A DNA stretch of 64,000 nucleotides, taken from positions 289,158 to 353,157 of the forward strand of contig CBDCME010000073.1 in NCBI GenBank assembly GCA_965218865.1. Direction: 5' to 3'. The notes below the pieces were generated by a model. It worked only from the letters and a program-made list of their open reading frames with translations. It searched no databases and had not been told where the DNA came from. Both the position numbers and the translations under genes were made by a program. Origin of the DNA: Alphaproteobacteria bacterium (GTDB lineage: Bacteria > Pseudomonadota > Alphaproteobacteria > JAAXGF01). Of the stretch, positions 1-64,000 are shown in pieces (position 1 is the first letter of the stretch; every line of letters starts with the position of its first letter).

Positions 1-123
1 ACATGGTGCGGACGATGTCGACGCTCGACAAGCGGCTGCGGCAAGCCGAATCGATTATGATGCTCACCTGCCGGCGGCGCCGTTCGGCGCCCGAGGCCGC
101 TCCGGCGCCGAATTGAGGAGCAA

Positions 124-1113
124 TCATCCTGCCGTGCCGCCCGGGTGCCGCCCCATCCGACGCTGGATCTCCTCGGCGATTCGAGCGCCTTCGTCGAGGG
201 GAGAATAATCCCAGCTTTCCAGCTTGTCGCCCAACGGGCGGGTAACGCCCGCGGCCCGCATTTCCTCGTGAAAATGGCGGAATTTTTCGGTTTCCGGCTC
301 CACGGGCACGACGTATACGGGCTTGCCCGTCGCCGCGGCCTCCGAAACCATGGAAACCGAATCGTTGGTGACGATGACCGCATCGGCGGCGGCCAGGAAA
401 CCTAGGTACGGATTCTCGCCCTCGCCGCGCCAGAACGTCAGCGGCAAACCGTCGAGCCGGGCCCGCAATACCGAGGCGTTCTCGGACCCGGTGCGGCGCG
501 AGGGCGTCACCATGAGGCCGGCGCCGCTGTCGCGGGCGAAGGCCGCGATGCGGTCGCCGAGACGGGCCGAATCCGTGGTCGTCATGGTGTGACGCTTGCT
601 GCTGCCGCCGATCAATACGGCGATTCGCGGCCGCGGCAAATGGGCCAATTTATCCCCGAAGTCGGCGGCGGCACGCGCCAGGAGCCGGGGGTTCACTCGG
701 TGGATCGCCCCCAGGGTCGTGAGCACGCGAGGGCCCCTGCGGCCATCGTGACGCGGCACGACGATGACGTCGAACAAGCGTTCCGCAACTTTCGGGTCCT
801 GGAGATGAATGGAAAACGTTTGCGCCCGGCTGCGTTTTCGAATCGCCACCGACAGCGCCACGGTCTGACGGCCGCTGGCCAACACCACGTCGGGCCAGGG
901 GGGGGTGATCGGATCACTTCCCTCGGCCAATGCCCGAAAAGGACTGAACCAGAGGCTCGGCGGCAGGAACGACCACGACCCGCGAACCCGGAACCTCTTC
1001 AACGTGTAATCGAAACCCATGGCCTCGACCAGACCGAGGCACTGATTCTCGCTGCCGGGTTTACCGTCGCTCAGAATCCAACAGGACGGTCCCGCCGCCG
1101 GACCTGGGTTCAC
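124..1113 (-). CDS. ELM1/DUF1022 family protein (mitochondrial-fission ELM1-like, predicted nucleotide-sugar/glycosyltransferase-like)
   Basis: 329-aa ORF. Recalled similarity to the alphaproteobacterial ELM1 family (motifs VLIGGSSK, PSRRT). Conserved position next to greA. Confidence 0.55.
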   Translation of the reverse strand: MNPGPAAGPSCWILSDGKPGSENQCLGLVEAMGFDYTLKRFRVRGSWSFLPPSLWFSPFRALAEGSDPITPPWPDVVLASGRQTVALSVAIRKRSRAQTFSIHLQDPKVAERLFDVIVVPRHDGRRGPRVLTTLGAIHRVNPRLLARAAADFGDKLAHLPRPRIAVLIGGSSKRHTMTTTDSARLGDRIAAFARDSGAGLMVTPSRRTGSENASVLRARLDGLPLTFWRGEGENPYLGFLAAADAVIVTNDSVSMVSEAAATGKPVYVVPVEPETEKFRHFHEEMRAAGVTRPLGDKLESWDYSPLDEGARIAEEIQRRMGRHPGGTAG

Positions 1114-1117
1114 CGGC

Positions 1118-1594
1118 TCATTTATAGCCGACCCTCACAATTTCGTAGGATTTCGCGCCGCCCGGCGTCGTCACCTCGATCGAGTCACCACGGCTCTTAC
1201 CGATCAAGGCACGCGCCAGAGGCGAAGTAATCGACAACAGACCGGCCTTGATGTCGGACTCGTCGGCGCCGACGATCTGGTAGGTCGTCTTTTCGTCTGT
1301 GTCCTCGTCGGCAAGCGTAACCTTGGCGCCGAAACGCACGACCCTACCGGAGAGCTTGCTCACGTCGATGACGTCCGCGCGGCTGACCTTGTCCTCGATT
1401 TCCTTGACTCGACCCTCGATAAACGCTTGGCGTTCCCGCGCGGCATGATACTCGGCGTTTTCTGAGAGATCGCCCATTTCCCGAGCCTCCGAGATTGCTT
1501 GGATGACAGCGGGACGTTCGACCGTCTTGAGTCGTTTGAGTTCGTCCTCAAGGCGGGCGAGACCGTTCGCCGTCATGGGCACCCTATCCATCAC
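1118..1594 (-). CDS. greA: transcription elongation factor GreA
   Basis: 158 aa. Typical GreA N-terminal coiled coil ([30 protein letters not shown]) and C-terminal FKBP-like domain. Confidence 0.9.
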
Positions 1595-1832
1595 GTCTCA
1601 TCCAAGATTCAACTTCGTGTTTGAGCAACACAAAGAGTCATTTTACCATGCGGATGATCAGGATAGGTTGATACACGATAGACTTCAAGTCCACCGATTC
1701 GGGAAGGAAACGTACCGGAATTGCATAGTGGAAATTTCAAAGCTGCGCGGCGGCCGTAATTTTGTTATACTAAGTTTGCATTGGCTGCGATTCCATCCAC
1801 CTTTCGGTGTTGTACTCGGGAGTATCAGAAAT

Positions 1833-2159
1833 ATGGCAGAACAAGGTTTCGACGCGCGCAAGAAGGAAGAAGAGGCGCGATACAAGCATCGTGACGAGCT
1901 TGAATTCAAGGTCCGAACACGGCGCAACAAGCTGATCGGCCAATGGGCCGCCGGACAAATGGGCCTGGATGGTGATGCCGGTGCGGCCTACGCGAAGGAA
2001 GTGGTGATCTCCGCCATCGGGGTCGCGGGCCTCGACCCGGTTCCCGGGAAGATCTTCGACGACCTCGTCGCCAAGGGCGTCGAGGCGAGCCAACACCAAG
2101 TAAATAAGGAACTGGAAAGACTCGAGAACGTCGCCCGATCCCAAATCAACAACGAATGA
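1833..2159 (+). CDS. F1Fo-ATPase inhibitor subunit zeta (DUF1476 family)
   Basis: Internal ATG of the 1503..2159 ORF. The 108-aa product (MAEQGFDARKKEEEARYKHRDELEFKVRTRRNKLIGQWAA...) matches the alphaproteobacterial zeta-inhibitor family as recalled. Confidence 0.65.
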   Translation: MAEQGFDARKKEEEARYKHRDELEFKVRTRRNKLIGQWAAGQMGLDGDAGAAYAKEVVISAIGVAGLDPVPGKIFDDLVAKGVEASQHQVNKELERLENVARSQINNE

Positions 2160-2190
2160 CCAAGGTCCGGGAGCCGGACCGACAGACTCC

Positions 2191-3495
2191 CTAGCTTTCT
2201 TTCGGGCCGAAGACGCGCTTGAAAACGACGTCGATGTGGCGCCGTGCGGCAGCGGCATCGAAGAGAGCCGTCAGGTCGTCAGGATCGAGCGCCGCGGTCA
2301 CTTTCGGATCGGCCTTTAGACGCTCCAGAAAATCACCGCCGTAGCGCCACACCGCCATGGCGTTTTCTTGGACCACGGCATAGGCGCGTTCACGAGACAT
2401 GCCCGCCTGGGTCAAGGCCAGGAGAACCCGTTGAGAATAAACGAGTCCGCCAAGGCTTTCGAGGTTGTTTCGCATATTCTCGGGGTAGACGACTAGGCCG
2501 TCGACGACCGACGTCAAGCGGTCGAGGGCGAAATCGAGTGTCACCGTCGCGTCGGGCGCGATCATCCGTTCGACCGACGAATGGGAGATGTCGCGCTCGT
2601 GCCACAGGGCGACGTTCTCCAGGGCCGGAATCACCGCGGAGCGAACCAGGCGCGCCAACCCGGTAAGGTTTTCGCTCAGCACCGGATTGCGTTTGTGGGG
2701 CATGGCCGAGGACCCCTTCTGTCCGGGCGCGAAATGCTCCTCCGCTTCGAGCACCTCGCTGCGCTGCAAATGCCGGATCTCGGTCGCCAAGCGTTCGACA
2801 GAACTGGCGACCACCGCCAGGGTCGCGAAGTACGCGGCGTGGCGATCCCGTGGAATCACCTGGGTCGAGACCGTTTCCACTGCCAGGCCCAGCGCCTCGG
2901 CGACATGGGCTTCGACCCGGGGATCGATCGTCGCGTAGCTGCCGACGGCGCCGGATATGGCGCAGGTCGCGATCTCCCGTCGGGCGACCTCGAGACGCTC
3001 GCGGTTGCGGCGGAATTCGGCGAAATATCCGGCCAGCTTTAGACCGAACGTGATCGGCTCGGCGTGGATACCGTGGCTCCGACCCAAGCACGGCGTATCC
3101 TTGAATTCCCAGGCCCGGCGCTCGATCACCGCCAGGAGCGCTTCGAGGTCCGCCAGGAGAATATCGGCGGCGCGGCTGAGTTGGACCGCAAAGCCGGTAT
3201 CCAGCACGTCGGAAGAGGTCATGCCCTGATGGATGAATCGCGCCTCGTCGCCCACGCTTTCGGCCAGATTGGTCAAAAAGGCGATCACGTCGTGGCGGGT
3301 CTCGCGTTCGATCGCCGCAATCCGCTCGGGATCGACCCTGCCCCGCTCGCGCACCGCGCGGGCCGCCGATTCGGGTATGACTCCCAACCTCGCCAAGGCG
3401 TCGCAGGCATGCGTTTCAATTTCGAGCCATATCCGAAAGCGGGTTTCGTCCCGCCAGATCGCGACCATCTTCGGACGGCTGTACCGAGGAATCAT
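2191..3495 (-). CDS. purB: adenylosuccinate lyase
   Basis: 434 aa. Fumarate-lyase signature GSSAMPHKRNP and the typical PurB N-terminus. Confidence 0.9.
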   Translation of the reverse strand: MIPRYSRPKMVAIWRDETRFRIWLEIETHACDALARLGVIPESAARAVRERGRVDPERIAAIERETRHDVIAFLTNLAESVGDEARFIHQGMTSSDVLDTGFAVQLSRAADILLADLEALLAVIERRAWEFKDTPCLGRSHGIHAEPITFGLKLAGYFAEFRRNRERLEVARREIATCAISGAVGSYATIDPRVEAHVAEALGLAVETVSTQVIPRDRHAAYFATLAVVASSVERLATEIRHLQRSEVLEAEEHFAPGQKGSSAMPHKRNPVLSENLTGLARLVRSAVIPALENVALWHERDISHSSVERMIAPDATVTLDFALDRLTSVVDGLVVYPENMRNNLESLGGLVYSQRVLLALTQAGMSRERAYAVVQENAMAVWRYGGDFLERLKADPKVTAALDPDDLTALFDAAAARRHIDVVFKRVFGPKES

Positions 3496-3537
3496 GCCGC
3501 CACCGGAAGTCTACACGGGCGAGCCGTGCCGTAGCTT

Positions 3538-4140
3538 TCACGCCCCGTCAAGATCATCCTCTCCCTTTTCGGCTCGCGCCAACGAGGCATCCGCCCTGCT
3601 CTTCACGTAGAAACTCAGAGCCGCCACGATCAGCCCCGCGAAAATCAAGACGAGCCAGGCGTACCTCTCGATATATCCCGCCAAGACGACCGATAGGGCG
3701 AGGAAAACGCCCACCGCGCAAAGGCGCCACACCCGTAGGTGCACGCCGGCGAGATAGGTCGTCAAGGCCAGCAACAGAGCGACCACGAAACCGGTGTTCT
3801 CGTAGTCCAGACGACCCATGTACAAGAGCAGATAAATGATCTTGATCGCGATCAGAAGACCGACCCAGTGAAAAATCTGAGAGCGAAGGAGTTGGCTCCA
3901 ATTTTGTCCGTCCCGTGGGGCGCGCAGCCTCTCGATGACGACACCGGTGACGCCGAACATCGGCACCATGATAAGCCAAAGCAGAAAACCAATCTCCGGC
4001 GCAGCGTCGGTGATCGCCATACCAATCACCGAAAGCGCGAGCAGGACGAGGAGAACGATCTCGTCGACCTCGAGGCGCCGTTGAGGAATCCATTTCGTCC
4101 AGGATTGAACTGGCGGGGGCTTCCCCTCGGGATCGGTCAC
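3538..4140 (-). CDS. hypothetical polytopic membrane protein
   Basis: 200 aa with about 5 hydrophobic TM segments. The overlapping R-rich alternative frame (3554..4213) is rejected. Confidence 0.5.
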   Translation of the reverse strand: MTDPEGKPPPVQSWTKWIPQRRLEVDEIVLLVLLALSVIGMAITDAAPEIGFLLWLIMVPMFGVTGVVIERLRAPRDGQNWSQLLRSQIFHWVGLLIAIKIIYLLLYMGRLDYENTGFVVALLLALTTYLAGVHLRVWRLCAVGVFLALSVVLAGYIERYAWLVLIFAGLIVAALSFYVKSRADASLARAEKGEDDLDGA

Positions 4141-4220
4141 GGACTTCGGTCTCCCCGAGGTCGAAGGCGCCGCGGCGCCGACATCTCGTCGTGCAAGCGA
4201 TTGACGCGGACAATCATGTC

Positions 4221-4412
4221 TCAGCCCCTAACGAGCCAAAGAACCGCGAAACCCAGAATAGCCGCGGTAAGGCCGACCGAACGCAATTGCGAGGACGGTT
4301 GTTCGAGAACCATCGCCACCATGCGTTTCATGCCGTCGGGAAACAAGGCGTACAGCGACCCCTCGATGATAAAAATAAGACAGATCGCGCTCAATAGGTC
4401 GCTCATGGCCAT
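4221..4412 (-). CDS. DUF2065-like small membrane protein
   Basis: Start taken at MAMSDLL. About 63 aa with two TM helices (LIFIIEGSLYALFP, GLTAAILGFAVLWLV). Confidence 0.45.
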   Translation of the reverse strand: MAMSDLLSAICLIFIIEGSLYALFPDGMKRMVAMVLEQPSSQLRSVGLTAAILGFAVLWLVRG

Positions 4413-4497
4413 CCCCACTCGTTGAACCGGCGCCGCGCCACGGGTAGATTTATCAGCCGCCGCGAGTATGGGCAACGAGACGCGGGAGCCTGGCGCC

Positions 4498-5505
4498 ATG
4501 AATTATCGCCGACTGGGGAAAAGCGGCCTTTCAGTCTCCGACGTTTGCCTGGGAACGATGACGTTCGGCAGCCAGGTTTCGGACCGCGCGAGCGCGCGGA
4601 TTCTCGATCGGGCCCATGACAGCGGAATCAACTTCTTCGATACCGCCGAAGCGTACGCGGTTCCGATGAAAGCCGAGACCTACGGCGCCTCCGAACGCAT
4701 ACTCGGCAAATGGCTCGCGACCAAAGCCCGGGATTCGATGGTCGTGGCGACCAAGATCGCCGGTCCCAACTCGGGCGTCTTCGGTAACATCGTTCCTCAT
4801 ATTCGCGGGGGTTGCGCGTCCCTTGATAGGCATCATTTCGAGCGTGCCGCGGAAGGCTCGCTGAAACGCCTGGGGACCGACCACATCGACCTCTATCAAA
4901 CCCACTGGCCCGACCGGATGGTGCCCATCGAGGAGCAACTCGAGGCCTTCGAGCGCCTTATCGAAGCGGGAAAGATTCGCTATGCCGGGGTCAGCAACGA
5001 AACCCCGTGGGGCCTCACTCGGATCGCGGCCAAGGCCGAGAGCGACGGGTTTCCGACGGTGATCTCTCTGCAAAACGTCTACCATCTATTGAAACGCGAC
5101 TTCGAGGACGCAATGGCCGAGGTATGCCAGCGCGAGAGTGTCGGAATGATCGCCTACTCGGCCCTCGGCATGGGCGTTCTCACCGGAAAATACAGCGGCG
5201 GCAAGGTGCCCGGGAAATCACGCATGGCGGTGTATCCCTCTCGCTTCCGCGACCGCTACATGACCCCGGCCGCCTTGGCCGCGGCCGATCGCTACGGCGA
5301 GATCGCCCGAGACGCCGGCCTCGACCCCGTCGTCATGGCGATTGCCTGGACCCGCGACCGACCGGCGGTCACCGCCGCCCTGCCCGGCTGCACCGACATG
5401 AAACAGCTCGAAAAAATTATTGCCGGCGCCGAAACCACCTTGTCGGACGAGATCCTTGCCGCCATCGACGGGGTCCATGGCGAGAACAAGAATCCGGTCG
5501 TCTGA
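4498..5505 (+). CDS. tas: NADP(H)-dependent aldo-keto reductase (Tas-like)
   Basis: Start at MNYRRLGKSGL. Strong colinearity with E. coli Tas (LGTMTFG, LYQTHWPDR, IRYAGVSNETPWG). Confidence 0.85.
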   Translation: MNYRRLGKSGLSVSDVCLGTMTFGSQVSDRASARILDRAHDSGINFFDTAEAYAVPMKAETYGASERILGKWLATKARDSMVVATKIAGPNSGVFGNIVPHIRGGCASLDRHHFERAAEGSLKRLGTDHIDLYQTHWPDRMVPIEEQLEAFERLIEAGKIRYAGVSNETPWGLTRIAAKAESDGFPTVISLQNVYHLLKRDFEDAMAEVCQRESVGMIAYSALGMGVLTGKYSGGKVPGKSRMAVYPSRFRDRYMTPAALAAADRYGEIARDAGLDPVVMAIAWTRDRPAVTAALPGCTDMKQLEKIIAGAETTLSDEILAAIDGVHGENKNPVV

Positions 5506-5523
5506 ATACCGCCCCGAGGGTGA

Positions 5524-5675
5524 CAGTCTGTTCGATAACTCGCGGCGCTGGCCCTCTCCCCCTCCCGGCCACCCCTATCAGCATACTCTCGTGGGTGGCC
5601 GGGAGGGGGAGAGGGCCGGGAGGGGGAGAGGGCCAGACGCAAAAAATGCGCGGCCGCGCATTTTCAAACAGACTG
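5524..5675. repeat. MITE/REP-like palindromic element, copy 1 (terminal inverted repeats CAGTCTGTTCGA...TCGAACAGACTG, internal G/C-rich palindrome)
   Basis: 152-bp nested palindrome in the convergent tas/hflC intergenic space. Two further copies at 40745..40882 and 41634..41765. Confidence 0.65.
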
Positions 5676-5699
5676 TGAGTTAGCGGAAACGGGTGGGCC

Positions 5700-6581
5700 C
5701 TACCGCCCCCCGGGACCCGGTTTGCTGTGATCGAAGTAACGGAAGAATTCGCTACTGGGCGAAAGTACCATCGTCGTGTCGTCGCTTGACAGCGCCTCAC
5801 GGTAGGCCTCCATGGAGCGATAGAAGGCAAAAAAGTCGATATCCTTGCCAAAGGCCTCGGCGAATATCCGCACCGCTTCGCCATCCCCTTCACCACGGGA
5901 AATCTGCGCTGTCTTGCGGGCCTCGGCGAGGAGGATGGTTTTCTCGCGATCCGCCCGGCTCCGGATCCGCTGGCCGACTTCCGCGCCCTGGGCCCGGAAT
6001 TCCTTGGCTTCGCGCTCGCGTTCGGTCTGCATGCGGCGGAAAACGGCCTGGCTGTTCTCCGCCGGCAGATCGGCCCGTTTCATGCGCACGTCGACGACGT
6101 TGATGCCTAAGGGCTCGGCCTCCTCGTTTACGCTAACGCGGATGGTGACCATGATGTCGGCGCGCTCGCCGGAAACAACCGAGCTGAGCGGCACCGACCC
6201 CAATGTCCGCCGAATGGCCGCATTGACGAGGTTGCCGAGGCGGCCTCGCGCCACGGCCTCGGTGCCCACTGATTGATAGAATAGCAGGGGATCCGCGATC
6301 CGATAGAGGGCAAATGCGTCGACCACGAGCCGTTTCTGATCCGAGAGGATCATCTCTTCGGCGGGAGCATCGAACTCCAGCAACCGATTGTCGAAGTAGC
6401 GAACGTCCTGGATGAAAGGAATTTTTAAGTTCAGTCCGGGATCTTGAATCACCTTACGGGGTTCACCGAATTGAAGTACCAGGGCCTGTCGCGCCTGATG
6501 CACGGTGAATAGCGAGCTGGCGGCGACAACAGCAGTTACTGCCGCGACGATGGCGAGGATCACGAGTGCCGGGTGTTTCAT
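5700..6581 (-). CDS. hflC: protease modulator HflC
   Basis: 293 aa. N-terminal TM plus SPFH/band-7 domain. Directly downstream of hflK. Confidence 0.9.
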   Translation of the reverse strand: MKHPALVILAIVAAVTAVVAASSLFTVHQARQALVLQFGEPRKVIQDPGLNLKIPFIQDVRYFDNRLLEFDAPAEEMILSDQKRLVVDAFALYRIADPLLFYQSVGTEAVARGRLGNLVNAAIRRTLGSVPLSSVVSGERADIMVTIRVSVNEEAEPLGINVVDVRMKRADLPAENSQAVFRRMQTEREREAKEFRAQGAEVGQRIRSRADREKTILLAEARKTAQISRGEGDGEAVRIFAEAFGKDIDFFAFYRSMEAYREALSSDDTTMVLSPSSEFFRYFDHSKPGPGGR

Positions 6582-6582
6582 C

Positions 6583-7701
6583 CTAGGGAGATCCTCCGCT
6601 CGACTTGCGTTTGTTCAACTCGGGCAGCGGCAGATAGGGGAGAACCCCCTGGGTGCCGGTACCCTCGCTGTCGATGATGATCTTGGTCATGCCCTTGAGG
6701 ATTTTTTCCATGGTTTCGAGATAGATACGCCTGACCGTCACGTCCTTGGCCACCTTGTACGAGTTGTACACCGAGATGAACCGCTGGGCGTCACCCTCGG
6801 CCCGGGCGACGACCTCCTGTTTGTACCCTTCCGCCTCCTGAAGCAGCTGTTCGGCCTCGCCGCGGGCCCGGGGGATGATGTCGTTCCGATAGGCCTCGGC
6901 CTCGTTACGGAGACGCTCGAGGTCGGCGCGGGCGGCTTGGACGTCGCGGAAAGCATCGATCACCGCCTCGGGGGGATCCACTTTCTGCAATTGGACCTGG
7001 GTCACTTGGATTCCCGCCTCGTATCCGTCGAGCACCTGCTGCAACAATTCGCGGGTTTGGGTTTCGACGGCGCTCCGGCCCTCGGCCAAGGCGGAAGCGA
7101 TCTCGGTCTTTCCGATCACCTCGCGCATGGCGGCTTCCCCCGCGTCCTTGACCGTGCGCTCGGGCTCGCGCAGTTTGAACAAGAACTTTCCGGCGTCTTT
7201 GATCACCCAAAAGACGACAAAGTTGATGTCGACAATGTTTTCATCGCCGGTCAGCATCAGACTTTCGCCTTGAACCTGGCGGGAGGTCCCCTCGCGGATC
7301 CCGCTGCCACTCGACCGGAACCCGAGTTCCACCCGGTTAACCTTGGTCACCTTGGGTGTGTAGACCTGACCGATCGGGGAAGGGGGATTGTATCGCAGAC
7401 CGGGTTCGGTGGTCGCCATCCAACGGCCGAAGATGAGTTCGACCCCTTGCTCGTCGGGTTGCACGCGGTAGAACCCGCTTGCCAACCAGATCGCGACGAC
7501 GATACCGATAATGATTAAAAGGCCGCGAAACCCGCCCGTGCCACCGGGTAAAAAACGTTTGATACGTTCCTGCCCCTTGCGCAGCAAGTCCTCCAGATCC
7601 GGTGCTTGGGGACCGCCCGGGCCACGGCCCCAGGGACCCTGGCCGCCACCGCCCTGCCAGCCACCGCCGCCGTTACCACCCCCTTGACTACTCCACGGCA
7701 C
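6583..7701 (-). CDS. hflK: protease modulator HflK
   Basis: SPFH domain protein with a Gly-rich N-terminus (PWSSQGGGNGGGGWQGGGG). Start placed at the GTG (V of RVPWSS), 7 nt after a perfect AAGGAG Shine-Dalgarno. The ORF-track start at 7728 lacks an RBS. Confidence 0.85.
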   Translation of the reverse strand: MPWSSQGGGNGGGGWQGGGGQGPWGRGPGGPQAPDLEDLLRKGQERIKRFLPGGTGGFRGLLIIIGIVVAIWLASGFYRVQPDEQGVELIFGRWMATTEPGLRYNPPSPIGQVYTPKVTKVNRVELGFRSSGSGIREGTSRQVQGESLMLTGDENIVDINFVVFWVIKDAGKFLFKLREPERTVKDAGEAAMREVIGKTEIASALAEGRSAVETQTRELLQQVLDGYEAGIQVTQVQLQKVDPPEAVIDAFRDVQAARADLERLRNEAEAYRNDIIPRARGEAEQLLQEAEGYKQEVVARAEGDAQRFISVYNSYKVAKDVTVRRIYLETMEKILKGMTKIIIDSEGTGTQGVLPYLPLPELNKRKSSGGSP

Positions 7702-7882
7702 TCGAAGACTCCTTCGTCGCGATGTCACGAACGGGATTGGTTACCCTTTCTCCTAGCCTTATATGTCAGCTATCATCGTTACGCAATGAGTTGTGGTCGA
7801 ATACAAGGGTCAGCGGCCGGAAACGGACGTACCGGCTGGTGATCCGGAGCACGATTGATCCGCCACTGAAGGAGCCATCGCC

Positions 7883-8995
7883 ATGAGCGAGGTCACCGAG
7901 GAACAGATCTGGCAAGCCCTCAAGGGCGTTGCCGACGACGGTCAAGACGTCGTCAGCGAGGGCCTGGTTTCGGGCTTGATCGTCAAGAACGGCAACGTCG
8001 GCTTCGCGATCGAGGTCGATCCGAGCGAGGGCGCGGCCAAGGAACCCCTGCGCCAGGCATGCGAAAAAGCGGTCGAGGCCCTGCCAGGTGTTCTATCCGT
8101 GACCGTCGTCCTCACGGCCCACCGCGACGCCGCCCAGCGCGCGCCCGACCCTTCCCGGGGTCCGGCCGCCGCCGAGGACACGAGGACGGCCATTCCGGGG
8201 ATCGCTTCGATCGTCGCCGTCGCTTCGGGAAAGGGTGGAGTCGGAAAATCCACCATGGCCGTTAATCTAGCGCTGGCGCTGGCCGTCGGCGGACGCCGCG
8301 TCGGCATCCTCGATGCCGATATCTACGGACCCTCGATGCCCCGCATGCTTGGCATCCAAGGTCGCCCCAAGGCGATCGACGGGAAACGTCTGGAACCGAT
8401 GCGAAATCACGGCTTGGCCTGCATGTCGATGGGTTTCCTGGTAGACGAAGACACGCCGATGATCTGGCGCGGACCCATGGTGATGCAAGCCTTGGAGCAA
8501 ATGCTGCGCGAGGTCGAATGGGGCAACCTCGATCTGCTGGTCGTCGACATGCCGCCGGGCACCGGTGACGCCCAACTGACGATGGCGCAGCGCGTCCCCC
8601 TGACCGGCGCGATCATCGTTTCGACCCCCCAGGACATCGCCCTGATCGATGCCCGTAAGGGCCTCGCCATGTTCCAACGCGTGAACGTGCCCGTATTCGG
8701 AATCGTCGAAAACATGAGCTATTATCAATGCCCGCAATGCGGCCACCGGGCCGAGATCTTCGGCCACGGGGGGGCCCGGAAAACCGCCGACGATCTGGGC
8801 ATGGATTTTCTCGGCGAGGTCGCCCTGGACATCCGCATCCGCGAGACCTCGGACTCGGGCCAGCCCGTCGTCGCCACCGACCCGGAGAGCGCCCACGCCG
8901 CGGCCTTTCGAAAGATCGCGGACAAGGTCGCGGACAAGATCGATGCCGCGACTGGCGCCGAGGCGCCCAAGGCGCCCAAGATCGTCATCCAATGA
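7883..8995 (+). CDS. apbC: Fe-S cluster carrier ATPase Mrp/ApbC
   Basis: 370 aa. N-terminal DUF59-like domain plus the Mrp/NBP35 P-loop GKGGVGKST and a CxxC motif (YYQCPQCGH). Confidence 0.9.
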   Translation: MSEVTEEQIWQALKGVADDGQDVVSEGLVSGLIVKNGNVGFAIEVDPSEGAAKEPLRQACEKAVEALPGVLSVTVVLTAHRDAAQRAPDPSRGPAAAEDTRTAIPGIASIVAVASGKGGVGKSTMAVNLALALAVGGRRVGILDADIYGPSMPRMLGIQGRPKAIDGKRLEPMRNHGLACMSMGFLVDEDTPMIWRGPMVMQALEQMLREVEWGNLDLLVVDMPPGTGDAQLTMAQRVPLTGAIIVSTPQDIALIDARKGLAMFQRVNVPVFGIVENMSYYQCPQCGHRAEIFGHGGARKTADDLGMDFLGEVALDIRIRETSDSGQPVVATDPESAHAAAFRKIADKVADKIDAATGAEAPKAPKIVIQ

Positions 8996-9048
8996 AGCGA
9001 ACAGCACCCCCACCGCTTCGCCAGCCATCGATACGGAGTGAATGACCC

Positions 9049-9384
9049 ATGAACATCAAGACCCTCGCCCTGCCGTTGATTTTCGCCGCGCTTCTCGGAA
9101 CCGGCACCGCCACGGCGTATGAACAGCCCTGCAAGGCGAAGGGGGAACAGGGACTCGCGAGCCTGGGCCTCGGCAGCGACGACCTCAAGAGCGTTCAATG
9201 GGAGGAACGGATCGGGGCCGGATTCTCCGCGGACGGCGAGGGTTGGGTCACCGGCTATAATCTGTGGGCGAGACCGAAATCGTGTGAGCGAGGATACGTG
9301 GTCGTCGAAATGACCCGAAGCTGTTACATCCGCCAGATCTATTCCCGTGGCGGCTGCACCATTGCCGGCGCCCAACAATACTGA
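9049..9384 (+). CDS. hypothetical exported protein (signal peptide, 4 Cys)
   Basis: 111 aa. N-terminal signal peptide (ALPLIFAALLGTGTATAYE). No recognised domain. Confidence 0.4.
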   Translation: MNIKTLALPLIFAALLGTGTATAYEQPCKAKGEQGLASLGLGSDDLKSVQWEERIGAGFSADGEGWVTGYNLWARPKSCERGYVVVEMTRSCYIRQIYSRGGCTIAGAQQY

Positions 9385-9539
9385 GGTCCGCCATCCCGCC
9401 GGGACGCCGATCAGCATTAATTTGGGGACAGTATACCAATTTATCCGTCAGTCGCGGGTTTCATCCGACCGAAAAAAATCTAATGTCTCGGCATCACCTT
9501 ACGCCGTCGGGTTGGTTCCGGAATTGGAGCCGTATCCGG

Positions 9540-10662
9540 TTAATGGCTTCGCGTCACCGGACGACGTATTGCGGTCCGGTGCCTTGCCCGCGCGGCGCGG
9601 ACCTCCTCCAGGCGTTCCCAAGCGATCCGATTGGCCATCGCGTTCGTCGCCATGGCTTGCTCGTCGGCACGGCCGAATAAATTCAGCAGTCGGTCGTGGA
9701 GCCGAGCCACGTGGGCCAGGGCGACGACTGAATCGAAGTGCGCGCCACGGTACGCGATTTCATAGGAAACGTAGATCAGGCCGCCGGCGTTGATTACGTA
9801 ATCCGGAGCATAAAGGATTCCCCGCGCCAGCAAGGCGCCGCCATGGTGGGTTTCGGCCAGTTGATTATTGGCCGACCCGGCGACGATCGTTGCCTTGAGG
9901 CGCGGAACCGTGTCGTCGTTCAGGACAGCGCCCAAGGCGCAAGGCGCCAGGACGTCCGCCTCGACGTCGTAGATTTCTTCCGCCGCGACGGCCGTGGCGC
10001 CGTGGCGTTCTCGAACCGCGCGAACCGCGTCCGCGTCGATATCCGTAACGGTGAGCCGCGCCCCGTCCTTGGCGAGATGCTCGCACAGCTTGGCGCCGAC
10101 TTGGCCCAGTCCTTGTACCGCGATCACGATTCCGTCGAGTCTCTCGCGCCCGAGCCGGTTGCCTGATGGCGGCTCTGATGCCGTGATAGACCCCCCACGC
10201 CGTCGCCGGAGAAGGATCTCCGCCGCCCTCGCCGATACCCGCGACATGGGGCGTTTCCTGGCGGACGACATCCATGTCGGCGACACCCATGCCGACGTCC
10301 TCGGCGATGATGTAACGGCCCTGTAGGGAATCGACGAATCTGCCGAAGCGCCGGAGCAGGGCCTCGCTCTTGTCGCTTCGGGAATCACCGATAACGACCG
10401 ATTTGCCGCCACCAAGGTGGAGCCCCGCCATCGCGGCCTTGTAGGTCATACCGCGCGACAGCCTCAGAACATCGTCCAGGGCCTCCTCGTCGCTCCCATA
10501 CGGCCACATGCGGCAACCACCGAGCGCCGGCCCCAGGGTCGTATCGTGAATCGCGACGATGGCTTTCAGCCCGACCCGGGCATCGTGAAAAAACACGGCC
10601 TCGTCGTGGTGCGCGAAGCTCTTGGCGTAATAGACGACCATGGCGGGATACGGGGTAATCAC
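9540..10662 (-). pseudogene. Glu/Leu/Phe/Val dehydrogenase (leucine-dehydrogenase-like), single frameshift near 10155-10165
   Basis: The N-terminal half (frame of 9865..10662) carries the catalytic GGGK motif ([11 protein letters not shown]). The C-terminal Rossmann half ([13 protein letters not shown] ... PDYVINAGG) lies in the frame of 9540..10415. The junction falls after [11 protein letters not shown]. Confidence 0.7.
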
Positions 10663-10686
10663 GGCGGATGCGCACCGCCCCGCGGA

Positions 10687-13170
10687 GCAATGGCATTTCT
10701 TTAAGGATTCGGCGTCATTTCCTTAAGGAGGCGCTCCGTACCAGGCAGCTTGCGCCTCTTGGACCGCGTATCGCTGCGTCACGCCACCGTGCGCGCCCTC
10801 TGGGTCCACTTGCCGCGCGGCTTCATTGATCGCCGTGGATATGATCGCCCCGGCCGCAGCCTGCTGCGCACCGAGAGGATCCGCTCTGCCATCCAGTCAA
10901 GGATCACGGCCAGTGCCGCTGTCCGGGCGAGCATCAGTTCCTCCAGGCTCGCCGCCATGATCGCGAGCGCGTTGCTGAAGTTCGTCGTTTGCCGTTTTCT
11001 GCCCTCCTCGCAGAGATCTTCCAGCAGCCCGTCGCCGCGATTTGACAGCAGCCGCGTCATGGCGATCAGGTTGAAGTGGGCGTAGAGTTCCTGGCGAATG
11101 CCCCTCCCGGTCCGGCCATGAAACTCGTCCACCGCGATCATGGTCTTGGAAGTCTTGTAGAGTTCCTCAATGCCCCATCTCCCGTGATACAGGCTGGAGA
11201 GGTCGTCCCGGGTGTAGCGGTCCCGATCGACCAGCGTGGTGGCGAGGGTGTATTCATCTTGCCCCGCCTTGTACTTGACCAGCCGCAGTTCCACCGGGTC
11301 GAGAGGTTTCCCGGGAAACGCGGCACGGAGGTCACACAACGCGGTGTTCTTCGGGACGGCCCGGACGAGGGCGTCGTCCTGGCCGCCGTCGATGAAGCCG
11401 GTGAAGGCGGCCGCGCTGTTGCGCTTGAGCCGGAACACCGGGTGCAGGCCGCGCGAGACCATGGCGTGCAGAAGCACGAACGAGAAGTAGCCGCGGTCGA
11501 GGACCACGACATCGCCCGGCGACAGGGCATAGAGATGGGCGAGCGCTGCGGTCCGCTCGTCGGCATTGGCCGACAGGGAGAAGTCGACCGGCGTCTTCGT
11601 GTCGAGGCGGTACAGGCAGGACACCAGCCCCTGCGGATAGTGGGTGTTGGCGTTGGGGAGCGGGTAGCCGGCCTCGACCAGCGGGCGGGGCAGGTTCATC
11701 TTGGTTCCGTCGATGGCGAAGGTACGGTGGTCCTTCCATCGGCCGCCGTCTCCGCCGTGACGGAGGATTTCCCGGTGCAGGTCAAGGAACAGGTCCTCGT
11801 GCACCCGGGCCCGGGCCTTGCAGATCGACGAGGCGGCCACCGGCTGGCGCTGCGGCAGTGCGATCCCCAGCTTCCGGCACTGGTCCCACAACTCCGCGAT
11901 CACGGTGGCGTAGCCCTTGCCGCCCCTGGACAGGACCAAGCGGAACACGAAGAGCATGACGATCAGGCTGTTCAGGACCCGTCGCCGCCGCATCCACTTC
12001 CGATCATGCGCTGCGGCCAGCTCGCCGGCCGCATCGATGATCTTCATCCACATCGCGACGAACGGATCGTCACACACCGGGCGCGGGGGCTTCGGCCGCT
12101 TCGGCGGACGGCTTTCGCCCTTCAGAACCGTGCGGAAGTCGGGATCGAGGGGCATGACGAGGATCTCCTTCGGCGGCTTGGTCCGGCTTCCGCCCCGATG
12201 ACCGGCCGTCATGCCGACCTTCTCCCAGTTGGCGGCCCGGTAACTTGCGCCGTCGTGGCGCGTCGGATCTACGAAGGTCTCGCAGAGAACCGGCCGGCAC
12301 CCGTGCCGCTGCTGCCACACGTCCGCAAGCCGGCGCACCGCCATCGCAAGGGCCCGGGAGGCGAGATTGTCAACCCGGACCCAAGGCAGGATCAGGAAGC
12401 GGCTGTTCGAGACCGCAAGATGCGGCCGCCGGTCGCGGTCCGCCCCGGTCCATCCGACCCACGCATCGCGAGCGGGCAGCGTCCTCGCCGCCGCCTCGAA
12501 AAGCAGGCAGCCGAGGCGGCGCCCTTCGCGGTCGAGAACGAACCAGCGCAGGTGCGGTCCGAACGGACGGGGACAGCCGAGCCAGTGGTGCCGGTCAACC
12601 AGTTCGTTCCACTCGGCGACCTCCGCCGGCTCCGTCGCCAAGTGCAGCGACAGCGGCTCCAGCCCGGCCAGGCCGCAGGCGATCTCCGGATCCGGCTCAG
12701 ACCGTTCGGTGTGCTCGATTGCCCGGCGCGGCCCCGATGCAGTGTTCCGCTTCGCCGGCAGGGTCAGGATCCCGCTCTCCTCCAGGCTCTCCAGCATGCG
12801 CAGGCAGGCCGCCACCCGGTAGTCGCCTTTCGGTGTGGTCCATCTCAAGTGCTCGCAGATCGTCTTGGCCAGCTCGTTGCGGCTGAGAGCCGGGAACAGG
12901 GACACGGTCTCTTGAACATCGGCGATCTGCCGCCTCGTCAGGCGGCGGCCGAAGAACGTGGTCGATGCGAGGCTCTCGATTCCAGGATCCATCGCTGCGG
13001 CTCCACCGAGCGAAACGGAAAGGTTCGAGAGTGTCATGCCATGCGGATGGTGGCGTGTCAACCGTTGCTTTGCGCTTACGGCGAGAAAGGTTGAAGGAGC
13101 CTTGAATCAACGGCTTGGGGCGACCGTGAAAATCTGACGCCGGAACTGTCGGCCAACAAAATGCCATTGC
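10687..13170 (-). mobile_element. IS4-like insertion sequence, copy 1 (12-bp TIR GCAATGGCATTT, 8-bp flank CCCGCGGA)
   Basis: 2484 bp. Terminal inverted repeats GCAATGGCATTT / AAATGCCATTGC. CCCGCGGA occurs before copy 1, between the copies, and after copy 2. Confidence 0.8.
10779..13061 (-). CDS. transposase, N-terminal DUF4338 (DruA-like) domain fused to IS4-type DDE domain
   Basis: 760 aa. C-terminal DDE_Tnp_1 motifs (FAIDGT ... VVLDRGY ... YHGRWGIEELYKTSK). The N-terminal ~350 aa carry the motifs WVGW, NSRFLILPW, ETFVD, YRAANW, which are shared with the other two DUF4338 proteins in this window. Confidence 0.8.
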   Translation of the reverse strand: MTRHHPHGMTLSNLSVSLGGAAAMDPGIESLASTTFFGRRLTRRQIADVQETVSLFPALSRNELAKTICEHLRWTTPKGDYRVAACLRMLESLEESGILTLPAKRNTASGPRRAIEHTERSEPDPEIACGLAGLEPLSLHLATEPAEVAEWNELVDRHHWLGCPRPFGPHLRWFVLDREGRRLGCLLFEAAARTLPARDAWVGWTGADRDRRPHLAVSNSRFLILPWVRVDNLASRALAMAVRRLADVWQQRHGCRPVLCETFVDPTRHDGASYRAANWEKVGMTAGHRGGSRTKPPKEILVMPLDPDFRTVLKGESRPPKRPKPPRPVCDDPFVAMWMKIIDAAGELAAAHDRKWMRRRRVLNSLIVMLFVFRLVLSRGGKGYATVIAELWDQCRKLGIALPQRQPVAASSICKARARVHEDLFLDLHREILRHGGDGGRWKDHRTFAIDGTKMNLPRPLVEAGYPLPNANTHYPQGLVSCLYRLDTKTPVDFSLSANADERTAALAHLYALSPGDVVVLDRGYFSFVLLHAMVSRGLHPVFRLKRNSAAAFTGFIDGGQDDALVRAVPKNTALCDLRAAFPGKPLDPVELRLVKYKAGQDEYTLATTLVDRDRYTRDDLSSLYHGRWGIEELYKTSKTMIAVDEFHGRTGRGIRQELYAHFNLIAMTRLLSNRGDGLLEDLCEEGRKRQTTNFSNALAIMAASLEELMLARTAALAVILDWMAERILSVRSRLRPGRSYPRRSMKPRGKWTQRARTVA

Positions 13171-13178
13171 CCCGCGGA

Positions 13179-15662
13179 GCAATGGCATTTCTTTAAGGAT
13201 TCGGCGTCATTTCCTTAAGGAGGCGCTCCGTACCAGGCAGCTTGCGCCTCTTGGACCGCGTATCGCTGCGTCACGCCACCGTGCGCGCCCTCTGGGTCCA
13301 CTTGCCGCGCGGCTTCATTGATCGCCGTGGATATGATCGCCCCGGCCGCAGCCTGCTGCGCACCGAGAGGATCCGCTCTGCCATCCAGTCAAGGATCACG
13401 GCCAGTGCCGCTGTCCGGGCGAGCATCAGTTCCTCCAGGCTCGCCGCCATGATCGCGAGCGCGTTGCTGAAGTTCGTCGTTTGCCGTTTTCTGCCCTCCT
13501 CGCAGAGATCTTCCAGCAGCCCGTCGCCGCGATTTGACAGCAGCCGCGTCATGGCGATCAGGTTGAAGTGGGCGTAGAGTTCCTGGCGAATGCCCCTCCC
13601 GGTCCGGCCATGAAACTCGTCCACCGCGATCATGGTCTTGGAAGTCTTGTAGAGTTCCTCAATGCCCCATCTCCCGTGATACAGGCTGGAGAGGTCGTCC
13701 CGGGTGTAGCGGTCCCGATCGACCAGCGTGGTGGCGAGGGTGTATTCATCTTGCCCCGCCTTGTACTTGACCAGCCGCAGTTCCACCGGGTCGAGAGGTT
13801 TCCCGGGAAACGCGGCACGGAGGTCACACAACGCGGTGTTCTTCGGGACGGCCCGGACGAGGGCGTCGTCCTGGCCGCCGTCGATGAAGCCGGTGAAGGC
13901 GGCCGCGCTGTTGCGCTTGAGCCGGAACACCGGGTGCAGGCCGCGCGAGACCATGGCGTGCAGAAGCACGAACGAGAAGTAGCCGCGGTCGAGGACCACG
14001 ACATCGCCCGGCGACAGGGCATAGAGATGGGCGAGCGCTGCGGTCCGCTCGTCGGCATTGGCCGACAGGGAGAAGTCGACCGGCGTCTTCGTGTCGAGGC
14101 GGTACAGGCAGGACACCAGCCCCTGCGGATAGTGGGTGTTGGCGTTGGGGAGCGGGTAGCCGGCCTCGACCAGCGGGCGGGGCAGGTTCATCTTGGTTCC
14201 GTCGATGGCGAAGGTACGGTGGTCCTTCCATCGGCCGCCGTCTCCGCCGTGACGGAGGATTTCCCGGTGCAGGTCAAGGAACAGGTCCTCGTGCACCCGG
14301 GCCCGGGCCTTGCAGATCGACGAGGCGGCCACCGGCTGGCGCTGCGGCAGTGCGATCCCCAGCTTCCGGCACTGGTCCCACAACTCCGCGATCACGGTGG
14401 CGTAGCCCTTGCCGCCCCTGGACAGGACCAAGCGGAACACGAAGAGCATGACGATCAGGCTGTTCAGGACCCGTCGCCGCCGCATCCACTTCCGATCATG
14501 CGCTGCGGCCAGCTCGCCGGCCGCATCGATGATCTTCATCCACATCGCGATGAACGGATCGTCACACACCGGGCGCGGGGGCTTCGGCCGCTTCGGCGGA
14601 CGGCTTTCGCCCTTCAGAACCGTGCGGAAGTCGGGATCGAGGGGCATGACGAGGATCTCCTTCGGCGGCTTGGTCCGGCTTCCGCCCCGATGACCGGCCG
14701 TCATGCCGACCTTCTCCCAGTTGGCGGCCCGGTAACTTGCGCCGTCGTGGCGCGTCGGATCTACGAAGGTCTCGCAGAGAACCGGCCGGCACCCGTGCCG
14801 CTGCTGCCACACGTCCGCAAGCCGGCGCACCGCCATCGCAAGGGCCCGGGAGGCGAGATTGTCAACCCGGACCCAAGGCAGGATCAGGAAGCGGCTGTTC
14901 GAGACCGCAAGATGCGGCCGCCGGTCGCGGTCCGCCCCGGTCCATCCGACCCACGCATCGCGAGCGGGCAGCGTCCTCGCCGCCGCCTCGAAAAGCAGGC
15001 AGCCGAGGCGGCGCCCTTCGCGGTCGAGAACGAACCAGCGCAGGTGCGGTCCGAACGGACGGGGACAGCCGAGCCAGTGGTGCCGGTCAACCAGTTCGTT
15101 CCACTCGGCGACCTCCGCCGGCTCCGTCGCCAAGTGCAGCGACAGCGGCTCCAGCCCGGCCAGGCCGCAGGCGATCTCCGGATCCGGCTCAGACCGTTCG
15201 GTGTGCTCGATTGCCCGGCGCGGCCCCGATGCAGTGTTCCGCTTCGCCGGCAGGGTCAGGATCCCGCTCTCCTCCAGGCTCTCCAGCATGCGCAGGCAGG
15301 CCGCCACCCGGTAGTCGCCTTTCGGTGTGGTCCATCTCAAGTGCTCGCAGATCGTCTTGGCCAGCTCGTTGCGGCTGAGAGCCGGGAACAGGGACACGGT
15401 CTCTTGAACATCGGCGATCTGCCGCCTCGTCAGGCGGCGGCCGAAGAACGTGGTCGATGCGAGGCTCTCGATTCCAGGATCCATCGCTGCGGCTCCACCG
15501 AGCGAAACGGAAAGGTTCGAGAGTGTCATGCCATGCGGATGGTGGCGTGTCAACCGTTGCTTTGCGCTTACGGCGAGAAAGGTTGAAGGAGCCTTGAATC
15601 AACGGCTTGGGGCGACCGTGAAAATCTGACGCCGGAACTGTCGGCCAACAAAATGCCATTGC
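13179..15662 (-). mobile_element. IS4-like insertion sequence, copy 2 (tandem direct repeat of copy 1)
   Basis: Period 2492 bp (IS plus 8-bp flank). Identical to copy 1 except single-nucleotide differences (V/I in the transposase; T/M in a spurious ORF). Confidence 0.8.
13271..15553 (-). CDS. transposase, DUF4338-IS4 DDE fusion (copy 2)
   Basis: Identical to the 10779..13061 product except one V->I substitution. Confidence 0.8.
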   Translation of the reverse strand: MTRHHPHGMTLSNLSVSLGGAAAMDPGIESLASTTFFGRRLTRRQIADVQETVSLFPALSRNELAKTICEHLRWTTPKGDYRVAACLRMLESLEESGILTLPAKRNTASGPRRAIEHTERSEPDPEIACGLAGLEPLSLHLATEPAEVAEWNELVDRHHWLGCPRPFGPHLRWFVLDREGRRLGCLLFEAAARTLPARDAWVGWTGADRDRRPHLAVSNSRFLILPWVRVDNLASRALAMAVRRLADVWQQRHGCRPVLCETFVDPTRHDGASYRAANWEKVGMTAGHRGGSRTKPPKEILVMPLDPDFRTVLKGESRPPKRPKPPRPVCDDPFIAMWMKIIDAAGELAAAHDRKWMRRRRVLNSLIVMLFVFRLVLSRGGKGYATVIAELWDQCRKLGIALPQRQPVAASSICKARARVHEDLFLDLHREILRHGGDGGRWKDHRTFAIDGTKMNLPRPLVEAGYPLPNANTHYPQGLVSCLYRLDTKTPVDFSLSANADERTAALAHLYALSPGDVVVLDRGYFSFVLLHAMVSRGLHPVFRLKRNSAAAFTGFIDGGQDDALVRAVPKNTALCDLRAAFPGKPLDPVELRLVKYKAGQDEYTLATTLVDRDRYTRDDLSSLYHGRWGIEELYKTSKTMIAVDEFHGRTGRGIRQELYAHFNLIAMTRLLSNRGDGLLEDLCEEGRKRQTTNFSNALAIMAASLEELMLARTAALAVILDWMAERILSVRSRLRPGRSYPRRSMKPRGKWTQRARTVA

Positions 15663-15784
15663 CCCGCGGAGTGGTCGGCATTCGCAACGGCCGTCGAAAT
15701 TGCGCGCGCCAGCATGGCCAATACTTGCCGAGAATCGAAAAAGGGACGCGGCCCGTGTCCCCCTTAGTTTCCGATCACGGACGT

Positions 15785-17923
15785 TCAAGCGGACCGTATC
15801 TCTTCGACAAAGCGTTTAACCTCGGATTGAAGCCCGCTGGCATCCGTTGCCAACTGCTTCGCCGCTTCGAGCACCTGGCCCGCCGCTTGACCGGTTTCCG
15901 CGGCCGCGTCGGACATACCCACGGCGTTGCTCGATACCTCGGCCGTGCCCTTCGCGGCTTCCTGAACGTTGCGGCTGATTTCGCCGGTCGCCGCGCCCTG
16001 TTCCTCGACCGCCGAGGCGATCGTCGTCGCGATCTCGTTCAAGCCTTCGATCGTCTTACCGACGCCTTCGTTGGCGGAAACCGCTTCCTCGGTCGCCTCT
16101 TGGATGGCGTTGATCTGCGCGGCAATCTCCTCGGTCGCCTTGGCGGTCTGATTGGCCAAGCTCTTGACCTCCGACGCCACCACGGCAAAGCCCTTGCCCG
16201 CTTCACCGGCGCGTGCCGCCTCGATCGTCGCGTTCAGCGCCAACAAGTTGGTTTGACCGGCGATGTCGCTGATCATATTGACCACCTCGCCGACCTTTTG
16301 AGCCGCGGAGGCCAGTCCCTGCACGGTGGACGTGTTCCGTTGCGAAGCGCTGACGGCGCCTTGGGACATGTTCGCGGCGTCGCTCACCTGGCGGGCGATC
16401 TCGGCAATCGAACTCGACAGCTCCTCGGCCGCGCCGGCGACCGCCTGGACGTTGGACGAAGCCTGATCGGACGCGGCCGAGACGGCACTCGACTGAGTGC
16501 TCGTTCCCTCCGCCGCCGAGGTCATCGCCTCGGCCGTCTCTTGCAGCTGGCTGGCCGCCGAGGATACCGTCTCGACGACCCCGTTCACGCGGCTCTCGAA
16601 AGTGTCCGCCAATTCCTGGCGTGCCTGGCGCCGATCTTCCTCGGCCTTCTTTGTCATCTGCTCCTGCTCCTCCTCAAGCCGGGTTTTCTCGATCGCATTG
16701 GCCTTGAAGACCTCGACCCGCCTGGCCATGCCGCCGATCTCGTCGGAGCGATCCCGCGCCGGGATTTCGACGCTGGTATCCCCCTTGGCCAAGGAATCCA
16801 TGGCACCCGTGAGATCCCTAACGGGACGCACGATCGAACGGGAAGTGAAAAAGGCCACGACGAAGGCGATCGCCAGACCCGATGCCAACAGAACCCATTC
16901 GATCATCTGCAGCCGGGTCGAGTGCACCATCGAGCTGTCGGCGTCGTCACGTAGAAGCTGGGTCTGAGTTCCGACCATGCCGCCCGACCGGCTGCCGTCG
17001 TCGCTCTTGGCGCCGAGAAGAATATCCATCAGCCGCTCGGCCCGTGGCGCCGCTTCAGTGACCAGGAGATAATTCGGCATGTTCCATTGATCGGAGCCGC
17101 GGATTTCGAACATCTTCTTGGGAAGGCGCCCGAACTCGCCGCGCAATCTGATGAGCATGTTCAAGGATTTCGACTGTTCACTCGTGAACAGGTGCTGGAT
17201 CATGCTGAGATCACCAAAACTGTTATTGTTCTTTTTCCAGTTGCGATCGAAGCTCTCTTTGTCCTTCGGGTCTCCGGTCAGCAGATAGGCCCGCATGTCG
17301 GAGAAGGCCAAGGCGGTCGTGCCGGCGATATCGGCCATCGACGCGAGCAGTTTCCTCCGCTCGCGCGACGCCTTCTGGCCTTTCTCGATCTTGATGACCT
17401 TGTTGATCTCGGCAATGATTTGTTCCGCCGCCGGCGCCGCCTCGGTCAGCAGGATGTTCGTCGCCGGCAGCGCCTCCGGAGTCTGGGCAACGTCTTCCAC
17501 TTTTTGTTGTGCTTGTTCGAAGGCATCCAATTCCGTCTTGAATTCCTCCCACTGCTCGACCTGTACCGGGTCGGTCCAGGCCTGCGACAAACCGTCCATG
17601 TCCTGACGCAGCGTCGCGACGTCTTGCCAAACGGCCGCTCGCTCGGTCTTGAATTCCGGGTTGCCGGTTAGCATCCAGCCCCGCAACGACGCGAACGAGG
17701 CCAGAATCTTCTGCGCCATCGTGCCGCTGGCGAACGCCGTCGGAACGCGTTCCTCGACAATTCGCGTTGTGAACCCGTCAACCTTCGCGACTTCCCACTG
17801 GGTGATCCCCACGGCGCAAACCAACACCAAGGCGACCACCGCGAAACCGGCGATCAGCCTGCAACCGATGTTGAACCGGAAACTTACCAGTTTCGGCAGT
17901 GAAAATTTCGACAAGAATGTCAT
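15785..17923 (-). CDS. methyl-accepting chemotaxis protein
   Basis: 712 aa. N-terminal TM, periplasmic sensor region, second TM, HAMP, and the highly conserved MCP signalling domain ([21 protein letters not shown]). Confidence 0.85.
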
Positions 17924-18560
17924 CCCATTTTCTCCTCATTGTCGCCCTCGCCACGCGCTCAAGATCGCGCCGGTACGGCATCCCTGTTCGCGGCCGGCTA
18001 CGCAAAATTGGATCGAGCGTTTCAGTGGTTGCTTCCCTATGTCGGCCCTTCGAAGCCGACCGACAACCGTGCGTGAACATGGGACCGCCAAAAAATGAGT
18101 AGACTTTATTGCTTAACAAACAACAAACGGCGACGAGGACAAATGGTCCCGATTCCCGGCCGGAATCTAGCCCGTGCGCTGATTTATAATTATTGTGAAG
18201 TGTCTGGTAAGCCCATGATGTTTTGTGGAATCTCGCCGATCAGATCGCCCCATTCGGGAACCATGGATTACTAACGCTGGTCGTTACTTTCCTATTTTCC
18301 AATCTTCTCGGGTCGCGCGGAAAGCACTGAATTCAATCAGGATTCGACCGCGGTTCTCTGTTCGCGCCATCACGGGACGGCGGATCCGCCCCCCTGGCGG
18401 CGCCCCATTGTCGCCATAAAAGCACCGTAGCGTCGGCGATGCCTTGAGCGGGGGTTTATTATGAGGTTTACTCCTAGCGTACGCACCGTTACTCATGCGG
18501 AATGACACCACCAGATTTCACCTCCCCCCTGAGTTCGAGAACTCGTTAACAAACGCGATC

Positions 18561-19310
18561 ATGGCTGGCCATTCCCAGTGGAAAAACATCATGTACCGCA
18601 AGGGCGCGCAGGACGCCAAGCGGTCGCGTTTGTTCACCAGGCTGATCCGCGAGCTCACCGTCGCGGCGCGTTCGGGCCTACCCGATCCCGTGATGAATCC
18701 ACGCTTGCGCGTGGCGATGCAGGCGGCCAAGGCGGCGAACGTACCGAGAGACACCATCGAACGCGCGGTCAAGCGCGGGAGTGATCCCGACCAATCCGAG
18801 ACGTTCGACGAAATTCGGTACGAGGGTTTCGCGCCAGGCGGTGTCGCGGTAATCGTCGAGGCCCTCACCGACAACCGCAACCGAACGGCCGCCGGCGTCC
18901 GGTCCGCGTTCACCAAGAACGGTGGTGCCCTGGCCGGATCGGGAAGCGTCAACTACATGTTCGATCGCGTCGGTTCGATATTTTACCCCTTCGAGGCGGC
19001 GTCGGCGGAGGAAATGCTCGACTCCGCGGCCGACGCGGGCGCGGACGATTGCGATTCCACGGAAATTGGTCACGAGGTGATTTGTGCGGCGGATAAATTC
19101 AACGCCGTTCGCGACGCCCTGGAAGCCCGGCTTGGACTCTGCCAGAACGCACGCCTGACCTGGCGGCCCCAGACGACGATTACGGTGGACGCCGAGCACG
19201 CGCCGACCCTATTCAAATTATTGGAAGCCTTGGAAGAGAGCGACGACGTGCAAACCGTTTCGGCGAACTACGACGTTTCGGACCAGATCATGCAGAAGCT
19301 AGACACCTGA
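18561..19310 (+). CDS. yebC: YebC/PmpR family DNA-binding transcriptional regulator
   Basis: Start at [10 protein letters not shown], the canonical YebC N-terminus. Confidence 0.85.
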
Positions 19311-19328
19311 GGTAGCGGTGCGCCCATC

Positions 19329-19823
19329 ATGAGAATCCTCGGCCTAGATCCCGGCCTGCGCGCTACCGGGTGGGGCGTCATCGACGTTGGCAGTTCCTCT
19401 CTTCGCCATGTCGCGAACGGCGTACTTCGTCCTCGAACGGAGGCCCCTCTTTCGGTTCGCCTGCTCGAACTCCATGAAGGCCTGCGCGCCGTTATCGACA
19501 GCCACCAGCCCGGATCCGCGGCGGTCGAGGAGACATTCGTCAACGTCAATCCAAGAACGACCTTGCGCCTGGGACAAGCGCGGGGCGTGGTCGTTCTGGC
19601 GCCGGCGATCGCGGGCCTGCCGGTCAGCGAGTACGCGGCGAACGTCGTCAAGAAATCGGTCGTTGGCGCCGGCCACGCCGCCAAGGTTCAAATTGCCGAC
19701 ATGGTACGCCGGCTCCTGCCCGGCTGCCTGCCCACGAGCGCCGACGCCGCCGACGCCTTGGCGGTGGCAATATGTCACGCCCACCACGCCCAAACCCGGA
19801 AACGCTGGTCGGAGACGGGATAG
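19329..19823 (+). CDS. ruvC: crossover junction endodeoxyribonuclease RuvC
   Basis: 164 aa. [19 protein letters not shown] is the typical RuvC N-terminus. Confidence 0.9.
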
Positions 19824-19829
19824 GGTGGC

Positions 19830-20435
19830 ATGATCGGAAAGCTTTCGGGGCAACTCGATTCGTTTGGCGAGGACTGGTCCATCATCGACGTCGGCGGCGT
19901 CGGCTACCTTGTTTACTGCTCGGGCCGAACCTTGTCGGCCATGCCCACGGCGGGCGAAGCGGTAAGCCTCTTCGTCGACACCCATGTGCGGGAAGACCAC
20001 ATCCATCTTTATGGATTTATCCAGGCCGAGGAACGCCGCTGGTTCCGCCTACTCCAGTCCGTGCAAGGGGTTGGCGCCCGGGTCGCGCTCGCGATTCTGA
20101 CGGTCCTCGAGCCGAGCCAATTGGCCCAGGCGATCGCCCTGCGCGACCGCGCCGCGATCTCCCGCGCGAACGGCGTCGGCGGCAAGCTCGCCGGCCGCAT
20201 CCTCGGCGAATTGCGCGACGCCGCGGCGGACTTCGCGAGCACCCCGGAACTCACGCCCATACCCGCCACGGCGGCCCGTGGCGGTGCCGAGGGCGATGCG
20301 ATTTCGGCCCTGATCAACCTCGGCTATCGGCGCGGCGAGGCCGCGACCGCGATCGCCGCCGCGGTCCGCGCGAACGGGCCGGAGACAAAGCTCGAAGCGT
20401 TGATACGCGCCGGCCTGAACGAACTCGCGCGATGA
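19830..20435 (+). CDS. ruvA: Holliday junction branch migration protein RuvA
   Basis: 201 aa. [10 protein letters not shown], helix-hairpin-helix motifs. Confidence 0.9.
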
Positions 20436-21490
20436 CGACGGAACGCCTTGTGGACAACGCCGAAACGACCAGCGACGAGCGCGATCCCGCTCTGCGACCG
20501 GCGAGCTTGGCGGAATTCATCGGCCAGGAAACGGTACGCGAGAATCTCCGTGTTTTCATTACCGCGGCGCGGAAACGCAACGAGGCGCTCGACCACGTTC
20601 TGTTCTCCGGACCGCCGGGTCTCGGTAAGACGACCCTGGCCCAGATCGTCGCCCGCGAGCTGGGGGTTGGATTTCGCGCCACCTCCGGTCCGGTGATTGC
20701 GCGCGCCGGTGATCTGGCGGCGCTGCTCACCAACCTGCAGGAACGCGACGTTCTTTTTATCGACGAGATTCATCGTCTCGCCCCCGCCGTCGAGGAAGTG
20801 CTTTACCCGGCGATGGAGGATTTCCAACTCGATCTGATCATTGGCGAAGGTCCCGCCGCCCGTTCGGTCCGCATCGACCTGCCGCCTTTCACCCTCGTCG
20901 GCGCCACCACCCGGACCGGCCTCATCACTTCGCCGTTGCGCGATCGATTCGGGATTCCCGCCCAGCTGATCTTTTACACGGAGGATGAGTTGCACGAAGT
21001 GGTCGAGCGCGCCGCCCGAGTTCTGGGCGTGCCCTTGGCGCCCGAGGGGGCCCGGGAAATCGCCCGCCGGGCCCGGGGAACGCCTCGCGTTGCCGGACGC
21101 CTCTTGCGGCGGGTCCGCGATTTCGCGGCGGTCGACGGAACCGCGGTTATCGATGCCCAGGCGGCCGACTCGGCGCTACGCCGGCTCGAAGTCGACAGTC
21201 GCGGTCTCGATGCCATCGACCGGCGCTACCTGCGCTGCCTGGCCACAAACTACGGCGGCGGTCCGGTCGGAGTCGAAACCCTGGCGGCCGCGCTTTCCGA
21301 ACAGCGGGACATGATCGAGGACGTGATCGAACCGTTCCTCATCCAACAGGGATTCCTTCAGCGCACGCCCCGGGGCCGGACCCTAACCCCCACCACCTTT
21401 CACCATCTCGGCATTGCCGTGCCTGCCACCGAGGACGCGCCGGCCGATCTTCTCTCGCGTGTCGGCCTCGGCAACAGGGGAAGTGGCTGA
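20432..21490 (+). CDS. ruvB: Holliday junction DNA helicase RuvB
   Basis: ATG at 20432 overlaps the ruvA stop (ATGA). Walker [15 protein letters not shown]+ domain. Confidence 0.9.
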
Positions 21491-21984
21491 TGACAACCGG
21501 CTCCGGCGTGATTCGCGATGGCATCCACCGCTTCCGTTTGCGAATCTATTACGAGGATACCGACGCCGGCGGCGTCGTCTATTACGCGAATTATTTGAAG
21601 TATGCCGAGAGGGCTCGAACCGAGATGCTGCGGCGCGCCGGAGTTGCCCACGCCGCCATCGCCGAAACCAGCGCCGCCGCGTTCGCCGTAAGACGCTGCG
21701 AAATCGAATTTTTCCGCCCGGCCCGTCTCGACGACGAAATCTGGGTTGTCAGCCGCTTGCTTCGATTTGGTGGCGCGAGCGCCGAATTGGAGCAGACCAT
21801 CGGCCGTGATGATACCCGGCTGGCGCGCCTCAACGTGCGTCTCGCCTTCGTATCGCGTCAAAACAGGCCGGCGCGGATACCTGCTTCGCTGCGCGACGCG
21901 CTGACCCCTCTGCTGAAACCTGGTCCGGGCGCCCGCCGAAGCGAGGCGCCGGCGCAAACAGCGGCGCCAACTCATGGAGGCTGA
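21490..21984 (+). CDS. ybgC: tol-pal system-associated acyl-CoA thioesterase YbgC
   Basis: Hot-dog 4HBT thioesterase signature (YYEDTDAGGVVYYANYLKYAERART). Position directly upstream of tolQ. Confidence 0.75.
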   Translation: MTTGSGVIRDGIHRFRLRIYYEDTDAGGVVYYANYLKYAERARTEMLRRAGVAHAAIAETSAAAFAVRRCEIEFFRPARLDDEIWVVSRLLRFGGASAELEQTIGRDDTRLARLNVRLAFVSRQNRPARIPASLRDALTPLLKPGPGARRSEAPAQTAAPTHGG

Positions 21985-22079
21985 AGCATGCCGAAATCCG
22001 GAGACGTCGAGGCCCCCCGGGCGGTGGTGTCGCACCCCCTCGACCTGAAACCGCCGTGTATTTGGAGAAAGACGGACAG

Positions 22080-22817
22080 ATGAACGAACAGAACGTGGAC
22101 GCCACCCTACTTGCGGGGTCCGTGGACGCCGTCGACCTATCGATGTGGGGGTTGATTCTCCAAGCGGACATGGTCGTCAAGACCGTGATCCTGATCCTGG
22201 TACTGGCGTCGTTTTGGTCTTGGACGATCATCTTCAACAAGGTCAAACGATTGCGCCAACTCAGGGGCTCGGCGGAAGAATTCGAACAACTTTTCTGGTC
22301 GGGCGGATCGCTCGAGGAACTTTACAAGAAGGTCGGCCAACCGCCGAACCACCCCATGGCGGCGATATTCGCCGCGGCGATGGAGGAGTGGCAGCGCCCG
22401 GCGGCCGGCGGTTCGTCGCCCGACGACGAGGGTTTGCGCGCGGGGGTGCAGGAACGCATCGACCAAGTAATGAAGACCTCCCTCGAGCGCGAACTCGAAA
22501 TCCTCGAGAGTTACATGGTGTTCCTGGCGACGGTCGGATCCACGGCACCCTTCATCGGCCTGTTCGGCACGGTATGGGGCGTTATCGATAGTTTTCAGGC
22601 CATCGCCGAATTCAAGAATGCTTCTCTGGTTGCCGTCGCGCCCGGAATCGCGGAGGCGCTTTATGCGACCGTATTCGGTCTTTTCGCCGCCATCCCGGCG
22701 GTTGTCGGATACAATAAACTGACATCGGATCTTGATCGATACGGAGGTCGGCTCGAGGCTTTCTCGGCCGAGTTCAGCTCGATTGTCTCGCGCCAACTCG
22801 AGAGGAGTGCGAGTTGA
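22080..22817 (+). CDS. tolQ: Tol-Pal system protein TolQ
   Basis: MotA/TolQ/ExbB family. Start chosen at MNEQN. Confidence 0.85.
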   Translation: MNEQNVDATLLAGSVDAVDLSMWGLILQADMVVKTVILILVLASFWSWTIIFNKVKRLRQLRGSAEEFEQLFWSGGSLEELYKKVGQPPNHPMAAIFAAAMEEWQRPAAGGSSPDDEGLRAGVQERIDQVMKTSLERELEILESYMVFLATVGSTAPFIGLFGTVWGVIDSFQAIAEFKNASLVAVAPGIAEALYATVFGLFAAIPAVVGYNKLTSDLDRYGGRLEAFSAEFSSIVSRQLERSAS

Positions 22818-23254
22818 TGGCGGGGCAAACGCAGGGCCGTTCCGCGCGACACCGGCGTCACCGCTTGATGAGTGAAATCAACGTCGTACCCTTCATCGAC
22901 GTGATGCTCATTCTGCTCGTCGTTTTCATGGTAACGGCGCCCCTGCTGACCGTCGGGGTGGAAGTCAACCTCCCGGAAAGCGAAGCCGGAGCCATCACTG
23001 GTGACGACGAACCGCTAGAGGTAACAATCAAGGAAGACGGTGAAATCTTCATTCAGGAAACGCCGATTGCATTGGATCATCTCGTTCCGCGATTGCGCGC
23101 GATCATCGAAAACCGATCCGACAAGCGCATATTCGTGCGCGGTGACGAGGACATCGATTACGGCCGGGTGATGATCGTGATGGGTCGAATCAATGCGGCC
23201 GGATTCAAGAAAATCGGGTTGATCACCTTGCCTGGCGTCATAGAGGAGGAGTAG
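22817..23254 (+). CDS. tolR: Tol-Pal system protein TolR
   Basis: ExbD/TolR family (INVVPFIDVMLILLVVFMV). Confidence 0.85.
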   Translation: MAGQTQGRSARHRRHRLMSEINVVPFIDVMLILLVVFMVTAPLLTVGVEVNLPESEAGAITGDDEPLEVTIKEDGEIFIQETPIALDHLVPRLRAIIENRSDKRIFVRGDEDIDYGRVMIVMGRINAAGFKKIGLITLPGVIEEE

Positions 23255-23257
23255 TCA

Positions 23258-24067
23258 GTGCGTCGCAGCGCCTTCGTGTCCGCGCTCGGCCATAGCGCCA
23301 TCGGCCTGTTGGCCTATTTCGGCCTGCCGGCATTTTTCGATTCCAAGCTGATTTTCGACTCTCCGAACGTCGTCGAGGCCTATATCATCTCCGAACCCCC
23401 GGAACCGCTACCTCCCCCGCCACAAATAGACCCGCCGCCACCGCCGTCCAAGGCCTCGCCGCCACCGATTATCGAGGTCACACCTCCAGAACCGGAGCCG
23501 ACCATCGTACCGGTCAAGTCCGTCGAGCCCCCGCCGGGTCCCAAACCAGCGGTCACGAAACCGGTCCGGCCACCTCCGGTCAAGCCGCGACGCGTGGTAG
23601 AACCGCCCCCCAAGCCGAAACCGGAACCCCAGAAATTGGCCTTTGACTCGGTGCTCAAACGGCTGGCGACGGAACCCGAGCCCGCCCCCCAACCGGCGCC
23701 CGAGGCAAGCCGGAAAAAGATTGAGAGAACGATATTTCAGTTCGCCGGGTTGACCCATGGTGAAATCGACGCGATCAGGCGCCAGATCGAGGCTAACTGG
23801 ATCCTTCCGGCGGGCGCCCGGGAAGCCGATAAACTGTCGGTGGAAATCCGAATTTCGTTGGGTCCGGACGGGACCGTACGGACCGTGGAAATTGTCGACA
23901 CCGCGCGCCTGAACCGCGACGGCGAGGAATTCTTCCGCAGCGCGGCGGAGAGCGCCAAACGAGCCGTGCTGAAGTCGAACCCCTTGCGCGGTTTGCCACC
24001 CGAGAAATACGATTTGTGGCGGCAGATGGTAATAAACTTCGACCCGAGGAATATTCTGAGACCATGA
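23258..24067 (+). CDS. tolA: cell envelope integrity protein TolA
   Basis: GTG start. TM anchor, long Pro-rich linker ([19 protein letters not shown]), C-terminal TolA domain. Confidence 0.75.
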
Positions 24068-25413
24068 TTGAACACATTCCACTCCGAGACCGTCATCACC
24101 TCTTCGTACCCGTGATCCTTGTCATCCTCTGCACCACTTGGCCCGCGGCCGGCCAGAGCGAGTTGCAAGTGGACGTCACGAAGGGAAAGGTCGAACCCAT
24201 GCCGATCGCCGTGACCAGGCTTCTCGGCGGCAGCGATGAGGAAATCCGCCTGGGGATCGATACCGCCGAGGTGATCAAGGCCAATCTCAAGCGATCGGGC
24301 CTCTTCGAACCGATTGACGAACGGGCGCACATTCAAGAACCGGAGGCCATGCGCGTCATGCCTCGGTTCGGCGATTGGCGCCAGATCAACGCCCAGGCCC
24401 TGGTGAACGGGTCGGTGGAGATGGGAGCCGACGGACGCGTTAAGGTGATTTTTCGCCTCTGGGACGTGATCGCCGAACAGCAAATGGTCGGGTTCATTTA
24501 TCGGACCGTACCCACCAACTGGCGGCGGATCGCGCACAAAATCTCCGACGACGTCTACAAGCGCGTCACCGGCGAGCAGGGATATTTCGATACCCGAATA
24601 GTTTACGTCGCCGAGAGCGGTCGCCTCGATCAACGCGTCAAACGGCTCGCGATCATGGATCAGGACGGGGAAAACCACCGATATCTCAGCGATGGACGCA
24701 ACCTCGTGCTGACCCCGCGCTTTTCACCCACCGCCCAAGAAATCACCTACCTGTCTTTTGCCGACGATCAGCCTCGGGTCTTCATCCTACACATTGACAG
24801 CGGGCGCCAGGAAGTCCTCGGTAACTTTCCGAATATGACCTTCGCGCCACGGTTTTCGCCCGACGGTAACGCGGTAGTCATGAGCCTGGCCGCGGACGGA
24901 AATTCAGACGTCTACATATTGGATTTGCGCACTCGTGATCTCCTCCGCCTCACCAATCATCCGGCCATCGACACCTCGCCTTCGATGTCGCCGAACGGCC
25001 GCCGGATCACCTTCAATTCCGATCGCGGCGGGTCGCAGCAGCTTTATGTCATGGACGTCGACGGCGGCGGCGTGGAACGGATCAGCTTCGACCGCGGCCG
25101 TTACGCGACACCGGTATGGTCGCCGCGTGGCGATTTGATCGCCTTCACGAAGATTTTGAAGGGGACTTTCTACATCGGGGTCATGAGGCCGGACGGAAGC
25201 GGCGAAAGACTCTTGACCAAGGGTTTTCTGGTCGAAGGTCCGACATGGGCGCCGAACGGGCGGGTGCTGATGTTCTTCCGCCAGTCGCCGGACGACGGCA
25301 GCGGCAACCGCTCCACCAGACTTTTTTCGATCGACCTTACGGGATACAACGAATTCGAGGTGCCGACGCCGCTTGATGCTTCCGACCCGGCTTGGTCCCC
25401 CTTGATTCCGTAG
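24064..25413 (+). CDS. tolB: Tol-Pal system beta-propeller protein TolB
   Basis: Start at MIEHIP. Signal peptide, TolB N-domain and WD40-like beta-propeller repeats. Confidence 0.9.
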
Positions 25414-25558
25414 AATCCCGATCGTATATTCAAACTTTCCAATAGCCTGCTGAAGGTCGCCAATGAAACACTGGAATTGCGGGCGCCGATCATTTTCCCT
25501 ATAACTGTCCTCGACTCGCGAATCGTTCCGCGAACCTCGACAAAAGGAGATGAATTCG

Positions 25559-26122
25559 ATGCGGATGAAGATTGTTAGCCTTTTCGCCGCGCTTTTGTTG
25601 GTCGCGGCATGCGAAACCACCTCCGATGAGAGCGGGGCCACTTCCGGAGCAGGCACTTCGGCCCCCGAGACCGACGCAACCGCTGGCGGAGGCTCCGAGG
25701 GCGTTTCCTCCGATCCGGTCCAGGAGCTTGTCGGTCTCAGCAATATCACCCCGGGCACCCAAGAGGACCTTGAGGTGAACGTCGGCGATATGGTGTTCTT
25801 CGATCTCGACAAGTCTGTGTTGAGGGCGACGGCTCAACGCACCCTTGATCTTCAAGCCGCCTGGATCAAGCGCTTTCCGGGGGTGCGGGTGAAGGTTGAG
25901 GGTCACTGTGACGAAAGGGGCACGACCGAATACAACTTGGCGCTGGGCGATCTGCGCGCGTCCGCGGTAAAACGGTATCTGGTGGCCAAGGGAGTGACCG
26001 CGAACCGCATCGATACCATCAGCTACGGCAAGGAACGCCCACTCGTCTTGGGAAGCAACGCCGAGGCGTGGCGCCAGAACCGCCGCGCGGTTTCCGTGGT
26101 CGTTCGTCCGGGCGCGTCGTAA
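25559..26122 (+). CDS. pal: peptidoglycan-associated lipoprotein Pal
   Basis: Lipobox LLVAAC. OmpA-like domain (VFFDLDKSVLRATAQ ... EGHCDERGTTEYNLALGDLRA). Confidence 0.85.
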   Translation: MRMKIVSLFAALLLVAACETTSDESGATSGAGTSAPETDATAGGGSEGVSSDPVQELVGLSNITPGTQEDLEVNVGDMVFFDLDKSVLRATAQRTLDLQAAWIKRFPGVRVKVEGHCDERGTTEYNLALGDLRASAVKRYLVAKGVTANRIDTISYGKERPLVLGSNAEAWRQNRRAVSVVVRPGAS

Positions 26123-26237
26123 GGATCGGTTTCGGCTGGGACCTCCGTGCCGGAGAACCGTTTGGAAGTCAGAAGCTTCCGCCAACCTTCGGGGCGCGGT
26201 CGCGCTCTCGTGTGATAGCTCTTTGCGTACGGCGGAC

Positions 26238-27161
26238 ATGAAGAAAAAGATCGTGACCTTGCTGCTGGCGATCGTCGGCGGCGGATTCTCCGCGCCGATC
26301 TTTCACGTGGCCGCGCAAAATACCGAAGTCGGTGCCTTGGTCGACCGACTCGATCGGCTTTCGCACGAGCTCAACGACCTACAACGCTACGTTTTCAAGG
26401 GCACTGGCCGCGAGATCCCCGGGGACGGGGCCGTTCCCGCGCCGGTCGACGCCAGCCGGGCGGCAGGCATGGAGGTACGCCTAAGCGAATTGGCCGACGA
26501 ATTTCGTTCGCTTACCGGCAATGTGGAGGAACTCGCGCACGACATTCGCGTACTTAACGAAAGGATCGAGAGGCTCGTCGTCGATGTCGATTCCCGACTA
26601 TCCGCGATCGAGCAGGCGCGTGTTTCGGCGTCGGTCCCCGCGACTCCCGATACTCTCCCGGGCACACCGTCGTTCCCCCAGGTCCCGAGCCCTTCCCTCC
26701 CCGCCTCTCCCGGATCAGGAATTCTGGGTACGCTTCCCTTTGATGAGCTGCCCCCTTCGGCGACAGTTCCCGAAGTAACTCCCGAAGAGCATTACCGATT
26801 AGCGTACCAGAAAATGCTGGACCGGCGCTGGCCCGAAGCGGAGATAAACTGGAAGGGGTTTATCGAAAATTATCCCGACCATACCCTGGCGAGCAACGCC
26901 TACTATTGGCTTGGAGAAACCTTCTACGTGCGGAATGATTTCGAGAATTCCGCGGTTATTTTCGCCCGAGGATACGAAAAATTTCCGAACGGAAACAAAG
27001 CTCCGGATATTCTCTTGAAATTGGGTATGGCCTTGGCCAATCTGGGACAAAAAAACGACGCTTGCGTGACTTTCGCGGAGCTCGGCAAGATTTTTCCCAA
27101 GGCCCCGGAAACGATCAAGCTCCAATCCGCCAGGGAAAGTAAACGCGCGGGCTGCGCTTGA
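26238..27161 (+). CDS. cpoB: tol-pal system protein YbgF/CpoB
   Basis: Signal peptide, coiled coil, C-terminal TPR region (YYWLGETFYVRNDFENSAVIFARGYEKFP). Confidence 0.8.
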   Translation: MKKKIVTLLLAIVGGGFSAPIFHVAAQNTEVGALVDRLDRLSHELNDLQRYVFKGTGREIPGDGAVPAPVDASRAAGMEVRLSELADEFRSLTGNVEELAHDIRVLNERIERLVVDVDSRLSAIEQARVSASVPATPDTLPGTPSFPQVPSPSLPASPGSGILGTLPFDELPPSATVPEVTPEEHYRLAYQKMLDRRWPEAEINWKGFIENYPDHTLASNAYYWLGETFYVRNDFENSAVIFARGYEKFPNGNKAPDILLKLGMALANLGQKNDACVTFAELGKIFPKAPETIKLQSARESKRAGCA

Positions 27162-28549
27162 GCGGAACGCGGCACGGCGGCGCGAAAGGGGACGATGTCC
27201 GTGAACTCGACGACGTCCTAGCACGATTGCCGGCATTCGAACCGTCGCCTCATGTGGCCGTTGCGGTTTCCGGTGGCGCCGACAGCATGGCGCTTTGCCT
27301 CCTCGTCGACGATTGGGTCCGCGGTCGCGGCGGGCGCCTCACGGCCCTGATCGTGGACCACGGCTTACGCCCCGAATCTCACGCCGAGGCCCGTCAGGTC
27401 GCGAGCTGGCTCGCGGCTCGGAATATCCCCGCCACGATCCTGAGTTGGGGCGGCGCCAAACCCGACGCGAACATCCAGGCCAACGCCCGACGGGCGCGTT
27501 ATGGTTTGTTGACCGCCTGGTGCCGCGCCGCGGGCGTACTTCACCTTTTTCTTGCCCACCATCTCGACGATCAAGCGGAGACCTTTCTCCTACGTCTCGG
27601 TCGGGGTAGCGGCGGTGCTGGATTGGCGGCCATGGCGGCACTCGCGGAAACCCCGGATGTCCGCTTCTTGCGTCCGTTGCTCGCGACTCCACGCGAAGAA
27701 TTACGGAAGTTCCTGGAAACGAACGGCCAGCCCTGGATCGAGGATCCGGCCAATCATGATCCTAGTTTCGCCCGGGCCCGCGTTCGCGCCATGCGCCAGA
27801 CCCTCGAGGAAGGCGGGATCCGAGCGGATCGGACAGCGGCGGCGGCGACGGCGATGGGTGATTCCCGTGCCGTTCTCGATGGGATTATCGGCGAATTCCT
27901 CGCCGTCTCGACGACGATTCACCCCGCCGGATATTGCCTCCTCGACCCTACCCCGTGGGCGGGGCGCGACGACGAGGTGGGCGCGCGCGCCCTGGGCCGC
28001 GTCCTGTGTTCCGTTGGCGGCGCCGTATTCCCCCCCCGGCGCAAGCGATTAATGCGCCTCTTGGACCCCGTGACCAGTGGTTGCCCCTTTCCCGGCCGAA
28101 CCTTGGCCGGTTGCCGCGTCGTGATGTTAAAGGGAAAGTTCCTCGTCTGCCGCGAGGCGGCCGCGGCCAACCAAGCGGTCGTCCTGACGATCGGCCGCTC
28201 GGCGCTGTGGGACGGACGTTTCGTCGTTACCCTCGGCCGACGCTCTCGGGGGTCGAGGCGGCGCTATTCGATCCGGCGACTCGGCACCGACGGATGGGCT
28301 GAAATCGTCGTCCACCGGCCCGAGCTGCGCGATGTCGCGATACCGTTCCCGGCACGGGCGAGCCTGCCCGCTCTTTGGGACCTTGACGGCGTGGCCGAGG
28401 TTCCCCACCTAGGATTTGTACGCTCCGGTCGCGATCCCGGCCATCAGACCGGTTTCAGCGCCGATTTTCGTCCTTCTCAGCCGTTGGGTGCCGCTCCGTT
28501 CGTTCCGGCCAAGGGGAATCCTCACGCGAACTTAAGAACTCTCGCTTAA
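27158..28549 (+). CDS. tilS: tRNA(Ile)-lysidine synthetase TilS
   Basis: PP-loop SGGADS, N-type ATP pyrophosphatase fold. Start uncertain (TTG at 27158 or a downstream GTG). Confidence 0.75.
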   Translation: MSGTRHGGAKGDDVRELDDVLARLPAFEPSPHVAVAVSGGADSMALCLLVDDWVRGRGGRLTALIVDHGLRPESHAEARQVASWLAARNIPATILSWGGAKPDANIQANARRARYGLLTAWCRAAGVLHLFLAHHLDDQAETFLLRLGRGSGGAGLAAMAALAETPDVRFLRPLLATPREELRKFLETNGQPWIEDPANHDPSFARARVRAMRQTLEEGGIRADRTAAAATAMGDSRAVLDGIIGEFLAVSTTIHPAGYCLLDPTPWAGRDDEVGARALGRVLCSVGGAVFPPRRKRLMRLLDPVTSGCPFPGRTLAGCRVVMLKGKFLVCREAAAANQAVVLTIGRSALWDGRFVVTLGRRSRGSRRRYSIRRLGTDGWAEIVVHRPELRDVAIPFPARASLPALWDLDGVAEVPHLGFVRSGRDPGHQTGFSADFRPSQPLGAAPFVPAKGNPHANLRTLA

Positions 28550-28675
28550 GGTTCCAGATCCCGGTCTGTAATCGATAATTGAGATTTTCACAGTGCACCC
28601 TGTTCCATGTTATAGTGGTGGGCATCCTATCAGGATGAACTTGGCGCGCCCTTTGACGAAGAAAGGCTTTAAACA

Positions 28676-30616
28676 GTGAACAATTTTGGTCGCAATTTGG
28701 CCGTATGGGTGATCATCGGTCTGCTGGTCATCGCTCTGTTCAACCTGTTTCAGAGTCCCATGGGACTCGGTTCGAGTACCAAACTCGCGTATTCGGAGTT
28801 TCTTTCCGAGGTCGAGAACGGTCAAGTCGCCGACGTCACGGTCCAGGGCAACGCCATCAACGGCCACTACGCCGACGGCCGTGCCTTTACCACGTACGCG
28901 CCGAACGATTCGGGCGTGATCGAGGCGTTAACCAAGCACAATGTGCGCATCAGCGCCGCCCCGAACGAAAGCGGAATGCCCGCCATCTTCAGTTATCTTC
29001 TGAACTGGTTCCCGATGCTCCTGTTGATCGGCGTGTGGATATTCTTCATGCGTCAGATGCAGTCCGGCGGCGGCAAGGCGATGGGATTCGGCAAGTCTCG
29101 CGCCCGCCTTCTCACCGAGAAACCGGGCCGGGTCACCTTCGAGGACGTCGCCGGTATCGACGAGGCGAAAGAGGAACTCGAAGAGGTCGTGGAATTTCTC
29201 AAGAACCCACAAAAATTCCAGCGACTGGGCGGCAAGATACCCAAGGGAGTCCTGTTGGTGGGGCCTCCGGGGACCGGTAAGACCCTGCTCGCGCGCGCCA
29301 TCGCGGGCGAGGCAAACGTACCTTTTTTCACAATATCGGGATCGGATTTCGTGGAAATGTTCGTTGGGGTCGGCGCCAGCCGCGTCCGGGACATGTTCGA
29401 GCAAGGCAAGAAGAACGCGCCGTGCATAATCTTCATCGATGAGATCGACGCCGTGGGTCGGCACCGAGGCGCCGGACTCGGTGGCGGTAACGACGAGCGC
29501 GAGCAGACCCTGAACCAACTCCTTGTCGAAATGGACGGCTTCGAATCCAACGAGGGCGTCATCCTCATCGCCGCCACCAACAGACCCGACGTGTTGGACC
29601 CGGCACTGCTGCGCCCCGGTCGCTTTGACCGCCAAGTCGTGGTTCCGAATCCGGACGTCGCGGGACGGGAGAAGATCCTCAAGGTGCACATGCGCAAGGT
29701 CCCCCTCGCGCCCGACGTCGAACCCAAGACGATCGCCCGGGGAACTCCGGGTTTTTCCGGCGCGGACTTGGCAAATCTGGTCAACGAGGCGGCGCTCCTG
29801 GCCGCCCGCCTCGGCAGGCGCGTGGTCACGATGGCCGAGCTCGAGTCCGCGAAGGACAAAGTCCTGATGGGAGTCGAGCGCCGCTCGATGGTCATGAGCG
29901 AGGCCGAAAGGCGATTGACCGCGTATCATGAATCCGGACACGCAATCGTCGGTTTGCATTGCCCAGCTTCGGACCCCATCCACAAGGCAACCATCATTCC
30001 CCGCGGCCGAGCCCTCGGAATGGTGATGCGTCTTCCCGAGAGCGACCGGCTTTCGGTATCGCGGGAAAAGCTCGTATCCGACATTACCGTCGCCATGGGC
30101 GGCCGGATCGCCGAGGAACTGATCTTCGGCGAGGAAAAAGTGACGAGTGGCGCTTCCGAGGACATTCGCATGGCCACGAAACTCGCGCGCAAGATGGTCA
30201 CCGAGTTCGGCATGAGCGACAAGTTGGGGCCATTGGCGTATGGCGAAAACGAACAGGAGATTTTCCTCGGCCATTCGGTTACCCAGACACAAAACCTTTC
30301 CGAGGCGACGGCAATGGTCATCGACTCCGAAATCAGGAAGATCGTCGATTCCTCATATGGTGAGGCCCGAACGATTCTGGTCGAGAACATTGAGGAGCTG
30401 CACACCCTCGCCAAGGCCCTTCTCGAATACGAAACCTTGTCCGGAGCTGAAATCTCGGCTGTTTTGCGGGGTGAAACGATCGTCCGCCCGAGTGACGAGG
30501 AGCCCCCGAAGGACAGTGGGCGGCGCGCCTCCGTCCCAACCAGTGGCAAGAAGAAAACTCGCGCCAAGAAAAAGCCCACCAGCCAGATAGGTCCCGAGCC
30601 CCAGCCCGGATCCTGA
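28676..30616 (+). CDS. ftsH: ATP-dependent zinc metalloprotease FtsH
   Basis: 646 aa. Two TM segments, AAA Walker A GPPGTGKT, zinc-binding HESGHA. Confidence 0.9.
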
Positions 30617-30805
30617 CCATCATCCGGTCGCCCGGACGTGACGCGTCGGTCTAGCGCCGCGGCGCTTCCTCGAAGTATCGCCGCCGGGGCGCGGATCTAC
30701 ATCCGGCCGCATCTCCTCCCTTCCCCCGCGGTAGCCGACGACAACGCCGCGTTTTCCCGAGCCGCGGCCTTCAACCAATGCACGCTGTCGATCCGCCAGG
30801 AGGGC

Positions 30806-31738
30806 ATGAATTCGACGGTGGTCGCGAATCCCACCGAAATCGCCCGTTGGGCGGCCACGATGGGCAGCGAGGTCGGCGGTCGTGTCGACGCCTTGCTGGC
30901 GGCTATCTCCCAACCGCGCCGAAATGTTCCCGAATTCTCGAACAGGCCGTGGCCCCTGATCATGGGCATCCTCAACGTGACTCCCGACAGTTTTTCCGAC
31001 GGCGGCGAATATTTCACGCCGGACAAAGCGATCGCGCGGGGCCTCTGGCTTACCGATGCCGGCGCCGATATCGTCGATGTCGGGGGCGAATCGACGCGAC
31101 CCGGCGCCACCCCGATTTCGTCCGAGGAGGAACGCGAGCGGATTTTGCCGGTAATCCAGGCATTGGTAGCCAAAGGCGTGATCGTATCGGTCGATACGCG
31201 GAGGGCGGCGACGATGCGCGCCGCGCTGGATGCCGGAGCAGCGGTCATAAACGACGTGAGCGCCTTGACATTCGACCCCGACAGTCGCAGGGTCGCGGCA
31301 GAATCGCGCGTGCCGATCATCCTGATGCACAGTTTGGGCGACCCCGGCACGATGCAACGGAATCCTCAATACGATGACGTCGTGCTCGACATCTACGATT
31401 ATCTCGAGGCGCGCCTCGCCGCGTGCCGGGACCTAGGCATCGGTCACGAGCGTCTCATCATAGACCCGGGCATCGGTTTCGGCAAGACCGTCGCGGACAA
31501 CGTCGCGCTTCTACGGGATCTGGCAATTTTCCAGGGATTTGGCTGCCCCGTTCTTCTCGGGGCCTCGCGCAAGCGGTTTATCGCCTCTCTCGGTGCCGGC
31601 GAATCACCGAGCGAGCGCCTGGCGGGAAGTTTGGCGGCGGCACTTCACGGCCTCTATCAAGGGGTTCAAATCCTGCGGGTTCACGACGCCCCCCAGACCG
31701 TTCAGGCCCGCGCCGTTTGGGAGGCCGTGACGGCGTAG
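30806..31738 (+). CDS. folP: dihydropteroate synthase
   Basis: ATG preceded by an AGGAGG Shine-Dalgarno. Motifs ILNVTPDSFSDGG and DVGGESTRPG. Confidence 0.8.
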   Translation: MNSTVVANPTEIARWAATMGSEVGGRVDALLAAISQPRRNVPEFSNRPWPLIMGILNVTPDSFSDGGEYFTPDKAIARGLWLTDAGADIVDVGGESTRPGATPISSEEERERILPVIQALVAKGVIVSVDTRRAATMRAALDAGAAVINDVSALTFDPDSRRVAAESRVPIILMHSLGDPGTMQRNPQYDDVVLDIYDYLEARLAACRDLGIGHERLIIDPGIGFGKTVADNVALLRDLAIFQGFGCPVLLGASRKRFIASLGAGESPSERLAGSLAAALHGLYQGVQILRVHDAPQTVQARAVWEAVTA

Positions 31739-31937
31739 CCCGATCCGCTAGTGCATCGACCCAAACGGAGGCGACAGCCGAAGTTTGGAAAGTTGATGCA
31801 TCGACAAAGGCCTGGTGCACGGGGGCGTGAACGAAGTGAATGCGCCGGTGCGTTAGCTTGTGCTAAACCAAGACAGACTGGGCGGCAGACCGTGCCGCGA
31901 CAAACGAAACAATCCGAAACCATCTCAAGGTCGTATC

Positions 31938-33284
31938 ATGGGTCGTAAACTGTTTGGCACCGACGGCATTCGCGGCACCGCGAACCGCGCGCCCATGACC
32001 GCCGAAATCGCCCTAAGGGTCGGAATGGCGGCGGGCCTTCATTTTACCCGCGGCGACCACCGTCACCGCGCCGTGATCGGCAAGGATACGCGGCTTTCGG
32101 GGTACCTGCTCGAACCGGCGTTGGCTTCTGGATTCATCTCGGGCGGCATGGACGTCGTCCTCGTGGGTCCGATGCCCACACCGGCGGTGGCAATGCTGAC
32201 CCGTAGTTTGCGGGCCGACATCGGGGTCATGATCTCGGCTTCCCACAACCCGTACCAGGACAATGGGATCAAGCTTTTCGGCCCGGATGGCTTCAAGCTC
32301 TCCGACGAGGTGGAGCTCGATATCGAGTCGCGCATGGACTCCGACATGACCGACGACCTTGTCGATCCCCAAAGCCTTGGCCGCGCCAAACGGCTCGACG
32401 ACGCCGAGGGACGTTATATCGAGTTCGCCAAGAACACCTTCCCCAAGAAGCTGGGACTGGAAGGACGGAAAATCGTCATCGATTGCGCCAACGGCGCCGC
32501 CTACAAGGTCGCGCCCACGGTTCTCTGGGAACTCGGCGCCGAGGTCGTCCCGATCGGCGTTCTCCCCGACGGATTCAATATCAACCGTGACTGCGGATCG
32601 ACCGCGATCGGAGCCATGTGCGAGACCGTCAAACGCGAGAACGCCGACCTGGGAATCGCCTTGGACGGCGATGCCGATCGCCTCATCGTGGCCGATGAAC
32701 ACGGCGAGTTAATCGACGGCGATCAGCTCATGGCGCTCATCGCTTTTTATTGGCAACGGACCGGCAAACTGCACGGAGAAGGAATCGTCGGCACCGTGAT
32801 GTCGAATCTGGGTTTCGAACGCTACCTGCAAAGCGTTGGCCTGACGCTCTCGCGTACCCCCGTCGGCGACCGTTATGTGGTGGAGGAGATGCGCCGCAGC
32901 GGTTTCAACGTTGGCGGAGAACAGTCGGGCCATATCATCCTGAGCGATTTCGCGACCACCGGGGACGGTCTGATCGCCGCCCTTCAATGTTTGGCCGTTC
33001 TTGCCGAGTCCGAACTCCCCGTCAGCGCGAGCTGCCGTTTGTTCACCCCCCTGCCACAAATTCTCCGCAACGTGCGCTTCAACCGTGGTTCGCCCCTCGA
33101 ATCGAGGGTCGTGCAGGCGGCCATTACGGCCGCCGAAGACAAGTTGGGACACTCGGGCCGCATTCTGGTCCGCAAATCAGGAACGGAGCCCCTGATCCGG
33201 GTCATGGCCGAGGGCGAGGACGAAGGCCTCGTGCACGCCGTGGTCGACGACATCGTCGGCACGATCGCGGCCAACGCCGTATGA
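31938..33284 (+). CDS. glmM: phosphoglucosamine mutase
   Basis: Start [13 protein letters not shown]. Phosphoserine loop SASHNP. Confidence 0.9.
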
Positions 33285-33366
33285 CGTGAGGGGCGGCCCG
33301 CGCCGCCAAACCGTCGTGGGTGCATCAGGATCGGGGCGGCGTCAGCGAACGCAGAGAGGTATCGTC

Positions 33367-33819
33367 GTGGAGGCACGCTACTTCGAGGACTTCATCCCCG
33401 GCGAATGCTTTGAATCCGTGGGCAAAACGATTTCCGAAGCCGAAATCATCGAGTTCGCCAACCGATTTGATCCCCAACCGTTTCATATCGACGTCGAAGC
33501 CGCGAGAAAAACCCCTTACGAGGGGTTAATCGCCAGCGGGTTTCATACCATGGCGTTGGCGTTTCGATCGATTTGGGACACGGGCGCCCTCGCCCACTGT
33601 AGTTATGGTTCTCCTGGCATCGACGAGGTTCGTTGGTTGCGCCCGGTACGTCCGGGTGATTGCTTGCGTACCGTCGCGGAAGTCACCGAATTGCGTCCGT
33701 CGAGGAAAAAACCGGACCGGGGGATTTGTCGTCTCCGCTACACTATGACGAACCAACGGGACGAATCCGTGATGAAAATGGCGACAGTCGTTATCCTGGC
33801 CCGTCGGCCGAGGAAATAA
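33367..33819 (+). CDS. MaoC-like (R)-specific enoyl-CoA hydratase/dehydratase
   Basis: GTG start 7 nt after an AGAGAGG Shine-Dalgarno. Hot-dog fold motifs (FEDFIPGE, FHID). Confidence 0.7.
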   Translation: MEARYFEDFIPGECFESVGKTISEAEIIEFANRFDPQPFHIDVEAARKTPYEGLIASGFHTMALAFRSIWDTGALAHCSYGSPGIDEVRWLRPVRPGDCLRTVAEVTELRPSRKKPDRGICRLRYTMTNQRDESVMKMATVVILARRPRK

Positions 33820-34000
33820 CCGCGATCGCCGACTGCGATTCGCGAAAACCGATCGAAAAAATCCAGTTCAGGGCCGCGCCCGCCCGCCGCCGATACGGCG
33901 CTCGACTGGAAACTGAATGACGGAAGCCCCCTCATGAACAATTCGTTCCGGGGGAAATCCGACGATGACGCTGGAAGCGGGGTTGAAACACCGGATAACG

Positions 34001-34510
34001 TCAATGCTGCCGCCGCGCCGCGCAACCAGCACCTCGGCCGGCGTTCGCCGAGATACTTCCCCCCGGTAACGGTAGCGGTGTCGTCGCCTCGCCGCCCTGG
34101 GTATTCGAGAACGCTATTCGGAAACCTTCCGGAAGGTTGACGCCCGCCGTGATCGTGACTCGGCCGCCATACGGTACGGAGGCCATGCAACCGCCGATTA
34201 GCTCTCGAATAATTTGCTCCAGCATGGGCCGGTCCGCGCGGAGGCGGGGACAATCCTCCGCAACCCGATTGACGATCGTGATATCTCGAACCTCGGCGGT
34301 TTCGCGCGACTCCGCGAGGCACAAATCGATCGTCCGCGCGACGTCGATCTCATCATCGTACAATTCCTCGACGTTTCCGACATCCTCCGCGAGGCTGGAT
34401 ATTTCATCGACAAGAATGAGAAGTTCCTGGCCTCTGTCGCGTATTTCGGCGGCACAACCCACGTAATCCAGGTGGCCCTCCCGCCCCATCGCCTGCTCGC
34501 AAAGAGCTTC
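34001..34510 (-). pseudogene. sensor kinase, C-terminal fragment (HisKA distal part plus HATPase_c), separated from its N-terminal part by IS630
   Basis: LILVDEISSLAE ... RLRADRPMLEQIIRELIGGCM (HATPase_c N-box region). The upstream part of this ORF is encoded by the IS left TIR. Confidence 0.55.
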
Positions 34511-34511
34511 C

Positions 34512-35750
34512 GCACCGCCGACGATCGCCTGCAGTCGATCACGTAATACCAATCGCCCTTAACATTGCCTTGTGCGAGCCCACGCTCTGAGGCCGATGGA
34601 CATGATCTTCCAAGGTTGGTCGGTCAGGTTGTTCCAGGCTTGGCAAGAGGCCTCGACGATGGCTTCATAGGAGTCGAAGACACGATTGGAGAGCCAGTTC
34701 TGGCGGAGGTATTGCCAGACATTTTCGGCGGGATTGAGCTCCGGGGACTTGGGTGGCAAAGGCACGAGGGAGATGTTCTCCGGGATGCCGAGTTTGGCAG
34801 TGGTGTGCCATGCGGCTTGGTCGAGCAGCACGACGGCATGGGCGTTTGGGGCAACGGCCCGGCTGATTTCCTCGAGATGCAGGTCCATGGCTTCAGTATT
34901 GGCGCGCGGCATGACCAGCGCCGCGCCCTCACCGCGCTCGGGGCAGATGGCGCCGAAGAGATACGCCGAAGAGGTCCGTAGGTCCTTGACCTGGCGCGGG
35001 CGCGATCCCTTTGGGGCCCACTGGCGCACCAGGCTGTTCTTCTGGCCGACGCGCATTTCATCTTGAAACCAAACCTCGATGGGCGTGTCCGGTGGCTGTG
35101 CCGCTACGATTTTCGCCAAGTGTTCGGGAAAACTTTTTTTTAAATTCCTCCTGTGCCCGCGCATCCTGGCCGACGTGGCGCGGGCGCGCGGAAATATGCG
35201 AGAACCCGAGCGCGGCCAGCAGCTTGCCGACGCTCCGCTCGTGATAGTCCACGCCGAAGCGCGTTCGGATCAGTTGCTTGAGATCGATGCAGCGCCAGCG
35301 CACGACCCCATCCCGTTCGGGATCGGGACAGGCCTCGATAGCCCGCGAAAGCGCCGCCATTTGCGACGGCGTCAACCGACGCAACGCCCCGTTCGGCTTG
35401 CGGTCGATCAGACCGGCCGGACCTCCCGCGTTGAACCGGTGAACCCAGTCCCGCAACGTCTGCCGATCCATGCCGCCAATACCCGCCGCGCACGCTCGAT
35501 CCATCCCATCGTAGATGGCCGCCATCGACAAAAGCCGTCGCGCCTGGTTCCCATCATCGCTCCGTGCCGCAAGAACACGGACTCTTTCAGCATCAAAGTC
35601 GTTTCGCAAAGGAATCGTTGGCATTGAACACACTCCCTTGTTGCCAACAACCTTGAATCACACAAAACCTAGCGTGTAAACCTTTGCGCGAGTCAAACTC
35701 TGGGGCGGTTGGTATAATACCCTGCCAAGCATATCGTCGGCCGTGGGCCT
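34512..35750 (-). mobile_element. IS630-family insertion sequence (~48-bp imperfect TIRs)
   Basis: 34511-34558 is an imperfect inverted repeat of 35703-35750 (CAC(C/G)GCCGACGAT ... T(A)ATACCAA(T/C)CGCCC). The transposase is split into two frames at the A8G slippery run (35137-35145). Confidence 0.7.
34559..35633 (-). CDS. IS630-family transposase (HTH N-domain plus DDE_3 domain; requires -1 programmed frameshift at AAAAAAAAG)
   Basis: N-terminal ORF 35058..35633 (HTH, MDRQTLRDWVHRFNAGG). C-terminal ORF 34559..35164 (DDE_3: LLDQAAWH ... LPPKSPELNPAENVW). The two frames overlap at the poly-A run. Confidence 0.7.
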
Positions 35751-36260
35751 GCCGACACTGGGCGTGGGATCCGGAATGTCTTGAACCATGGCGACGGCCT
35801 GATCCGACAGCCCGTCCGAGTCGCGGGATACGATCAGCTGCCCCCAAACAAGCGAGTTGTCCTTGCGCACGAATCGTTTATGGACACGAAACGAGGTCAA
35901 TTGCCCATCGCCCAATTGCGCGAAGAGACGTCGCACGCCGGCCCGATCCTCGGCGTAGGCCAAGGCAACGAATGTCATCGCGCGCAGTTCTCCCTGGTCG
36001 TAGCCCAGAAATGCCGCCAAGGATGGATTGGCGACGGAAACGCGCCCCAATTCATCGATCAACGCGATCCCGATACCCGTGCTGGAAAACACCCCTTGGA
36101 AACGGGCCTCGCTCTCGGCCAGAGCGACTTCGGTCTCTCGACACCTCGATTCGACAGCTTGCGTTTGGCCGAGCTGCCTCCGCAACCGCGCAATCGTTTT
36201 CAGTAGCTGCTCTCTCGAGTTCCGCGCCCTGAACCTGTTCGGGCGCTTCAAAGCGGGCAC
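35751..36260 (-). pseudogene. sensor kinase, N-terminal PAS-domain fragment (interrupted by IS630)
   Basis: PAS fold (FQGVFSSTGIGIALIDELGRVSVANPSLAAFLGY ... VAMVQDI). The reading frame runs into the IS right TIR after PSVG. Confidence 0.55.
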
Positions 36261-36438
36261 GATCTGGCCCCCCTGTCGGGTTATGAATCTCCCCTTGTTG
36301 GCACAAACTGGTTAATGCGAGGTTGATCGCGTTTCCCCACCGCCGCTGATCGAAGATTACGGCCTGGGATTGATTCGCCCGCTTCCCATGTTCCCGAGGC
36401 GGATCATGAAGCCGAACGGGCCAGGCCCTCAAGAGAAA

Positions 36439-36460
36439 GCGGGCGCCCTAAGGCGCCCGC
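36439..36460 (-). terminator. rho-independent terminator downstream of amtB
   Basis: Perfect 9-bp stem GCGGGCGCC/GGCGCCCGC with a 4-nt loop. On the amtB strand it is followed by TTTCTC. Confidence 0.45.
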
Positions 36461-36483
36461 AATAACACTCGGACGAGCCGTGG

Positions 36484-37788
36484 TTAAATGTCGTAACCCC
36501 GTTCGCCGTGCAAAACAATGTCGAGACCTTCGGTTTCCTCGTCGGACGTCACCCGCAGGCCGATAAACAAATCGACCAACTTCAGAATGATGAAGGTAAG
36601 GACCCCACACCAGACGTAGGTCGCGATCACACCGATGAACTGGAGGCCGATCTGCTTTCCCATTCCCGGTTCGCCCGCTTGGGCACCGTTCCATAAGAAA
36701 ACGAAGACGCCGGTGAGGATGGCGCCGACGGTTCCGCCGACACCGTGGACGGCGAAAACATCGAGAGAGTCGTCGATCTCCAGGGTGTTCTTGACGAAAT
36801 TCACGCAGAAGAAACATATGACCCCGGCAATACCGCAAAGGACCATGGCACCGACCTGGCCGACAAATCCGGACGCGGGCGTAATCGCGACCAGACCGAC
36901 AACGGCGCCGGTGATGACTCCGAGGAGGCTGGGCCTGCCGCGCTTGATCCACTCGGCGACCATCCACCCGAGAGCCGCGGACGCGGTCCCGATCTGGGTC
37001 ACCATCATGGCCATGCCCGCACCGGTATCGGCGGCGAGCTGGCTGCCGGCGTTGAAGCCGAACCAGCCGACCCACAGCATGCAAACGCCGATCATGGCCA
37101 TCGTCAGGTTATGCGGCGCCATGGGAGCCTCCGGGAATCCCTTGCGCTTACCCATGACCAAGGCGCAAACCAACGCCGCGACGCCCGAATTGATGTGAAC
37201 GACGGTGCCGCCGGCGAAGTCCAGAACACCCAAATCGCTAAGCCAGCCACCACCCCACACCCAATGGCAAATGGGGGAATAAACGAAAGTTGACCAAAGA
37301 ACCATGAACCAGATCATGGCGGACAATTTCATCCGCTCGGCAAAGGCACCGATGATCAGGACCGGGGTAATGATAGCGAAGGTCAACTGGAACATCGAAA
37401 ACACGCTTTCCGGAATAGTTCCGGAAACAGCGTCGCGGGCCATATCTTTATGGAAGAATTGACTCAATCCGCCGACCCACTGATTCAACGCTCCTCCGTC
37501 GGTGAAGGCGAGGCTGTAGCCCCATCCCAACCACACGATGGTGATCACACAGGTGATCGTGAACCCCTGCATAAGGACGGAAAGGACGTTCTTGCTGCGC
37601 ACAAGGCCACCATAAAACAGACTTAGTCCTGGAATGGTCATGAACAACACAAGGGCCATGGACGTCAGCATCCAGGCCGTATCACCGGAATTAGTTGTAG
37701 GTCCCTCGTGAGCGGCTGCCATGGCCAATGACGGAAGCATTGCCACGAACAGGCTCAATAACGCAATCTTAACACTTCGGATTCTCAT
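36484..37788 (-). CDS. amtB: ammonium transporter
   Basis: Signal peptide plus 11 TM segments. Amt signature (AWMLTSMALVLFMTIPGLSLFYGG). Start at MRIRSVKIALL. Confidence 0.9.
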   Translation of the reverse strand: MRIRSVKIALLSLFVAMLPSLAMAAAHEGPTTNSGDTAWMLTSMALVLFMTIPGLSLFYGGLVRSKNVLSVLMQGFTITCVITIVWLGWGYSLAFTDGGALNQWVGGLSQFFHKDMARDAVSGTIPESVFSMFQLTFAIITPVLIIGAFAERMKLSAMIWFMVLWSTFVYSPICHWVWGGGWLSDLGVLDFAGGTVVHINSGVAALVCALVMGKRKGFPEAPMAPHNLTMAMIGVCMLWVGWFGFNAGSQLAADTGAGMAMMVTQIGTASAALGWMVAEWIKRGRPSLLGVITGAVVGLVAITPASGFVGQVGAMVLCGIAGVICFFCVNFVKNTLEIDDSLDVFAVHGVGGTVGAILTGVFVFLWNGAQAGEPGMGKQIGLQFIGVIATYVWCGVLTFIILKLVDLFIGLRVTSDEETEGLDIVLHGERGYDI

Positions 37789-38304
37789 CTGGCTTCTCCC
37801 CTGGCAAGGATCAGAAATATACGGGACGCTTTGTGCAAGTGGGGACACGGCCAACCTCGGCCAGGCGGAAGACCCAAGTTCATGCCGATTCCAAATTTCC
37901 CCGTCTGAGCGGCATTACTATGCATTTTGAAGGGTCGTTGCAATAAGGCAAATGGTCTCATACCGTCCACCTCGATTATCACTCCTCCCTGGTCTCCACA
38001 GGCACATCCCGTTACGCATCGCCCACGAAACTTCCGCGCCTCCGCCACGAGCCTTCGTGCCCCCGACGTTTTCGAAATGCGGATCGGCGATATTGCAAAG
38101 CCTACTCGCTTAGTGGCTTTGAAGAAAGTAAGAAACGAATGGTGTTCCCCAAAATCTCCCCGGACTAGACCTCGCTGTAATCTATTATCAGCACGAACAC
38201 ACGCAGGGGTCAACCTTTGTGTGCTTGCGTCGAATTGTCGATTGTTCGCTCCACCCCAACGCGGACAATACGGCAAACTTGGTAAAGCGACAAGCTTTCC
38301 GACA

Positions 38305-40385
38305 CAGGGCTAGTTTTTTGTCCGCCCAGTGATCAGGGTGAGGTGATCGCGGCGCTGGCCATTTCATTCTCGGTGTGGCAGTGTGCCGGTCATGGCGACG
38401 CTGCCGGTCTCGGATTCGTCCATTGATTTGCGCGCGGTCACGGTGCGTCCGACCTGGGGCGCGCAGGAGCACCGGCGCTGGGACCGGTTGGTGGAGCAGC
38501 ACCACTACCTGGCGTTCCACGGCGTCATCGGCAAGGGCCTGCGCCATGTCGCGGTGCATGGCGAGACCTGGCTCGCACTGATCGGCTGGCAGCCCGGCGC
38601 GTTCAAGCTGGGCGCGCGTGATCGCTGGATCGGGTGGTCGGCCGAGCAGCAGTTCCGGCGTCTGCATCTGATCGCCAACAACTCGCGCTTCGTCATTCTG
38701 ACGCCTGGCCGAGTGCCGAACCTGGCCTCCCGTGTGCTGGGGCTGAGCCTGCGGCGGCTGTCTGAGGACATCCAGGCGGTGCACGGATATCCGGCTCTTC
38801 TGGCGGAGACGTTCGTGGACGTCTCGCGATTTGCCGGCACCTGCTACCGCGCGTCGAACTGGCGCTCTCTGGGGCTGACGCGGGGCTTTGCCCGTGAGCC
38901 CGGAGGGGCAGCGCGCTGGCGCCACCACGGTCAGCCCAAGGAGGTCTTCGTGTTCGGACTGACAGACGGCGCCCCCGAGGCGCTGAGCCGTACCGGGATG
39001 CCGGCACACTGGAACGCCGAGCAGCACACCGAGCCGATGGCCGCGCCCCGGCTGCGCAGCCTGTTCGAGTGTCTGGGTGAGGTGCCCGAGTACCGCCATG
39101 CCCGGGGCAAGCGCTATGCGCTCAACACCATTCTGGTGATCGCCGTCGCCGCCCGGCTTGCCGGATACCGGGGGGTGAACGCGTTCGCCCAGTTCGCCGC
39201 CCTGCTCTCCCAGGAGCAGCTCGAGGCGGTGGGTGCGTTCTGGAGCCCTTCCAAACAGCGCTACACCCCGCCCGCGATCACCACCTTCCACAAGACCCTC
39301 ACCGCCCTGCCGCCAGAGACCCTGGACAACGCGATTAGCCAGTGGACCGGCCAGCATGGCAGCGCGCACGCGCCGGTCGCCATGGACGGAAAGGATCTGC
39401 GCGGCGCCTCGAAGCAGACCGAAGACGGGCGCAGGATGATGGTGGCGGCGGTCGAGCACGACACCGGCGTGGTCCTCGGGCAGGTCGAGGTCGACCGCAA
39501 GAGCAACGAAATCCCGGCCGTGCGCGAACTCTCCAGCGGCCTCGACCTCACAGGCCGGATCGTCACCATGGACGCGATGCACGCTCAGCACGAGACCGCG
39601 CGCTGCCTGCTCGGGCGTCGCGCCGACTACGTGATGAGCGCGGTCAAGGACAACCAGGAGATGATCTTCGAAGACCTCAAGGCGATCGACTTCAGCGATG
39701 CGCTCTGGCACGAAACCGTCGACAAGGGCCATGGCCGCATCGAGCGCCGACGCTGCGCCGTCGTCGACCTCTCCGCTGCCGAGTGGGACGGCTACGCCAA
39801 CCTCCACGGGCGACGCCAGGCCATGCGCATCGAGCGCGAACGCGAGATCCTCAAGACCGGCAAGCGCAGCATCGAGGTGACCTGGAGCCTCACCTCGCTC
39901 GGCGCAGAGCGCGCCGGACCCGAGGAGTTGCTCGAACTGGTGCGCAACCACTGGCATATCGAGAACCGCCTGCACTACGTGCGCGACTTCACCTACGACG
40001 AAGACCGATGCCGGGCCTACGTGCGTCACCTGCCCAGAAATCTCGCCTGCTTGACCAACGCGGCCATCGCCATCGTGCGCTGCGACGGACGCTTCCGTTA
40101 TCTGCCCGAGGCCAACCGGCACTATGCCGCCCGGGCGCAGGAGGCCCTCGACGCGATCATGACCGCGCCCATCGCCTGAGACAGCACGCCTCTCCCCCGG
40201 ACCGGGACGTGCCGCCGAGCGGCGCGGGCGGACCGGTGTGCCTGTCGAATCCGAAAACGCCGTCCGGTGGCTTCGAGCAGTCCCCATGACGTCGTCGAGG
40301 CAAGCTCGGGGCTCCCCGAACCCCGTGCACCGAGCACGATCCCACTCATCCCGAACCCTCAACCGCGACTAAAAATTGTTCCTGC
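38305..40385 (+). mobile_element. ISAs1-like insertion sequence, copy A (9-bp TSD TTTCCGACA)
   Basis: 2081 bp from CAGGGCTAGTTTTTTGTCC to GGAACAATTTTTAGTCGCG. TTTCCGACA is found immediately on both flanks. Confidence 0.75.
38383..40179 (+). CDS. transposase, N-terminal DUF4338 (DruA-like) domain fused to ISAs1-family DDE transposase
   Basis: 598 aa. N-terminal WIGW, NNSRFVILTP, ETFVD, YRASNW motifs. C-terminal ISAs1 hallmarks (RGKRYALNTILVIAVAA ... NHWHIENRLHYVRDFTYDED). Confidence 0.8.
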   Translation: MPVMATLPVSDSSIDLRAVTVRPTWGAQEHRRWDRLVEQHHYLAFHGVIGKGLRHVAVHGETWLALIGWQPGAFKLGARDRWIGWSAEQQFRRLHLIANNSRFVILTPGRVPNLASRVLGLSLRRLSEDIQAVHGYPALLAETFVDVSRFAGTCYRASNWRSLGLTRGFAREPGGAARWRHHGQPKEVFVFGLTDGAPEALSRTGMPAHWNAEQHTEPMAAPRLRSLFECLGEVPEYRHARGKRYALNTILVIAVAARLAGYRGVNAFAQFAALLSQEQLEAVGAFWSPSKQRYTPPAITTFHKTLTALPPETLDNAISQWTGQHGSAHAPVAMDGKDLRGASKQTEDGRRMMVAAVEHDTGVVLGQVEVDRKSNEIPAVRELSSGLDLTGRIVTMDAMHAQHETARCLLGRRADYVMSAVKDNQEMIFEDLKAIDFSDALWHETVDKGHGRIERRRCAVVDLSAAEWDGYANLHGRRQAMRIEREREILKTGKRSIEVTWSLTSLGAERAGPEELLELVRNHWHIENRLHYVRDFTYDEDRCRAYVRHLPRNLACLTNAAIAIVRCDGRFRYLPEANRHYAARAQEALDAIMTAPIA

Positions 40386-40744
40386 TTTCCGACAATCGGC
40401 TAATGGTCGGCGACACGTTCCGACGTTCGCGTTCCATCACGGCTCGGACGTTCGACGCTCACGGAAACGGCGTGGCAGAGGTCGGAATCCGCAGCCGCGA
40501 CCGGGCCGTCGCACCTGGGGCACCGGGGGGTTCGCGCCCGTCGAGGAGCCGCGGCCGAGGGCCCCGTGATACGCGGTGCCACAGGCCCCCGCGCGGACAC
40601 ACGGCCCCGAACCCCGCCCACACAGGCCAAAACCACTGCCCATTTCGGCCTAAGATGGATACCCGAACGGTTATCCTTCCATCCAACCGCCGGAATCGGT
40701 TACCCTCCGCACCAATCGGCGACGATCTGAGGTAAATCGGCTTT

Positions 40745-40882
40745 CAGTCTGTTCGAAAACTCGCGGCCCTGGCCCTCTCCCCCTCCCGGCCACCCCTATC
40801 AGCATACTCTCGTGGGTGGCCGGGAGGGGGAGAGGGCCGGAACAGACGCAAAATATGCGCGGACGCGCATTTTCGAACAGAC
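40745..40882. repeat. MITE/REP-like palindromic element, copy 2
   Basis: Same CAGTCTGTTCGAAAA terminal repeats and GGCCACCC.../...GGGTGGCC core as copy 1. Confidence 0.65.
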
Positions 40883-40911
40883 ATTTAGGGCGCGATCACA
40901 GGGATCCGATC

Positions 40912-41631
40912 ATGAAGCACCTCACCATTGCCCTTGCATGCTTTTTAGCTGCGACATCGGTCCGGGCCGAGGAATCCGTGCCGAGTGACGAGCAAGACAT
41001 CCGCAGCACTTACGGCGTCGCCCAGGAGATCGACCGCCTCGTCGTCCTCCTGGCGGACGATGTTCTCAGGGACATCGTATGCCGCGTCGCTTTTCAAACC
41101 TTCACGCCACGCACACTGGGCTCTGCTCTGCACCAACCCACGAAGGAGATCATGCGTCGAATCGAAATTTTGCGCGGGTGGGGATTGGTGCGCCTGACCA
41201 GTCGAGATGCCCTCACCAACGTCGTCGAACCCACCGCCGGCAACGGGGACGAGACGCTTCGGCGTTGGGCGGATAGGTATTGCCCTATGGGCGACAAGTG
41301 CGCGGAACCAATATCCAGCCAGGAAGCTAAGACGAGTGCGCAATCACAAAAACTCGTTAGACTCACCGCCAGCGACATCAGCATAAAACTTTCCGAAATT
41401 CCTGGATGGGAGTACAAAGATGGAGCGTTGTATCGCATGTTTACATTTGACAACTTTGTTCAGACTTTTGGATTTGTTACCAAGGTAGCCATTACCGCGG
41501 AAAAGCAAAATCATCATCCCGATATGGACACGGGATATAATAAAGTCGGAATTCACCTGTCCACACATGACGTCGACGGTATCAGCGAGCGGGACTTCAA
41601 ACTTGCTTCAGCAATTTCAGATTTGATGTAG
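40912..41631 (+). CDS. exported protein with C-terminal pterin-4a-carbinolamine dehydratase (PCD/DCoH) domain
   Basis: Signal peptide MKHLTIALACFLAATSVRA. C-terminal ~95 aa match PCD (EIPGWEYKDGALYRMFTFDNF ... QNHHPDMDTGYNKVGIHLSTHD). The 3' half is markedly AT-rich relative to the window. Confidence 0.6.
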   Translation: MKHLTIALACFLAATSVRAEESVPSDEQDIRSTYGVAQEIDRLVVLLADDVLRDIVCRVAFQTFTPRTLGSALHQPTKEIMRRIEILRGWGLVRLTSRDALTNVVEPTAGNGDETLRRWADRYCPMGDKCAEPISSQEAKTSAQSQKLVRLTASDISIKLSEIPGWEYKDGALYRMFTFDNFVQTFGFVTKVAITAEKQNHHPDMDTGYNKVGIHLSTHDVDGISERDFKLASAISDLM

Positions 41632-41633
41632 AT

Positions 41634-41765
41634 GTCTGTTCGAAAATGCGCGTCCGCGCATTTTTTGCGTCCGTTCCGGCCCCCACCCGGCCACCCACGA
41701 GAGGTTGCTGATAGGGGTGGCCGGGAGGGGGCGGGGGCCGGCGCCGCGAGTTTTCGAACAGACTG
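41634..41765. repeat. MITE/REP-like palindromic element, copy 3 (inverted relative to copy 2)
   Basis: Begins 3 bp after the PCD-gene stop codon. Confidence 0.65.
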
Positions 41766-41871
41766 TTAAGACATTTAGCAAGATGATTTGCCTGCCACGC
41801 TGAGCCTCACGAGGGCGTCGCATGATTTCTTGGCCACGAGTCTTCCCTCGTCCTCCGTCGGAAGTGCCGGC

Positions 41872-42357
41872 ATGCTGATCCGCCTAACGAAAATAGTCTT
41901 GGTGGTTAGCGCCGGCATTTTCGCCGCGCTCGTCGTCTTCAACAACGTGACGGACTACGAGTCGAACTACATTTTCCTTCAGCACGTTCTCAGCATGGAC
42001 ACGACATTTCCCGGAAACCGGAGGCTCTGGCGCGCGATTCACTCCCCGGAAATCCAGCGCGAAATCTTTACCCTCATCATCGCGACGGAGGCTCTCGTCG
42101 CCGGGTTGTGCCTGGCGGGCGCGACGAGACTCTGGAGGGCCAGAAACGACGCCGAGACGTTCCCCGCCGCGAAAGGATTGGCCGTCGCCGGCCTCACGCT
42201 CGGCGTGGTCTTATGGTTCGGCGGTTTCATCGCGATCGGCGGCGAATGGTTTTTGATGTGGCAATCGAAGACCTGGAACGGCACCCAACCGTCGTTCCGA
42301 ATTTCGGCGATAATGGCTTTGATCCTCATCTATCTCACGTCGAAGAACGACGGTTGA
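41872..42357 (+). CDS. DUF2165-like small integral membrane protein
   Basis: Start at MLIRLTK. Four predicted TM segments. Family assignment from memory. Confidence 0.45.
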   Translation: MLIRLTKIVLVVSAGIFAALVVFNNVTDYESNYIFLQHVLSMDTTFPGNRRLWRAIHSPEIQREIFTLIIATEALVAGLCLAGATRLWRARNDAETFPAAKGLAVAGLTLGVVLWFGGFIAIGGEWFLMWQSKTWNGTQPSFRISAIMALILIYLTSKNDG

Positions 42358-42401
42358 AACCCGGCCCGAAAACCGACTATCCGCGACGATATCGAAAGGG
42401 T

Positions 42402-43180
42402 TTAGGGTTGCAGGCACCCAGGTGACCGTTCTTCGACCAATTTTTTGAATTCCGGATCGGCAATCAGTCTTTCCGCGACGAGTTTCCCCAGTACGCTGCT
42501 GCCAAGTGGTGTCGTGTGTGTAAAATCCACGAAATGGCCGTGTTCGGAACGCAGAAACGGTCGAGGGTCGATCAATAAGGCGCCAGTTTCATTAGCTGTC
42601 TTCGTAACGACGCGACTATAGGCGGCGTAGACATCCAGAAAGCCCTGGACGGTCATATAGGGGAACAATGGTAGGCGATAACTTGCGGCGCCCAATTGCT
42701 CCCCGGGGGACTGATCCGCCCGCAACCGACGGGCATTATTGAGAAGCACGACCCGACGGCCTTCGTTTCCGACGATATCGACAAGATTGCGCAACCGGTC
42801 CCCGAACAAGGCCACGATTATTAGCGGGTTGATTTGCGGTTTTCGGTGTTCGATATGGGCGCTTCGCAGCAACTGAATAACGGCCATATTTTTCTTGATT
42901 AGTTTCCATAAAAGCAAGATTTCGGTGAACCAGCTCGGACGATATTGACGGGCTGACAATCCCTTATCGCGGGCGACTCGTCTCACGTCGAAGTTGAAGT
43001 CGCTGGCCAAGATTACGACGACATCGGGGTCGGTCTCTGCAACGTGACGCTGATAATGCAGTAGGATTTTCTCGGGTGACATCCCCGGAACGCCAGAATT
43101 TACATAGTCGAACCGGCAATCCTTCAGGTTCTCTTGAATCGTCCGCCACGCAATGAGTCGTCCGTGAAGAACCCTGATTT
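42402..43180 (-). pseudogene. SGNH/GDSL-family hydrolase, 5'-truncated by IS5-like insertion
   Basis: Block II-like NSGVPGMS is present, but no GDS block I. The ORF N-terminus runs into the IS. Confidence 0.4.
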
Positions 43181-44660
43181 CAAGCTGAAGCGGCGATTGG
43201 GTTTGCGGTGGGGTGCGAGATGTCGCTGAGGAGCGCGGCCAGGATTTGGACAAACAAACGCCTCAGCCATTTGAGGACAAGGCGGTAGTTGTAGCCGGCG
43301 CCGGCGAGGATGGCGTTGATCTTGTCGCCGTCGCGGCCTTTGAGGAAGTTGCGCCCCAGCCTGCCATCGCTCTTGAGATGTCCGATCACGGCCTCGACGG
43401 CGGAGCGCCGCCTGAGCTCCTTCTTGATCGTCGGCGTGATGCCGCGTTTCTGGCCTGATCTAAAGACGCGGTGTTTGTTGGGGTAATCGTGGCCCTGGTA
43501 TCCCTTGTCGACATAGATGCGCTCGGCCGATATCCCCGTCCAGCGTTCCATCTCTTCGATCACCTGCCTCAAGGTGTGGCCATCATAGGGATTGCCGTGG
43601 AAGGCCTTGACGTGGGCGACGAACTGGCCGCCGGGGGGGCGGGAATTGGTCGCCGCCACGGAGACCTTGCAGCCGAACTCGTACGGCTTGTGCGCCTTCC
43701 CTTTGCCGATGCATTCGACCTCGGGCGCGTGGAGCGAATAGACCTTGGGCAAGGGGTCGCGCCGCTTCTGGGTCGACACCCGCTCGGCCAGCCACAAGGG
43801 GCGGCGGAAGGTATCCCGTAGGCTCTCCTCCTGGGCCGTCTTGCGGCGGATGTCGCGGACGGTGCGCCCGAGATAGGTCTTGAGCTTGCGCAGGGCCTTG
43901 TTGGCCCGCTTGTGCTGTTTGGCATGGCGGTAGCGGCCTTGCATGATCAACGCCCTCTTGCCCAGGCGGGTATAGGACTGACGCAGGGCAATGCCGTGCT
44001 CCCGTGCCAGTCGCACCAGCCGCTCGCGGGCTCGTTGCATCAGTTTGGCGGCGGTCGGAAAGGCAATCGCCTTCTCTTGTACGGTGGTGTCCACCGTCAC
44101 CCGCTCGAGGTCCTTCTCCCGCAGCGCCCCCACCCGGTGGGCCACGGCCAGGCTCTCCTGGAATACCTTCTCCAAACCTTCCGGCCCGATCCGGTCCCGC
44201 CACCGGGTCATCGACGAGCGCTCCATGGGTAGCTCATGCTGAAAGTACTCTTCGCCGCAGAAGCACTGGAAGTATGGGTCGTAGACCCAGCGCTCGCAGA
44301 CCTCCTCATCCGAGAGATCGAACATATGCTTGAGGATGTGCAGCCCAACCATCAACCGCGTCGGGACCCCCGGCCGACCCTCCTCCGAATACAAGGCTTC
44401 ATAGGTCTCGTCGAAGAAAGTCCACGCGATCCGGCCCCCCAACACCACCAACTCGTGGCGCAGGTTGATGATGTTTTCGAACCGCGAGCGGAACAGGTCC
44501 TCTATTCCCGATGACACCTTGCGCGATGGCTTCATCACAGTTCTCCAATCCCAATCGACGGGAGCAGAGAATCACGTTCCGCAACGGAAGGGAATCCCCA
44601 AAATCAATTATTTCAAATCACAAGCTTTTCAGGCCCAAAACCCGTTTTCTTGCAAATCCG
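43150..44660 (-). mobile_element. IS5/IS1182-family insertion sequence (boundaries approximate)
   Basis: Contains a 452-aa DDE transposase. The ends were not resolved from inverted repeats. Confidence 0.5.
43180..44538 (-). CDS. IS5/IS1182-family transposase
   Basis: N-terminal InsH-like HTH (DUF772-like) plus DDE domain (YVDKGYQGHD ... AVEAVIGHLKSDGRLGRNFLKG). Confidence 0.8.
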   Translation of the reverse strand: MMKPSRKVSSGIEDLFRSRFENIINLRHELVVLGGRIAWTFFDETYEALYSEEGRPGVPTRLMVGLHILKHMFDLSDEEVCERWVYDPYFQCFCGEEYFQHELPMERSSMTRWRDRIGPEGLEKVFQESLAVAHRVGALREKDLERVTVDTTVQEKAIAFPTAAKLMQRARERLVRLAREHGIALRQSYTRLGKRALIMQGRYRHAKQHKRANKALRKLKTYLGRTVRDIRRKTAQEESLRDTFRRPLWLAERVSTQKRRDPLPKVYSLHAPEVECIGKGKAHKPYEFGCKVSVAATNSRPPGGQFVAHVKAFHGNPYDGHTLRQVIEEMERWTGISAERIYVDKGYQGHDYPNKHRVFRSGQKRGITPTIKKELRRRSAVEAVIGHLKSDGRLGRNFLKGRDGDKINAILAGAGYNYRLVLKWLRRLFVQILAALLSDISHPTANPIAASA

Positions 44661-44801
44661 ATTACTTCGCCAAACCGAAAGAGCTACCAACATCAGCCGC
44701 TTACACGTTCTTCACGGGCGACTGCCTAGGCTTCCCACACGCCCGCCGAATCCGAATTGTCGTGAGTAACACGAAAGCGCAAAGAAGGGAACCCCCAACT
44801 T

Positions 44802-46884
44802 GCAGGAACAATTTTTAGTCGCGGTTGAGGGTTCGGGATGAGTGGGATCGTGCTCGGTGCACGGGGTTCGGGGAGCCCCGAGCTTGCCTCGACGACGTCA
44901 TGGGGACTGCTCGAAGCCACCGGACGGCGTTTTCGGATTCGACAGGCACACCGGTCCGCCCGCGCCGCTCGGCGGCACGTCCCGGTCCGGGGGAGAGGCG
45001 TGCTGTCTCAGGCGATGGGCGCGGTCATGATCGCGTCGAGGGCCTCCTGCGCCCGGGCGGCATAGTGCCGGTTGGCCTCGGGCAGATAACGGAAGCGTCC
45101 GTCGCAGCGCACGATGGCGATGGCCGCGTTGGTCAAGCAGGCGAGATTTCTGGGCAGGTGACGCACGTAGGCCCGGCATCGGTCTTCGTCGTAGGTGAAG
45201 TCGCGCACGTAGTGCAGGCGGTTCTCGATATGCCAGTGGTTGCGCACCAGTTCGAGCAACTCCTCGGGTCCGGCGCGCTCTGCGCCGAGCGAGGTGAGGC
45301 TCCAGGTCACCTCGATGCTGCGCTTGCCGGTCTTGAGGATCTCGCGTTCGCGCTCGATGCGCATGGCCTGGCGTCGCCCGTGGAGGTTGGCGTAGCCGTC
45401 CCACTCGGCAGCGGAGAGGTCGACGACGGCGCAGCGTCGGCGCTCGATGCGGCCATGGCCCTTGTCGACGGTTTCGTGCCAGAGCGCATCGCTGAAGTCG
45501 ATCGCCTTGAGGTCTTCGAAGATCATCTCCTGGTTGTCCTTGACCGCGCTCATCACGTAGTCGGCGCGACGCCCGAGCAGGCAGCGCGCGGTCTCGTGCT
45601 GAGCGTGCATCGCGTCCATGGTGACGATCCGGCCTGTGAGGTCGAGGCCGCTGGAGAGTTCGCGCACGGCCGGCCGATTTCGTTGCTCTTGCGGTCGACC
45701 TCGACCTGCCCGAGGACCACGCCGGTGTCGTGCTCGACCGCCGCCACCATCATCCTGCGCCCGTCTTCGGTCTGCTTCGAGGCGCCGCGCAGATCCTTTC
45801 CGTCCATGGCGACCGGCGCGTGCGCGCTGCCATGCTGGCCGGTCCACTGGCTAATCGCGTTGTCCAGGGTCTCTGGCGGCAGGGCGGTGAGGGTCTTGTG
45901 GAAGGTGGTGATCGCGGGCGGGGTGTAGCGCTGTTTGGAAGGGCTCCAGAACGCACCCACCGCCTCGAGCTGCTCCTGGGAGAGCAGGGCGGCGAACTGG
46001 GCGAACGCGTTCACCCCCCGGTATCCGGCAAGCCGGGCGGCGACGGCGATCACCAGAATGGTGTTGAGCGCATAGCGCTTGCCCCGGGCATGGCGGTACT
46101 CGGGCACCTCACCCAGACACTCGAACAGGCTGCGCAGCCGGGGCGCGGCCATCGGCTCGGTGTGCTGCTCGGCGTTCCAGTGTGCCGGCATCCCGGTACG
46201 GCTCAGCGCCTCGGGGGCGCCGTCTGTCAGTCCGAACACGAAGACCTCCTTGGGCTGACCGTGGTGGCGCCAGCGCGCTGCCCCTCCGGGCTCACGGGCA
46301 AAGCCCCGCGTCAGCCCCAGAGAGCGCCAGTTCGACGCGCGGTAGCAGGTGCCGGCAAATCGCGAGACGTCCACGAACGTCTCCGCCAGAAGAGCCGGAT
46401 ATCCGTGCACCGCCTGGATGTCCTCAGACAGCCGCCGCAGGCTCAGCCCCAGCACACGGGAGGCCAGGTTCGGCACTCGGCCAGGCGTCAGAATGACGAA
46501 GCGCGAGTTGTTGGCGATCAGATGCAGACGCCGGAACTGCTGCTCGGCCGACCACCCGATCCAGCGATCACGCGCGCCCAGCTTGAACGCGCCGGGCTGC
46601 CAGCCGATCAGTGCGAGCCAGGTCTCGCCATGCACCGCGACATGGCGCAGGCCCTTGCCGATGACGCCGTGGAACGCCAGGTAGTGGTGCTGCTCCACCA
46701 ACCGGTCCCAGCGCCGGTGCTCCTGCGCGCCCCAGGTCGGACGCACCGTGACCGCGCGCAAATCAATGGACGAATCCGAGACCGGCAGCGTCGCCATGAC
46801 CGGCACACTGCCACACCGAGAATGAAATGGCCAGCGCCGCGATCACCTCACCCTGATCACTGGGCGGACAAAAAACTAGCCCTG
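44802..46884 (-). mobile_element. ISAs1-like insertion sequence, copy B (inverted; 9-bp TSD AAGTTGGGG; transposase frameshifted)
   Basis: 2083 bp. CCCCAACTT is found on both flanks of the + strand. It carries a 2-bp insertion relative to copy A (AAATCGGCCGGCCG versus AAATCCCGGCCG). Confidence 0.75.
45008..46806 (-). pseudogene. DUF4338-ISAs1 transposase, frameshifted copy
   Basis: Split into the 45553..46806 and 45008..45847 frames at a GGCC duplication after ...DRKSNEI. Confidence 0.75.
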
Positions 46885-47212
46885 CCCCAACTTGGGAGTT
46901 CTTGTCACGCAGACGATTTGATTGGATAAAAAAGAGGCCGCTCGGAGAGACCCAGACCTCGGCGTAAATCGAATAAAGGAACCCCAGAGCGACCGCCGCT
47001 TGCCGTAACTTGTCGAAACCACTTCTACGGCTAGTGGCGGCGCGTGTCAACGGTAGAACGCCGTTGAACGGTCCCTCCCCGTCGCTCTTTTTCCCAACAT
47101 GGCGTGATCTCCCTTACGGAGGGACCAATGACGCATTCCATGCGCCGCGGCCGCGCGAGCGACGCCAACCTCGCCGTGCTGAAGACAACCGAGCATTTCC
47201 AGGGACTGCCAT

Positions 47213-48565
47213 ATGGCTTTGGGCGGTTCGGTCTCCTGCGCTTGGTCAAGGACAACGGCAGGAACAAGAAGACTAAGGCTAGGCGCGAGCGCGATAGCTC
47301 ACTACGAATTCCTTCTCCGATGGACCAGGGACAGGGACTGGACGGAACCGTGCGAACGGCCCGTCGTCTTCCTGCCGGTCGGCAAGACGGCCGAACTACG
47401 GGGCTTGACCGAAGGCCGGGTCCGGCAACTCGAATACGAACTCAACGAGGCCGGGCTGCTCACCTGGACCGACAGGGGCGACTACCGCAGGGGCGGAAAG
47501 CGGGATGCCGATGGGCTCATCCTCTTCGCCCACGGCGTGGACCTCTCTCCTGGGGTTGCAATGTTTCCCGAGTTGTTGAAGACCGACGCCAGGCGGCGGA
47601 AGGAAATTGAGGAACGAACCAAACTGCGGACGCACATAACAAAGCTCAAGGGCTCCGTCAGGCCCCTGCTCGACCGCGCCATCGAGGACGGACTGATAGA
47701 ACCCGGTAAGGCCGAATGGCGGAACACCACCGGAATGCTTTCCACCCGGACGGACGGCAACACGCCGCCGAAGCGGCTTAAAGAGACCGCCGCAAAATTG
47801 GACCGGCTGAGGGCAAGGCTGAGCGGGCGCGTCGAGGCAAACGCCCACTCCATAAAAGCCCTGGGCGGCGGTTGTGGAAAAGCCCGGAAAGCCTGTGGGC
47901 GGACGCGAAAAACTATCGGCGCGTCGATAGAAAACTATCGACCCACAAATACTACAAGGAATCAACAAACCGATAAATCGGTTACTAGTACCCCGTGCTG
48001 TGGACAAAGTACCGCCTGGGGCGGAAATACGGACGCGCCTTCCGGCGCGAAGTCATCCATTGAAACGATCGACGGCAGGGAAAAAGGGGGTCGCGGCCTG
48101 GAGGCCAGGAAAGAGCCTCCGAAGGGAGATCACGACGCCAACGCCGAAAGAGGGCGGGTATGGCGCCAGGCGGGAACGGTCGTGGACGGCCTGGCCGGAA
48201 ACCCGCGGGCGAAAGGCGGCGGGACAGCCAATGGTCCGGACTCGTCTCCCGGCCGCCCTCCAAAGGGCCAATTGTGGAAGCCGGACACGGGAACCCGGCA
48301 CATCAGCCTGCTTAATGCCGTGGAAATCGCCGGGATGCGGCTCCGAAACCGCATCCCGCGAACCGAACAGACGGATTGGGATGCCATCGAGGACGCCGCG
48401 GAAGACCTGTGCCCCGAACTCGGCATCAGCCTGCGGGCGTGGTGGATGGCCGTGACCATTATGGGGCGCAGGGCGGCCGCGGTCTGCGTCATGATCATCG
48501 ACCGGAAAATGTGCCCGATGCGGAAGACCCGGTGCGCTGTCCCGGCGCCTACCTGCGCGGCATGA
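47213..48565 (+). CDS. repC: RepC-like replication initiator protein
   Basis: N-terminal region VVFLPVGKTAELRGLTEGRVRQLEYELNEAGLLTWTDRGDYRRGGKRD and C-terminal LRAWWMAVTIMGRRAAAVCVMIIDRK resemble RepC N- and C-terminal domains (memory). A possible N-terminal extension lies in another frame (47128..), suggesting a frameshift. Confidence 0.5.
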   Translation: MALGGSVSCAWSRTTAGTRRLRLGASAIAHYEFLLRWTRDRDWTEPCERPVVFLPVGKTAELRGLTEGRVRQLEYELNEAGLLTWTDRGDYRRGGKRDADGLILFAHGVDLSPGVAMFPELLKTDARRRKEIEERTKLRTHITKLKGSVRPLLDRAIEDGLIEPGKAEWRNTTGMLSTRTDGNTPPKRLKETAAKLDRLRARLSGRVEANAHSIKALGGGCGKARKACGRTRKTIGASIENYRPTNTTRNQQTDKSVTSTPCCGQSTAWGGNTDAPSGAKSSIETIDGREKGGRGLEARKEPPKGDHDANAERGRVWRQAGTVVDGLAGNPRAKGGGTANGPDSSPGRPPKGQLWKPDTGTRHISLLNAVEIAGMRLRNRIPRTEQTDWDAIEDAAEDLCPELGISLRAWWMAVTIMGRRAAAVCVMIIDRKMCPMRKTRCAVPAPTCAA

Positions 48566-48694
48566 CGGCCCGCGCCCGGGACGACGAGCTTCACCTTCAC
48601 GCCAGCGTGTTCGGATGGGCGCGGAGAGCAGCAGCCTAACGCTTGCCGATGCCAAGCAGGAGACGGCAACGGCAGGGGTGCACAGGAATGAAGG

Positions 48695-50212
48695 TTATCG
48701 TTTCTCGGCCTTCCGGGCGGGCGGGGCGGTGATCTCGGGATAGACCGCGGTCATCACCCGCCACAAATCCGGCCATCCCCCGGGCTTGAGGCGGATACGG
48801 ACCGTGGACCCGTACATCCTGTCCGCTATGGGCGTCAGCGTTATTTTCTCGACCACCAGGCGCAGGGCATCCCTCAGGTATCCCGCCCGCGCCTGTTCGA
48901 GCAGATCCAGCTTCATCCGGTCAAGGGCGCGCCCGAGGGCGAGCCGAACCTCCCTTTCCGACGCCGGAAGCCCGGGAACGGTCTTTATCGCATTCTTCGC
49001 CGCCGTCAATCCCTTCTCTAGCTCCGCCATCCGCTGAAAGACACGTTCGGTCAGCAGTCCCCTTTCGGCCACCTTCAGGAGTTTCTCGATGCCACGGTTC
49101 TTCTCGGCGATCTCCTTCTCCAACGCGGCACGCCGCTCCCGGGCCCCCTCGACGAGAGCGTTCACGCCGGCGAAAAGACCGCGCTGCCGGGACAGGGATT
49201 TCCGCAGGGCCGGGAACAGCGCCCGCACCAGCTCCGGCACCCGCTTGCCGCGCGTGTTGTTGCACGTCCTGGTATAGCGCGCGTCGGCGCAGACGTACTG
49301 CCCCAGATTGGCCAGATGCGCCATGCCGCCGCAGCGCCCGCAACGAACCAGGCCGGTCAAAGGCTGGACGTTGTGGGGATTCCACTCGTGCCAGGCGCGT
49401 TTCTTCGATGCCGGACGCGGCTCCGCCTTCGGCTTGGACTCCCCGCCTGCTTGCGGCCCCCGCTGGCTCAACATGGTCCGCGCGCGATTCCACAGCCTCT
49501 CATTCACGATCCGCAGATGGGGAACCGGCGTGCGGATCCATTCCGATTCAGGATTGATCTTTGGCCGAGACCTTTTCGTCACCGGGTCGGTCACCCGCCG
49601 CGTGCGGTTGTAGACAAGGACGCCCTTGTAAATCTCGTTGCGCAGGGTGCCATCGCCGTTGGACCCCTTCCCATAGATGCTGGCGAACCGCCAAACCGCC
49701 CCGGAAGGCGAGGGGAGGCCGTCGGCGTTCAAGTCCCTGGCTATCGTCTTAATGGGCTTTCCGGCAACGAACTCCTTGAAAATCCGCCGCACCACCACCG
49801 CCTGGGCCTCGTCGATCTCCCGCAGGCCGTTAACGTTCCGGTTCTTCCCGTCGACCACCCCGCGTATCACCCGGTATCCGTAGGCGCGGCCCGAGGCGCG
49901 GCCCGAGGGCTGGCGCCCTTCCTCCGCGCGGGCGCGCTGGCCGCGCCTGATTTTGTCTTTCATGTCGTCAAGATAAATTGCGTTCATCGTCCCCTTGAAG
50001 CCGACGTGAAGCCAGGTGATCCTTCCTTCGTGGGCGGTGTGCATGCCCACCTCATAATACACCAGCCGGGCGTAGATCGCGGCGACGTCCTCCAGACTCC
50101 GGGTAACCCGGTCCAGCCCCTCGGCGACGACGACATCGAACTCCTTCCGTTCCGCGGCCTCCAGCAGCGCCTTCAGACCCTGGCGCCTGTCGGTCGCGCC
50201 GGTGAGTTCATG
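48695..50212 (-). pseudogene. large serine recombinase, C-terminal part (gene split by tandem IS66-like insertion)
   Basis: Recombinase domain, zinc ribbon (CGRCGG ... C) and coiled coil. Reading upstream to the IS junction gives the catalytic-domain sequence ELTGATDRRQGLKALLEAAERKEFDVVVAEGLDRVTRSLEDVAAIYARL. Confidence 0.7.
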
Positions 50213-50272
50213 GGTAATTGTTCGTTCAGGCCGTGGAATCAGCGCGGGCGTTTCTATCCGCCCCGGCGGATT

Positions 50273-51154
50273 TTAGCGATTGAGGCTGCGTTTCCAGTCT
50301 CGTCGCAGGGGCCGGAGCCAGACATCCTTTTTCGGCTTGTCAAACTGCCTGTCCCGGTCGTAGCGCCCGCGCCCCTGGGTGGCGCCGACATGGATCCAGC
50401 CCGATGCCCTGTAGACCGCGCCGGTATATCGCGGGGTCTCGACGAATGTCTCGATGAGCACGGGCGTGGTGTTGTAGCGCTCGGTCCAGTCGTCGGGCAG
50501 GCGCCGGCGGATGATGGCGAGGATGTGCGAGCCCAGGTTGGGGATCTTGATCCAGGGCAGGATCAGGAACCTCGGGTTGTCGACCACGAAGGGAAGGTTC
50601 TTCTCGCGCAGTTGCCGTGTCCATCCGATGAAGGTGTCGCGCGTGGCAAGCTTCCACGCGGCGGTGGAGAAGCCGAGCATGGCGAGTGGCCAGCCGTTTC
50701 GGTCATGGACGGCATAGCGCATCTGGGCGCCGACCAGGGTCTTGTATCCGAGATAGTGGTAGCGGGCGACGAACTCGTTCCAGAGCTTCCCTTCCCGGGT
50801 GCCGCGCACGACGGGGTGCAGGTCGAGCGGACGGACCTCGTCGAGGGTCGTCGGGGCCGGGAACAGCGGCGGTTCGGTGTCCGGCCCGAAGACGATCGGC
50901 CCGGGCCGGTTCTGCCGTCCCCGCGGCGCCGGCAGGGCGATCAGGCCGTCCCTGTGCATGGCCAGCATAGCGACCCTGGCCATCATGTCCTTGAGGCCGC
51001 CGTCGGGCTTGAACCAGCCGATGCGCCGGCAGAACTCCTTCGACAGCATATGGCGGTTCAACGGCGGCGGCCCGGCGATCAGCGCGCGCAGCAGCGCCAT
51101 TTCCCCGGCGGTGAAATCGCGGCCGTAATAACGGCACTCGATCTTGCCGGTCAT
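50273..51154 (-). CDS. standalone DUF4338 (DruA-like) protein, translationally coupled to tnpC
   Basis: Start MTGKIECRYYG overlaps the tnpC stop as ATGA. Motifs FIGW, DNPRFLILPW, ETFVE, YRASGW. Confidence 0.7.
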   Translation of the reverse strand: MTGKIECRYYGRDFTAGEMALLRALIAGPPPLNRHMLSKEFCRRIGWFKPDGGLKDMMARVAMLAMHRDGLIALPAPRGRQNRPGPIVFGPDTEPPLFPAPTTLDEVRPLDLHPVVRGTREGKLWNEFVARYHYLGYKTLVGAQMRYAVHDRNGWPLAMLGFSTAAWKLATRDTFIGWTRQLREKNLPFVVDNPRFLILPWIKIPNLGSHILAIIRRRLPDDWTERYNTTPVLIETFVETPRYTGAVYRASGWIHVGATQGRGRYDRDRQFDKPKKDVWLRPLRRDWKRSLNR

Positions 51155-53820
51155 CCCGGCGCCATGAGCTCGCGCCTGCGGTCCTCGCTCATCGACCATG
51201 GCAGCCACGGCGACATGTCATCCGGCGGTTTGCGGCCGTTCTTCGCGCAGGCTTCGAGCCACGCTTCCAGCCAGCGCAGGACGTCGATGCCGTTCATCGA
51301 GAGCGTGCCCACCACCGAGTACATGATCGCCGTGAACCTGGCGCCGTCCTCGCTGTTCGAACCGAAGCTTAATCGTCGTCCGATGACTGGCCCCCGGAGC
51401 GCGCGCTCGGCCTTGTTGTTGTCCATCGGAACCTGTGGCTTGTCGACGAAGACGCACAACCCCTCGCGGTGGTTGAGAAGCGAGCGCAGCGGCTTGGCCC
51501 TGCGCGCCCTCTCCGACAGGCCGGCCAACTCCGCTTCGGCGTCCGCGAACAGGCGGGCGACCGCCGCTTCCAACTCGCCCTGCGCCGCGTCGAACGCCGG
51601 TGTCCGGCGTTCGAGACCGGGGTCGTAATGCTCCAGCCGCGCCTCGTTCAGCCGGTAGATCTCCGCGATCCGCTCGATCCATCCCTGGCACCAGCCCGTC
51701 AGTCTCACCTGGCCGGCCGCGCACTCGATAAAATCGCGGCGCATATGGGACCAGCAGAATGCAAGGGTCACCTTGCCCTCGCGAAGGCGAGCGAGTCGCT
51801 TGTAGGCGCTATAGCGGTCGCAGACGATGACCGTGTCGAGGAGGCCTTCGGCGAACAGCTCGAGCGCCGCCTCGGCGCTGCGCGAGGGGTCGATATGGAA
51901 AGAGACCGCGTCATTGCTGACCGAGGTCCACAGCCAGGCCCGGCTCGACCGGTCTTCCCCGCGAAGCTCCTGGACGCGCCAACCGGTCTCGTCGGCGTGG
52001 CGCAGCGCCGCCTTGTTCTGGTGCGCGAGGATCGCCTTGGCGACCGGCTCGAACAGCGGCACGAAACGCTTCAGGCTGTCGGCCAGCGTCCCCGGTGAGA
52101 CCCCCAGGCCCTGGCTGGAGAACCACGCGGCAACCCGGTGCAGGGGGCGCAAGCAGGCACAGTGCTCGAACAGGAAGCGTGCCCAGAAGCTGGTCCCGTA
52201 GAGCGTCCTGGGGAACAGCCGCAGCACCGGGGGCGACGACACTTCCATGGGCGACGACGCGCACTCGCAGGTCCGGCGCCAGCGCGGACGGCGGATCACA
52301 CGCTTGTGGGCCTTGACCTCGATCTCGACGAGGGTGGATTCCTCGGCGCCGTTCGGCGCATAGGGCTGCCCGCACCGTCCGCAGACGCACGCATCCGGCG
52401 GCGGGTTGTGCTCTTCGGTGCGCTCCTTGAGCCCGGGCCGCTGGGTGCGGCCATGGCCGGGCGCGCCGCGCTGCTGGCCGCGCTTGCGTTCCGAGCCCGG
52501 CTTGTCCTGCTGTTCGCTCTTGCGGCCGTAGAGCGCCCTCGACAGCACAGCTCCGGTCGCGCGAAGCCTCTCAAGCTGGACTTCCAGCGTCTCGATCCGG
52601 TTCCGCGACGTCTTCGCGCCCTTGCGCAGCCGGGCGTTCTCCCGGGACAGCGACTTGATCGTGGCCTTCTGGCGCCGCGACCTTCGCAGAGCCCTGCGGA
52701 GATCGGCGTCTGCAACGGACAGCGACTTCGACAACGTCTTCCTGACCGCTCGAAGCCCGGCAAGCTCGGACTCGAGTGCCTTCCTGATCGCGCGAAGCTT
52801 GGCAGGCTGAACCTCCAGCGCCGCTTTCCGGGTCTCCAACTTCCGCATGGTCCTGCGCAGACGGGCGTTGTCCTTGCGCAGCGCCTCGATCGTCGTCTTC
52901 TGGCGCCGCGCTCGCCGCAACGCCGCGCGCAATTGAGCGGCCTCGTCGGACGGCAGCTTCGACAGCGTCGCCCCGGCCGCCCGGAGCTTGACGAGCCGGG
53001 CCTTCAACTTCTCCTGCCCGGCCTTGAACACCTCCAGGGCATGGCGCAGCCAGAAGACCTCGTCGGACAGCGATCGGGCCCGGGCCTCGCTGTCGCCCAG
53101 TATCCTCACCTCCCGATGGAGCCGAAGGGACTCGCTGGACAGCTTCCTGGCGGCCTCCCTGATGCTCTCCGTGCTCTCCTTCTCCCGGTCGAGGCGCTTG
53201 TTCAACTGGAGGATCTGCTTGTCCCGCCGGACCGCCTCGTTGTTGAGCCGGGTGATCTCCTTGCGTAGCGTCCTGATGGTGTCCTTCTGGTCCGGGGATC
53301 GCTCCAGGGCGGTGAGCCGCCGACGGGTCTCCGCGGGCCGCGGGCCGATCGCGCCCTCTCGGGCCTCCGGCGCGACCAGGGCCTTGCGCAGCCGGGCGTT
53401 CTCCTTGCGCAGCGCCTCGGTCGTGCTGCTCTCGTTCGACCCGATGCCGGCTTCGGAGAGGAGCGTCTCCAGGCGCGCCACTTCGGCCTGCAAGGAAGGC
53501 ACGTCCCTTGCCGCGCGGCGAGCTTCCTTCGTCTCCTCGACGGCCTCGCTCAACCTGCGCCGGCAGGCCTTGAACCGCGACTTCCACGAGCCGGCATCGC
53601 TACGCGAGGCCACTTCCGCCCAGCGTAGCTCTTCCGCGCGCGCTTCGGCCGCGTCCGCGCGGGCGCGCTCCCGCTCATACAGCGAGCGCAAGTCGCGCGG
53701 CGCGCGCTCCGGTAAGGACACCGGGCACGACCGGACCCCGCCATTACCCTCGACCAGCGTCAGGTCGGTGCCAAAATCCTCGTCCAGAACCGCCATGCGC
53801 TCGACGATAGCGCACGGCAA
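51151..53820 (-). CDS. tnpC: IS66-family transposase TnpC with extended N-terminal coiled coil
   Basis: 889 aa. Zinc-finger CxxC (ACVCGRCGQP) and the IS66 DDE core (HADETGWRV ... CDRYSAYK ... CWSHMRRDF). The N-terminal ~450 aa form a coiled coil with repeated (T/A)I(K/E)xLxxENARLR motifs. Confidence 0.8.
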   Translation of the reverse strand: MPCAIVERMAVLDEDFGTDLTLVEGNGGVRSCPVSLPERAPRDLRSLYERERARADAAEARAEELRWAEVASRSDAGSWKSRFKACRRRLSEAVEETKEARRAARDVPSLQAEVARLETLLSEAGIGSNESSTTEALRKENARLRKALVAPEAREGAIGPRPAETRRRLTALERSPDQKDTIRTLRKEITRLNNEAVRRDKQILQLNKRLDREKESTESIREAARKLSSESLRLHREVRILGDSEARARSLSDEVFWLRHALEVFKAGQEKLKARLVKLRAAGATLSKLPSDEAAQLRAALRRARRQKTTIEALRKDNARLRRTMRKLETRKAALEVQPAKLRAIRKALESELAGLRAVRKTLSKSLSVADADLRRALRRSRRQKATIKSLSRENARLRKGAKTSRNRIETLEVQLERLRATGAVLSRALYGRKSEQQDKPGSERKRGQQRGAPGHGRTQRPGLKERTEEHNPPPDACVCGRCGQPYAPNGAEESTLVEIEVKAHKRVIRRPRWRRTCECASSPMEVSSPPVLRLFPRTLYGTSFWARFLFEHCACLRPLHRVAAWFSSQGLGVSPGTLADSLKRFVPLFEPVAKAILAHQNKAALRHADETGWRVQELRGEDRSSRAWLWTSVSNDAVSFHIDPSRSAEAALELFAEGLLDTVIVCDRYSAYKRLARLREGKVTLAFCWSHMRRDFIECAAGQVRLTGWCQGWIERIAEIYRLNEARLEHYDPGLERRTPAFDAAQGELEAAVARLFADAEAELAGLSERARRAKPLRSLLNHREGLCVFVDKPQVPMDNNKAERALRGPVIGRRLSFGSNSEDGARFTAIMYSVVGTLSMNGIDVLRWLEAWLEACAKNGRKPPDDMSPWLPWSMSEDRRRELMAPG

Positions 53821-53984
53821 ATTCCGTTACCAGCAGAAAGACAGCACCTCGTGGGCTTCGCCTCAACTTGGGAAATGCGCTTGACGGCACCCATTCCACG
53901 GCCTGAACGAACACTTACCGCGCGTGTAATTGTTCGTTCAGGCCGTGGAATCAGCGCGGGCGTTTCTATCCGCCCCGGCGGATT

Positions 53985-54866
53985 TTAGCGATTGAGGCTG
54001 CGTTTCCAGTCTCGTCGCAGGGGCCGGAGCCAGACATCCTTTTTCGGCTTGTCAAACTGCCTGTCCCGGTCGTAGCGCCCGCGCCCCTGGGTGGCGCCGA
54101 CATGGATCCAGCCCGATGCCCTGTAGACCGCGCCGGTATATCGCGGGGTCTCGACGAATGTCTCGATGAGCACGGGCGTGGTGTTGTAGCGCTCGGTCCA
54201 GTCGTCGGGCAGGCGCCGGCGGATGATGGCGAGGATGTGCGAGCCCAGGTTGGGGATCTTGATCCAGGGCAGGATCAGGAACCTCGGGTTGTCGACCACG
54301 AAGGGAAGGTTCTTCTCGCGCAGTTGCCGTGTCCATCCGATGAAGGTGTCGCGCGTGGCAAGCTTCCACGCGGCGGTGGAGAAGCCGAGCATGGCGAGTG
54401 GCCAGCCGTTTCGGTCATGGACGGCATAGCGCATCTGGGCGCCGACCAGGGTCTTGTATCCGAGATAGTGGTAGCGGGCGACGAACTCGTTCCAGAGCTT
54501 CCCTTCCCGGGTGCCGCGCACGACGGGGTGCAGGTCGAGCGGACGGACCTCGTCGAGGGTCGTCGGGGCCGGGAACAGCGGCGGTTCGGTGTCCGGCCCG
54601 AAGACGATCGGCCCGGGCCGGTTCTGCCGTCCCCGCGGCGCCGGCAGGGCGATCAGGCCGTCCCTGTGCATGGCCAGCATAGCGACCCTGGCCATCATGT
54701 CCTTGAGGCCGCCGTCGGGCTTGAACCAGCCGATGCGCCGGCAGAACTCCTTCGACAGCATATGGCGGTTCAACGGCGGCGGCCCGGCGATCAGCGCGCG
54801 CAGCAGCGCCATTTCCCCGGCGGTGAAATCGCGGCCGTAATAACGGCACTCGATCTTGCCGGTCAT
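53985..54866 (-). CDS. standalone DUF4338 (DruA-like) protein (copy 2)
   Basis: Identical to the 50273..51154 product. Confidence 0.7.
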   Translation of the reverse strand: MTGKIECRYYGRDFTAGEMALLRALIAGPPPLNRHMLSKEFCRRIGWFKPDGGLKDMMARVAMLAMHRDGLIALPAPRGRQNRPGPIVFGPDTEPPLFPAPTTLDEVRPLDLHPVVRGTREGKLWNEFVARYHYLGYKTLVGAQMRYAVHDRNGWPLAMLGFSTAAWKLATRDTFIGWTRQLREKNLPFVVDNPRFLILPWIKIPNLGSHILAIIRRRLPDDWTERYNTTPVLIETFVETPRYTGAVYRASGWIHVGATQGRGRYDRDRQFDKPKKDVWLRPLRRDWKRSLNR

Positions 54867-57532
54867 CCCGGCGCCATGAGCTCGCGCCTGCGGTCCTCGC
54901 TCATCGACCATGGCAGCCACGGCGACATGTCATCCGGCGGTTTGCGGCCGTTCTTCGCGCAGGCTTCGAGCCACGCTTCCAGCCAGCGCAGGACGTCGAT
55001 GCCGTTCATCGAGAGCGTGCCCACCACCGAGTACATGATCGCCGTGAACCTGGCGCCGTCCTCGCTGTTCGAACCGAAGCTTAATCGTCGTCCGATGACT
55101 GGCCCCCGGAGCGCGCGCTCGGCCTTGTTGTTGTCCATCGGAACCTGTGGCTTGTCGACGAAGACGCACAACCCCTCGCGGTGGTTGAGAAGCGAGCGCA
55201 GCGGCTTGGCCCTGCGCGCCCTCTCCGACAGGCCGGCCAACTCCGCTTCGGCGTCCGCGAACAGGCGGGCGACCGCCGCTTCCAACTCGCCCTGCGCCGC
55301 GTCGAACGCCGGTGTCCGGCGTTCGAGACCGGGGTCGTAATGCTCCAGCCGCGCCTCGTTCAGCCGGTAGATCTCCGCGATCCGCTCGATCCATCCCTGG
55401 CACCAGCCCGTCAGTCTCACCTGGCCGGCCGCGCACTCGATAAAATCGCGGCGCATATGGGACCAGCAGAATGCAAGGGTCACCTTGCCCTCGCGAAGGC
55501 GAGCGAGTCGCTTGTAGGCGCTATAGCGGTCGCAGACGATGACCGTGTCGAGGAGGCCTTCGGCGAACAGCTCGAGCGCCGCCTCGGCGCTGCGCGAGGG
55601 GTCGATATGGAAAGAGACCGCGTCATTGCTGACCGAGGTCCACAGCCAGGCCCGGCTCGACCGGTCTTCCCCGCGAAGCTCCTGGACGCGCCAACCGGTC
55701 TCGTCGGCGTGGCGCAGCGCCGCCTTGTTCTGGTGCGCGAGGATCGCCTTGGCGACCGGCTCGAACAGCGGCACGAAACGCTTCAGGCTGTCGGCCAGCG
55801 TCCCCGGTGAGACCCCCAGGCCCTGGCTGGAGAACCACGCGGCAACCCGGTGCAGGGGGCGCAAGCAGGCACAGTGCTCGAACAGGAAGCGTGCCCAGAA
55901 GCTGGTCCCGTAGAGCGTCCTGGGGAACAGCCGCAGCACCGGGGGCGACGACACTTCCATGGGCGACGACGCGCACTCGCAGGTCCGGCGCCAGCGCGGA
56001 CGGCGGATCACACGCTTGTGGGCCTTGACCTCGATCTCGACGAGGGTGGATTCCTCGGCGCCGTTCGGCGCATAGGGCTGCCCGCACCGTCCGCAGACGC
56101 ACGCATCCGGCGGCGGGTTGTGCTCTTCGGTGCGCTCCTTGAGCCCGGGCCGCTGGGTGCGGCCATGGCCGGGCGCGCCGCGCTGCTGGCCGCGCTTGCG
56201 TTCCGAGCCCGGCTTGTCCTGCTGTTCGCTCTTGCGGCCGTAGAGCGCCCTCGACAGCACAGCTCCGGTCGCGCGAAGCCTCTCAAGCTGGACTTCCAGC
56301 GTCTCGATCCGGTTCCGCGACGTCTTCGCGCCCTTGCGCAGCCGGGCGTTCTCCCGGGACAGCGACTTGATCGTGGCCTTCTGGCGCCGCGACCTTCGCA
56401 GAGCCCTGCGGAGATCGGCGTCTGCAACGGACAGCGACTTCGACAACGTCTTCCTGACCGCTCGAAGCCCGGCAAGCTCGGACTCGAGTGCCTTCCTGAT
56501 CGCGCGAAGCTTGGCAGGCTGAACCTCCAGCGCCGCTTTCCGGGTCTCCAACTTCCGCATGGTCCTGCGCAGACGGGCGTTGTCCTTGCGCAGCGCCTCG
56601 ATCGTCGTCTTCTGGCGCCGCGCTCGCCGCAACGCCGCGCGCAATTGAGCGGCCTCGTCGGACGGCAGCTTCGACAGCGTCGCCCCGGCCGCCCGGAGCT
56701 TGACGAGCCGGGCCTTCAACTTCTCCTGCCCGGCCTTGAACACCTCCAGGGCATGGCGCAGCCAGAAGACCTCGTCGGACAGCGATCGGGCCCGGGCCTC
56801 GCTGTCGCCCAGTATCCTCACCTCCCGATGGAGCCGAAGGGACTCGCTGGACAGCTTCCTGGCGGCCTCCCTGATGCTCTCCGTGCTCTCCTTCTCCCGG
56901 TCGAGGCGCTTGTTCAACTGGAGGATCTGCTTGTCCCGCCGGACCGCCTCGTTGTTGAGCCGGGTGATCTCCTTGCGTAGCGTCCTGATGGTGTCCTTCT
57001 GGTCCGGGGATCGCTCCAGGGCGGTGAGCCGCCGACGGGTCTCCGCGGGCCGCGGGCCGATCGCGCCCTCTCGGGCCTCCGGCGCGACCAGGGCCTTGCG
57101 CAGCCGGGCGTTCTCCTTGCGCAGCGCCTCGGTCGTGCTGCTCTCGTTCGACCCGATGCCGGCTTCGGAGAGGAGCGTCTCCAGGCGCGCCACTTCGGCC
57201 TGCAAGGAAGGCACGTCCCTTGCCGCGCGGCGAGCTTCCTTCGTCTCCTCGACGGCCTCGCTCAACCTGCGCCGGCAGGCCTTGAACCGCGACTTCCACG
57301 AGCCGGCATCGCTACGCGAGGCCACTTCCGCCCAGCGTAGCTCTTCCGCGCGCGCTTCGGCCGCGTCCGCGCGGGCGCGCTCCCGCTCATACAGCGAGCG
57401 CAAGTCGCGCGGCGCGCGCTCCGGTAAGGACACCGGGCACGACCGGACCCCGCCATTACCCTCGACCAGCGTCAGGTCGGTGCCAAAATCCTCGTCCAGA
57501 ACCGCCATGCGCTCGACGATAGCGCACGGCAA
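54863..57532 (-). CDS. tnpC: IS66-family transposase TnpC (copy 2)
   Basis: Identical to the 51151..53820 product. Confidence 0.8.
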   Translation of the reverse strand: MPCAIVERMAVLDEDFGTDLTLVEGNGGVRSCPVSLPERAPRDLRSLYERERARADAAEARAEELRWAEVASRSDAGSWKSRFKACRRRLSEAVEETKEARRAARDVPSLQAEVARLETLLSEAGIGSNESSTTEALRKENARLRKALVAPEAREGAIGPRPAETRRRLTALERSPDQKDTIRTLRKEITRLNNEAVRRDKQILQLNKRLDREKESTESIREAARKLSSESLRLHREVRILGDSEARARSLSDEVFWLRHALEVFKAGQEKLKARLVKLRAAGATLSKLPSDEAAQLRAALRRARRQKTTIEALRKDNARLRRTMRKLETRKAALEVQPAKLRAIRKALESELAGLRAVRKTLSKSLSVADADLRRALRRSRRQKATIKSLSRENARLRKGAKTSRNRIETLEVQLERLRATGAVLSRALYGRKSEQQDKPGSERKRGQQRGAPGHGRTQRPGLKERTEEHNPPPDACVCGRCGQPYAPNGAEESTLVEIEVKAHKRVIRRPRWRRTCECASSPMEVSSPPVLRLFPRTLYGTSFWARFLFEHCACLRPLHRVAAWFSSQGLGVSPGTLADSLKRFVPLFEPVAKAILAHQNKAALRHADETGWRVQELRGEDRSSRAWLWTSVSNDAVSFHIDPSRSAEAALELFAEGLLDTVIVCDRYSAYKRLARLREGKVTLAFCWSHMRRDFIECAAGQVRLTGWCQGWIERIAEIYRLNEARLEHYDPGLERRTPAFDAAQGELEAAVARLFADAEAELAGLSERARRAKPLRSLLNHREGLCVFVDKPQVPMDNNKAERALRGPVIGRRLSFGSNSEDGARFTAIMYSVVGTLSMNGIDVLRWLEAWLEACAKNGRKPPDDMSPWLPWSMSEDRRRELMAPG

Positions 57533-57630
57533 ATTCCGTTACCAGCAGAAAGACAGCACCTCGTGGGCTTCGCCTCAACTTGGGAAATGCGCTTGACGGC
57601 ACCCATTCCACGGCCTGAACGAACACTTAC

Positions 57631-57787
57631 GTTCATGGTCCGAAAACACAGCCGCTTCGCCGCCAGGGACACAGAACTCCCGCTCGATCAGCCTTCGGCA
57701 CAGCGCGACCTGATCGGCGACGCTCAGCGGATTCTGAATTTTCGACGAATAGCGGGCGTAGATTGCCGCTTTCGGCTTCGCTTTCAT
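57631..57787 (-). pseudogene. large serine recombinase, N-terminal fragment (catalytic Ser region)
   Basis: MKAKPKAAIYARYSSKIQNPLSVADQVALCRRLIEREFCVPGGEAAVFSDHE, then the IS66 TIR. It continues in frame with the 48695..50212 fragment across the insertion. Confidence 0.7.
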
Positions 57788-57959
57788 CGTCTTCCTTGCA
57801 TCGCGCACGGAGACGGAAACCTAGCGGTTTGCCGGTGAAAGTCAAAACGCCCGCAGAGGGGTCCATCAGGATCGGCGCGGACGGCGCAACGCATTGATAT
57901 ATCGTTGAAATTCTATTTCGACCCGGAGCGTTCATCGACGCGCGAAGCCGTAGGGATTC

Positions 57960-58255
57960 CAATGCGCGCAACGAAAAACATGGAAAAACATGATTATCGG
58001 AAAGCGAAACATGAAAAAACATGATTTGCCCGTAACATATTGATTTATCGCCTTGAATCCCAAACCATGCCGAACATTTCCGCAATTTGCTGAACGTTAC
58101 GACCAGTTTCACAAACCTTTCGTGTCCATGCAACCCATTGATATAACATCATATTTTCCTTAAATTTCCTACAATTTCCCTAAATTTATCTGATTTCCTT
58201 AAATTTCCTGCCGTTTGATGGCAGGTTATGCAATGTGGGCCCACACATTGCCCAC
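57960..58255. repeat. AT-rich iteron-like region (4x AAACATGA, 3x TCCTTAAATTTCCT-like, two short palindromes)
   Basis: GC drops far below window average. Direct repeats at 57974-58024 and 58155-58208. Palindromes CCTGCC-N7-GGCAGG and GCAATGTG-N6-CACATTGC. Confidence 0.45.
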
Positions 58256-58429
58256 GGCCTTTGTCCGCGGATGCTTATTTCGCGCCTCCGGCGCTCAACG
58301 CTGTAAAAGGGAGTTTTGATTTGCGGCGGCTGTTTTAGCAGCCGGCAAGGCGGCGCGGATTCGCTGGAAAGATTGCCCCAAAACATGGGCCGGGCTCGGC
58401 GGCCGGCGGCTTCGGGGAGCGATTCCCCC

Positions 58430-61134
58430 TCAGCGCCCGAGGCCGCTTTCGGCGGCACGCGACGGCGCCAGGCGGGACAGCCCGGCCAGTTGCCGCCTGA
58501 TCTCCGGGCGCCGGGCCGCCTCGCGCCACATCTCGCCGAAGGTTGTTTTGCCTTCTTTCGCCGGAGGTGGAACGATCACCTTGCCGTTCACCGCCTTGGC
58601 GGCTTCCCTAGCGTCGGACCGCCCCCTCGCCGCCGCGGCGTTATCGGTGGCGACAACGATTCCGGCCTTCGGATGTTTGAGGCGCCACGCCTCGGCGACC
58701 GCCTTGAGGTTGTCCGCACCGAAGGCGCAAAGCGTCCGCCGGCCCGTGGCCTCGTGGATGGCGGCGGCGGACGCCAGGTCCTTGGCGATAACGGCGTCGC
58801 CCTTGCCGCCGGGTTTCTCCTTGCCGATCCCGAACATCAGGCCCTCGGGGCTTCCGGAGGCCCAGGCGCTCGGCGGTCTCGCCATTATCGTCCAGGGCGC
58901 ACAAGCCCCAGACGCGCCCGCTTGCATCGGTCAACGGAACCAGGACATGCTTGTCCCGGCGCAGGTTCTCCACGGGAAGGCCGGGCGGCAGCCCTTGCGG
59001 CGTACCGTCCTTGCCGAGGGGCTCGGCGTTTCGCCAGCGCAGCCACACGGCGTCCCCCGGCGGGACGGGCCAGCACATCGCGGATTTTGTCGGGATCGCC
59101 CGCCCTTTCCGCGAACGACGCGGCGCCTTCGGGAACGGCGAGGGTGGCGCGCGTTTCCCCGGCCGATTCCTTCAGGGATCCGGCCCGTTCCTTGTCCGCC
59201 GCGATGACCAGCTTGCCGTCCGGATAGCGTTCCCGCAGCGCCCGCGCGAGGTCTCCCATCTTGTCCGCCTCTTCCGCCACCGCCCACGGGCAGCCTCGTG
59301 GCCTTGTGGATCGCCGCGCCCGAGAGATAGTCGCCGGCGACGACGATCGCGTCCTTGCCGGCCCGCCGCCCCGGATCGATCACGTGCATCAGCGCCCAGA
59401 CCCACGCCGCCGTCCTGGCCTGAACCCTGCCGGCGCGGCGCGTCCCGCCGTCCCTGGCGATGAACTTGACATCATGGAGCCGGCCGTGGACGTCCTTGAG
59501 CGGCATGGCCACGCCGCCGTCCGGCGCCAGCTTGAGGCCGAATCCTCGGACCCGGTTCTCCATCAGCCAGGGCGTGTTGCCGGGGGTGGTCCCACGGCGC
59601 GCCCTTGAGTTCCGTCCACGCCATTTGCGCCTTGTCGCCCACCAGAGGCGCGAGCCTTGCCCGCAAATCCGCGGGCTTCACCGTCCCGGTCCGATCGTCG
59701 TTCCATTCCTTCACTTCCAGGGCCTCGACGCCGACCGCCCTGGCCCGCTCGGCGAAAGCCGCCGCCCCGGCGGCCGCGATCTTACAATCCGCATGTTTGG
59801 CGCGCAGGCAGGCGGCCGCGGCCTTGAGGTCTCCGCCCTTAGGCACCAACGCCACAGGCGCGTGCGCGGCGTTGCGAACGGCGGCGGCGGCGGCGATATT
59901 ATCGGTTAGCACCACGGCCGGGGGCTTCCCGCCCGCTTCGATTCTCCGCTCCGGGTCGATGACGTGCAGCAATCCCTTCTTGCCGAGGTTTCCGATCTCC
60001 GTCGTCTTTCCGTCCGGCTTGAGAACCTGCAAGCCCCCATACGTGGCCGTCCTTGCCGCGGAACGGAACCATCAGGTTGCCGCTTCCGTCCTCCCTCAAT
60101 CCCAGACTCCGCGCCCCGCCCTTTTCCTTGACCCACGGCCCGGCCGTTCCATCCGCCCACTTGCCCGCGTCGATCCAGTGCCTCAGTGCCGGACGCAGGG
60201 TCCGGGGCAGCCGGTCCCGGCCACCATCGCCGAAGGCCCGGAACATCTTCTTGTAGGTCATGATGACGACCAGGGCCAAGGGATCGCGGTAGGCCTCGTT
60301 GATGAGAAACTGCTTCCAGTCCGCCGCTATTCTCCCGGCCAGCGTTTTCGGACGCCTTCTCCGTCCAGTGAAGGTCCGCCACAGGCGCGAAGCCCCGGGG
60401 TGCCGGGTCAGGGGCTTTGCGCTGTAGCGCCGGCGCGGCTTGGACGCGCTCGCCTTGTCCATGGATTCGTAAGGGCCCAAGCGCTCTTTCAGCTTGCTGA
60501 ACGTGAGGTCCGGGCCCGCGAGGCTCGCCTTGACCACCTCCGGGCCGTCCCGCCGTTTCAACGCCAGGCCGGCGCCGCGCCGTTTGATCTCGATATCGAA
60601 GGCGGCGAGCCCCTGGTGCAACTCGCGCCAGGTGCGCGCCTTCCCGGCGATCCCGAGAATCTCTTTCCTGTTGTCGAGAACGTGGTTCTGAAACGATTGG
60701 CGCCAGGTCCGCGCCTCGAAGTCCCGCGCCGCCGGGTGCGCAACGGCGCGGCCCTTGCCGTCCCGGTTGTCGTAGTCGGACCCGCCGAGATCGACGTGAA
60801 GCCCGTACTTTCTCTCCATCGCCCGGCACGTCCTCTCCAGCGCCTTGTAGTCGTTCCACGGCGTGTGGACCGTCAGCTTCCCGGGATGGACCCTGTTGAT
60901 GGCCACGTGCATGTGAAAGTTGTCGGTGTTTTCGTGCGTCCCCGCCACCCGCTGGTGCTCGCCGAAGCCCAGGGCCTCGGCGATGGCCAGGTCCAGGTCC
61001 ACCTCGTCCCCGCCGGCGCAATTGACCGTCCACAGGTCCACCAGCTTCTCGCCCTTTTCCTTGGCCGCCGCGATGTATCCGGACAAGCACCCGAATTTTC
61101 CCTTCACCGTCCGGCCGATCTTCTTGGCGATCAT
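58430..61134 (-). pseudogene. traI: MOBP-family relaxase (RP4 TraI-like); N-terminal relaxase domain intact, C-terminal region broken over at least 4 frames
   Basis: N-terminal part 59899..61134 shows MIAK ... YI ... VNC ... GFGEHQRV ... HENTDNFHMHVAINRVHP (3-His motif). Downstream, repeated about 90-aa modules appear in the ORFs 59472..60032, 58931..59563, 58885..59280 and 58430..58927, each in a different frame. Confidence 0.7.
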
Positions 61135-61391
61135 CCGCGCCCGGAGATTTTCACGATGCAGGCCCCGATCAATTTTTGGGTCTCGCGGATTCCCTCGTAC
61201 AGCTTCCTCGTCTCTCCGATAAACGCGGACGAGACGCGGCTCGCGCCCAAGGCGTCCAGCACCGCCAGGAGGAGATTACCGAGCCGGGCCTGATCGGCGT
61301 TGACCTTCATCAAATCGCGCCGCGCCGACGCCTCGATCCGGCTCGCAGGGATTCCGCGGCCCACCACGAGGCGGCGGACGTATTCCGACAC
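61131..61391 (-). CDS. mobC: MobC-like relaxosome accessory protein
   Basis: 86 aa. Motif DLMKVNADQARLGNLLLAVLDAL resembles the MobC family. Stop/start overlap with the relaxase gene. Confidence 0.55.
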   Translation of the reverse strand: MSEYVRRLVVGRGIPASRIEASARRDLMKVNADQARLGNLLLAVLDALGASRVSSAFIGETRKLYEGIRETQKLIGACIVKISGRG

Positions 61392-61654
61392 GGGACAATC
61401 CCAAACGGGAGGCGGCGGCGCAAATCCCGGCCTTTTCCTCCGCGCTTACGTAAGCCTTCAAGAAAATCTGCTGGCGGCGCTTCTTCCTCGCCACCGCTAT
61501 CCGCTTTCCGGCTTGGCCCGGCTCGCCGGCTGGATGATTGAACCCGCCGGGCGCGGCCTCGTCCCCGGCGTCCACGGTTGCCGCTTCACCGCCGTCCATT
61601 CCATGTCTCATCTTTCCCTGCCTCCACCCCTTTTTCCTCTGCCGTGATCCCTAT

Positions 61655-61712
61655 GACGGCTTGCGACCGCAAGCCGTCACACCCTTGATTTTACCCCGTT
61701 TCCGGTATCCGG
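61655..61712. promoter_or_regulatory. candidate oriT (12-bp inverted repeat TGACGGCTTGCG..CGCAAGCCGTCA followed by nic-like GGTATCCGGCG)
   Basis: Strong inverted repeat about 270 bp upstream of mobC. The nearby TATCCGG is one mismatch from the MOBP nic core ATCCTG. Confidence 0.3.
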
Positions 61713-61850
61713 CGCCAGTTCCGGCACATGATCCGGACGGTGCGCCGGGAAGAGGGTGGAGTCGGGCCGGGAGGGTCCGATCACGGGAGGGTCGGAGAGG
61801 ACGTTCGTCCGCCCTTCCGGTGCCGAAACCCCTTCCTGGAGAATTGGACC

Positions 61851-62102
61851 ATGGCCCGCACCAACATCACGTCCGAGCACAAGCGCGCCTTCGAGGCGTT
61901 GACGAGCCGGGAACCCCATAACTTCGCCCTCTTCAGTTGCCGAGTCGATAACGAACCCGCCGCGGCGATCGTTGCCGTGACCGTCGATCCCCGCGCGCGA
62001 AAGGGCGGGGAACCCGAGTACCGGATCCGGCCGATGTTCGTCTCGGTCACCCCCGGAATGCGCCTGACCGATCATGACGGCCGGGAGGCTTGTGAGCGAT
62101 GA
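61851..62102 (+). CDS. hypothetical small protein (leading-region-like position)
   Basis: 84 aa starting MARTNITSEHKRAFEAL. In frame with the downstream PAPS-reductase-like gene, but separated from it by a TGA. Confidence 0.35.
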   Translation: MARTNITSEHKRAFEALTSREPHNFALFSCRVDNEPAAAIVAVTVDPRARKGGEPEYRIRPMFVSVTPGMRLTDHDGREACER

Positions 62103-62183
62103 AACGCGATTTCCCATTCCCGCGATTCCTCCATCATCCCGCCCCCGGAGTGCATCGAAGCATTCGCGCGGGGCGCCCTTTTC

Positions 62184-62958
62184 GTGGTCAATCACTCAGG
62201 CGGCAAGGATTCCCAGACGATGACGATCGCCCTCCGACGCCTCGTCCCGCCCGATCAATTGCTGATTGTCCACGCCCCGCTCGGCGACGTCGAGTGGCCG
62301 GGAACGGTCGAGCACATCGAGAACACCATTCCACCCGGCGTGCCCCTCGTCCTCGCCCCAACCGCTTCCGCCAAGACGCTGCTGGAACGCATCGAGGAAC
62401 GCGGACGATTCCCTGATAGCGCGCGCCGCTGGTGTACCTCGGATTTCAAACGCACACCCATCGAACGAGAGATCCGGCGCTATCTCAAGGGCCATCCGCG
62501 CTATTCCGGCCGCATCGTCAACTGCCTCGGCCTGCGGGCCGAGGAAAGCCCAACCCGGGCGCGCCGTCCCGCCTGGAGTTTCAACGCCCGCAACAGCAAG
62601 GCCGGGCGCGAGTGGCACGACTGGCTGCCGATCTTTCGCATGACCCGCGGCGAGGTGTTCAAAACCATCCGCCAAGCCGGGCAAAACCCCCCATTGGGCC
62701 TACGCGGCCGGCATGACGCGGCTGTCGTGCAGCTTTTGCATCCTGGCCTCTCGTTCCGATCTCGCTACGGCCGCCCGACTCAGGCCGGCGCTCTACCGGC
62801 GCTACGCCGCACTGGAACGCCGTATCGGCCACACCCTGTCGCCGGCGCGAAACCCCCTTCCTGAAATCACGGGGATTTCCACGCCGGATCCATTCCCCAG
62901 CCTGCCTCAAATCCGCCTTCCGGCCCCGGAGAGGGAGAGTCCGGTCTTCGAGGGGTGA
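62184..62958 (+). pseudogene. phosphoadenosine-phosphosulfate reductase family protein (PP-loop SGGKDS), frameshift in a C6 run near 62685
   Basis: N-terminal frame to ...IRQAGQNPP. The C-terminal frame (62713..62958) holds the conserved Cys motif HWAYAAGMTRLSCSFCIL. The two frames join if one C is removed from AAAACCCCCCATTGG. Confidence 0.6.
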
Positions 62959-63022
62959 GGGGCCGGCGTTGGAGCGAGAGGTTCCGCCCGGGCCGATAAC
63001 CCGCGAACGAGGAGCATGAGCG

Positions 63023-63377
63023 ATGAAACTTCTGACCGACGAGCAGCGCCAACGGATGATCGACAACGGCCGCGTCAACGCCGCCCACATCGCCCGCGAC
63101 GGCAACACCCAGGACTTCACCCCGGTAGTTAAGCTGTTCTGCCCCTGGGGGACGGGCACCTGGCTGTTGTCGGAACTGAATTCCGAAGACCGCGATGTTG
63201 GATTCGGACTCTGCGATTTGGGCCATCCGGAGCTTGGCAACGTAAGCCTATCCGAAACTGGCGGCGGTGCGCGGCCCGGGCGGCCTCGGCATCGAGCGCG
63301 ACCTTCATTTCAAGGCCAGGGCGACGCTTTCCGAATACGCCGCCGAGGCGCGCGAGAGCGGCTTCATCCGCGCCTGA
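63023..63377 (+). pseudogene. DUF2958 family protein, frameshift at GAAACTGG (63253-63260)
   Basis: MKLLTDEQRQRMIDNGR ... VVKLFCPWGTGTWLLSELNSEDRDVGFGLCDLGHPELGNVSLSE in frame 2. It continues as LAAVRGPGGLGIERDLHFKARATLSEYAAEARESGFIRA* in frame 0. Confidence 0.55.
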
Positions 63378-63443
63378 CCGCGCGAACCCCCATTCCACAC
63401 CGGGGCCGCCCAGACGGAGGTCCCGCAACCTTGGAGACCTGCG

Positions 63444-64000
63444 ATGTCCGAATCCGAGATTCGTTCCATTCCCCTGAGCCAATTGGAACTCTCCCCCGCC
63501 AACGTGCGCACGGCCCCGGCGGGCAAGGCGGCCGACGCCGAGCTGAAGGCCTCGATCGCCGCCCACGGGCTTCTGGAGAACCTGGTCGCCCGCTGTTTCG
63601 GCCCGGGTCCGGACGGTGTTGGCCGCTACGCCGTGATCGCCGGTGGCAGGCGCCTGGCCGCCTTGCGGGACCTCGCCCGCGACGGCGCGATCGGCGAGGA
63701 CTTCCCCGTGCCCTGCCGCATCACCGGCAACGCCGCCGAGGAGAAGGAGCTGTCCCTGGCCGAGAACACCGTGCGGGTGGCCATGCATCCGGCCGACCAG
63801 GTCCGAGCCTTCGCCGCCCTGGCCGACGCCGGTTCCGGAACCGCCGACATCGCCACGAGATTCGGCGTCTCCGAGCGCACCGTCGCGCAGCGCCTGCGCC
63901 TCGGCAACGCCGCGCCGGAGATTCTCGACGCCTACCGGGACGGCGGCATCGGCATGGACGTGCTGACGGCGTTTGCCCTGACCGCCGACAGGGAGCGCCA
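63444..64000 (+). CDS. ParB/Srx-like nuclease domain protein (partial, continues beyond window)
   Basis: MSESEIRSIPLSQLELSPANVRT ... YAVIAGGRRLAALRDL ... LAENTVRVAMHPADQVRAF are typical ParB N-terminal domain motifs. No stop codon before the window end. Confidence 0.65.
   Translation, partial: MSESEIRSIPLSQLELSPANVRTAPAGKAADAELKASIAAHGLLENLVARCFGPGPDGVGRYAVIAGGRRLAALRDLARDGAIGEDFPVPCRITGNAAEEKELSLAENTVRVAMHPADQVRAFAALADAGSGTADIATRFGVSERTVAQRLRLGNAAPEILDAYRDGGIGMDVLTAFALTADRER

What the first reader, a model, noticed from the sequence alone, without database searches (positions are those of the whole stretch)
57960..58255. AT-rich island with iteron-like direct repeats and palindromes between the recombinase start and the relaxase end
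Four copies of AAACATG(A/G) lie within 50 bp. Three TCCTTAAATTTCCT-like repeats lie within 55 bp, followed by two palindromes (CCTGCC-N7-GGCAGG; GCAATGTG-N6-CACATTGC). GC content collapses here in an otherwise 65% GC window. The location, about 150 bp upstream of the serine-recombinase start, fits a replication origin, a partition site, or the recombinase attachment site.
Basis: seen in the sequence. Interest (0 to 1): 0.5.

Follow-up and report, generated by a model that had tools for sequence, protein, structure and literature searches.

The report
Decayed IncP-type transfer origin (oriT)
The AT-rich island is the origin of conjugative transfer (oriT) of a decaying mobile element integrated in an alphaproteobacterial chromosome, followed by the control region of its serine recombinase gene; it is a recognisable relative of the plasmid RP4 oriT and is not a replication origin, partition site or recombinase attachment site.

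Summary
The interpretation needs changing. Read on the minus strand, 58313-58207 is collinear with the RP4/IncP oriT. It has the conserved block GTTGAGCGCCGGAGGCGCGAAATAAG. Eight relatives carry the canonical ATCCTG at that position.

The TTTCCTTAAA repeats are six helically phased units that start about 12 nt past the nick. The AAACATG repeats are a second phased array, bracketed by perfect IHF-consensus sites, upstream of a conserved sigma-70-like promoter for the large serine recombinase (LSR).

The flanking genes are a TraJ-like gene and a TraI/MobA(P) relaxase. Gene order is traJ - traI - oriT - LSR - repC-like, and it recurs in relatives with 40-79% LSR identity.

The window copy is crippled: the nick core carries T>A, the relaxase has frameshifts and a deletion, and the LSR is split by an IS dimer.

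What binds the two repeat arrays is inferred, not shown. This is a new member of a known kind, of modest interest.

The parts
58274..58313 (-). Conserved IncP-type oriT block, CTCCCTTTTACAGC-GTTGAGCGCCGGAGGCGCGAAATAAG. It contains the small hairpin GCGCC-GGA-GGCGC. The window copy has one extra A (GCGAAATAAG) compared with all relatives.
   Evidence: Alignment A1. Motif tables, which include RP4-type L013, pMATVIM-7 L008 and pMSR-1 L016. blastn hit of the L003 ortholog to the traJ-traK intergenic region of IncP/MOBP plasmids. The extra A is absent in the near-identical L014.
58230..58251 (.). oriT inverted repeat, GCAATGTG-N6-CACATTGC (10-nt arms if one mismatch is allowed). On the minus strand, the nick-proximal arm ends 8 nt 5' of the predicted nick.
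   Evidence: I14; relatives have different arm sequences (GCAATGTAG, AGTGAGTGGG, TGTCCATAC, TGCGCGGTGA; RP4 GTGAAGAAGG), and the proximal arm always ends 7-8 nt from the nick.
58220..58229 (-). Nick region ATAACCTG|CC. The predicted nick position lies between 58222 and 58221 on the minus strand. The core is AACCTG in place of the canonical ATCCTG.
   Evidence: Relatives have ATATCCTG|CC or CTATCCTG|CC. The AACCTG variant is shared by L014 and L015. The MOBP core ATCCTG and consensus (C/T)ATCCTG(C/T) come from PMC3772185.
58207..58225 (.). Palindrome that spans the nick, CCTGCC-ATCAAAC-GGCAGG. It is conserved in the alphaproteobacterial relatives and absent from IncP plasmids.
   Evidence: Read directly from the sequence. 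Comparison.
58150..58212 (-). These are phased A-tracts.
   Evidence: TRF. One search gives unit positions 58160, 58170, 58180, 58199 and 58209. One search gives the periodicity (0 of 2000 shuffles reach it). Orthologous arrays have altered units: GGAGAAT in L005, GGAGAA in L007, CGACAAA in pMSR-1.
58131..58143 (-). IHF-consensus box 1, TATCAATGGGTTG, inside the conserved stretch AATATGATGTTATATCAATGGGTT.
   Evidence: The core ATCAATG(G/T)GTT is conserved in L002, L003, L005 and L007.
58033..58045 (-). IHF-consensus box 2, AATCAATATGTTA.
57967..58026 (-).
   Evidence: Orthologous arrays use yGGTTCTTTT or CCGTTCTTTT in L003, L005 and L007, arranged 4+2 or 3+3. The units occur nowhere else in the loci held.
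57887..57899 (-). IHF-consensus box 3, TATCAATGCGTTG.
57791..57845 (-). Putative LSR promoter and leader: -35 TTGACT (57845-57840), 16-nt spacer, -10 TAGGTT (57823-57818), and ribosome-binding site AAGGAAG (57797-57791).
   Evidence: GTTTTGACTTT is invariant in 7 sequences of alignment A1. The promoter assignment is inferred.
57631..57787 (-). 5' fragment of the large serine recombinase gene (first 52 codons). It is cut off by the IS dimer.
   Evidence: Reconstitution gives a 555-aa protein that is 100% identical to P0001.
50214..57630 (-). Head-to-tail dimer of a 3705-bp IS66-family element that interrupts the LSR gene. The 8-bp target-site duplication GTTCATGG flanks the dimer.
   Evidence: The insertion is absent from L014 and L015.
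48695..50205 (-). Remainder of the LSR gene.
58430..61134 (-). TraI/MobA(P)-type relaxase gene with three Toprim-like C-terminal modules. In the window it is a pseudogene: six frame segments and an in-frame N-terminal deletion of about 40 aa.
61131..61491 (-). TraJ/NikA-like ribbon-helix-helix accessory gene, with one frameshift.
47183..48565 (+). RepC-like (RP-C) gene, convergent with the LSR gene. It is the last gene of the element in the relative L010.

Best explanation
The island is the oriT region of an integrated conjugative or mobilizable element. The element's relaxosome genes (a TraJ-like protein and a TraI/MobA(P) relaxase) are IncP-like.

Read on the minus strand, the order is: a conserved block; an inverted repeat, which in RP4 is the binding site for TraJ and the relaxase; and, 8 nt further on, the nick region. 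In a functional copy the relaxase would cut after ...ATCCTG and stay bound to the 5' end. The minus strand would then be transferred 5' to 3'. The phased repeats, the IHF sites and the LSR gene would therefore be the first DNA to enter a recipient, and the relaxase gene the last.

The two arrays of 10-bp-phased repeats, together with the IHF sites, are proposed to form a bent nucleoprotein scaffold on the leading side of the nick. This would parallel the TraK-binding bent region that overlaps the traK promoter in RP4. It would help relaxosome assembly and also control the sigma-70-like LSR promoter immediately downstream. The proteins bound would be lineage-specific and encoded by the element.

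In this window the system is dead or nearly so. The nick core is AACCTG, the relaxase and traJ-like genes are frameshifted and carry a deletion, and the LSR gene is split by an IS dimer.

Shown here: homology and collinearity with IncP oriT, conservation in relatives, phasing of the repeats, IHF-consensus matches, and gene decay. Inferred: the nick position, the transfer direction, the binding proteins, the promoter, and the loss of function.
For: 1. Collinearity with IncP oriT. The block GTTGAGCnCCGnnAGGnGCGAATAAG is followed by 44-54 nt that contain an inverted repeat, and then by the nick region. The proximal arm of the repeat ends 7-8 nt before the nick. This layout is the same in the window, L014, L003, L005, L007, L010, pMSR-1 (L016), the IncP-like L012 and RP4-type pBS228 (L013). 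My recalled RP4 oriT sequence was verified at 100% identity in IncP-1 plasmids, between traJ and traK.
2. Independent hit. An unbiased blastn of the L003 ortholog lands in the traJ-traK intergenic region of IncP/MOBP plasmids.
3. The repeat arms covary. There are five different arm sequences at the same position.
4. Cognate genes. The L007 and L010 relaxases exceed the NCBIfam TraI/MobA(P) cut-off (294.7 and 298.5 bits against 250). The neighbouring gene is TraJ-like.
5. Uniqueness. Each locus has only one such block.
6. Literature. MOBP relaxases need ATCCTG with an inverted repeat just upstream (PMC3772185). IncP oriT lies between traJ and traK (PMC3614916).
7. Leading-side logic. In L010 the genes after the LSR gene are a ParB-like gene, ssb and repC-like. 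They are oriented with the predicted transferred strand as template, and the element ends there, next to ubiB, ubiE and fpg.
8. Phased 10-mer arrays just past the nick recur with different unit sequences in relatives. They also occur in the IncP-like L012, upstream of traK.
9. The periodicity is the strongest in the window, and three perfect IHF-consensus sites are present.
10. Decay is documented.
Against: - The window's own nick core is AACCTG, which fails the strict ATCCTG requirement. Three independent assemblies share this variant, so this copy may never be nicked.
- No TraK homolog was found in any locus held.
- The oriT lies 3' of traI, not between divergent traJ and traK, so the analogy for the repeat arrays is architectural only.
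- Array 2 and IHF boxes 2 and 3 are absent from L010 and pMSR-1. They are therefore not required for the oriT core and may serve only to regulate the LSR gene.
- No binding, nicking or transfer data exist.
- Some of the window's indels could be assembly errors. The two 1-nt indels that separate the window from L014 are both extra bases in the window.
Confidence: 0.78

Rival explanations
1. Array 2 (the AAACATG repeats), with IHF boxes 2 and 3, is purely a transcriptional control region for the LSR promoter. An element-encoded repressor or activator binds the phased units, and IHF loops them onto the promoter. On this reading the array has no role in the relaxosome.
For: - Array 2 co-occurs with the conserved GTTTTGACTTT promoter motif. 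Both are present in the window and in L002-L007, and both are absent from L010 and pMSR-1.
- An IHF site lies between the array and the -35 element.
- The units occur nowhere else in the loci held.
Against: - This is compatible with the main explanation and does not replace it.
- No candidate regulator gene was identified.
- In RP4 the region flanking the nick serves both functions.
- In L010 and pMSR-1, a single array does whatever is needed, directly next to the nick.
Confidence: 0.3
2. The left half of the island is a vegetative replication origin. On this reading it is made of iterons, IHF sites and an AT-rich unwinding element, and the RepC-like initiator uses it to replicate the excised element.
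For: - The island has direct repeats in helical phase, IHF sites and low GC.
- A RepC-like gene belongs to the conserved module.
- The repeat sequence changes in concert between relatives, as iterons do.
Against: - There are no DnaA boxes.
- The units are 10-mers, not 17-22-bp iterons.
- The repC-like gene is convergent with the LSR gene, which separates it from the island. In L010 a further 5 kb of genes also lie between them.
- The gene has its own internal AT-rich segment with repeats. From established knowledge, the origin of repABC replicons lies inside repC.
- The repC upstream region of L003 lacks the island's units.
- Array 2 is absent from L010 and pMSR-1.
Confidence: 0.08
3. The island holds the recombination site of the large serine recombinase: either attP or attL/attR, or a res-like multimer-resolution site. 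One of the palindromes would be the crossover site.
For: - The site lies immediately upstream of the recombinase gene, as in many serine-recombinase systems.
- It contains palindromes with dyad symmetry.
- The oriT-LSR adjacency is conserved down to 40% LSR identity, and on pMSR-1 it holds even though no relaxase gene is adjacent.
Against: - Both palindromes are already accounted for as the oriT inverted repeat and the nick region, which are homologous to IncP plasmids that have no LSR.
- In integrated copies the island has element genes on both sides, so it is not an element junction (window; L010).
- The L003 repeat is a perfect 20-bp palindrome with a symmetric centre, which would give a serine recombinase no polarity.
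- LSR homologs at 35-37% identity on plasmids lack this region.
Confidence: 0.06
4. The island is a partition centromere: a parC-like array of phased repeats bound by a ribbon-helix-helix adaptor.
For: Two blocks of 10-bp-phased direct repeats recall parC of plasmid R1.
Against: - No ParA/ParM-type ATPase or small ParR/ParG-type gene is adjacent.
- The only ParB_N gene starts at 63378, 5 kb away, and its L007 ortholog is a large (791 aa) ParB_N protein.
- The element is chromosomally integrated.
Confidence: 0.03

Closest known systems
oriT of IncP-1 plasmids (RP4/RK2; represented here by pBS228 L013, pMATVIM-7 L008 and pLH3.4 L009)
   Same: - Conserved block GTTGAGCnCCGnnAGGnGCGAATAAG.
- An inverted repeat whose proximal arm ends 8 nt before the nick.
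- Nick region (C/T)ATCCTG|CC in the relatives.
- TraI/MobA(P) relaxase and a TraJ-like accessory protein.
- AT-rich, bent or repeat-bearing DNA on the leading side of the nick that overlaps the promoter of the first leading gene.
   Different: - The oriT lies 3' of the relaxase gene, not between divergent traJ and traK.
- No TraK homolog was found.
- The first leading-side gene is a large serine recombinase.
- An extra palindrome spans the nick.
- There are two arrays of 10-bp-phased repeats and three IHF-consensus sites.
- The window copy has AACCTG.
Agrobacterium T-DNA border / VirD2 nick region (from established knowledge; the ATCCTG requirement is cited from PMC3772185)
   Same: The relatives' ATATCCTG|CCA is identical over 11 nt to the bottom strand of the T-DNA border core, and it contains the same ATCCTG hexamer.
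   Different: Borders are 25-bp direct repeats without the IncP block or the proximal inverted repeat. The comparison rests on a border sequence recalled from memory and was not retrieved here.
IncP islands and GIsul2 (integrative mobilizable elements with IncP-like TraI, TraJ and TraK plus Rep proteins; reviewed in PMC5704250)
   Same: These are chromosomally integrated elements that carry an IncP-type relaxosome and a plasmid-type replication initiator gene (RepA or RepC).
   Different: They use tyrosine integrases that target the 3' end of guaA, and they keep traK and trbJKL. Here the recombinase is a large serine recombinase, the initiator is of the RP-C type, and the oriT sits between traI and the recombinase gene.
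pMSR-1 of Magnetospirillum gryphiswaldense (NC_009353)
   Same: It has the same oriT block, a perfect 20-bp inverted repeat, CTATCCTG|CCA, a palindrome spanning the nick, and five phased 10-mers directly upstream of a 40%-identical LSR gene.
   Different: It is a free plasmid. The gene upstream is umuD rather than a relaxase. It has a single repeat array with a different unit (CGACAAA). The oriT is not annotated, and MOB-suite types the plasmid as non-mobilizable.

Membership tests
IncP/MOBP-type oriT | Nick-region core hexamer 5'-ATCCTG-3' (consensus (C/T)ATCCTG(C/T)) | tested here: not met
   The window has ATAACCTG|CC, which matches 5 of 6 core positions (T>A). The same variant is in L014 and L015. 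The orthologous position in L003, L005, L007, L010, L011 and pMSR-1 is ATCCTG|CC. The window copy is therefore filed as a mutated homolog of this oriT, not as a demonstrably functional one.
IncP/MOBP-type oriT | Inverted repeat immediately 5' of the nick, with the proximal arm about 8 nt from the cut | tested here: met
   The proximal arm of GCAATGTG-N6-CACATTGC ends 8 nt before the predicted nick. RP4 has the same spacing. The arms covary across relatives.
IncP/MOBP-type oriT | Sequence homology to the IncP-1 oriT outside the nick (block GTTGAGCnCCGnnAGGnGCGAATAAG at a conserved distance) | tested here: met
   Window 58274-58299 matches with one inserted A. The distance from the block to the core is 46 nt, against 47 nt in RP4. 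blastn of the ortholog hits the traJ-traK spacer of IncP plasmids.
IncP/MOBP-type oriT | Cognate TraI/MobA(P) relaxase and TraJ-type accessory protein encoded nearby | tested here: met
   For NCBIfam NF041893, the intact orthologs score 294.7 and 298.5 bits against a cut-off of 250. The window pseudogene scores 223.3 and covers only profile positions 96-304. L007 has a TraJ-like hit at 3e-16, below the curated cut-off. The window genes are frameshifted.
IncP/MOBP-type oriT | Location between divergent traJ and traK, with TraK binding the leading side | tested here: not met
   The oriT lies 3' of traI and 5' of the LSR gene. tblastn with three TraK proteins finds nothing below E = 0.25.
IncP/MOBP-type oriT | Site- and strand-specific nicking, and mobilisation in cis | not testable with these tools
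   This needs nicking or mating assays.
Iteron-type replication origin (oriV) | Iterons next to, and bound by, the product of an adjacent rep gene, together with DnaA boxes and an unwinding element | tested here: not met
   There are no DnaA boxes, even with a relaxed pattern. The repC-like gene is convergent and distal, and it has its own internal AT-rich repeats. The units are 10-mers. Array 2 is missing in L010 and pMSR-1. Binding is untestable here.
Large-serine-recombinase attachment site | Lies at the junction between element and host DNA in the integrated state (attL/attR) | tested here: not met
   Element genes lie on both sides of the island in the window and in L007 and L010. In L010 the element ends beyond the repC-like gene.
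Large-serine-recombinase attachment site | Imperfect dyad of about 40-50 bp around an asymmetric central dinucleotide, bound by the LSR | tested here: inconclusive
   Dyads exist, but they are explained by homology to oriT. The L003 dyad is perfectly symmetric. Binding is untestable here.
Plasmid partition centromere | Adjacent partition ATPase gene and centromere-binding protein gene | tested here: not met
   The Pfam scans of the neighbouring genes show none.

The most novel reading that the evidence does not exclude
The pairing of oriT with the LSR gene may be a functional cassette and not merely a neighbourhood. It is conserved from 79% down to 40% LSR identity, in chromosomal elements and on the plasmid pMSR-1, and on pMSR-1 it persists although the gene upstream is umuD and not a relaxase. 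On this reading, the phased repeat arrays and IHF sites past the nick are accessory sites through which the serine recombinase, or a partner protein, acts on freshly transferred DNA. Possible roles are coupling recircularisation at oriT to integration or to concatemer resolution, or timing a burst of recombinase expression on entry. The nick-spanning palindrome, which is specific to this clade, would be part of that coupling.
Probability: 0.1. Interest if true: 0.6.

Novelty: new member of a known kind. Interest (0 to 1): 0.3.

Why it matters
- It corrects the annotation of an eye-catching AT-rich island. The region is a transfer origin, not a replication, partition or attachment site.
- It defines the oriT of an uncharacterised family of alphaproteobacterial integrative elements (traJ - traI/Toprim - oriT - LSR - ... 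- repC-like). The signature GTTGAKCGCCGGAGGCGCGAATAAG - inverted repeat - ATCCTGCC is simple to search for.
- The same signature reveals an unannotated oriT on pMSR-1, a plasmid typed as non-mobilizable.
- The window copy is a clear example of a mobile element decaying in place. The cis site, the relaxase, the accessory gene and the recombinase are all damaged, so the element should not be counted as a transmissible island.

Tried and rejected
- blastn of the island against PLSDB plasmids at the default E-value found nothing. Only a relaxed search with an ortholog exposed the IncP match.
- Rfam gave no hit.
- The single genome-contig scan with the LSR protein returned only a 23%-identical Peptococcaceae locus, which was of no use.
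- The look-up of encoding contigs failed for P0001, P0009 and P0014.
- The RepC-like protein has essentially no relatives in PLSDB: one hit at 26% identity. A plasmid-replicon comparison was therefore impossible.
- Folding the predicted transferred strand (57790-58330) as single-stranded DNA gave z = -0.31. There is no Frpo- or ssi-like extended structure.
- TraK homologs were not found.
- DnaA boxes and CtrA boxes are absent from the island. GANTC sites are not enriched.
- The island's repeat units were sought elsewhere in each locus, for example at other promoters or upstream of repC. None were found.
- LSR homologs at 35-37% identity on Haematobacter, Paracoccus and Komagataeibacter plasmids lack the oriT block. 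The adjacency is therefore limited to the clade.
- I considered whether the frameshifts are assembly errors. Housekeeping genes such as ruvB are intact, and an in-frame 40-aa deletion cannot be such an error. However, one frameshift (extra G near 58861) and the extra A in the block are absent from the near-identical L014, so individual indels remain uncertain.
Full report
**Observation.** The region was read on both strands.
There are four AAACATG copies at 57976-58023, which is 4 of the 8 matches in the 64-kb window, where 4.1 are expected for the whole window.
- A 10-bp-period repeat TTTCCTTAAA runs from 58155 to 58209 (TRF, 5.6 copies). Exact TCCTTAAATTTCCT copies lie at 58157 and 58196.
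- The palindromes are GCAATGTG-N6-CACATTGC at 58230-58251 and CCTGCC-N7-GGCAGG at 58207-58225.
- GC falls to 0.365, against a window mean of 0.634.
- Two features were not in the original list. Three perfect IHF-consensus sites (WATCAANNNNTTR) lie on the minus strand at 57887, 58033 and 58131; the window has 5 against 0.36 expected. The AA/TT 10-bp periodicity is the strongest anywhere in the window, and 0 of 2000 shuffles reach it.

**Surroundings.** The window is chromosomal. It carries ruvABC, tol-pal, tilS, ftsH, folP, glmM, hflKC and purB.
- To the left of the island, on the minus strand, a large serine recombinase (LSR) gene starts at 57787. After 52 codons it is interrupted by a head-to-tail dimer of a 3705-bp IS66-family element (50214-57630). 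The dimer as a whole is flanked by an 8-bp duplication.
- Splicing out the dimer gives a 555-aa protein that is 100% identical to a database protein.
- To the right, also on the minus strand, lie a TraJ/NikA-like gene and a TraI/MobA(P)-type relaxase gene with three Toprim-like C-terminal modules.
- Compared with the intact 944-aa ortholog in L007, the window relaxase falls into six frame segments and lacks about 40 N-terminal residues in frame. The traJ-like gene has one frameshift, and the repC-like gene differs in frame at both ends.
- A RepC-like (RP-C) gene lies convergent to the LSR gene.

**Relatives.** LSR homologs with 79-48% identity were traced to metagenomic contigs.
- The island is conserved upstream of the LSR gene in all of them (alignment A1).
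- The order traJ-like - relaxase - island - LSR - convergent repC-like recurs in L007. In the other short contigs it recurs in part.
- In L010, a circular 3.1-Mb chromosome, the order is: type IV secretion genes - traJ-like - relaxase - Bro-N - island - LSR - ParB-like - ssb - ... - repC-like. The housekeeping genes ubiB, ubiE and fpg follow directly. These are therefore integrated conjugative elements, and the island is internal to them.
- L014 and L015 are 99.5-99.96% identical to the window but lack the IS dimer. L014 instead carries a different IS end inside the relaxase gene.

**What the right half is.** On the minus strand, the family shares this sequence: CTCCCTTTTACnGC GTTGAGCGCCGGAGGCGCGAATAAG, then 44-54 nt that contain an inverted repeat, then ATATCCTGCCATCACACGGCAGG.
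- A relaxed blastn of the L003 ortholog hit many IncP/MOBP plasmids in unannotated DNA. In pMATVIM-7 and pLH3.4 that position is the traJ-traK spacer.
- The RP4 oriT sequence that I recalled from memory matched IncP-1 plasmids at 100% identity, between traJ and traK.
- Side-by-side tables show three shared features. The first is the same block. The second is an inverted repeat whose nick-proximal arm ends 7-8 nt before the nick; in RP4 this is GTGAAGAAGG...CCTACTTCAC followed by 8 nt. The third is the nick region (C/T)ATCCTG|CC.
- The repeat arms differ between relatives (GCAATGTG, GCAATGTAG, AGTGAGTGGG, TGTCCATAC, TGCGCGGTGA) while their position is fixed. This is the pattern expected of a recognition hairpin.
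- MOBP relaxases require ATCCTG with an inverted repeat just upstream (PMC3772185). IncP oriT lies between traJ and traK, and TraI nicks within ATCCTG (PMC3614916).
Each locus has only one such site.
- The window's core is AACCTG. This T>A change is shared by L014 and L015. The window also has an extra A in the block.

**Direction of transfer (inferred).** By analogy with RP4, the minus strand would be cut between 58222 and 58221 and transferred 5' to 3'.
- The repeats, the IHF sites and the LSR gene would enter a recipient first, and the relaxase gene last.
- This fits L010. There the genes after the LSR gene are a ParB-like gene, ssb and repC-like. ParB-like and ssb genes are typical of conjugative leading regions (from established knowledge). 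These genes are oriented with the predicted transferred strand as template, and the element ends there.

**The repeats.** Array 1 (the TTTCCTTAAA repeats) is six AGGAAAT-type units at 10-bp spacing. It starts about 12 nt after the nick, and its first unit overlaps the right arm of the nick palindrome.
- Orthologs of array 1 keep the phase but change the unit: GGAGAAT in L005, GGAGAA in L007 and CGACAAA in pMSR-1.
- An IncP-like metagenomic element (L012) has about 20 phased 10-mers (ATCACAnnGA) between the nick and traK.
- Array 2 (the AAACATG repeats) is four TCATGTTTTT units arranged 2 + 2, spaced 10, 21 and 10 nt. Orthologs use yGGTTCTTTT or CCGTTCTTTT in 4+2 or 3+3 arrangements, always in helical phase, and the units are found only in the island.
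- Array 2 lies between IHF boxes 2 and 3, upstream of an invariant GTTTTGACTTT with a plausible -10 element 16 nt downstream.
- L010 and pMSR-1 lack both array 2 and that promoter motif, and they have a single array next to the nick.
- My reading is that these are lineage-specific protein-binding arrays which, together with IHF, bend the leading side of oriT and control the LSR promoter. The parallel is the TraK-binding region that overlaps the traK promoter in RP4 (from established knowledge). No TraK homolog was found, so the binding protein or proteins are unknown.

**Rival explanations.**
- A vegetative origin is unlikely. There are no DnaA boxes, the units are 10-mers, and the repC-like gene is distal and convergent. 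That gene also has its own internal AT-rich repeat segment, as the intragenic origins of repABC replicons do (from established knowledge).
- An LSR attachment site is unlikely. The island is internal to integrated copies, and both palindromes are explained by homology to IncP plasmids that have no LSR.
- A partition site lacks partner genes.
- The transferred strand shows no unusual global folding (z = -0.31).

**An unexpected regularity.** The oriT-LSR adjacency extends to pMSR-1 of Magnetospirillum gryphiswaldense, whose LSR is 40% identical.
- There the same block, a perfect 20-bp inverted repeat, CTATCCTG|CCA and five phased 10-mers sit directly upstream of the LSR gene, although the gene upstream is umuD.
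- LSR homologs at 35-37% identity on other plasmids lack the oriT block.
- Whether the adjacency reflects functional coupling is open.

**Comparison with known systems.** The closest system is the IncP-1 oriT. The block, the inverted-repeat geometry, the nick region and the TraI/TraJ genes are the same. The differences are the position 3' of traI, the absence of TraK, the nick-spanning palindrome, the two arrays, and the LSR gene as the first leading-side gene.
- IncP islands and GIsul2 (PMC5704250) are integrated elements with IncP-type relaxosomes and Rep proteins, but they use tyrosine integrases that target guaA.

**Verdict.** It is a new member of a known kind, and this copy is very probably defunct. 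Interest is modest at 0.3. The open questions are:
- the identity of the proteins that bind the arrays;
- the role of the block, which remains conserved although no traJ promoter is needed at this position;
- the meaning of the oriT-LSR linkage.

Noticed in passing
window 50214-57630: Two identical 3705-bp IS66-family copies lie head to tail, separated by a 7-nt spacer (CGCGCGT). The 8-bp target duplication GTTCATGG flanks the dimer as a whole, not each copy. Each copy encodes a DruA/DUF4338 protein and an 889-aa IS66 transposase with a coiled-coil N-terminal extension of about 450 aa that contains 65-nt internal repeats. The near-identical loci L014 and L015 lack the insertion.
   Followed up: partly
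window 10677-15600: A gene for a 775-aa protein that fuses a DruA domain to a DDE_Tnp_1 transposase is duplicated in tandem, with a period of 2492 nt. This is a second case of head-to-tail IS copies in the same window.
   Followed up: no
window 38305-40385 and 44802-46884: Two perfect 2.08-kb inverted copies of a third DruA + DDE_Tnp_1 IS (610 aa) bracket 4.4 kb that carries a pterin dehydratase gene, a DUF2165 gene and an IS5-like transposase gene. This could be a composite transposon or an invertible segment. An end of this IS is also inserted in the relaxase gene of L014. In total, three different transposase types in this window are linked to a DruA (PF14236) domain.
   Followed up: partly
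window 5524-5619, 40745-40840, 41646-41741: Palindromic repeat units of about 96 nt, GC-rich, with long internal hairpins, occur in both orientations. They look like REP or MITE elements.
   Followed up: no
window 47880-48060 (inside the repC-like gene 47183-48565): GC dips to 0.49 in the middle of the gene. The segment holds two GAAAACTATCG repeats and small palindromes (CTATCG...CGATAG, CCGATAAATCGG). It resembles the intragenic origin of repABC-type repC genes.
   Followed up: partly
window ~61654-61679 (minus strand): A hairpin with a perfect 11-bp stem, TGACGGCTTGC-GGTC-GCAAGCCGTCA, lies just upstream of the traJ-like gene. It could be an operator or a terminator. It is not an oriT-like site: it has no ATCCTG and no IncP block.
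   Followed up: no
window 58430-60030 (relaxase 3' half): The relaxase C-terminus consists of three repeated Toprim_3-like modules, seen as self-hits within L007 residues 370-944. In L003 the last module is called as a separate overlapping ORF.
   Followed up: partly
L016 5764-5935 (pMSR-1, NC_009353.1, reverse complement of about 7361-7532): The Magnetospirillum gryphiswaldense plasmid pMSR-1 is typed as non-mobilizable by MOB-suite. It nevertheless carries an unannotated IncP-type oriT (block, 20-bp palindrome, CTATCCTG|CCA, five phased 10-mers) between umuD and its serine recombinase gene.
   Followed up: partly
window 58278 and 58861, compared with L014: The window differs from the near-identical short-read assembly L014 by two 1-nt indels: an extra A in the oriT block, and an extra G that frameshifts the relaxase. 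Either could be a real mutation or an assembly error.
   Followed up: partly

Follow-up and report, generated by a model that had tools for sequence, protein, structure and literature searches.

A frame-disrupted mobC-relaxase locus with a lost motif II segment and three tandem primase-core-like modules in an uncultured alphaproteobacterium

When a relaxase gene appears in several reading frames in one record, is the gene itself broken or has its sequence been misread, and could the element that carries it still move? We addressed this question for a relaxase gene lying in a contig stretch of 64,000 nt (hereafter the window). Judged from its sequence, the locus is the mobC-relaxase module of a decayed chromosomal element, putatively integrative and mobilizable, of an uncultured alphaproteobacterium with Rhodospirillales relatives. 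The relaxase family is already known. The initial annotation had called the protein an RP4-TraI-like relaxase of the MOBP type, which was borne out by Pfam and NCBIfam matches and by frameshift-aware alignment to intact homologs. The protein consists of a MobA/NES-like nuclease domain, a TraI-middle domain, a helical linker and three tandem primase cores of the DnaG/T7-gp4 type. The features of the relaxase gene are as follows.

58430..61134, minus strand: relaxase gene of 899-904 codons, ancestrally a single ORF, which this record shows in six frame segments (three-frame translation)
60799..61134, minus strand: remnant of the nuclease domain (Pfam PF03432 and NF041893)
61075-61077, minus strand: motif I Tyr20 (Y20 in FGCLSGYI)
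60973..60987, minus strand: junction of a 129-nt in-frame deletion (alignment to intact homologs)
60907-60936, minus strand: motif III, HENTDNFHMH (read from the sequence)
60463..60729, minus strand: TraI-like middle domain, aa 136-224 (Pfam PF22863, E 2.4e-14)
59592..60156, minus strand: primase-core-like module 1 (module HMM on P0097 aa 327-514; hhalign to modules 2 and 3)
59059..59590, minus strand: primase-core-like module 2 (hhalign, module HMM)
58433..59058, minus strand: primase-core-like module 3 (Pfam Toprim_3, 30.3 bits, E 6e-7)
60034-60038, 59591-59593, 59283-59285, 59054-59058 and 58861-58863, minus strand: runs with an extra G, frameshifts 1 to 5 in that order (frameshift-aware DP)

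Five single extra G's on the coding strand split the gene into these segments (three-frame translation and frameshift-aware DP). Each makes a G run longer by one, and the codon-start coordinate modulo 3 passes through 0, 2, 1, 0, 2 and 1 along the gene. Taking out the five bases gives an ORF of 899 aa, which aligns over its whole length with intact homologs of 934-944 aa at 62-70% identity. We then aligned the gene with P0097, an intact 904-aa version from another assembly, by frameshift-aware DP. Five one-base skips were required and identity was 100% over aa 1-827, the rest of the gene showing two substitutions and a 15-nt C-terminal indel. P0097 stays in one frame across all five sites and P0001 (782 aa) across the first four; both are otherwise the same as the window translation. 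Three-frame translation and frameshift-aware alignment thus agree with the earlier proposal of a repetitive C-terminal part spread over different frames of one broken ancestral ORF. The accompanying count (at least three frameshifts, four frames) was a miscount, as the alignment with P0097 gives five frame changes and six segments. The deposited gene call, P0098, corresponds to the 411-aa truncated ORF. A PLSDB megablast search with the relaxase region returned no match, and a scan of genome contigs with the relaxase alignment found only two loci, at 44% identity, in one Rhodospirillales MAG.

The repeated part had been described as four modules of about 90 aa. Repeat analysis with hhalign finds instead three tandem modules of about 175-210 aa each, which are mutually homologous (pairwise probabilities 98.5-99.3%, E 1e-15 to 1e-20); the motif noted earlier (...HVID...AAAI.KAT...) is the junction between the N-subdomain and the Toprim part in each module. 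Frameshift 1 falls inside module 1 (DP skip at 60036), frameshifts 2 and 3 at the start of and inside module 2, and frameshifts 4 and 5 at the start of and inside module 3. For the AF2 model of module 3 of the homolog P0002 (pLDDT 89.6), the top Foldseek matches were the T7 gp4 primase and the DnaG RNA-polymerase domain (prob 1.00; 6n9x, 5w34 and 1dd9, E 1e-5 to 1e-4). The N-subdomain and Toprim fold that characterise a DnaG-type primase core are present in this model and, by homology, in modules 1 and 2. With Toprim_3 (PF13362, gathering cut-off 27.2 bits), module 3 scores above the cut-off, module 2 reaches 13.1 bits and module 1 gives no match. Searching the PDB by sequence, whether with the module profile or with P0002, returned nothing meaningful, and no zinc-binding domain was detected in the relaxase with primase-core-like modules. 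The module HMM shows that members of the relaxase family carry one, two or three modules.

The Glu and DxD metal ligands of Toprim are not conserved in the module family. Among 44 modules, the Glu is kept in 3, the first Asp of DxD in 12 and the second Asp in 2. Modules 1, 2 and 3 of the window read TDN, GDY and KDL at the Glu site, and AAG, ADK and TDN at the DxD site. Because these residues are lost, the primase-like copies are probably non-catalytic modules that bind DNA or a partner.

We read the nuclease domain, which had been reported as an intact catalytic N-domain, against the three-motif scheme for relaxases (PMC3394729). Motif I is present, Y20 of the window aligning with the near-invariant Y20 of 59 homologs. 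So is the His triad of motif III, where the D>N change at the third position is common to the intact P0002 (HKNTDHFHMH). The segment of motif II, i.e. the strand YHLxVSF and the acidic loop after it, is absent, and the domain is therefore not intact: all intact homologs have a further 43 aa between "DLDLAI" and "AEALGF". In the 59 family members these residues hold the invariant Y69 and the near-invariant H70, S74, G78 and I89, and in the AF2 model they make up strand E68-74 together with portions of helices 46-59 and 83-96. Profile matches reflect the loss: aa 50-112 of the window match only positions 69-132 of PF03432 and leave 2-68 unmatched, whereas P0002 matches 2-132. With NF041893 (curated cut-off of 250 bits), the window ORF and P0097 both fall below the cut-off (223.3 and 219.7 bits), while P0002 scores 294.7 bits. 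The model of the intact P0002 matches the MobA R1162 relaxase 2ns6 (prob 1.00, TM 0.51 target-normalised) and NES 4ht4 in Foldseek.

At the intact locus of contig L003, the segment lost from the window relaxase sits between two copies of TCGCCGAGGC. An older, real deletion of 129 nt by microhomology between these copies removed the motif II strand. The deletion is common to all three near-identical database versions of the relaxase, and an exact 32-mer across its junction had no match in a metagenome-contig scan. Loss of the motif II strand has probably left the relaxase without catalytic activity, whether or not the frameshifts are real.

The rest of the putative element, on both sides of the relaxase gene, contains the following features.

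61131..61611, minus strand: mobC, a NikA-like ribbon-helix-helix gene (Pfam NikA-like, C-terminal half only)
61654..61680, minus strand: candidate oriT hairpin, predicted, with a 12-bp stem and a 4-nt loop (DNA fold z = -3.1)
62099..62958, plus strand: PAPS-reductase-like gene (Pfam PF01507, profile positions 4-152 of 175)
63023..63374, plus strand: DUF2958 gene (Pfam profile positions 1-67 of 111)
47158..48618, plus strand: RepC-like gene (Pfam RP-C, profile positions 52-172 only)
48698..50209, minus strand: large serine recombinase, C-terminal 491 aa (Pfam Resolvase, Recombinase and Zn_ribbon_recom)
57638-57778, minus strand: large serine recombinase, N-terminal 47 aa (tblastn with the L003 recombinase, split at the IS)
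50214..57630, minus strand: IS66-family head-to-tail dimer, two identical copies of 3705 nt (NF033517 IS66 transposase)

The overlap of mobC with the relaxase start stands as first described and amounts to 4 nt (ATGA, 61131-61134), but mobC is itself frameshifted by an extra base at 61392. It is intact (159 aa) in the Logan contig L006, the window having one G more, and in tblastn the L003 NikA protein matches it in two frames. The candidate oriT hairpin lies 43 nt upstream of mobC. The block just upstream of the hairpin shows partial conservation with L003, and a MOBP nick consensus could not be made out in the candidate oriT region. The PAPS-reductase-like gene has extra bases at 62113 and 62683, where L006 is uninterrupted, and comparison with L006 also reveals a C>T change that creates a TGA at 62956. 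The DUF2958 gene has an extra A in the run 63255-63257, and the L003 DUF2958 protein matches it in two frames (tblastn). In the RepC-like gene, three-frame translation places two frameshifts, +1 near 47256-47300 and -1 near 48514-48517, and the 539-aa RepC-like protein of L003 matches the window in three segments (tblastn).

The IS66 dimer, with a spacer of 7 nt between its copies and an 8-bp target duplication (GTTCATGG) at its flanks, splits the serine recombinase gene of the element. The order recombinase, relaxase, mobC, DUF2958 and ParB is syntenic with L003. The right end of the putative element is beyond the 64-kb window. The window has no tRNA, and a search of other contigs with the ParB N-terminus gave a best match of only 76% identity. 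The region is rich in IS, with eight copies in 64 kb. On this sequence evidence, the element is predicted to be immobile, frameshifts real or not, because of the motif II deletion in its relaxase and the IS66 dimer in its recombinase. The earlier conclusion that it is no longer self-mobilisable probably holds, though on other grounds: it had been drawn from the frameshifts, whereas its support comes from the 129-nt deletion and the IS66-split recombinase.

We then considered the origin of the extra bases. Frameshifts were called from coding-like stop-to-stop segments and Pfam coverage, the sliding GC3 frame plot being too noisy. Over the whole window, 13 insertions stand against one deletion; 12 of the insertions are of one base, and the other, at 45674-45675 in an IS copy, is of two. 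All 14 indels lie in dispensable DNA: the mobile element, a dehydrogenase gene that an IS disrupts, and a single IS copy. The core genes of the window, compared over about 25 kb with three independent contigs, have none. Every insertion duplicates the adjacent base, including in runs of only 1-2 bases, and no common sequence motif, such as a methylation motif, was seen at the insertion sites. Between positions 61121 and 63052, L006, which comes from another sequencing run, differs from the window by two substitutions and four one-base insertions, all in the window. One extra base, at 61754, is intergenic. Another, at 10159, falls in the IS-disrupted gene, which encodes a Leu/Phe dehydrogenase, and is also found in an independent 24x contig.

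On balance, we incline to regard the extra bases in the relaxase, mobC, repC, PAPS-reductase-like and DUF2958 genes as uncorrected consensus errors rather than mutations. Long-read assembly of a strain-variable region might leave such bases uncorrected, and the organism would then encode a single relaxase ORF of 899-904 aa. The single-frame reading of P0097 and P0001 through the sites suggests this, as do the five indels against only two amino-acid changes in about 890 codons relative to P0097 and L006, from which the four extra bases of the neighbouring 1.9 kb are all absent. The excess of insertions over deletions, each copying its neighbour base, also suggests errors, and a related ENA long-read contig has an obvious local consensus artefact, with 46 gap openings in one IS copy, that points the same way. 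A genuine pseudogene has a somewhat lower but still substantial probability: the one-base insertions would be real, in an inactivated element of this strain, while sister strains keep the ORF intact or carry an IS in it. The element would first have been inactivated, by the deletion in its relaxase and the IS in its recombinase, and its genes would then have drifted, a course of events to which we give a less than even chance. The confinement of all 14 indels to dispensable DNA, with none in the core genes compared with independent assemblies, is exactly the pattern expected of real mutations filtered by selection, whereas errors need locally poor coverage. As the insertion at 10159 recurs in the independent 24x contig, at least one event of this type is probably real. 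Decay is also favoured by the C>T change to TGA, by the density of IS copies, as in lineages accumulating pseudogenes, and by the deposition of the truncated ORF as a gene call. Moreover, L003, a 7x contig with the same naming scheme and possibly from the same pipeline, has ten uninterrupted genes. The copies within each of the two tandem IS dimers, at 10677-15671 and 50214-57630, are identical or nearly so, and the consensus is therefore not generally noisy. Against a pseudogene, however, the ratio of indels to substitutions exceeds 1 (5 indels to 2 amino-acid changes in the relaxase, 4:2 in the L006 comparison). Bacterial mutation is generally substitution-rich, with indels that are deletion-biased or balanced, and 13 insertions for one deletion are far from such a spectrum. 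Of the five insertions in the relaxase, three fall in GG runs although 16 runs of at least 4 G or C were available, which does not fit length-dependent slippage. Finally, two sister assemblies have none of the relaxase insertions.

All five shifts go in the same direction, each at a G run, which would also be compatible with functional frame changes, i.e. programmed +1 frameshifting or phase-variable homopolymer tracts controlling module expression. This reading has next to no probability and is effectively refuted: at 3-5 nt the runs are short, the G run is the only context that the five sites have in common, and the same residues are encoded without any change of frame both in the near-identical P0097 and in the homologs of 62-70% identity. 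Similar extra bases also occur in intergenic DNA (61754) and in unrelated neighbour genes. If all thirteen insertions were real, they could reflect an insertion-biased local mutational process acting on silenced or foreign DNA and sparing the core genome. We consider this improbable, and attach the same low likelihood, jointly with it, to a milder version in which relaxases with one to three degenerate DnaG-core modules form a functional class, the former primase domains serving as DNA-escort or partner-binding modules.

A gene that seems shattered by frameshifts in one record is a clean 904-aa ORF in a sister assembly. It follows that pseudogene and "non-mobilisable" calls made on long-read or metagenome contigs should be checked at the level of reads. 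For conjugation biology, the locus is of modest interest in two respects: a relaxase family with one to three tandem DnaG-type primase cores that have lost their catalytic acids, and a relaxase lineage without the motif II strand that yet keeps an open frame in at least one genome.

Among known systems, the same architecture (relaxase, TraI_middle and three modules) is found in the TraI/MobA(P) relaxases of Rhodospirillales (about 900-1080 aa; Thalassospira, Rhodospirillum). These proteins, e.g. P0019, P0026, P0011 and that of the Thalassospira marina plasmid NZ_CP024200.1, are 34-41% identical to the window relaxase and likewise have an upstream RHH gene. They are annotated as TraI/MobA(P) by NCBI and as "phage/plasmid primase-like" by JGI. 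The window copy differs from them in lacking 43 aa of the nuclease domain, in falling below the NF041893 cut-off and in having five frameshifts in its record. With TraI of RP4 (IncP), the MOBP prototype, it has in common an N-terminal MIAK, a motif I Tyr at about residue 20, and motif III (HxxTDNxHxH) with the AIN box. RP4 TraI keeps motif II (Ser74 in YHLLVSF); to our knowledge it has no primase-like repeats, and the RP4 primase TraC is encoded by a separate gene.

MobA of RSF1010/R1162, fused to the RepB' primase, is a fusion of a relaxase with a primase-type domain, as is the window protein. RepB' is not known to be a primase of the Toprim/DnaG type and is present in a single copy, whereas the window protein has three DnaG-core-like copies whose catalytic acids are not conserved. 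One canonical module copy is found in the TrwC-type relaxase P0096. Module 3 passes the gathering score of Pfam Toprim_3, and DUF5710 proteins adjoining relaxases on Roseibium plasmids also belong among the nearest known systems. The modules have the N-subdomain and Toprim fold in common with the RNA-polymerase domain of the DnaG and T7 gp4 primases (Foldseek E 1e-5), and differ from it in their tandem triplicate and in the Glu and DxD residues that they do not conserve.

The relaxase gene opens with an ORF of 411 aa that matches Pfam Relaxase and TraI_middle. Past this ORF, three-frame translation showed protein-like sequence that changes frame in the order 0>2>1>0>2>1 (codon-start coordinate modulo 3) and terminates at a stop at 58430-58432. 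Taking out a single base wherever the frame changes, five in all, yielded a repaired relaxase ORF of 899 aa, which we used as query to retrieve 96 homologs. P0002 (944 aa), P0003 (936 aa) and P0004 (934 aa) share 62-70% identity with it from end to end. Three proteins make up the cluster, at 90% identity, to which the best match belongs: P0098, which is exactly the 411-aa ORF and lies on a 628,157-nt contig; P0097, an intact relaxase of 904 aa; and P0001, of 782 aa, which finishes in the terminal part of an ISAs1-family element also found twice in the window. In the genome encoding P0001, this IS is inserted in the relaxase gene. When P0097 was aligned to the window by frameshift-aware dynamic programming, five one-base skips were needed, no more and no fewer, each removing a coding-strand G within a G run (run lengths 4>5, 2>3, 2>3, 4>5, 2>3). 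Skips aside, the two are 100% identical over residues 1-827, and the tail differs by two substitutions and a 15-nt indel. The six frame segments are one gene. The gene reported by the initial annotation (a relaxase whose start mobC overlaps) and its oddity (frames shifting downstream) are both real, though parts of the description were wrong: its "at least 3 frameshifts" become five one-base skips relative to P0097.

The relaxase is part of an integrated element. L003, an intact locus in another contig, has the same order of recombinase, relaxase, NikA, DUF2958 and ParB genes.

Features of the window, with one-base gains (+1) and losses (-1)
0-34 kb: chromosomal core genes greA, purB, hflKC, mrp, yebC, ruvCAB, tolQRAB-pal, tilS, ftsH, folP and glmM, all with complete Pfam coverage
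9540-10662: Leu/Phe/Val dehydrogenase gene, frameshifted by an extra T at 10159
10677-15671: IS4-family element, arranged TSD-IS-TSD-IS-TSD, period 2492 nt, TSD CCCCGCGGAG
38305-40385 and 44802-46884: two copies of an ISAs1-family element
47.1-48.6 kb: repC, first in the gene order of the element; +1 near 47256-47300, -1 near 48514-48517
48.7-50.2 kb and 57.64-57.78 kb: large serine recombinase gene
50214-57630: IS66-family element, identical head-to-tail dimer of 3705 nt per copy, splitting the recombinase gene
between recombinase and relaxase: low-GC spacer
61134-59899, minus strand: relaxase, first ORF (411 aa)
ending at 61131, minus strand: NikA/MobC-like ORF, with a 4-nt overlap with the ATG of the 411-aa ORF; mobC, +1 at 61392
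61754: intergenic, +1
next in order: 83-aa ORF, PAPS-reductase-like gene (+1 at 62113, +1 at 62683), DUF2958 (+1 in the run 63255-63257)
from 63444: ParB

The spacer has 40-50% GC (57750-58350) against 67% for the genome, and includes 5.6 copies of a degenerate 10-nt repeat, TTTCCTTAAA (58155-58209). At 62956, a C>T difference from the Logan contig L006 converts CGA to the TGA that terminates the PAPS-reductase-like ORF, which could be a nonsense mutation or a natural stop. Homologs of the ParB N-terminal domain (63444-63998) in ENA assemblies (P0103-P0222) have lengths scattered from 118 to 323 aa, and the syntenic counterpart in L003 has 791 aa; either the gene is truncated in many of these assemblies or the family is heterogeneous.

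The IS66 dimer is bordered by an 8-bp target duplication, GTTCATGG, with a 7-nt spacer (CGCGCGT) between copies; the element codes for an 889-aa transposase, whose N-extension of about 440 aa is a coiled coil, and for a 311-aa ORF matching Pfam DruA (PF14236). The ISAs1-family transposase (598 aa) has an N-terminal DruA-like domain, and in the second copy it is frameshifted by a GG insertion at 45674-45675. The IS4 dimer sits in the 5' end of the Leu/Phe dehydrogenase gene. Its site is empty in the Logan contig L005, where the dehydrogenase is intact (396 aa), and holds one inverted copy in the ENA contig ctg800544_24x_l (L004/L007); the tandem could be an assembly duplication.

Relaxase included, the window has 13 insertions, of which 12 add one base and one adds 2 bases, and a single deletion; every insertion is a copy of the adjacent base. 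We lean slightly towards long-read consensus error as their source, and the relaxase frameshifts may be an assembly artefact. Error is favoured by an indel:substitution ratio above 1, an insertion bias of 13:1, several events within very short runs, and single-frame ORFs in two sister assemblies. Sequence obtained independently from this organism is available. The Logan contigs of run ERR13605531 (L005, L006, L008, L009), with 99.7-99.96% identity to the window, have none of the four extra bases in 61121-63052, nor the one at 10159, nor the IS4 dimer.

Real pseudogene decay is nonetheless a serious possibility: the indels are strictly limited to dispensable DNA, some 25 kb elsewhere on this contig has none, and one event is common to separate assemblies, the 10159 insertion being found in both the window and L004/L007. 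This ENA contig matches 18.3 kb of the core sequence of the window with 5 mismatches and no indel. Its single IS copy (L004 5782-7113; L007 3493-5856) shows 46 gap openings, with deletions of 1-13 nt, between which long blocks agree fully with the window IS; this is clearly a local consensus artefact of that assembly. Any origin of the extra bases other than error or decay is very improbable.

The C-terminal region, initially described as four modules of about 90 aa, consists of three modules of about 175-210 aa (pairwise hhalign probabilities 98.5-99.3%), of which only module 3 passes the Pfam Toprim_3 threshold. PDB sequence searches with the module profile and with P0002 returned nothing meaningful. 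For module 3 of P0002, the AF2 model (pLDDT 89.6) has the primase domain of T7 gp4 and the RNA-polymerase domain of DnaG as structural matches (E 1e-5 to 1e-4, prob 1.00), as does the full-length model. Each module is therefore a primase core of the DnaG type, made up of an N-subdomain and Toprim. Since only 3 of 44 compared modules retain the Toprim Glu and only 2 retain the second Asp of the DxD motif, the relaxase-attached copies would be non-catalytic. Canonical Toprim residues were found in one compared module, that of P0096, a TrwC-type (MOBF) relaxase-helicase of 1449 aa (residues 1182-1359, Toprim Glu and DxD); the primase-core module therefore moves between relaxase families. In module 2 (59380-59450), the window lineage, including P0097 and P0001, has GRVQARTAAWVWALMHVIDP where homologs have GAEKETPPLVHVIDP; this version is 5 residues shorter, perhaps as the product of two old frameshifts that compensated each other. 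A module HMM found one module in family members of about 580 aa, two in those of about 790-860 aa and three in those of about 900-1080 aa, and thus the three-module form counts as an established variant among relatives in Thalassospira and Rhodospirillum.

The catalytic N-domain, first described as intact, is incomplete, with motif I (Y20) and motif III (HENTDNFHMH) retained. The 43 residues between DLDLAI and AEALGF, present in every intact homolog, are absent from the window, P0097 and P0001. Across 59 family members, Y69 of this segment is invariant and H70, S74, G78 and I89 are nearly so, and the lost motif II region presumably corresponds to Ser74 in YHLLVSF of RP4 TraI. In L003, the 129 nt lost from the window are flanked by two copies of TCGCCGAGGC, the signature of a microhomology-mediated deletion. 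We take this deletion as real because it was found in three separate deposited gene products. Pfam Relaxase profile coverage falls to positions 69-132, against 2-132 in P0002, and the NF041893 score to 223 bits, against 295 (cut-off 250). Motif II of relaxases bears an acidic residue activating the catalytic Tyr (PMC3394729). The window relaxase probably cannot nick. The element is probably no longer mobilisable, as initially proposed; the grounds for this are the motif II deletion and the IS-split recombinase, and not the frameshifts.

The window relaxase thus belongs to a relaxase family already known and has degenerated, and the element around it is a dead one, probably of the integrative mobilizable kind. 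NCBI already names these homologs TraI/MobA(P) relaxases. In the full-length AF2 model of P0002 (pLDDT 84.4), the segment deleted from the window forms β-strand 68-74 and portions of two flanking helices, and the N-domain matches the relaxases MobA of R1162 (2ns6) and NES (4ht4).

Follow-up and report, generated by a model that had tools for sequence, protein, structure and literature searches.

At the end of the window, as we call the whole 64,000-nucleotide stretch of DNA analysed here, a PAPS-reductase-like gene, a DUF2958 gene and the start of a ParB-like gene follow one another beside a relaxase gene. The preliminary description compared this block to the leading region of a conjugative element and reported homopolymer frameshifts in two of its genes, which raises the question of what the block belongs to and whether its genes are truly broken. 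Our reading, which we regard as likely, is that the block is a gene set adjoining the transfer origin of an RP4-type (MOBP TraJ-TraI) element, that its genes are naturally intact, and that the frameshifts are over-calls; our verdict is thus an ordinary gene module with artefactual frame breaks. The block would comprise a coupled pair encoding an 83-aa protein and a PAPS-like PP-loop enzyme, followed by DUF2958 and then by a putative HerB/YfjB-type, CTP-binding ParB-like DNA clamp.

Table 1. Positions of the features discussed in the text (window coordinates; a dot marks features without strand).
Feature	Positions	Strand	Remarks
Ten-site patch and gene block	58.4–63.3 kb (extra bases); 61851–64000 (ORFs)	+ (all ORFs of 61851–64000)	
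Relaxase, RP4 TraI/MobA(P) type	58430..61134	-	Relaxase, TraI_middle and C-terminal Toprim_3 domains (Pfam on pieces)
TraJ/NikA-like (MobC-type) relaxosome accessory gene	61131..61611	-	Extra G in GGG 61392–61394
Candidate oriT hairpin	61654..61679	.	Perfect 12-bp inverted repeat, 2-nt loop: TGACGGCTTGCG-AC-CGCAAGCCGTCA
Candidate nick-like 8-mer TATCCGGC	61706–61713	+	One mismatch to MOBP nick core; after hairpin
Intergenic extra base	61754..61756	.	Window GGG, GG in Logan contig L003
Small ORF, 83-aa conserved protein	61851..62102	+	129 homologues; TGA overlaps next gene's ATG
PAPS-reductase-like PP-loop enzyme	62099..62958	+	285 aa corrected; extra C in CCC 62113–62115, extra A in AAAA 62683–62686
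DUF2958 gene	63023..63377	+	117 aa corrected; extra A in AAA 63255–63257
ParB-like, putative HerB/YfjB type, N-terminal 185 aa	63444..64000	+	CTP-binding ParB N-domain, then HTH; cut by window end

Extra bases and the independent assemblies

Both of the frameshifts originally noted exist in the window, and they belong to a larger set of ten short runs that are each longer by one base, mostly GG written as GGG, and that are distributed over the relaxase gene (five), the TraJ-like gene (one), intergenic DNA (one), the PAPS-like gene (two) and the DUF2958 gene (one). Independent assemblies that are 99–100% identical to the window carry none of the ten (0/10), and their proteins are intact and virtually free of substitutions; five sites were checked by nucleotide alignment and the five relaxase sites were judged from protein. 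Because other assemblies of the same DNA hold intact genes, the frameshifts are likely assembly errors, and on present evidence the two frame breaks do not stand as real lesions: at these sites the independent assemblies read A3C6 and AA, nearly the outcome (C5 and AA) that the preliminary description had named as pointing to sequencing error, with A3 in place of C5 at the first site.

The Logan contig L003 corresponds to window positions 61121–63052 at 99.7% identity. Two substitutions and four single-base differences separate the two sequences, each of the four being an additional base within a run of the window. L003 reads CC and AAA at the two PAPS-like sites, with the ORF open from ATG 62099, and its TraJ-like gene is intact (159 aa; PF21983, NikA-like); a further protein, P0370, is 100% identical to the window's TraJ-like gene on either side of the shift. 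The split of the PAPS-like gene, placed by the preliminary description in a C6 run at about 62685, is present in the window, but its site is the A4 run, the C6 run (62687–62692) being the same in the window and in L003. The DUF2958 split at about 63256 is located as described: the two halves match contiguous positions of Pfam PF11171, 1–73 (84 bits) and 74–110 (37 bits), and the frame breaks precisely at the junction of profile positions 73 and 74, at GAAACTGG. At this site the window's AAA stands against AA in the independent sequence L004, and P0121, annotated PF11171 and present on 5 contigs, is 100% identical to the protein after correction. Intact homologues, which the preliminary description had proposed to search for, are thus found for both split genes, as the identical P0121 and the open PAPS-like ORF of L003.

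The relaxase lies in approximately six ORF pieces, with extra bases near 60030, 59591, 59284, 59055 and 58862. In another assembly the protein is intact at 904 aa (P0368) and 100% identical to these pieces; a frameshift walk against it counted five +1 events, with one substitution over 886 aa. The TraI of pTX1, tried as a guide to the relaxase frames, aligns only over the first 254 aa. A 43-aa gap in the window relaxase was considered as a sign of decay and ruled out, because the intact P0368 has the same gap.

Counted against independent data, all indels (11/11) are extra bases in the window, ten of them in the patch and one in the gdh gene. Flanking chromosome served as a control and gave 0 indels over ~29 kb against the ENA contig L005/L007 and 1 indel in 5.4 kb against the Logan contig L006; Fisher tests gave p=1e-5 for the concentration of indels in the patch and p=0.009 for the excess of indels over substitutions, and the frameshifted products occur on the source contig only. 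Exact-pattern scans of JGI metagenome contigs, spanning both originally noted frameshift sites, gave no match. The gdh extra base, at TT 10159–10160, is either real or a systematic error, because it is shared with a second long-read assembly.

These observations suggest that the over-calls would be limited to a poorly polished patch of ~5 kb in the source assembly. Such a reading needs an ad hoc cause, for instance low coverage or mixed variants, since the patch has sharp limits and the IS genes next to it are intact. Counting further against it, the extra bases fall in short runs (2–4 nt) and spare the longer C5 and C6 runs, which is unusual for classical homopolymer error.

The strongest rival, which we consider unlikely, is real decay, with the locus a dead element remnant whose relaxase, traJ-like, PAPS-like and DUF2958 genes were lost to genuine +1 slippage and the intact copies elsewhere representing the living element. 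The lesions are indeed restricted to the element, on which selection would be weaker, but slippage would have had to yield ten insertions and zero deletions, one of the extra bases being intergenic, with the GG-to-GGG signature recurring at most sites. The region is embedded among IS copies, a nearby serine recombinase is without its N-terminus, and the same relaxase is interrupted by an IS in another assembly (P0367); against these stand approximately one amino-acid substitution in >1,000 codons and, over 1.9 kb, two substitutions at the nucleotide level, and at a neutral indel-to-substitution ratio of 0.1–0.2 the finding of at least four indels beside two substitutions has P<0.001. The gdh frameshift in two assemblies suggests some true pseudogenes in the lineage, yet L005, another assembly of the same organism, contains a plainly unpolished stretch with 47 gaps in 2.5 kb. 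As a caution, a row of seeming pseudogenes in a mobile element can arise where polishing failed locally, in a metagenome assembly that is accurate elsewhere.

The small ORF and the PP-loop gene

Polishing failure would also have produced a false puzzle. In the uncorrected window the small ORF is in frame with the PAPS-like frame, whose sole in-frame start is GTG 62184; the preliminary description was correct on this for the letters as given, and the oddity arises because of the extra base in CCC 62113–62115. Without the extra C the gene starts at ATG 62099, in an ATGA overlap with the TGA of the small ORF. Among related loci, the small ORF stands immediately 5' of the PAPS-like gene in 32/80, and a 4-nt ATGA/GTGA overlap joins the two in all measured cases (31/31). 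Two other routes to the start were discarded: a frameshift in the C5 run 62143–62147 leading to ATG 62099 was rejected because homologues align with the frame-0 'IIPPPEC', the real site being CCC 62113–62115, and a mutated start at ATC 62133 was made needless by that same extra base.

Functional recoding is exceedingly improbable, be it through programmed +1 frameshifts, through phase variation of the runs or through a TGA read-through that would join small ORF and PAPS-like enzyme in one product: the shifts do sit in runs and the two frames are in frame across the TGA in the given window, but the runs are merely 3–4 nt, near-identical sequences elsewhere need no recoding, like extra bases occur in intergenic DNA and five in the relaxase, and the read-through fusion is ruled out by the overlap of separate genes in the 31/31 related loci.

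The assignment of the second gene as PAPS-reductase-like with SGGKDS and CSFC motifs holds. By direct reading, SGGKDS occupies 62199–62216 and constitutes a PP-loop SGGxDS motif; it is invariant in a 14-sequence alignment and nearly so in 42 homologues, with the Lys conserved in at least 90%. The C-terminal region contains SCSFC, within an RLSCSFCI stretch that is invariant in homologues, and the N-terminal fragment alone scores 28.5 bits against Pfam PF01507 PAPS_reduct, above the cut-off of 22.5. Once corrected, the protein deviates at 7/131 conserved columns, the family range being 0–10. It has 2755 homologues, the best 75% identical, and matches phrog_424 (E=6.6e-40), BrxP (3e-17) and SspD (1e-9). 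The AlphaFold model of a 69%-identical homologue (P0003, pLDDT 91) matches CysH/APS reductase with E=3.6e-6 and probability 1.0, and its fold also matches TtuA.

Assignment to CysH or DndC finds no support. The ECG(L/I)H motif of CysH is absent, and the setting is a mobile element, not sulfate assimilation. The DndC model TIGR03183 scores 16.7 bits against a cut-off of 290.4, the PADLOC DndC match covers residues 105–156 only, and partners of the dndA/D/E type are not found among the conserved neighbours of PAPS-like loci. A profile search of PDB sequences with the PAPS-like family returned nothing at E<=0.01. The 83-aa protein has no match in Pfam, NCBIfam, PHROG or PADLOC, and Foldseek, run with its AlphaFold model (pLDDT 70), found nothing in the PDB at E<=0.001. 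A sigma-70 promoter scan of 61500–64000 returned zero sites.

Putative transfer origin and the ParB-like gene

The earlier statement that the genes are co-oriented and lead away from the putative oriT is borne out, with the ORFs at 61851–64000 diverging from the TraJ/NikA-like and relaxase genes on the opposite strand. The TraJ-like protein matches NCBIfam TraJ PRK13877 at E=1.2e-12, under its cut-off. RP4 and pTX1 share with the window a TraI/MobA(P)-type relaxase with TraI_middle, a TraJ/NikA-like protein, an intergenic inverted repeat, and the divergent layout of traI-traJ, oriT and leader operon. The window relaxase differs from theirs in being without a 43-aa motif-II stretch and in having Toprim-like C-terminal repeats, and where pTX1 has its traK-L-M leader operon the window has the small ORF, PAPS-like, DUF2958 and ParB-like genes. 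The host element would be a conjugative or mobilisable one of the RP4-type MOBP TraJ-TraI class, within an IS-rich part of a bacterial chromosome.

By analogy with RP4 and pTX1, we infer that the block lies on the leading, first-entering side of the putative nic; the leading-region-like position described before is thus retained, in that the genes diverge from an RP4-type traJ-traI pair as pTX1 traK-L-M do. Beside the analogy, the candidate hairpin and the one-mismatch nick-like 8-mer on the + strand are in place. The exact YATCCTGY nick core is absent, and ~0.7 chance matches of the quality of this 8-mer are expected in the region. As derived from F-plasmid biology, leading-region genes in the F-type paradigm would point to oriT, so that the entering T-strand is their template, and the direction of the present genes, away from oriT, counts against a leading-region role. 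What is reported in PMC11541004 is that anti-defence genes occur on the T-strand exclusively.

The ParB-like call is likewise upheld. The window fragment alone scores 22.1 bits with Pfam ParB_N, under the threshold of 26.3, with a weak HTH match, and its identity is secure because of a full-length relative in L004 (752 aa), which contains ParB_N (PF02195) and matches phrog_7783 at E=8e-79. In BLASTP this relative aligns with the 652-aa ParB of the pO157 leading region over ~600 aa (E=1e-45, 29% identity), and GGRRLAAL and SLAENTVR in the window translation align with box II and box III of HerB. By sequence, F/pO157 HerB (YfjB) and the ParB-like protein are homologous. Membership of HerB requires at least 80% of each of the extra domains D3 and D4 (PMC13370423), and the alignment spans HerB residues 30–591, covering all of D3 and ~74% of D4; the L004 relative was used here because these domains lie past the window end. 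Conjugative elements with many MOB types encode HerB (PMC13370423), and the locus would represent one more HerB-type ParB in a relaxase-proximal block.

HerB of the F-plasmid leading region (also YfjB or ParB2) and the present protein are alike as large ParB-like proteins with a CTP-binding N-domain, an HTH and a long extra C-terminal part, and box II GGRRLAAL and the EN..R of box III are common to both. The herB gene sits between ssb and psiB, whereas the ParB-like gene here follows DUF2958 and the PAPS-like gene and points away from oriT. This homology agrees with the 'establishment' character that the preliminary description had proposed for the genes.

That these are ordinary conserved chromosomal genes, such as cysH of sulfate assimilation or parB of chromosome partition, rather than mobile cargo, a finding that would have spoken against the preliminary description, can practically be set aside: the Pfam names PAPS_reduct and ParB_N and the chromosomal nature of the contig (ftsH, glmM, purB and ruvABC are aboard) would allow it, but the nearest relatives lie on plasmids of Rhodobacterales and Rhizobiales, up to five copies occur per MAG genome, no gene of the set reaches an NCBIfam equivalog cut-off, the genes called next to the ParB-like one in L004 show no ParA-type domain, a relaxase gene and a TraJ-like gene adjoin the block, and L007, an independent contig of the chromosome, stops at 37684, short of the IS-rich region.

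Recurrence and possible function

The preliminary description regarded ParB-like plus PAPS-like pairs near oriT as recurring modules. The pairing recurs, in 55/80 related loci; the proximity to a transfer origin does not, as tblastn and phmmer detected no relaxase or MobC of this type at 8 kb or less from a PAPS-like homologue (0/80 loci). DUF2958 is not a regular companion, accompanying the PAPS-like gene in 6/80 loci only; two papers alone of the literature searched name it. The accessory gene clusters of two alphaproteobacterial plasmids, unnamed2 of Sagittula sp. P11 and pPABY8 of Salipiger abyssi, supply homologues of the PAPS-like gene (67% nucleotide identity), the 83-aa ORF (63% aa identity) and DUF2958, among ArdC-like, DUF736, DUF6878, RadC and toxin-antitoxin genes. 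Gene order and content differ from the window: in pPABY8 the small ORF comes after DUF2958, without a PAPS-like gene, and in Sagittula no small-ORF homologue stands directly 5' of the PAPS-like gene. Tightly coupled, widespread and multi-copy, the pair of small protein and PP-loop enzyme is not known to have been studied.

A possible role can be outlined. The block may be expressed early after transfer and aid establishment of the element; the ParB-like protein may load onto DNA, by analogy with HerB, and the PP-loop enzyme with its small partner would probably adenylate and modify a nucleic-acid substrate, perhaps with sulfur. The enzyme has three invariant cysteines, in a pattern that resembles the Fe-S-binding cysteines of APS reductase, TtuA and DndC. 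ParB-superfamily proteins are frequent partners of PAPS-reductase-like DNA-modification enzymes, DndB and DndC being one such pair.

It is conceivable, though we hold it only tentatively, that the recurring set is an uncharacterised nucleic-acid-modifying, anti-restriction or establishment system of integrative elements. Its members would be the ATGA-coupled 83-aa protein and three-cysteine PP-loop enzyme and the HerB-like ParB clamp, and further a GHKL-type ATPase, DUF2958 and a Strawberry-notch-like AAA_34 helicase; if so, the PP-loop enzyme would put a sulfur-containing or other mark on incoming DNA. The set occurs in uncultured Alphaproteobacteria, Binatia and Thermodesulfobacteriota. With DndC, SspD, BrxP and the phage phrog_424 the enzyme has in common the PP-loop SGGxDS, the PAPS_reduct fold and conserved cysteines. 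Neither a cysteine desulfurase nor a partner of the DndD/E type was seen in the gene set here. The PAPS-like enzyme is partnered by an unrelated protein of 83 aa, and at 285 aa it is far shorter than BrxP (779 aa).

Gene block and its frame changes

Four reading frames lie on the + strand within 61851–64000. The N-terminal fragment of the PAPS-reductase-like frame scored 28.5 bits against the Pfam PAPS_reduct cut-off of 22.5, and the two DUF2958 pieces match contiguous positions 1–73 and 74–110 of the Pfam profile. The 13-mer TGAGCGATGAAAC occurs at 62093–62105 and 63017–63029, around the PAPS-like and DUF2958 start codons; each copy is preceded by a GGAGG-like site, and the 13-mer is absent at the DUF2958 gene of L004, the contig of a related element.

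Genes of the block and its upstream region, and bases extra in the window relative to the Logan contig L003
Feature	Position	Strand	Remarks
Relaxase	upstream of the + strand block	-	Relaxase, TraI_middle and Toprim_3 domains; in pieces
TraJ/NikA-like gene	61131–61611	-	upstream of the 83-aa ORF; in pieces
83-aa ORF	61851–62102	+	
PAPS-reductase-like frame	frame change near 62685	+	SGGKDS and SCSFC; Pfam PAPS_reduct in N-terminal fragment
DUF2958 frame	start ATG 63023	+	Pfam; frame change at GAAACTGG near 63256
ParB-like gene, first 185 codons	start ATG 63444	+	ParB_N under the Pfam threshold in the window fragment alone
Extra base, TraJ-like gene	61392–61394		window GGG, L003 GG
Extra base, intergenic	61754–61756		window GGG, L003 GG
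Extra base, PAPS-like gene	62113–62115		window CCC, L003 CC
Extra base, PAPS-like gene	62683–62686		window AAAA, L003 AAA

L003, a Logan contig of 1,928 nt from run ERR13605531, was retrieved by exact matching of the 83-aa protein and is 99.7% identical to window positions 61121–63052; it departs from the window by two substitutions and by four single bases, all four extra in the window. In L003, the TraJ-like gene is intact (159 codons), and an ATG overlapping the stop of the small ORF opens an uninterrupted PAPS-like frame. From this comparison, the PAPS-like gene, which the preliminary description had split in a C6 run at about 62685, is indeed broken there, but within the run of A bases; L003 has the C6 run unchanged. 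The GTG-only start and the apparent frame continuity with the small ORF, both claimed previously, are by-products of the third extra base. The PAPS-like stop TGA at window position 62956 is CGA in L003, where the ORF reaches the contig end.

The reported DUF2958 split near 63256 is upheld: joined with one A dropped, the two halves are 100% identical to an intact protein, P0121, found on five other contigs, and at this site L004 reads CCG-AACTGG against CCGAAACTGG in the window. The breaks extend beyond the two genes originally noted, to the TraJ-like gene and the relaxase. Apart from five +1 shifts and a single substitution across 886 residues, the pieces of the relaxase match the intact 904-aa relaxase P0368, from another assembly, at 100% identity. 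The frameshifted products themselves were found in the source contig only.

Assembly error or genuine decay

The frameshifts are probably assembly errors, as judged from these sequence comparisons, with the caveat that the affected patch is sharply local. Against independent data, the window carries the extra base at 11 of 11 indels, most of them GG to GGG. Two chromosomal controls were available: an independent ENA contig of 31 kb, covered 24x (L005/L007), differs by 10 substitutions and no indel from ~29 kb of chromosomal sequence in the window, and the Logan contig L006 differs from 5.4 kb by five substitutions and one indel. The indels are therefore clustered in 58.4–63.3 kb (Fisher p=1e-5), where the indel to substitution ratio is 4:2 as compared to 1:15 in the chromosome (p=0.009). 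In L005, from another assembly of the organism, a 2.5-kb IS copy contains 47 gaps and is visibly unpolished, demonstrating that local polishing failures do happen in such data. Both ends of L003 fall at module junctions (61121 and 63052); compared with window positions 58628–64000, L004 lacks the small ORF and PAPS-like gene (TraJ-like gene, 483 nt, then DUF2958) and shares ~99% identity over the DUF2958–ParB module but only 74% over the relaxase. These junctions and identities show the metagenome to contain mosaic variants of the element, a setting in which, we infer, consensus polishing can fail.

Real decay of the genes is unlikely. Neutral decay should leave far more substitutions than indels and should also produce deletions; at 0.1–0.2 indels per substitution, at least four indels alongside two substitutions have P<0.001. 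The corrected PAPS-like protein is off consensus at 7 of 131 conserved columns, no more commonly than its relatives (family range 0–10). In its favor, the +1 shift breaking the glutamate dehydrogenase gene (TT 10159–10160) is common to the window and ENA contig L005, which makes it a genuine pseudogene or else a systematic error; L006 has a single T and an intact 396-aa gene. Assembly artefacts remain the best explanation, from sequence, for the features that made the locus stand out; the gene block itself belongs to a known kind of mobile-element block and is an ordinary example.

Protein families and related loci

The PAPS-like family comprises 2755 matches at E<=1e-10, with identity of up to 75% and all of them intact at 250–300 aa, so that the intact homologues sought for this gene, as for DUF2958, were found. 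SGGKDS and three cysteines (C112, C210 and C213, corrected numbering) are invariant; the C-terminal tail is variable and modeled with low confidence. The best family match is the phage family phrog_424 (E=6.6e-40), followed by the DNA-modification enzymes BrxP (E=3e-17) and SspD (E=1e-9). For a homologue with 69% identity, a confident structural model (pLDDT 91) gave matches to CysH/APS reductase, TtuA and LarE. CysH itself was ruled out, the ECGLH motif being absent, and DndC was rejected because its match was weak and no NCBIfam model was reached. The 83-aa protein has 129 homologues and matched nothing in family or fold searches.

Among 80 genome loci with a close PAPS-like homologue, the 83-aa ORF lies directly upstream in 32, with a 4-nt ATGA/GTGA overlap in 31 of the 31 measured. 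A same-strand ParB-like gene follows in 55/80, and a GHKL-type ATPase (48/80), an AAA_34 helicase (29/80) and DUF2958 (6/80) also occur. The recurrence of ParB/PAPS pairs thus stands, but not their proximity to oriT, as no locus (0/80) carries a relaxase or TraJ-like gene of the window's type within 8 kb. Several MAG genomes hold three to five copies, and homologues are also found on plasmids of Rhodobacterales, where ArdC-like, DUF736, RadC and toxin-antitoxin genes surround them; these are therefore genes of mobile elements rather than conserved chromosomal ones. Up to five copies share one contig (e.g., CBDDOM010000002.1, OZ220712.1). The closest homologues are nearly all in uncultured MAGs (Alphaproteobacteria, Candidatus Binatia, Thermodesulfobacteriota, Defluviicoccus, Thalassobaculaceae), some record titles indicating sponge bins.

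The full-length ParB-like protein, taken from L004, has 752 aa and aligns over ~600 residues (E=1e-45) with a 652-aa ParB-family protein encoded on pO157; this protein is HerB/YfjB, and its gene sits between ssb and psiB. The fragment within the window retains HerB boxes II and III. According to a recent description, HerB/YfjB binds CTP, carries an HTH and acts as a clamp that reprogrammes transcription in the host following transfer (PMC13370423). DUF2958 is named in just two papers of the literature searched.

Candidate transfer origin and neighboring repeats

The window reproduces the RP4-type order of pTX1 (traI–traJ, oriT, traK-L-M), with the PAPS-like/ParB-like block in place of the traK-L-M leader operon. 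A perfect 12-bp hairpin (61654–61679) is the best oriT candidate. The block genes lead away from it; as derived here from F-plasmid biology, F-type leading-region genes would be aimed at oriT, with the entering T-strand as template. Anti-defence genes have been found exclusively on the T-strand, suggesting transcription from it (PMC11541004). By analogy with pTX1, the block would be the first part to reach the recipient and could be expressed early, once the complementary strand is made; the HerB-like clamp would then load on DNA, while the PP-loop enzyme and its coupled small partner may carry out an adenylation-dependent nucleic-acid modification, possibly sulfur transfer.

The relaxase lacks a 43-aa stretch (~60972, residues 54/55) including the conserved DKTYHLLxSFRPGE region, MOBP motif II, which is present in the L004 relaxase and pTX1 TraI; intact P0368 has the same gap, which is therefore a lineage feature and not a window defect. 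In another assembly, this relaxase (P0367) is cut short by the end of the DruA+DDE IS seen at 38305–40385. That IS forms a 2.08-kb inverted repeat with 44802–46884 on either side of a DUF772 transposase; the arms differ only by CC versus GGCC at 39514/45674, where the ORF of the second copy is split.

Two exact tandem duplications may represent genuine IS dimers or duplications introduced by the assembly: 10677–15660 (period 2492 nt; 776-aa DruA+DDE_Tnp_1 transposase) and 50214–57637 (period 3712 nt; 315-aa DruA protein and 892-aa IS66-family transposase). At the former, L006 joins 10687 straight to 15661 with the IS absent, and L005 has one gapped copy only, in opposite orientation. A RepC-like ORF (47213–48565; RP-C and RP-C_C domains) and the IS66 duplication adjoin a large serine recombinase (48695–50062) whose Resolvase domain lacks the first ~40 profile positions. 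A 96-nt repeat that contains a GC-rich hairpin and looks like a MITE or REP element occurs three times (5524–5619, 40745–40840 and 41646–41741), twice near IS copies.
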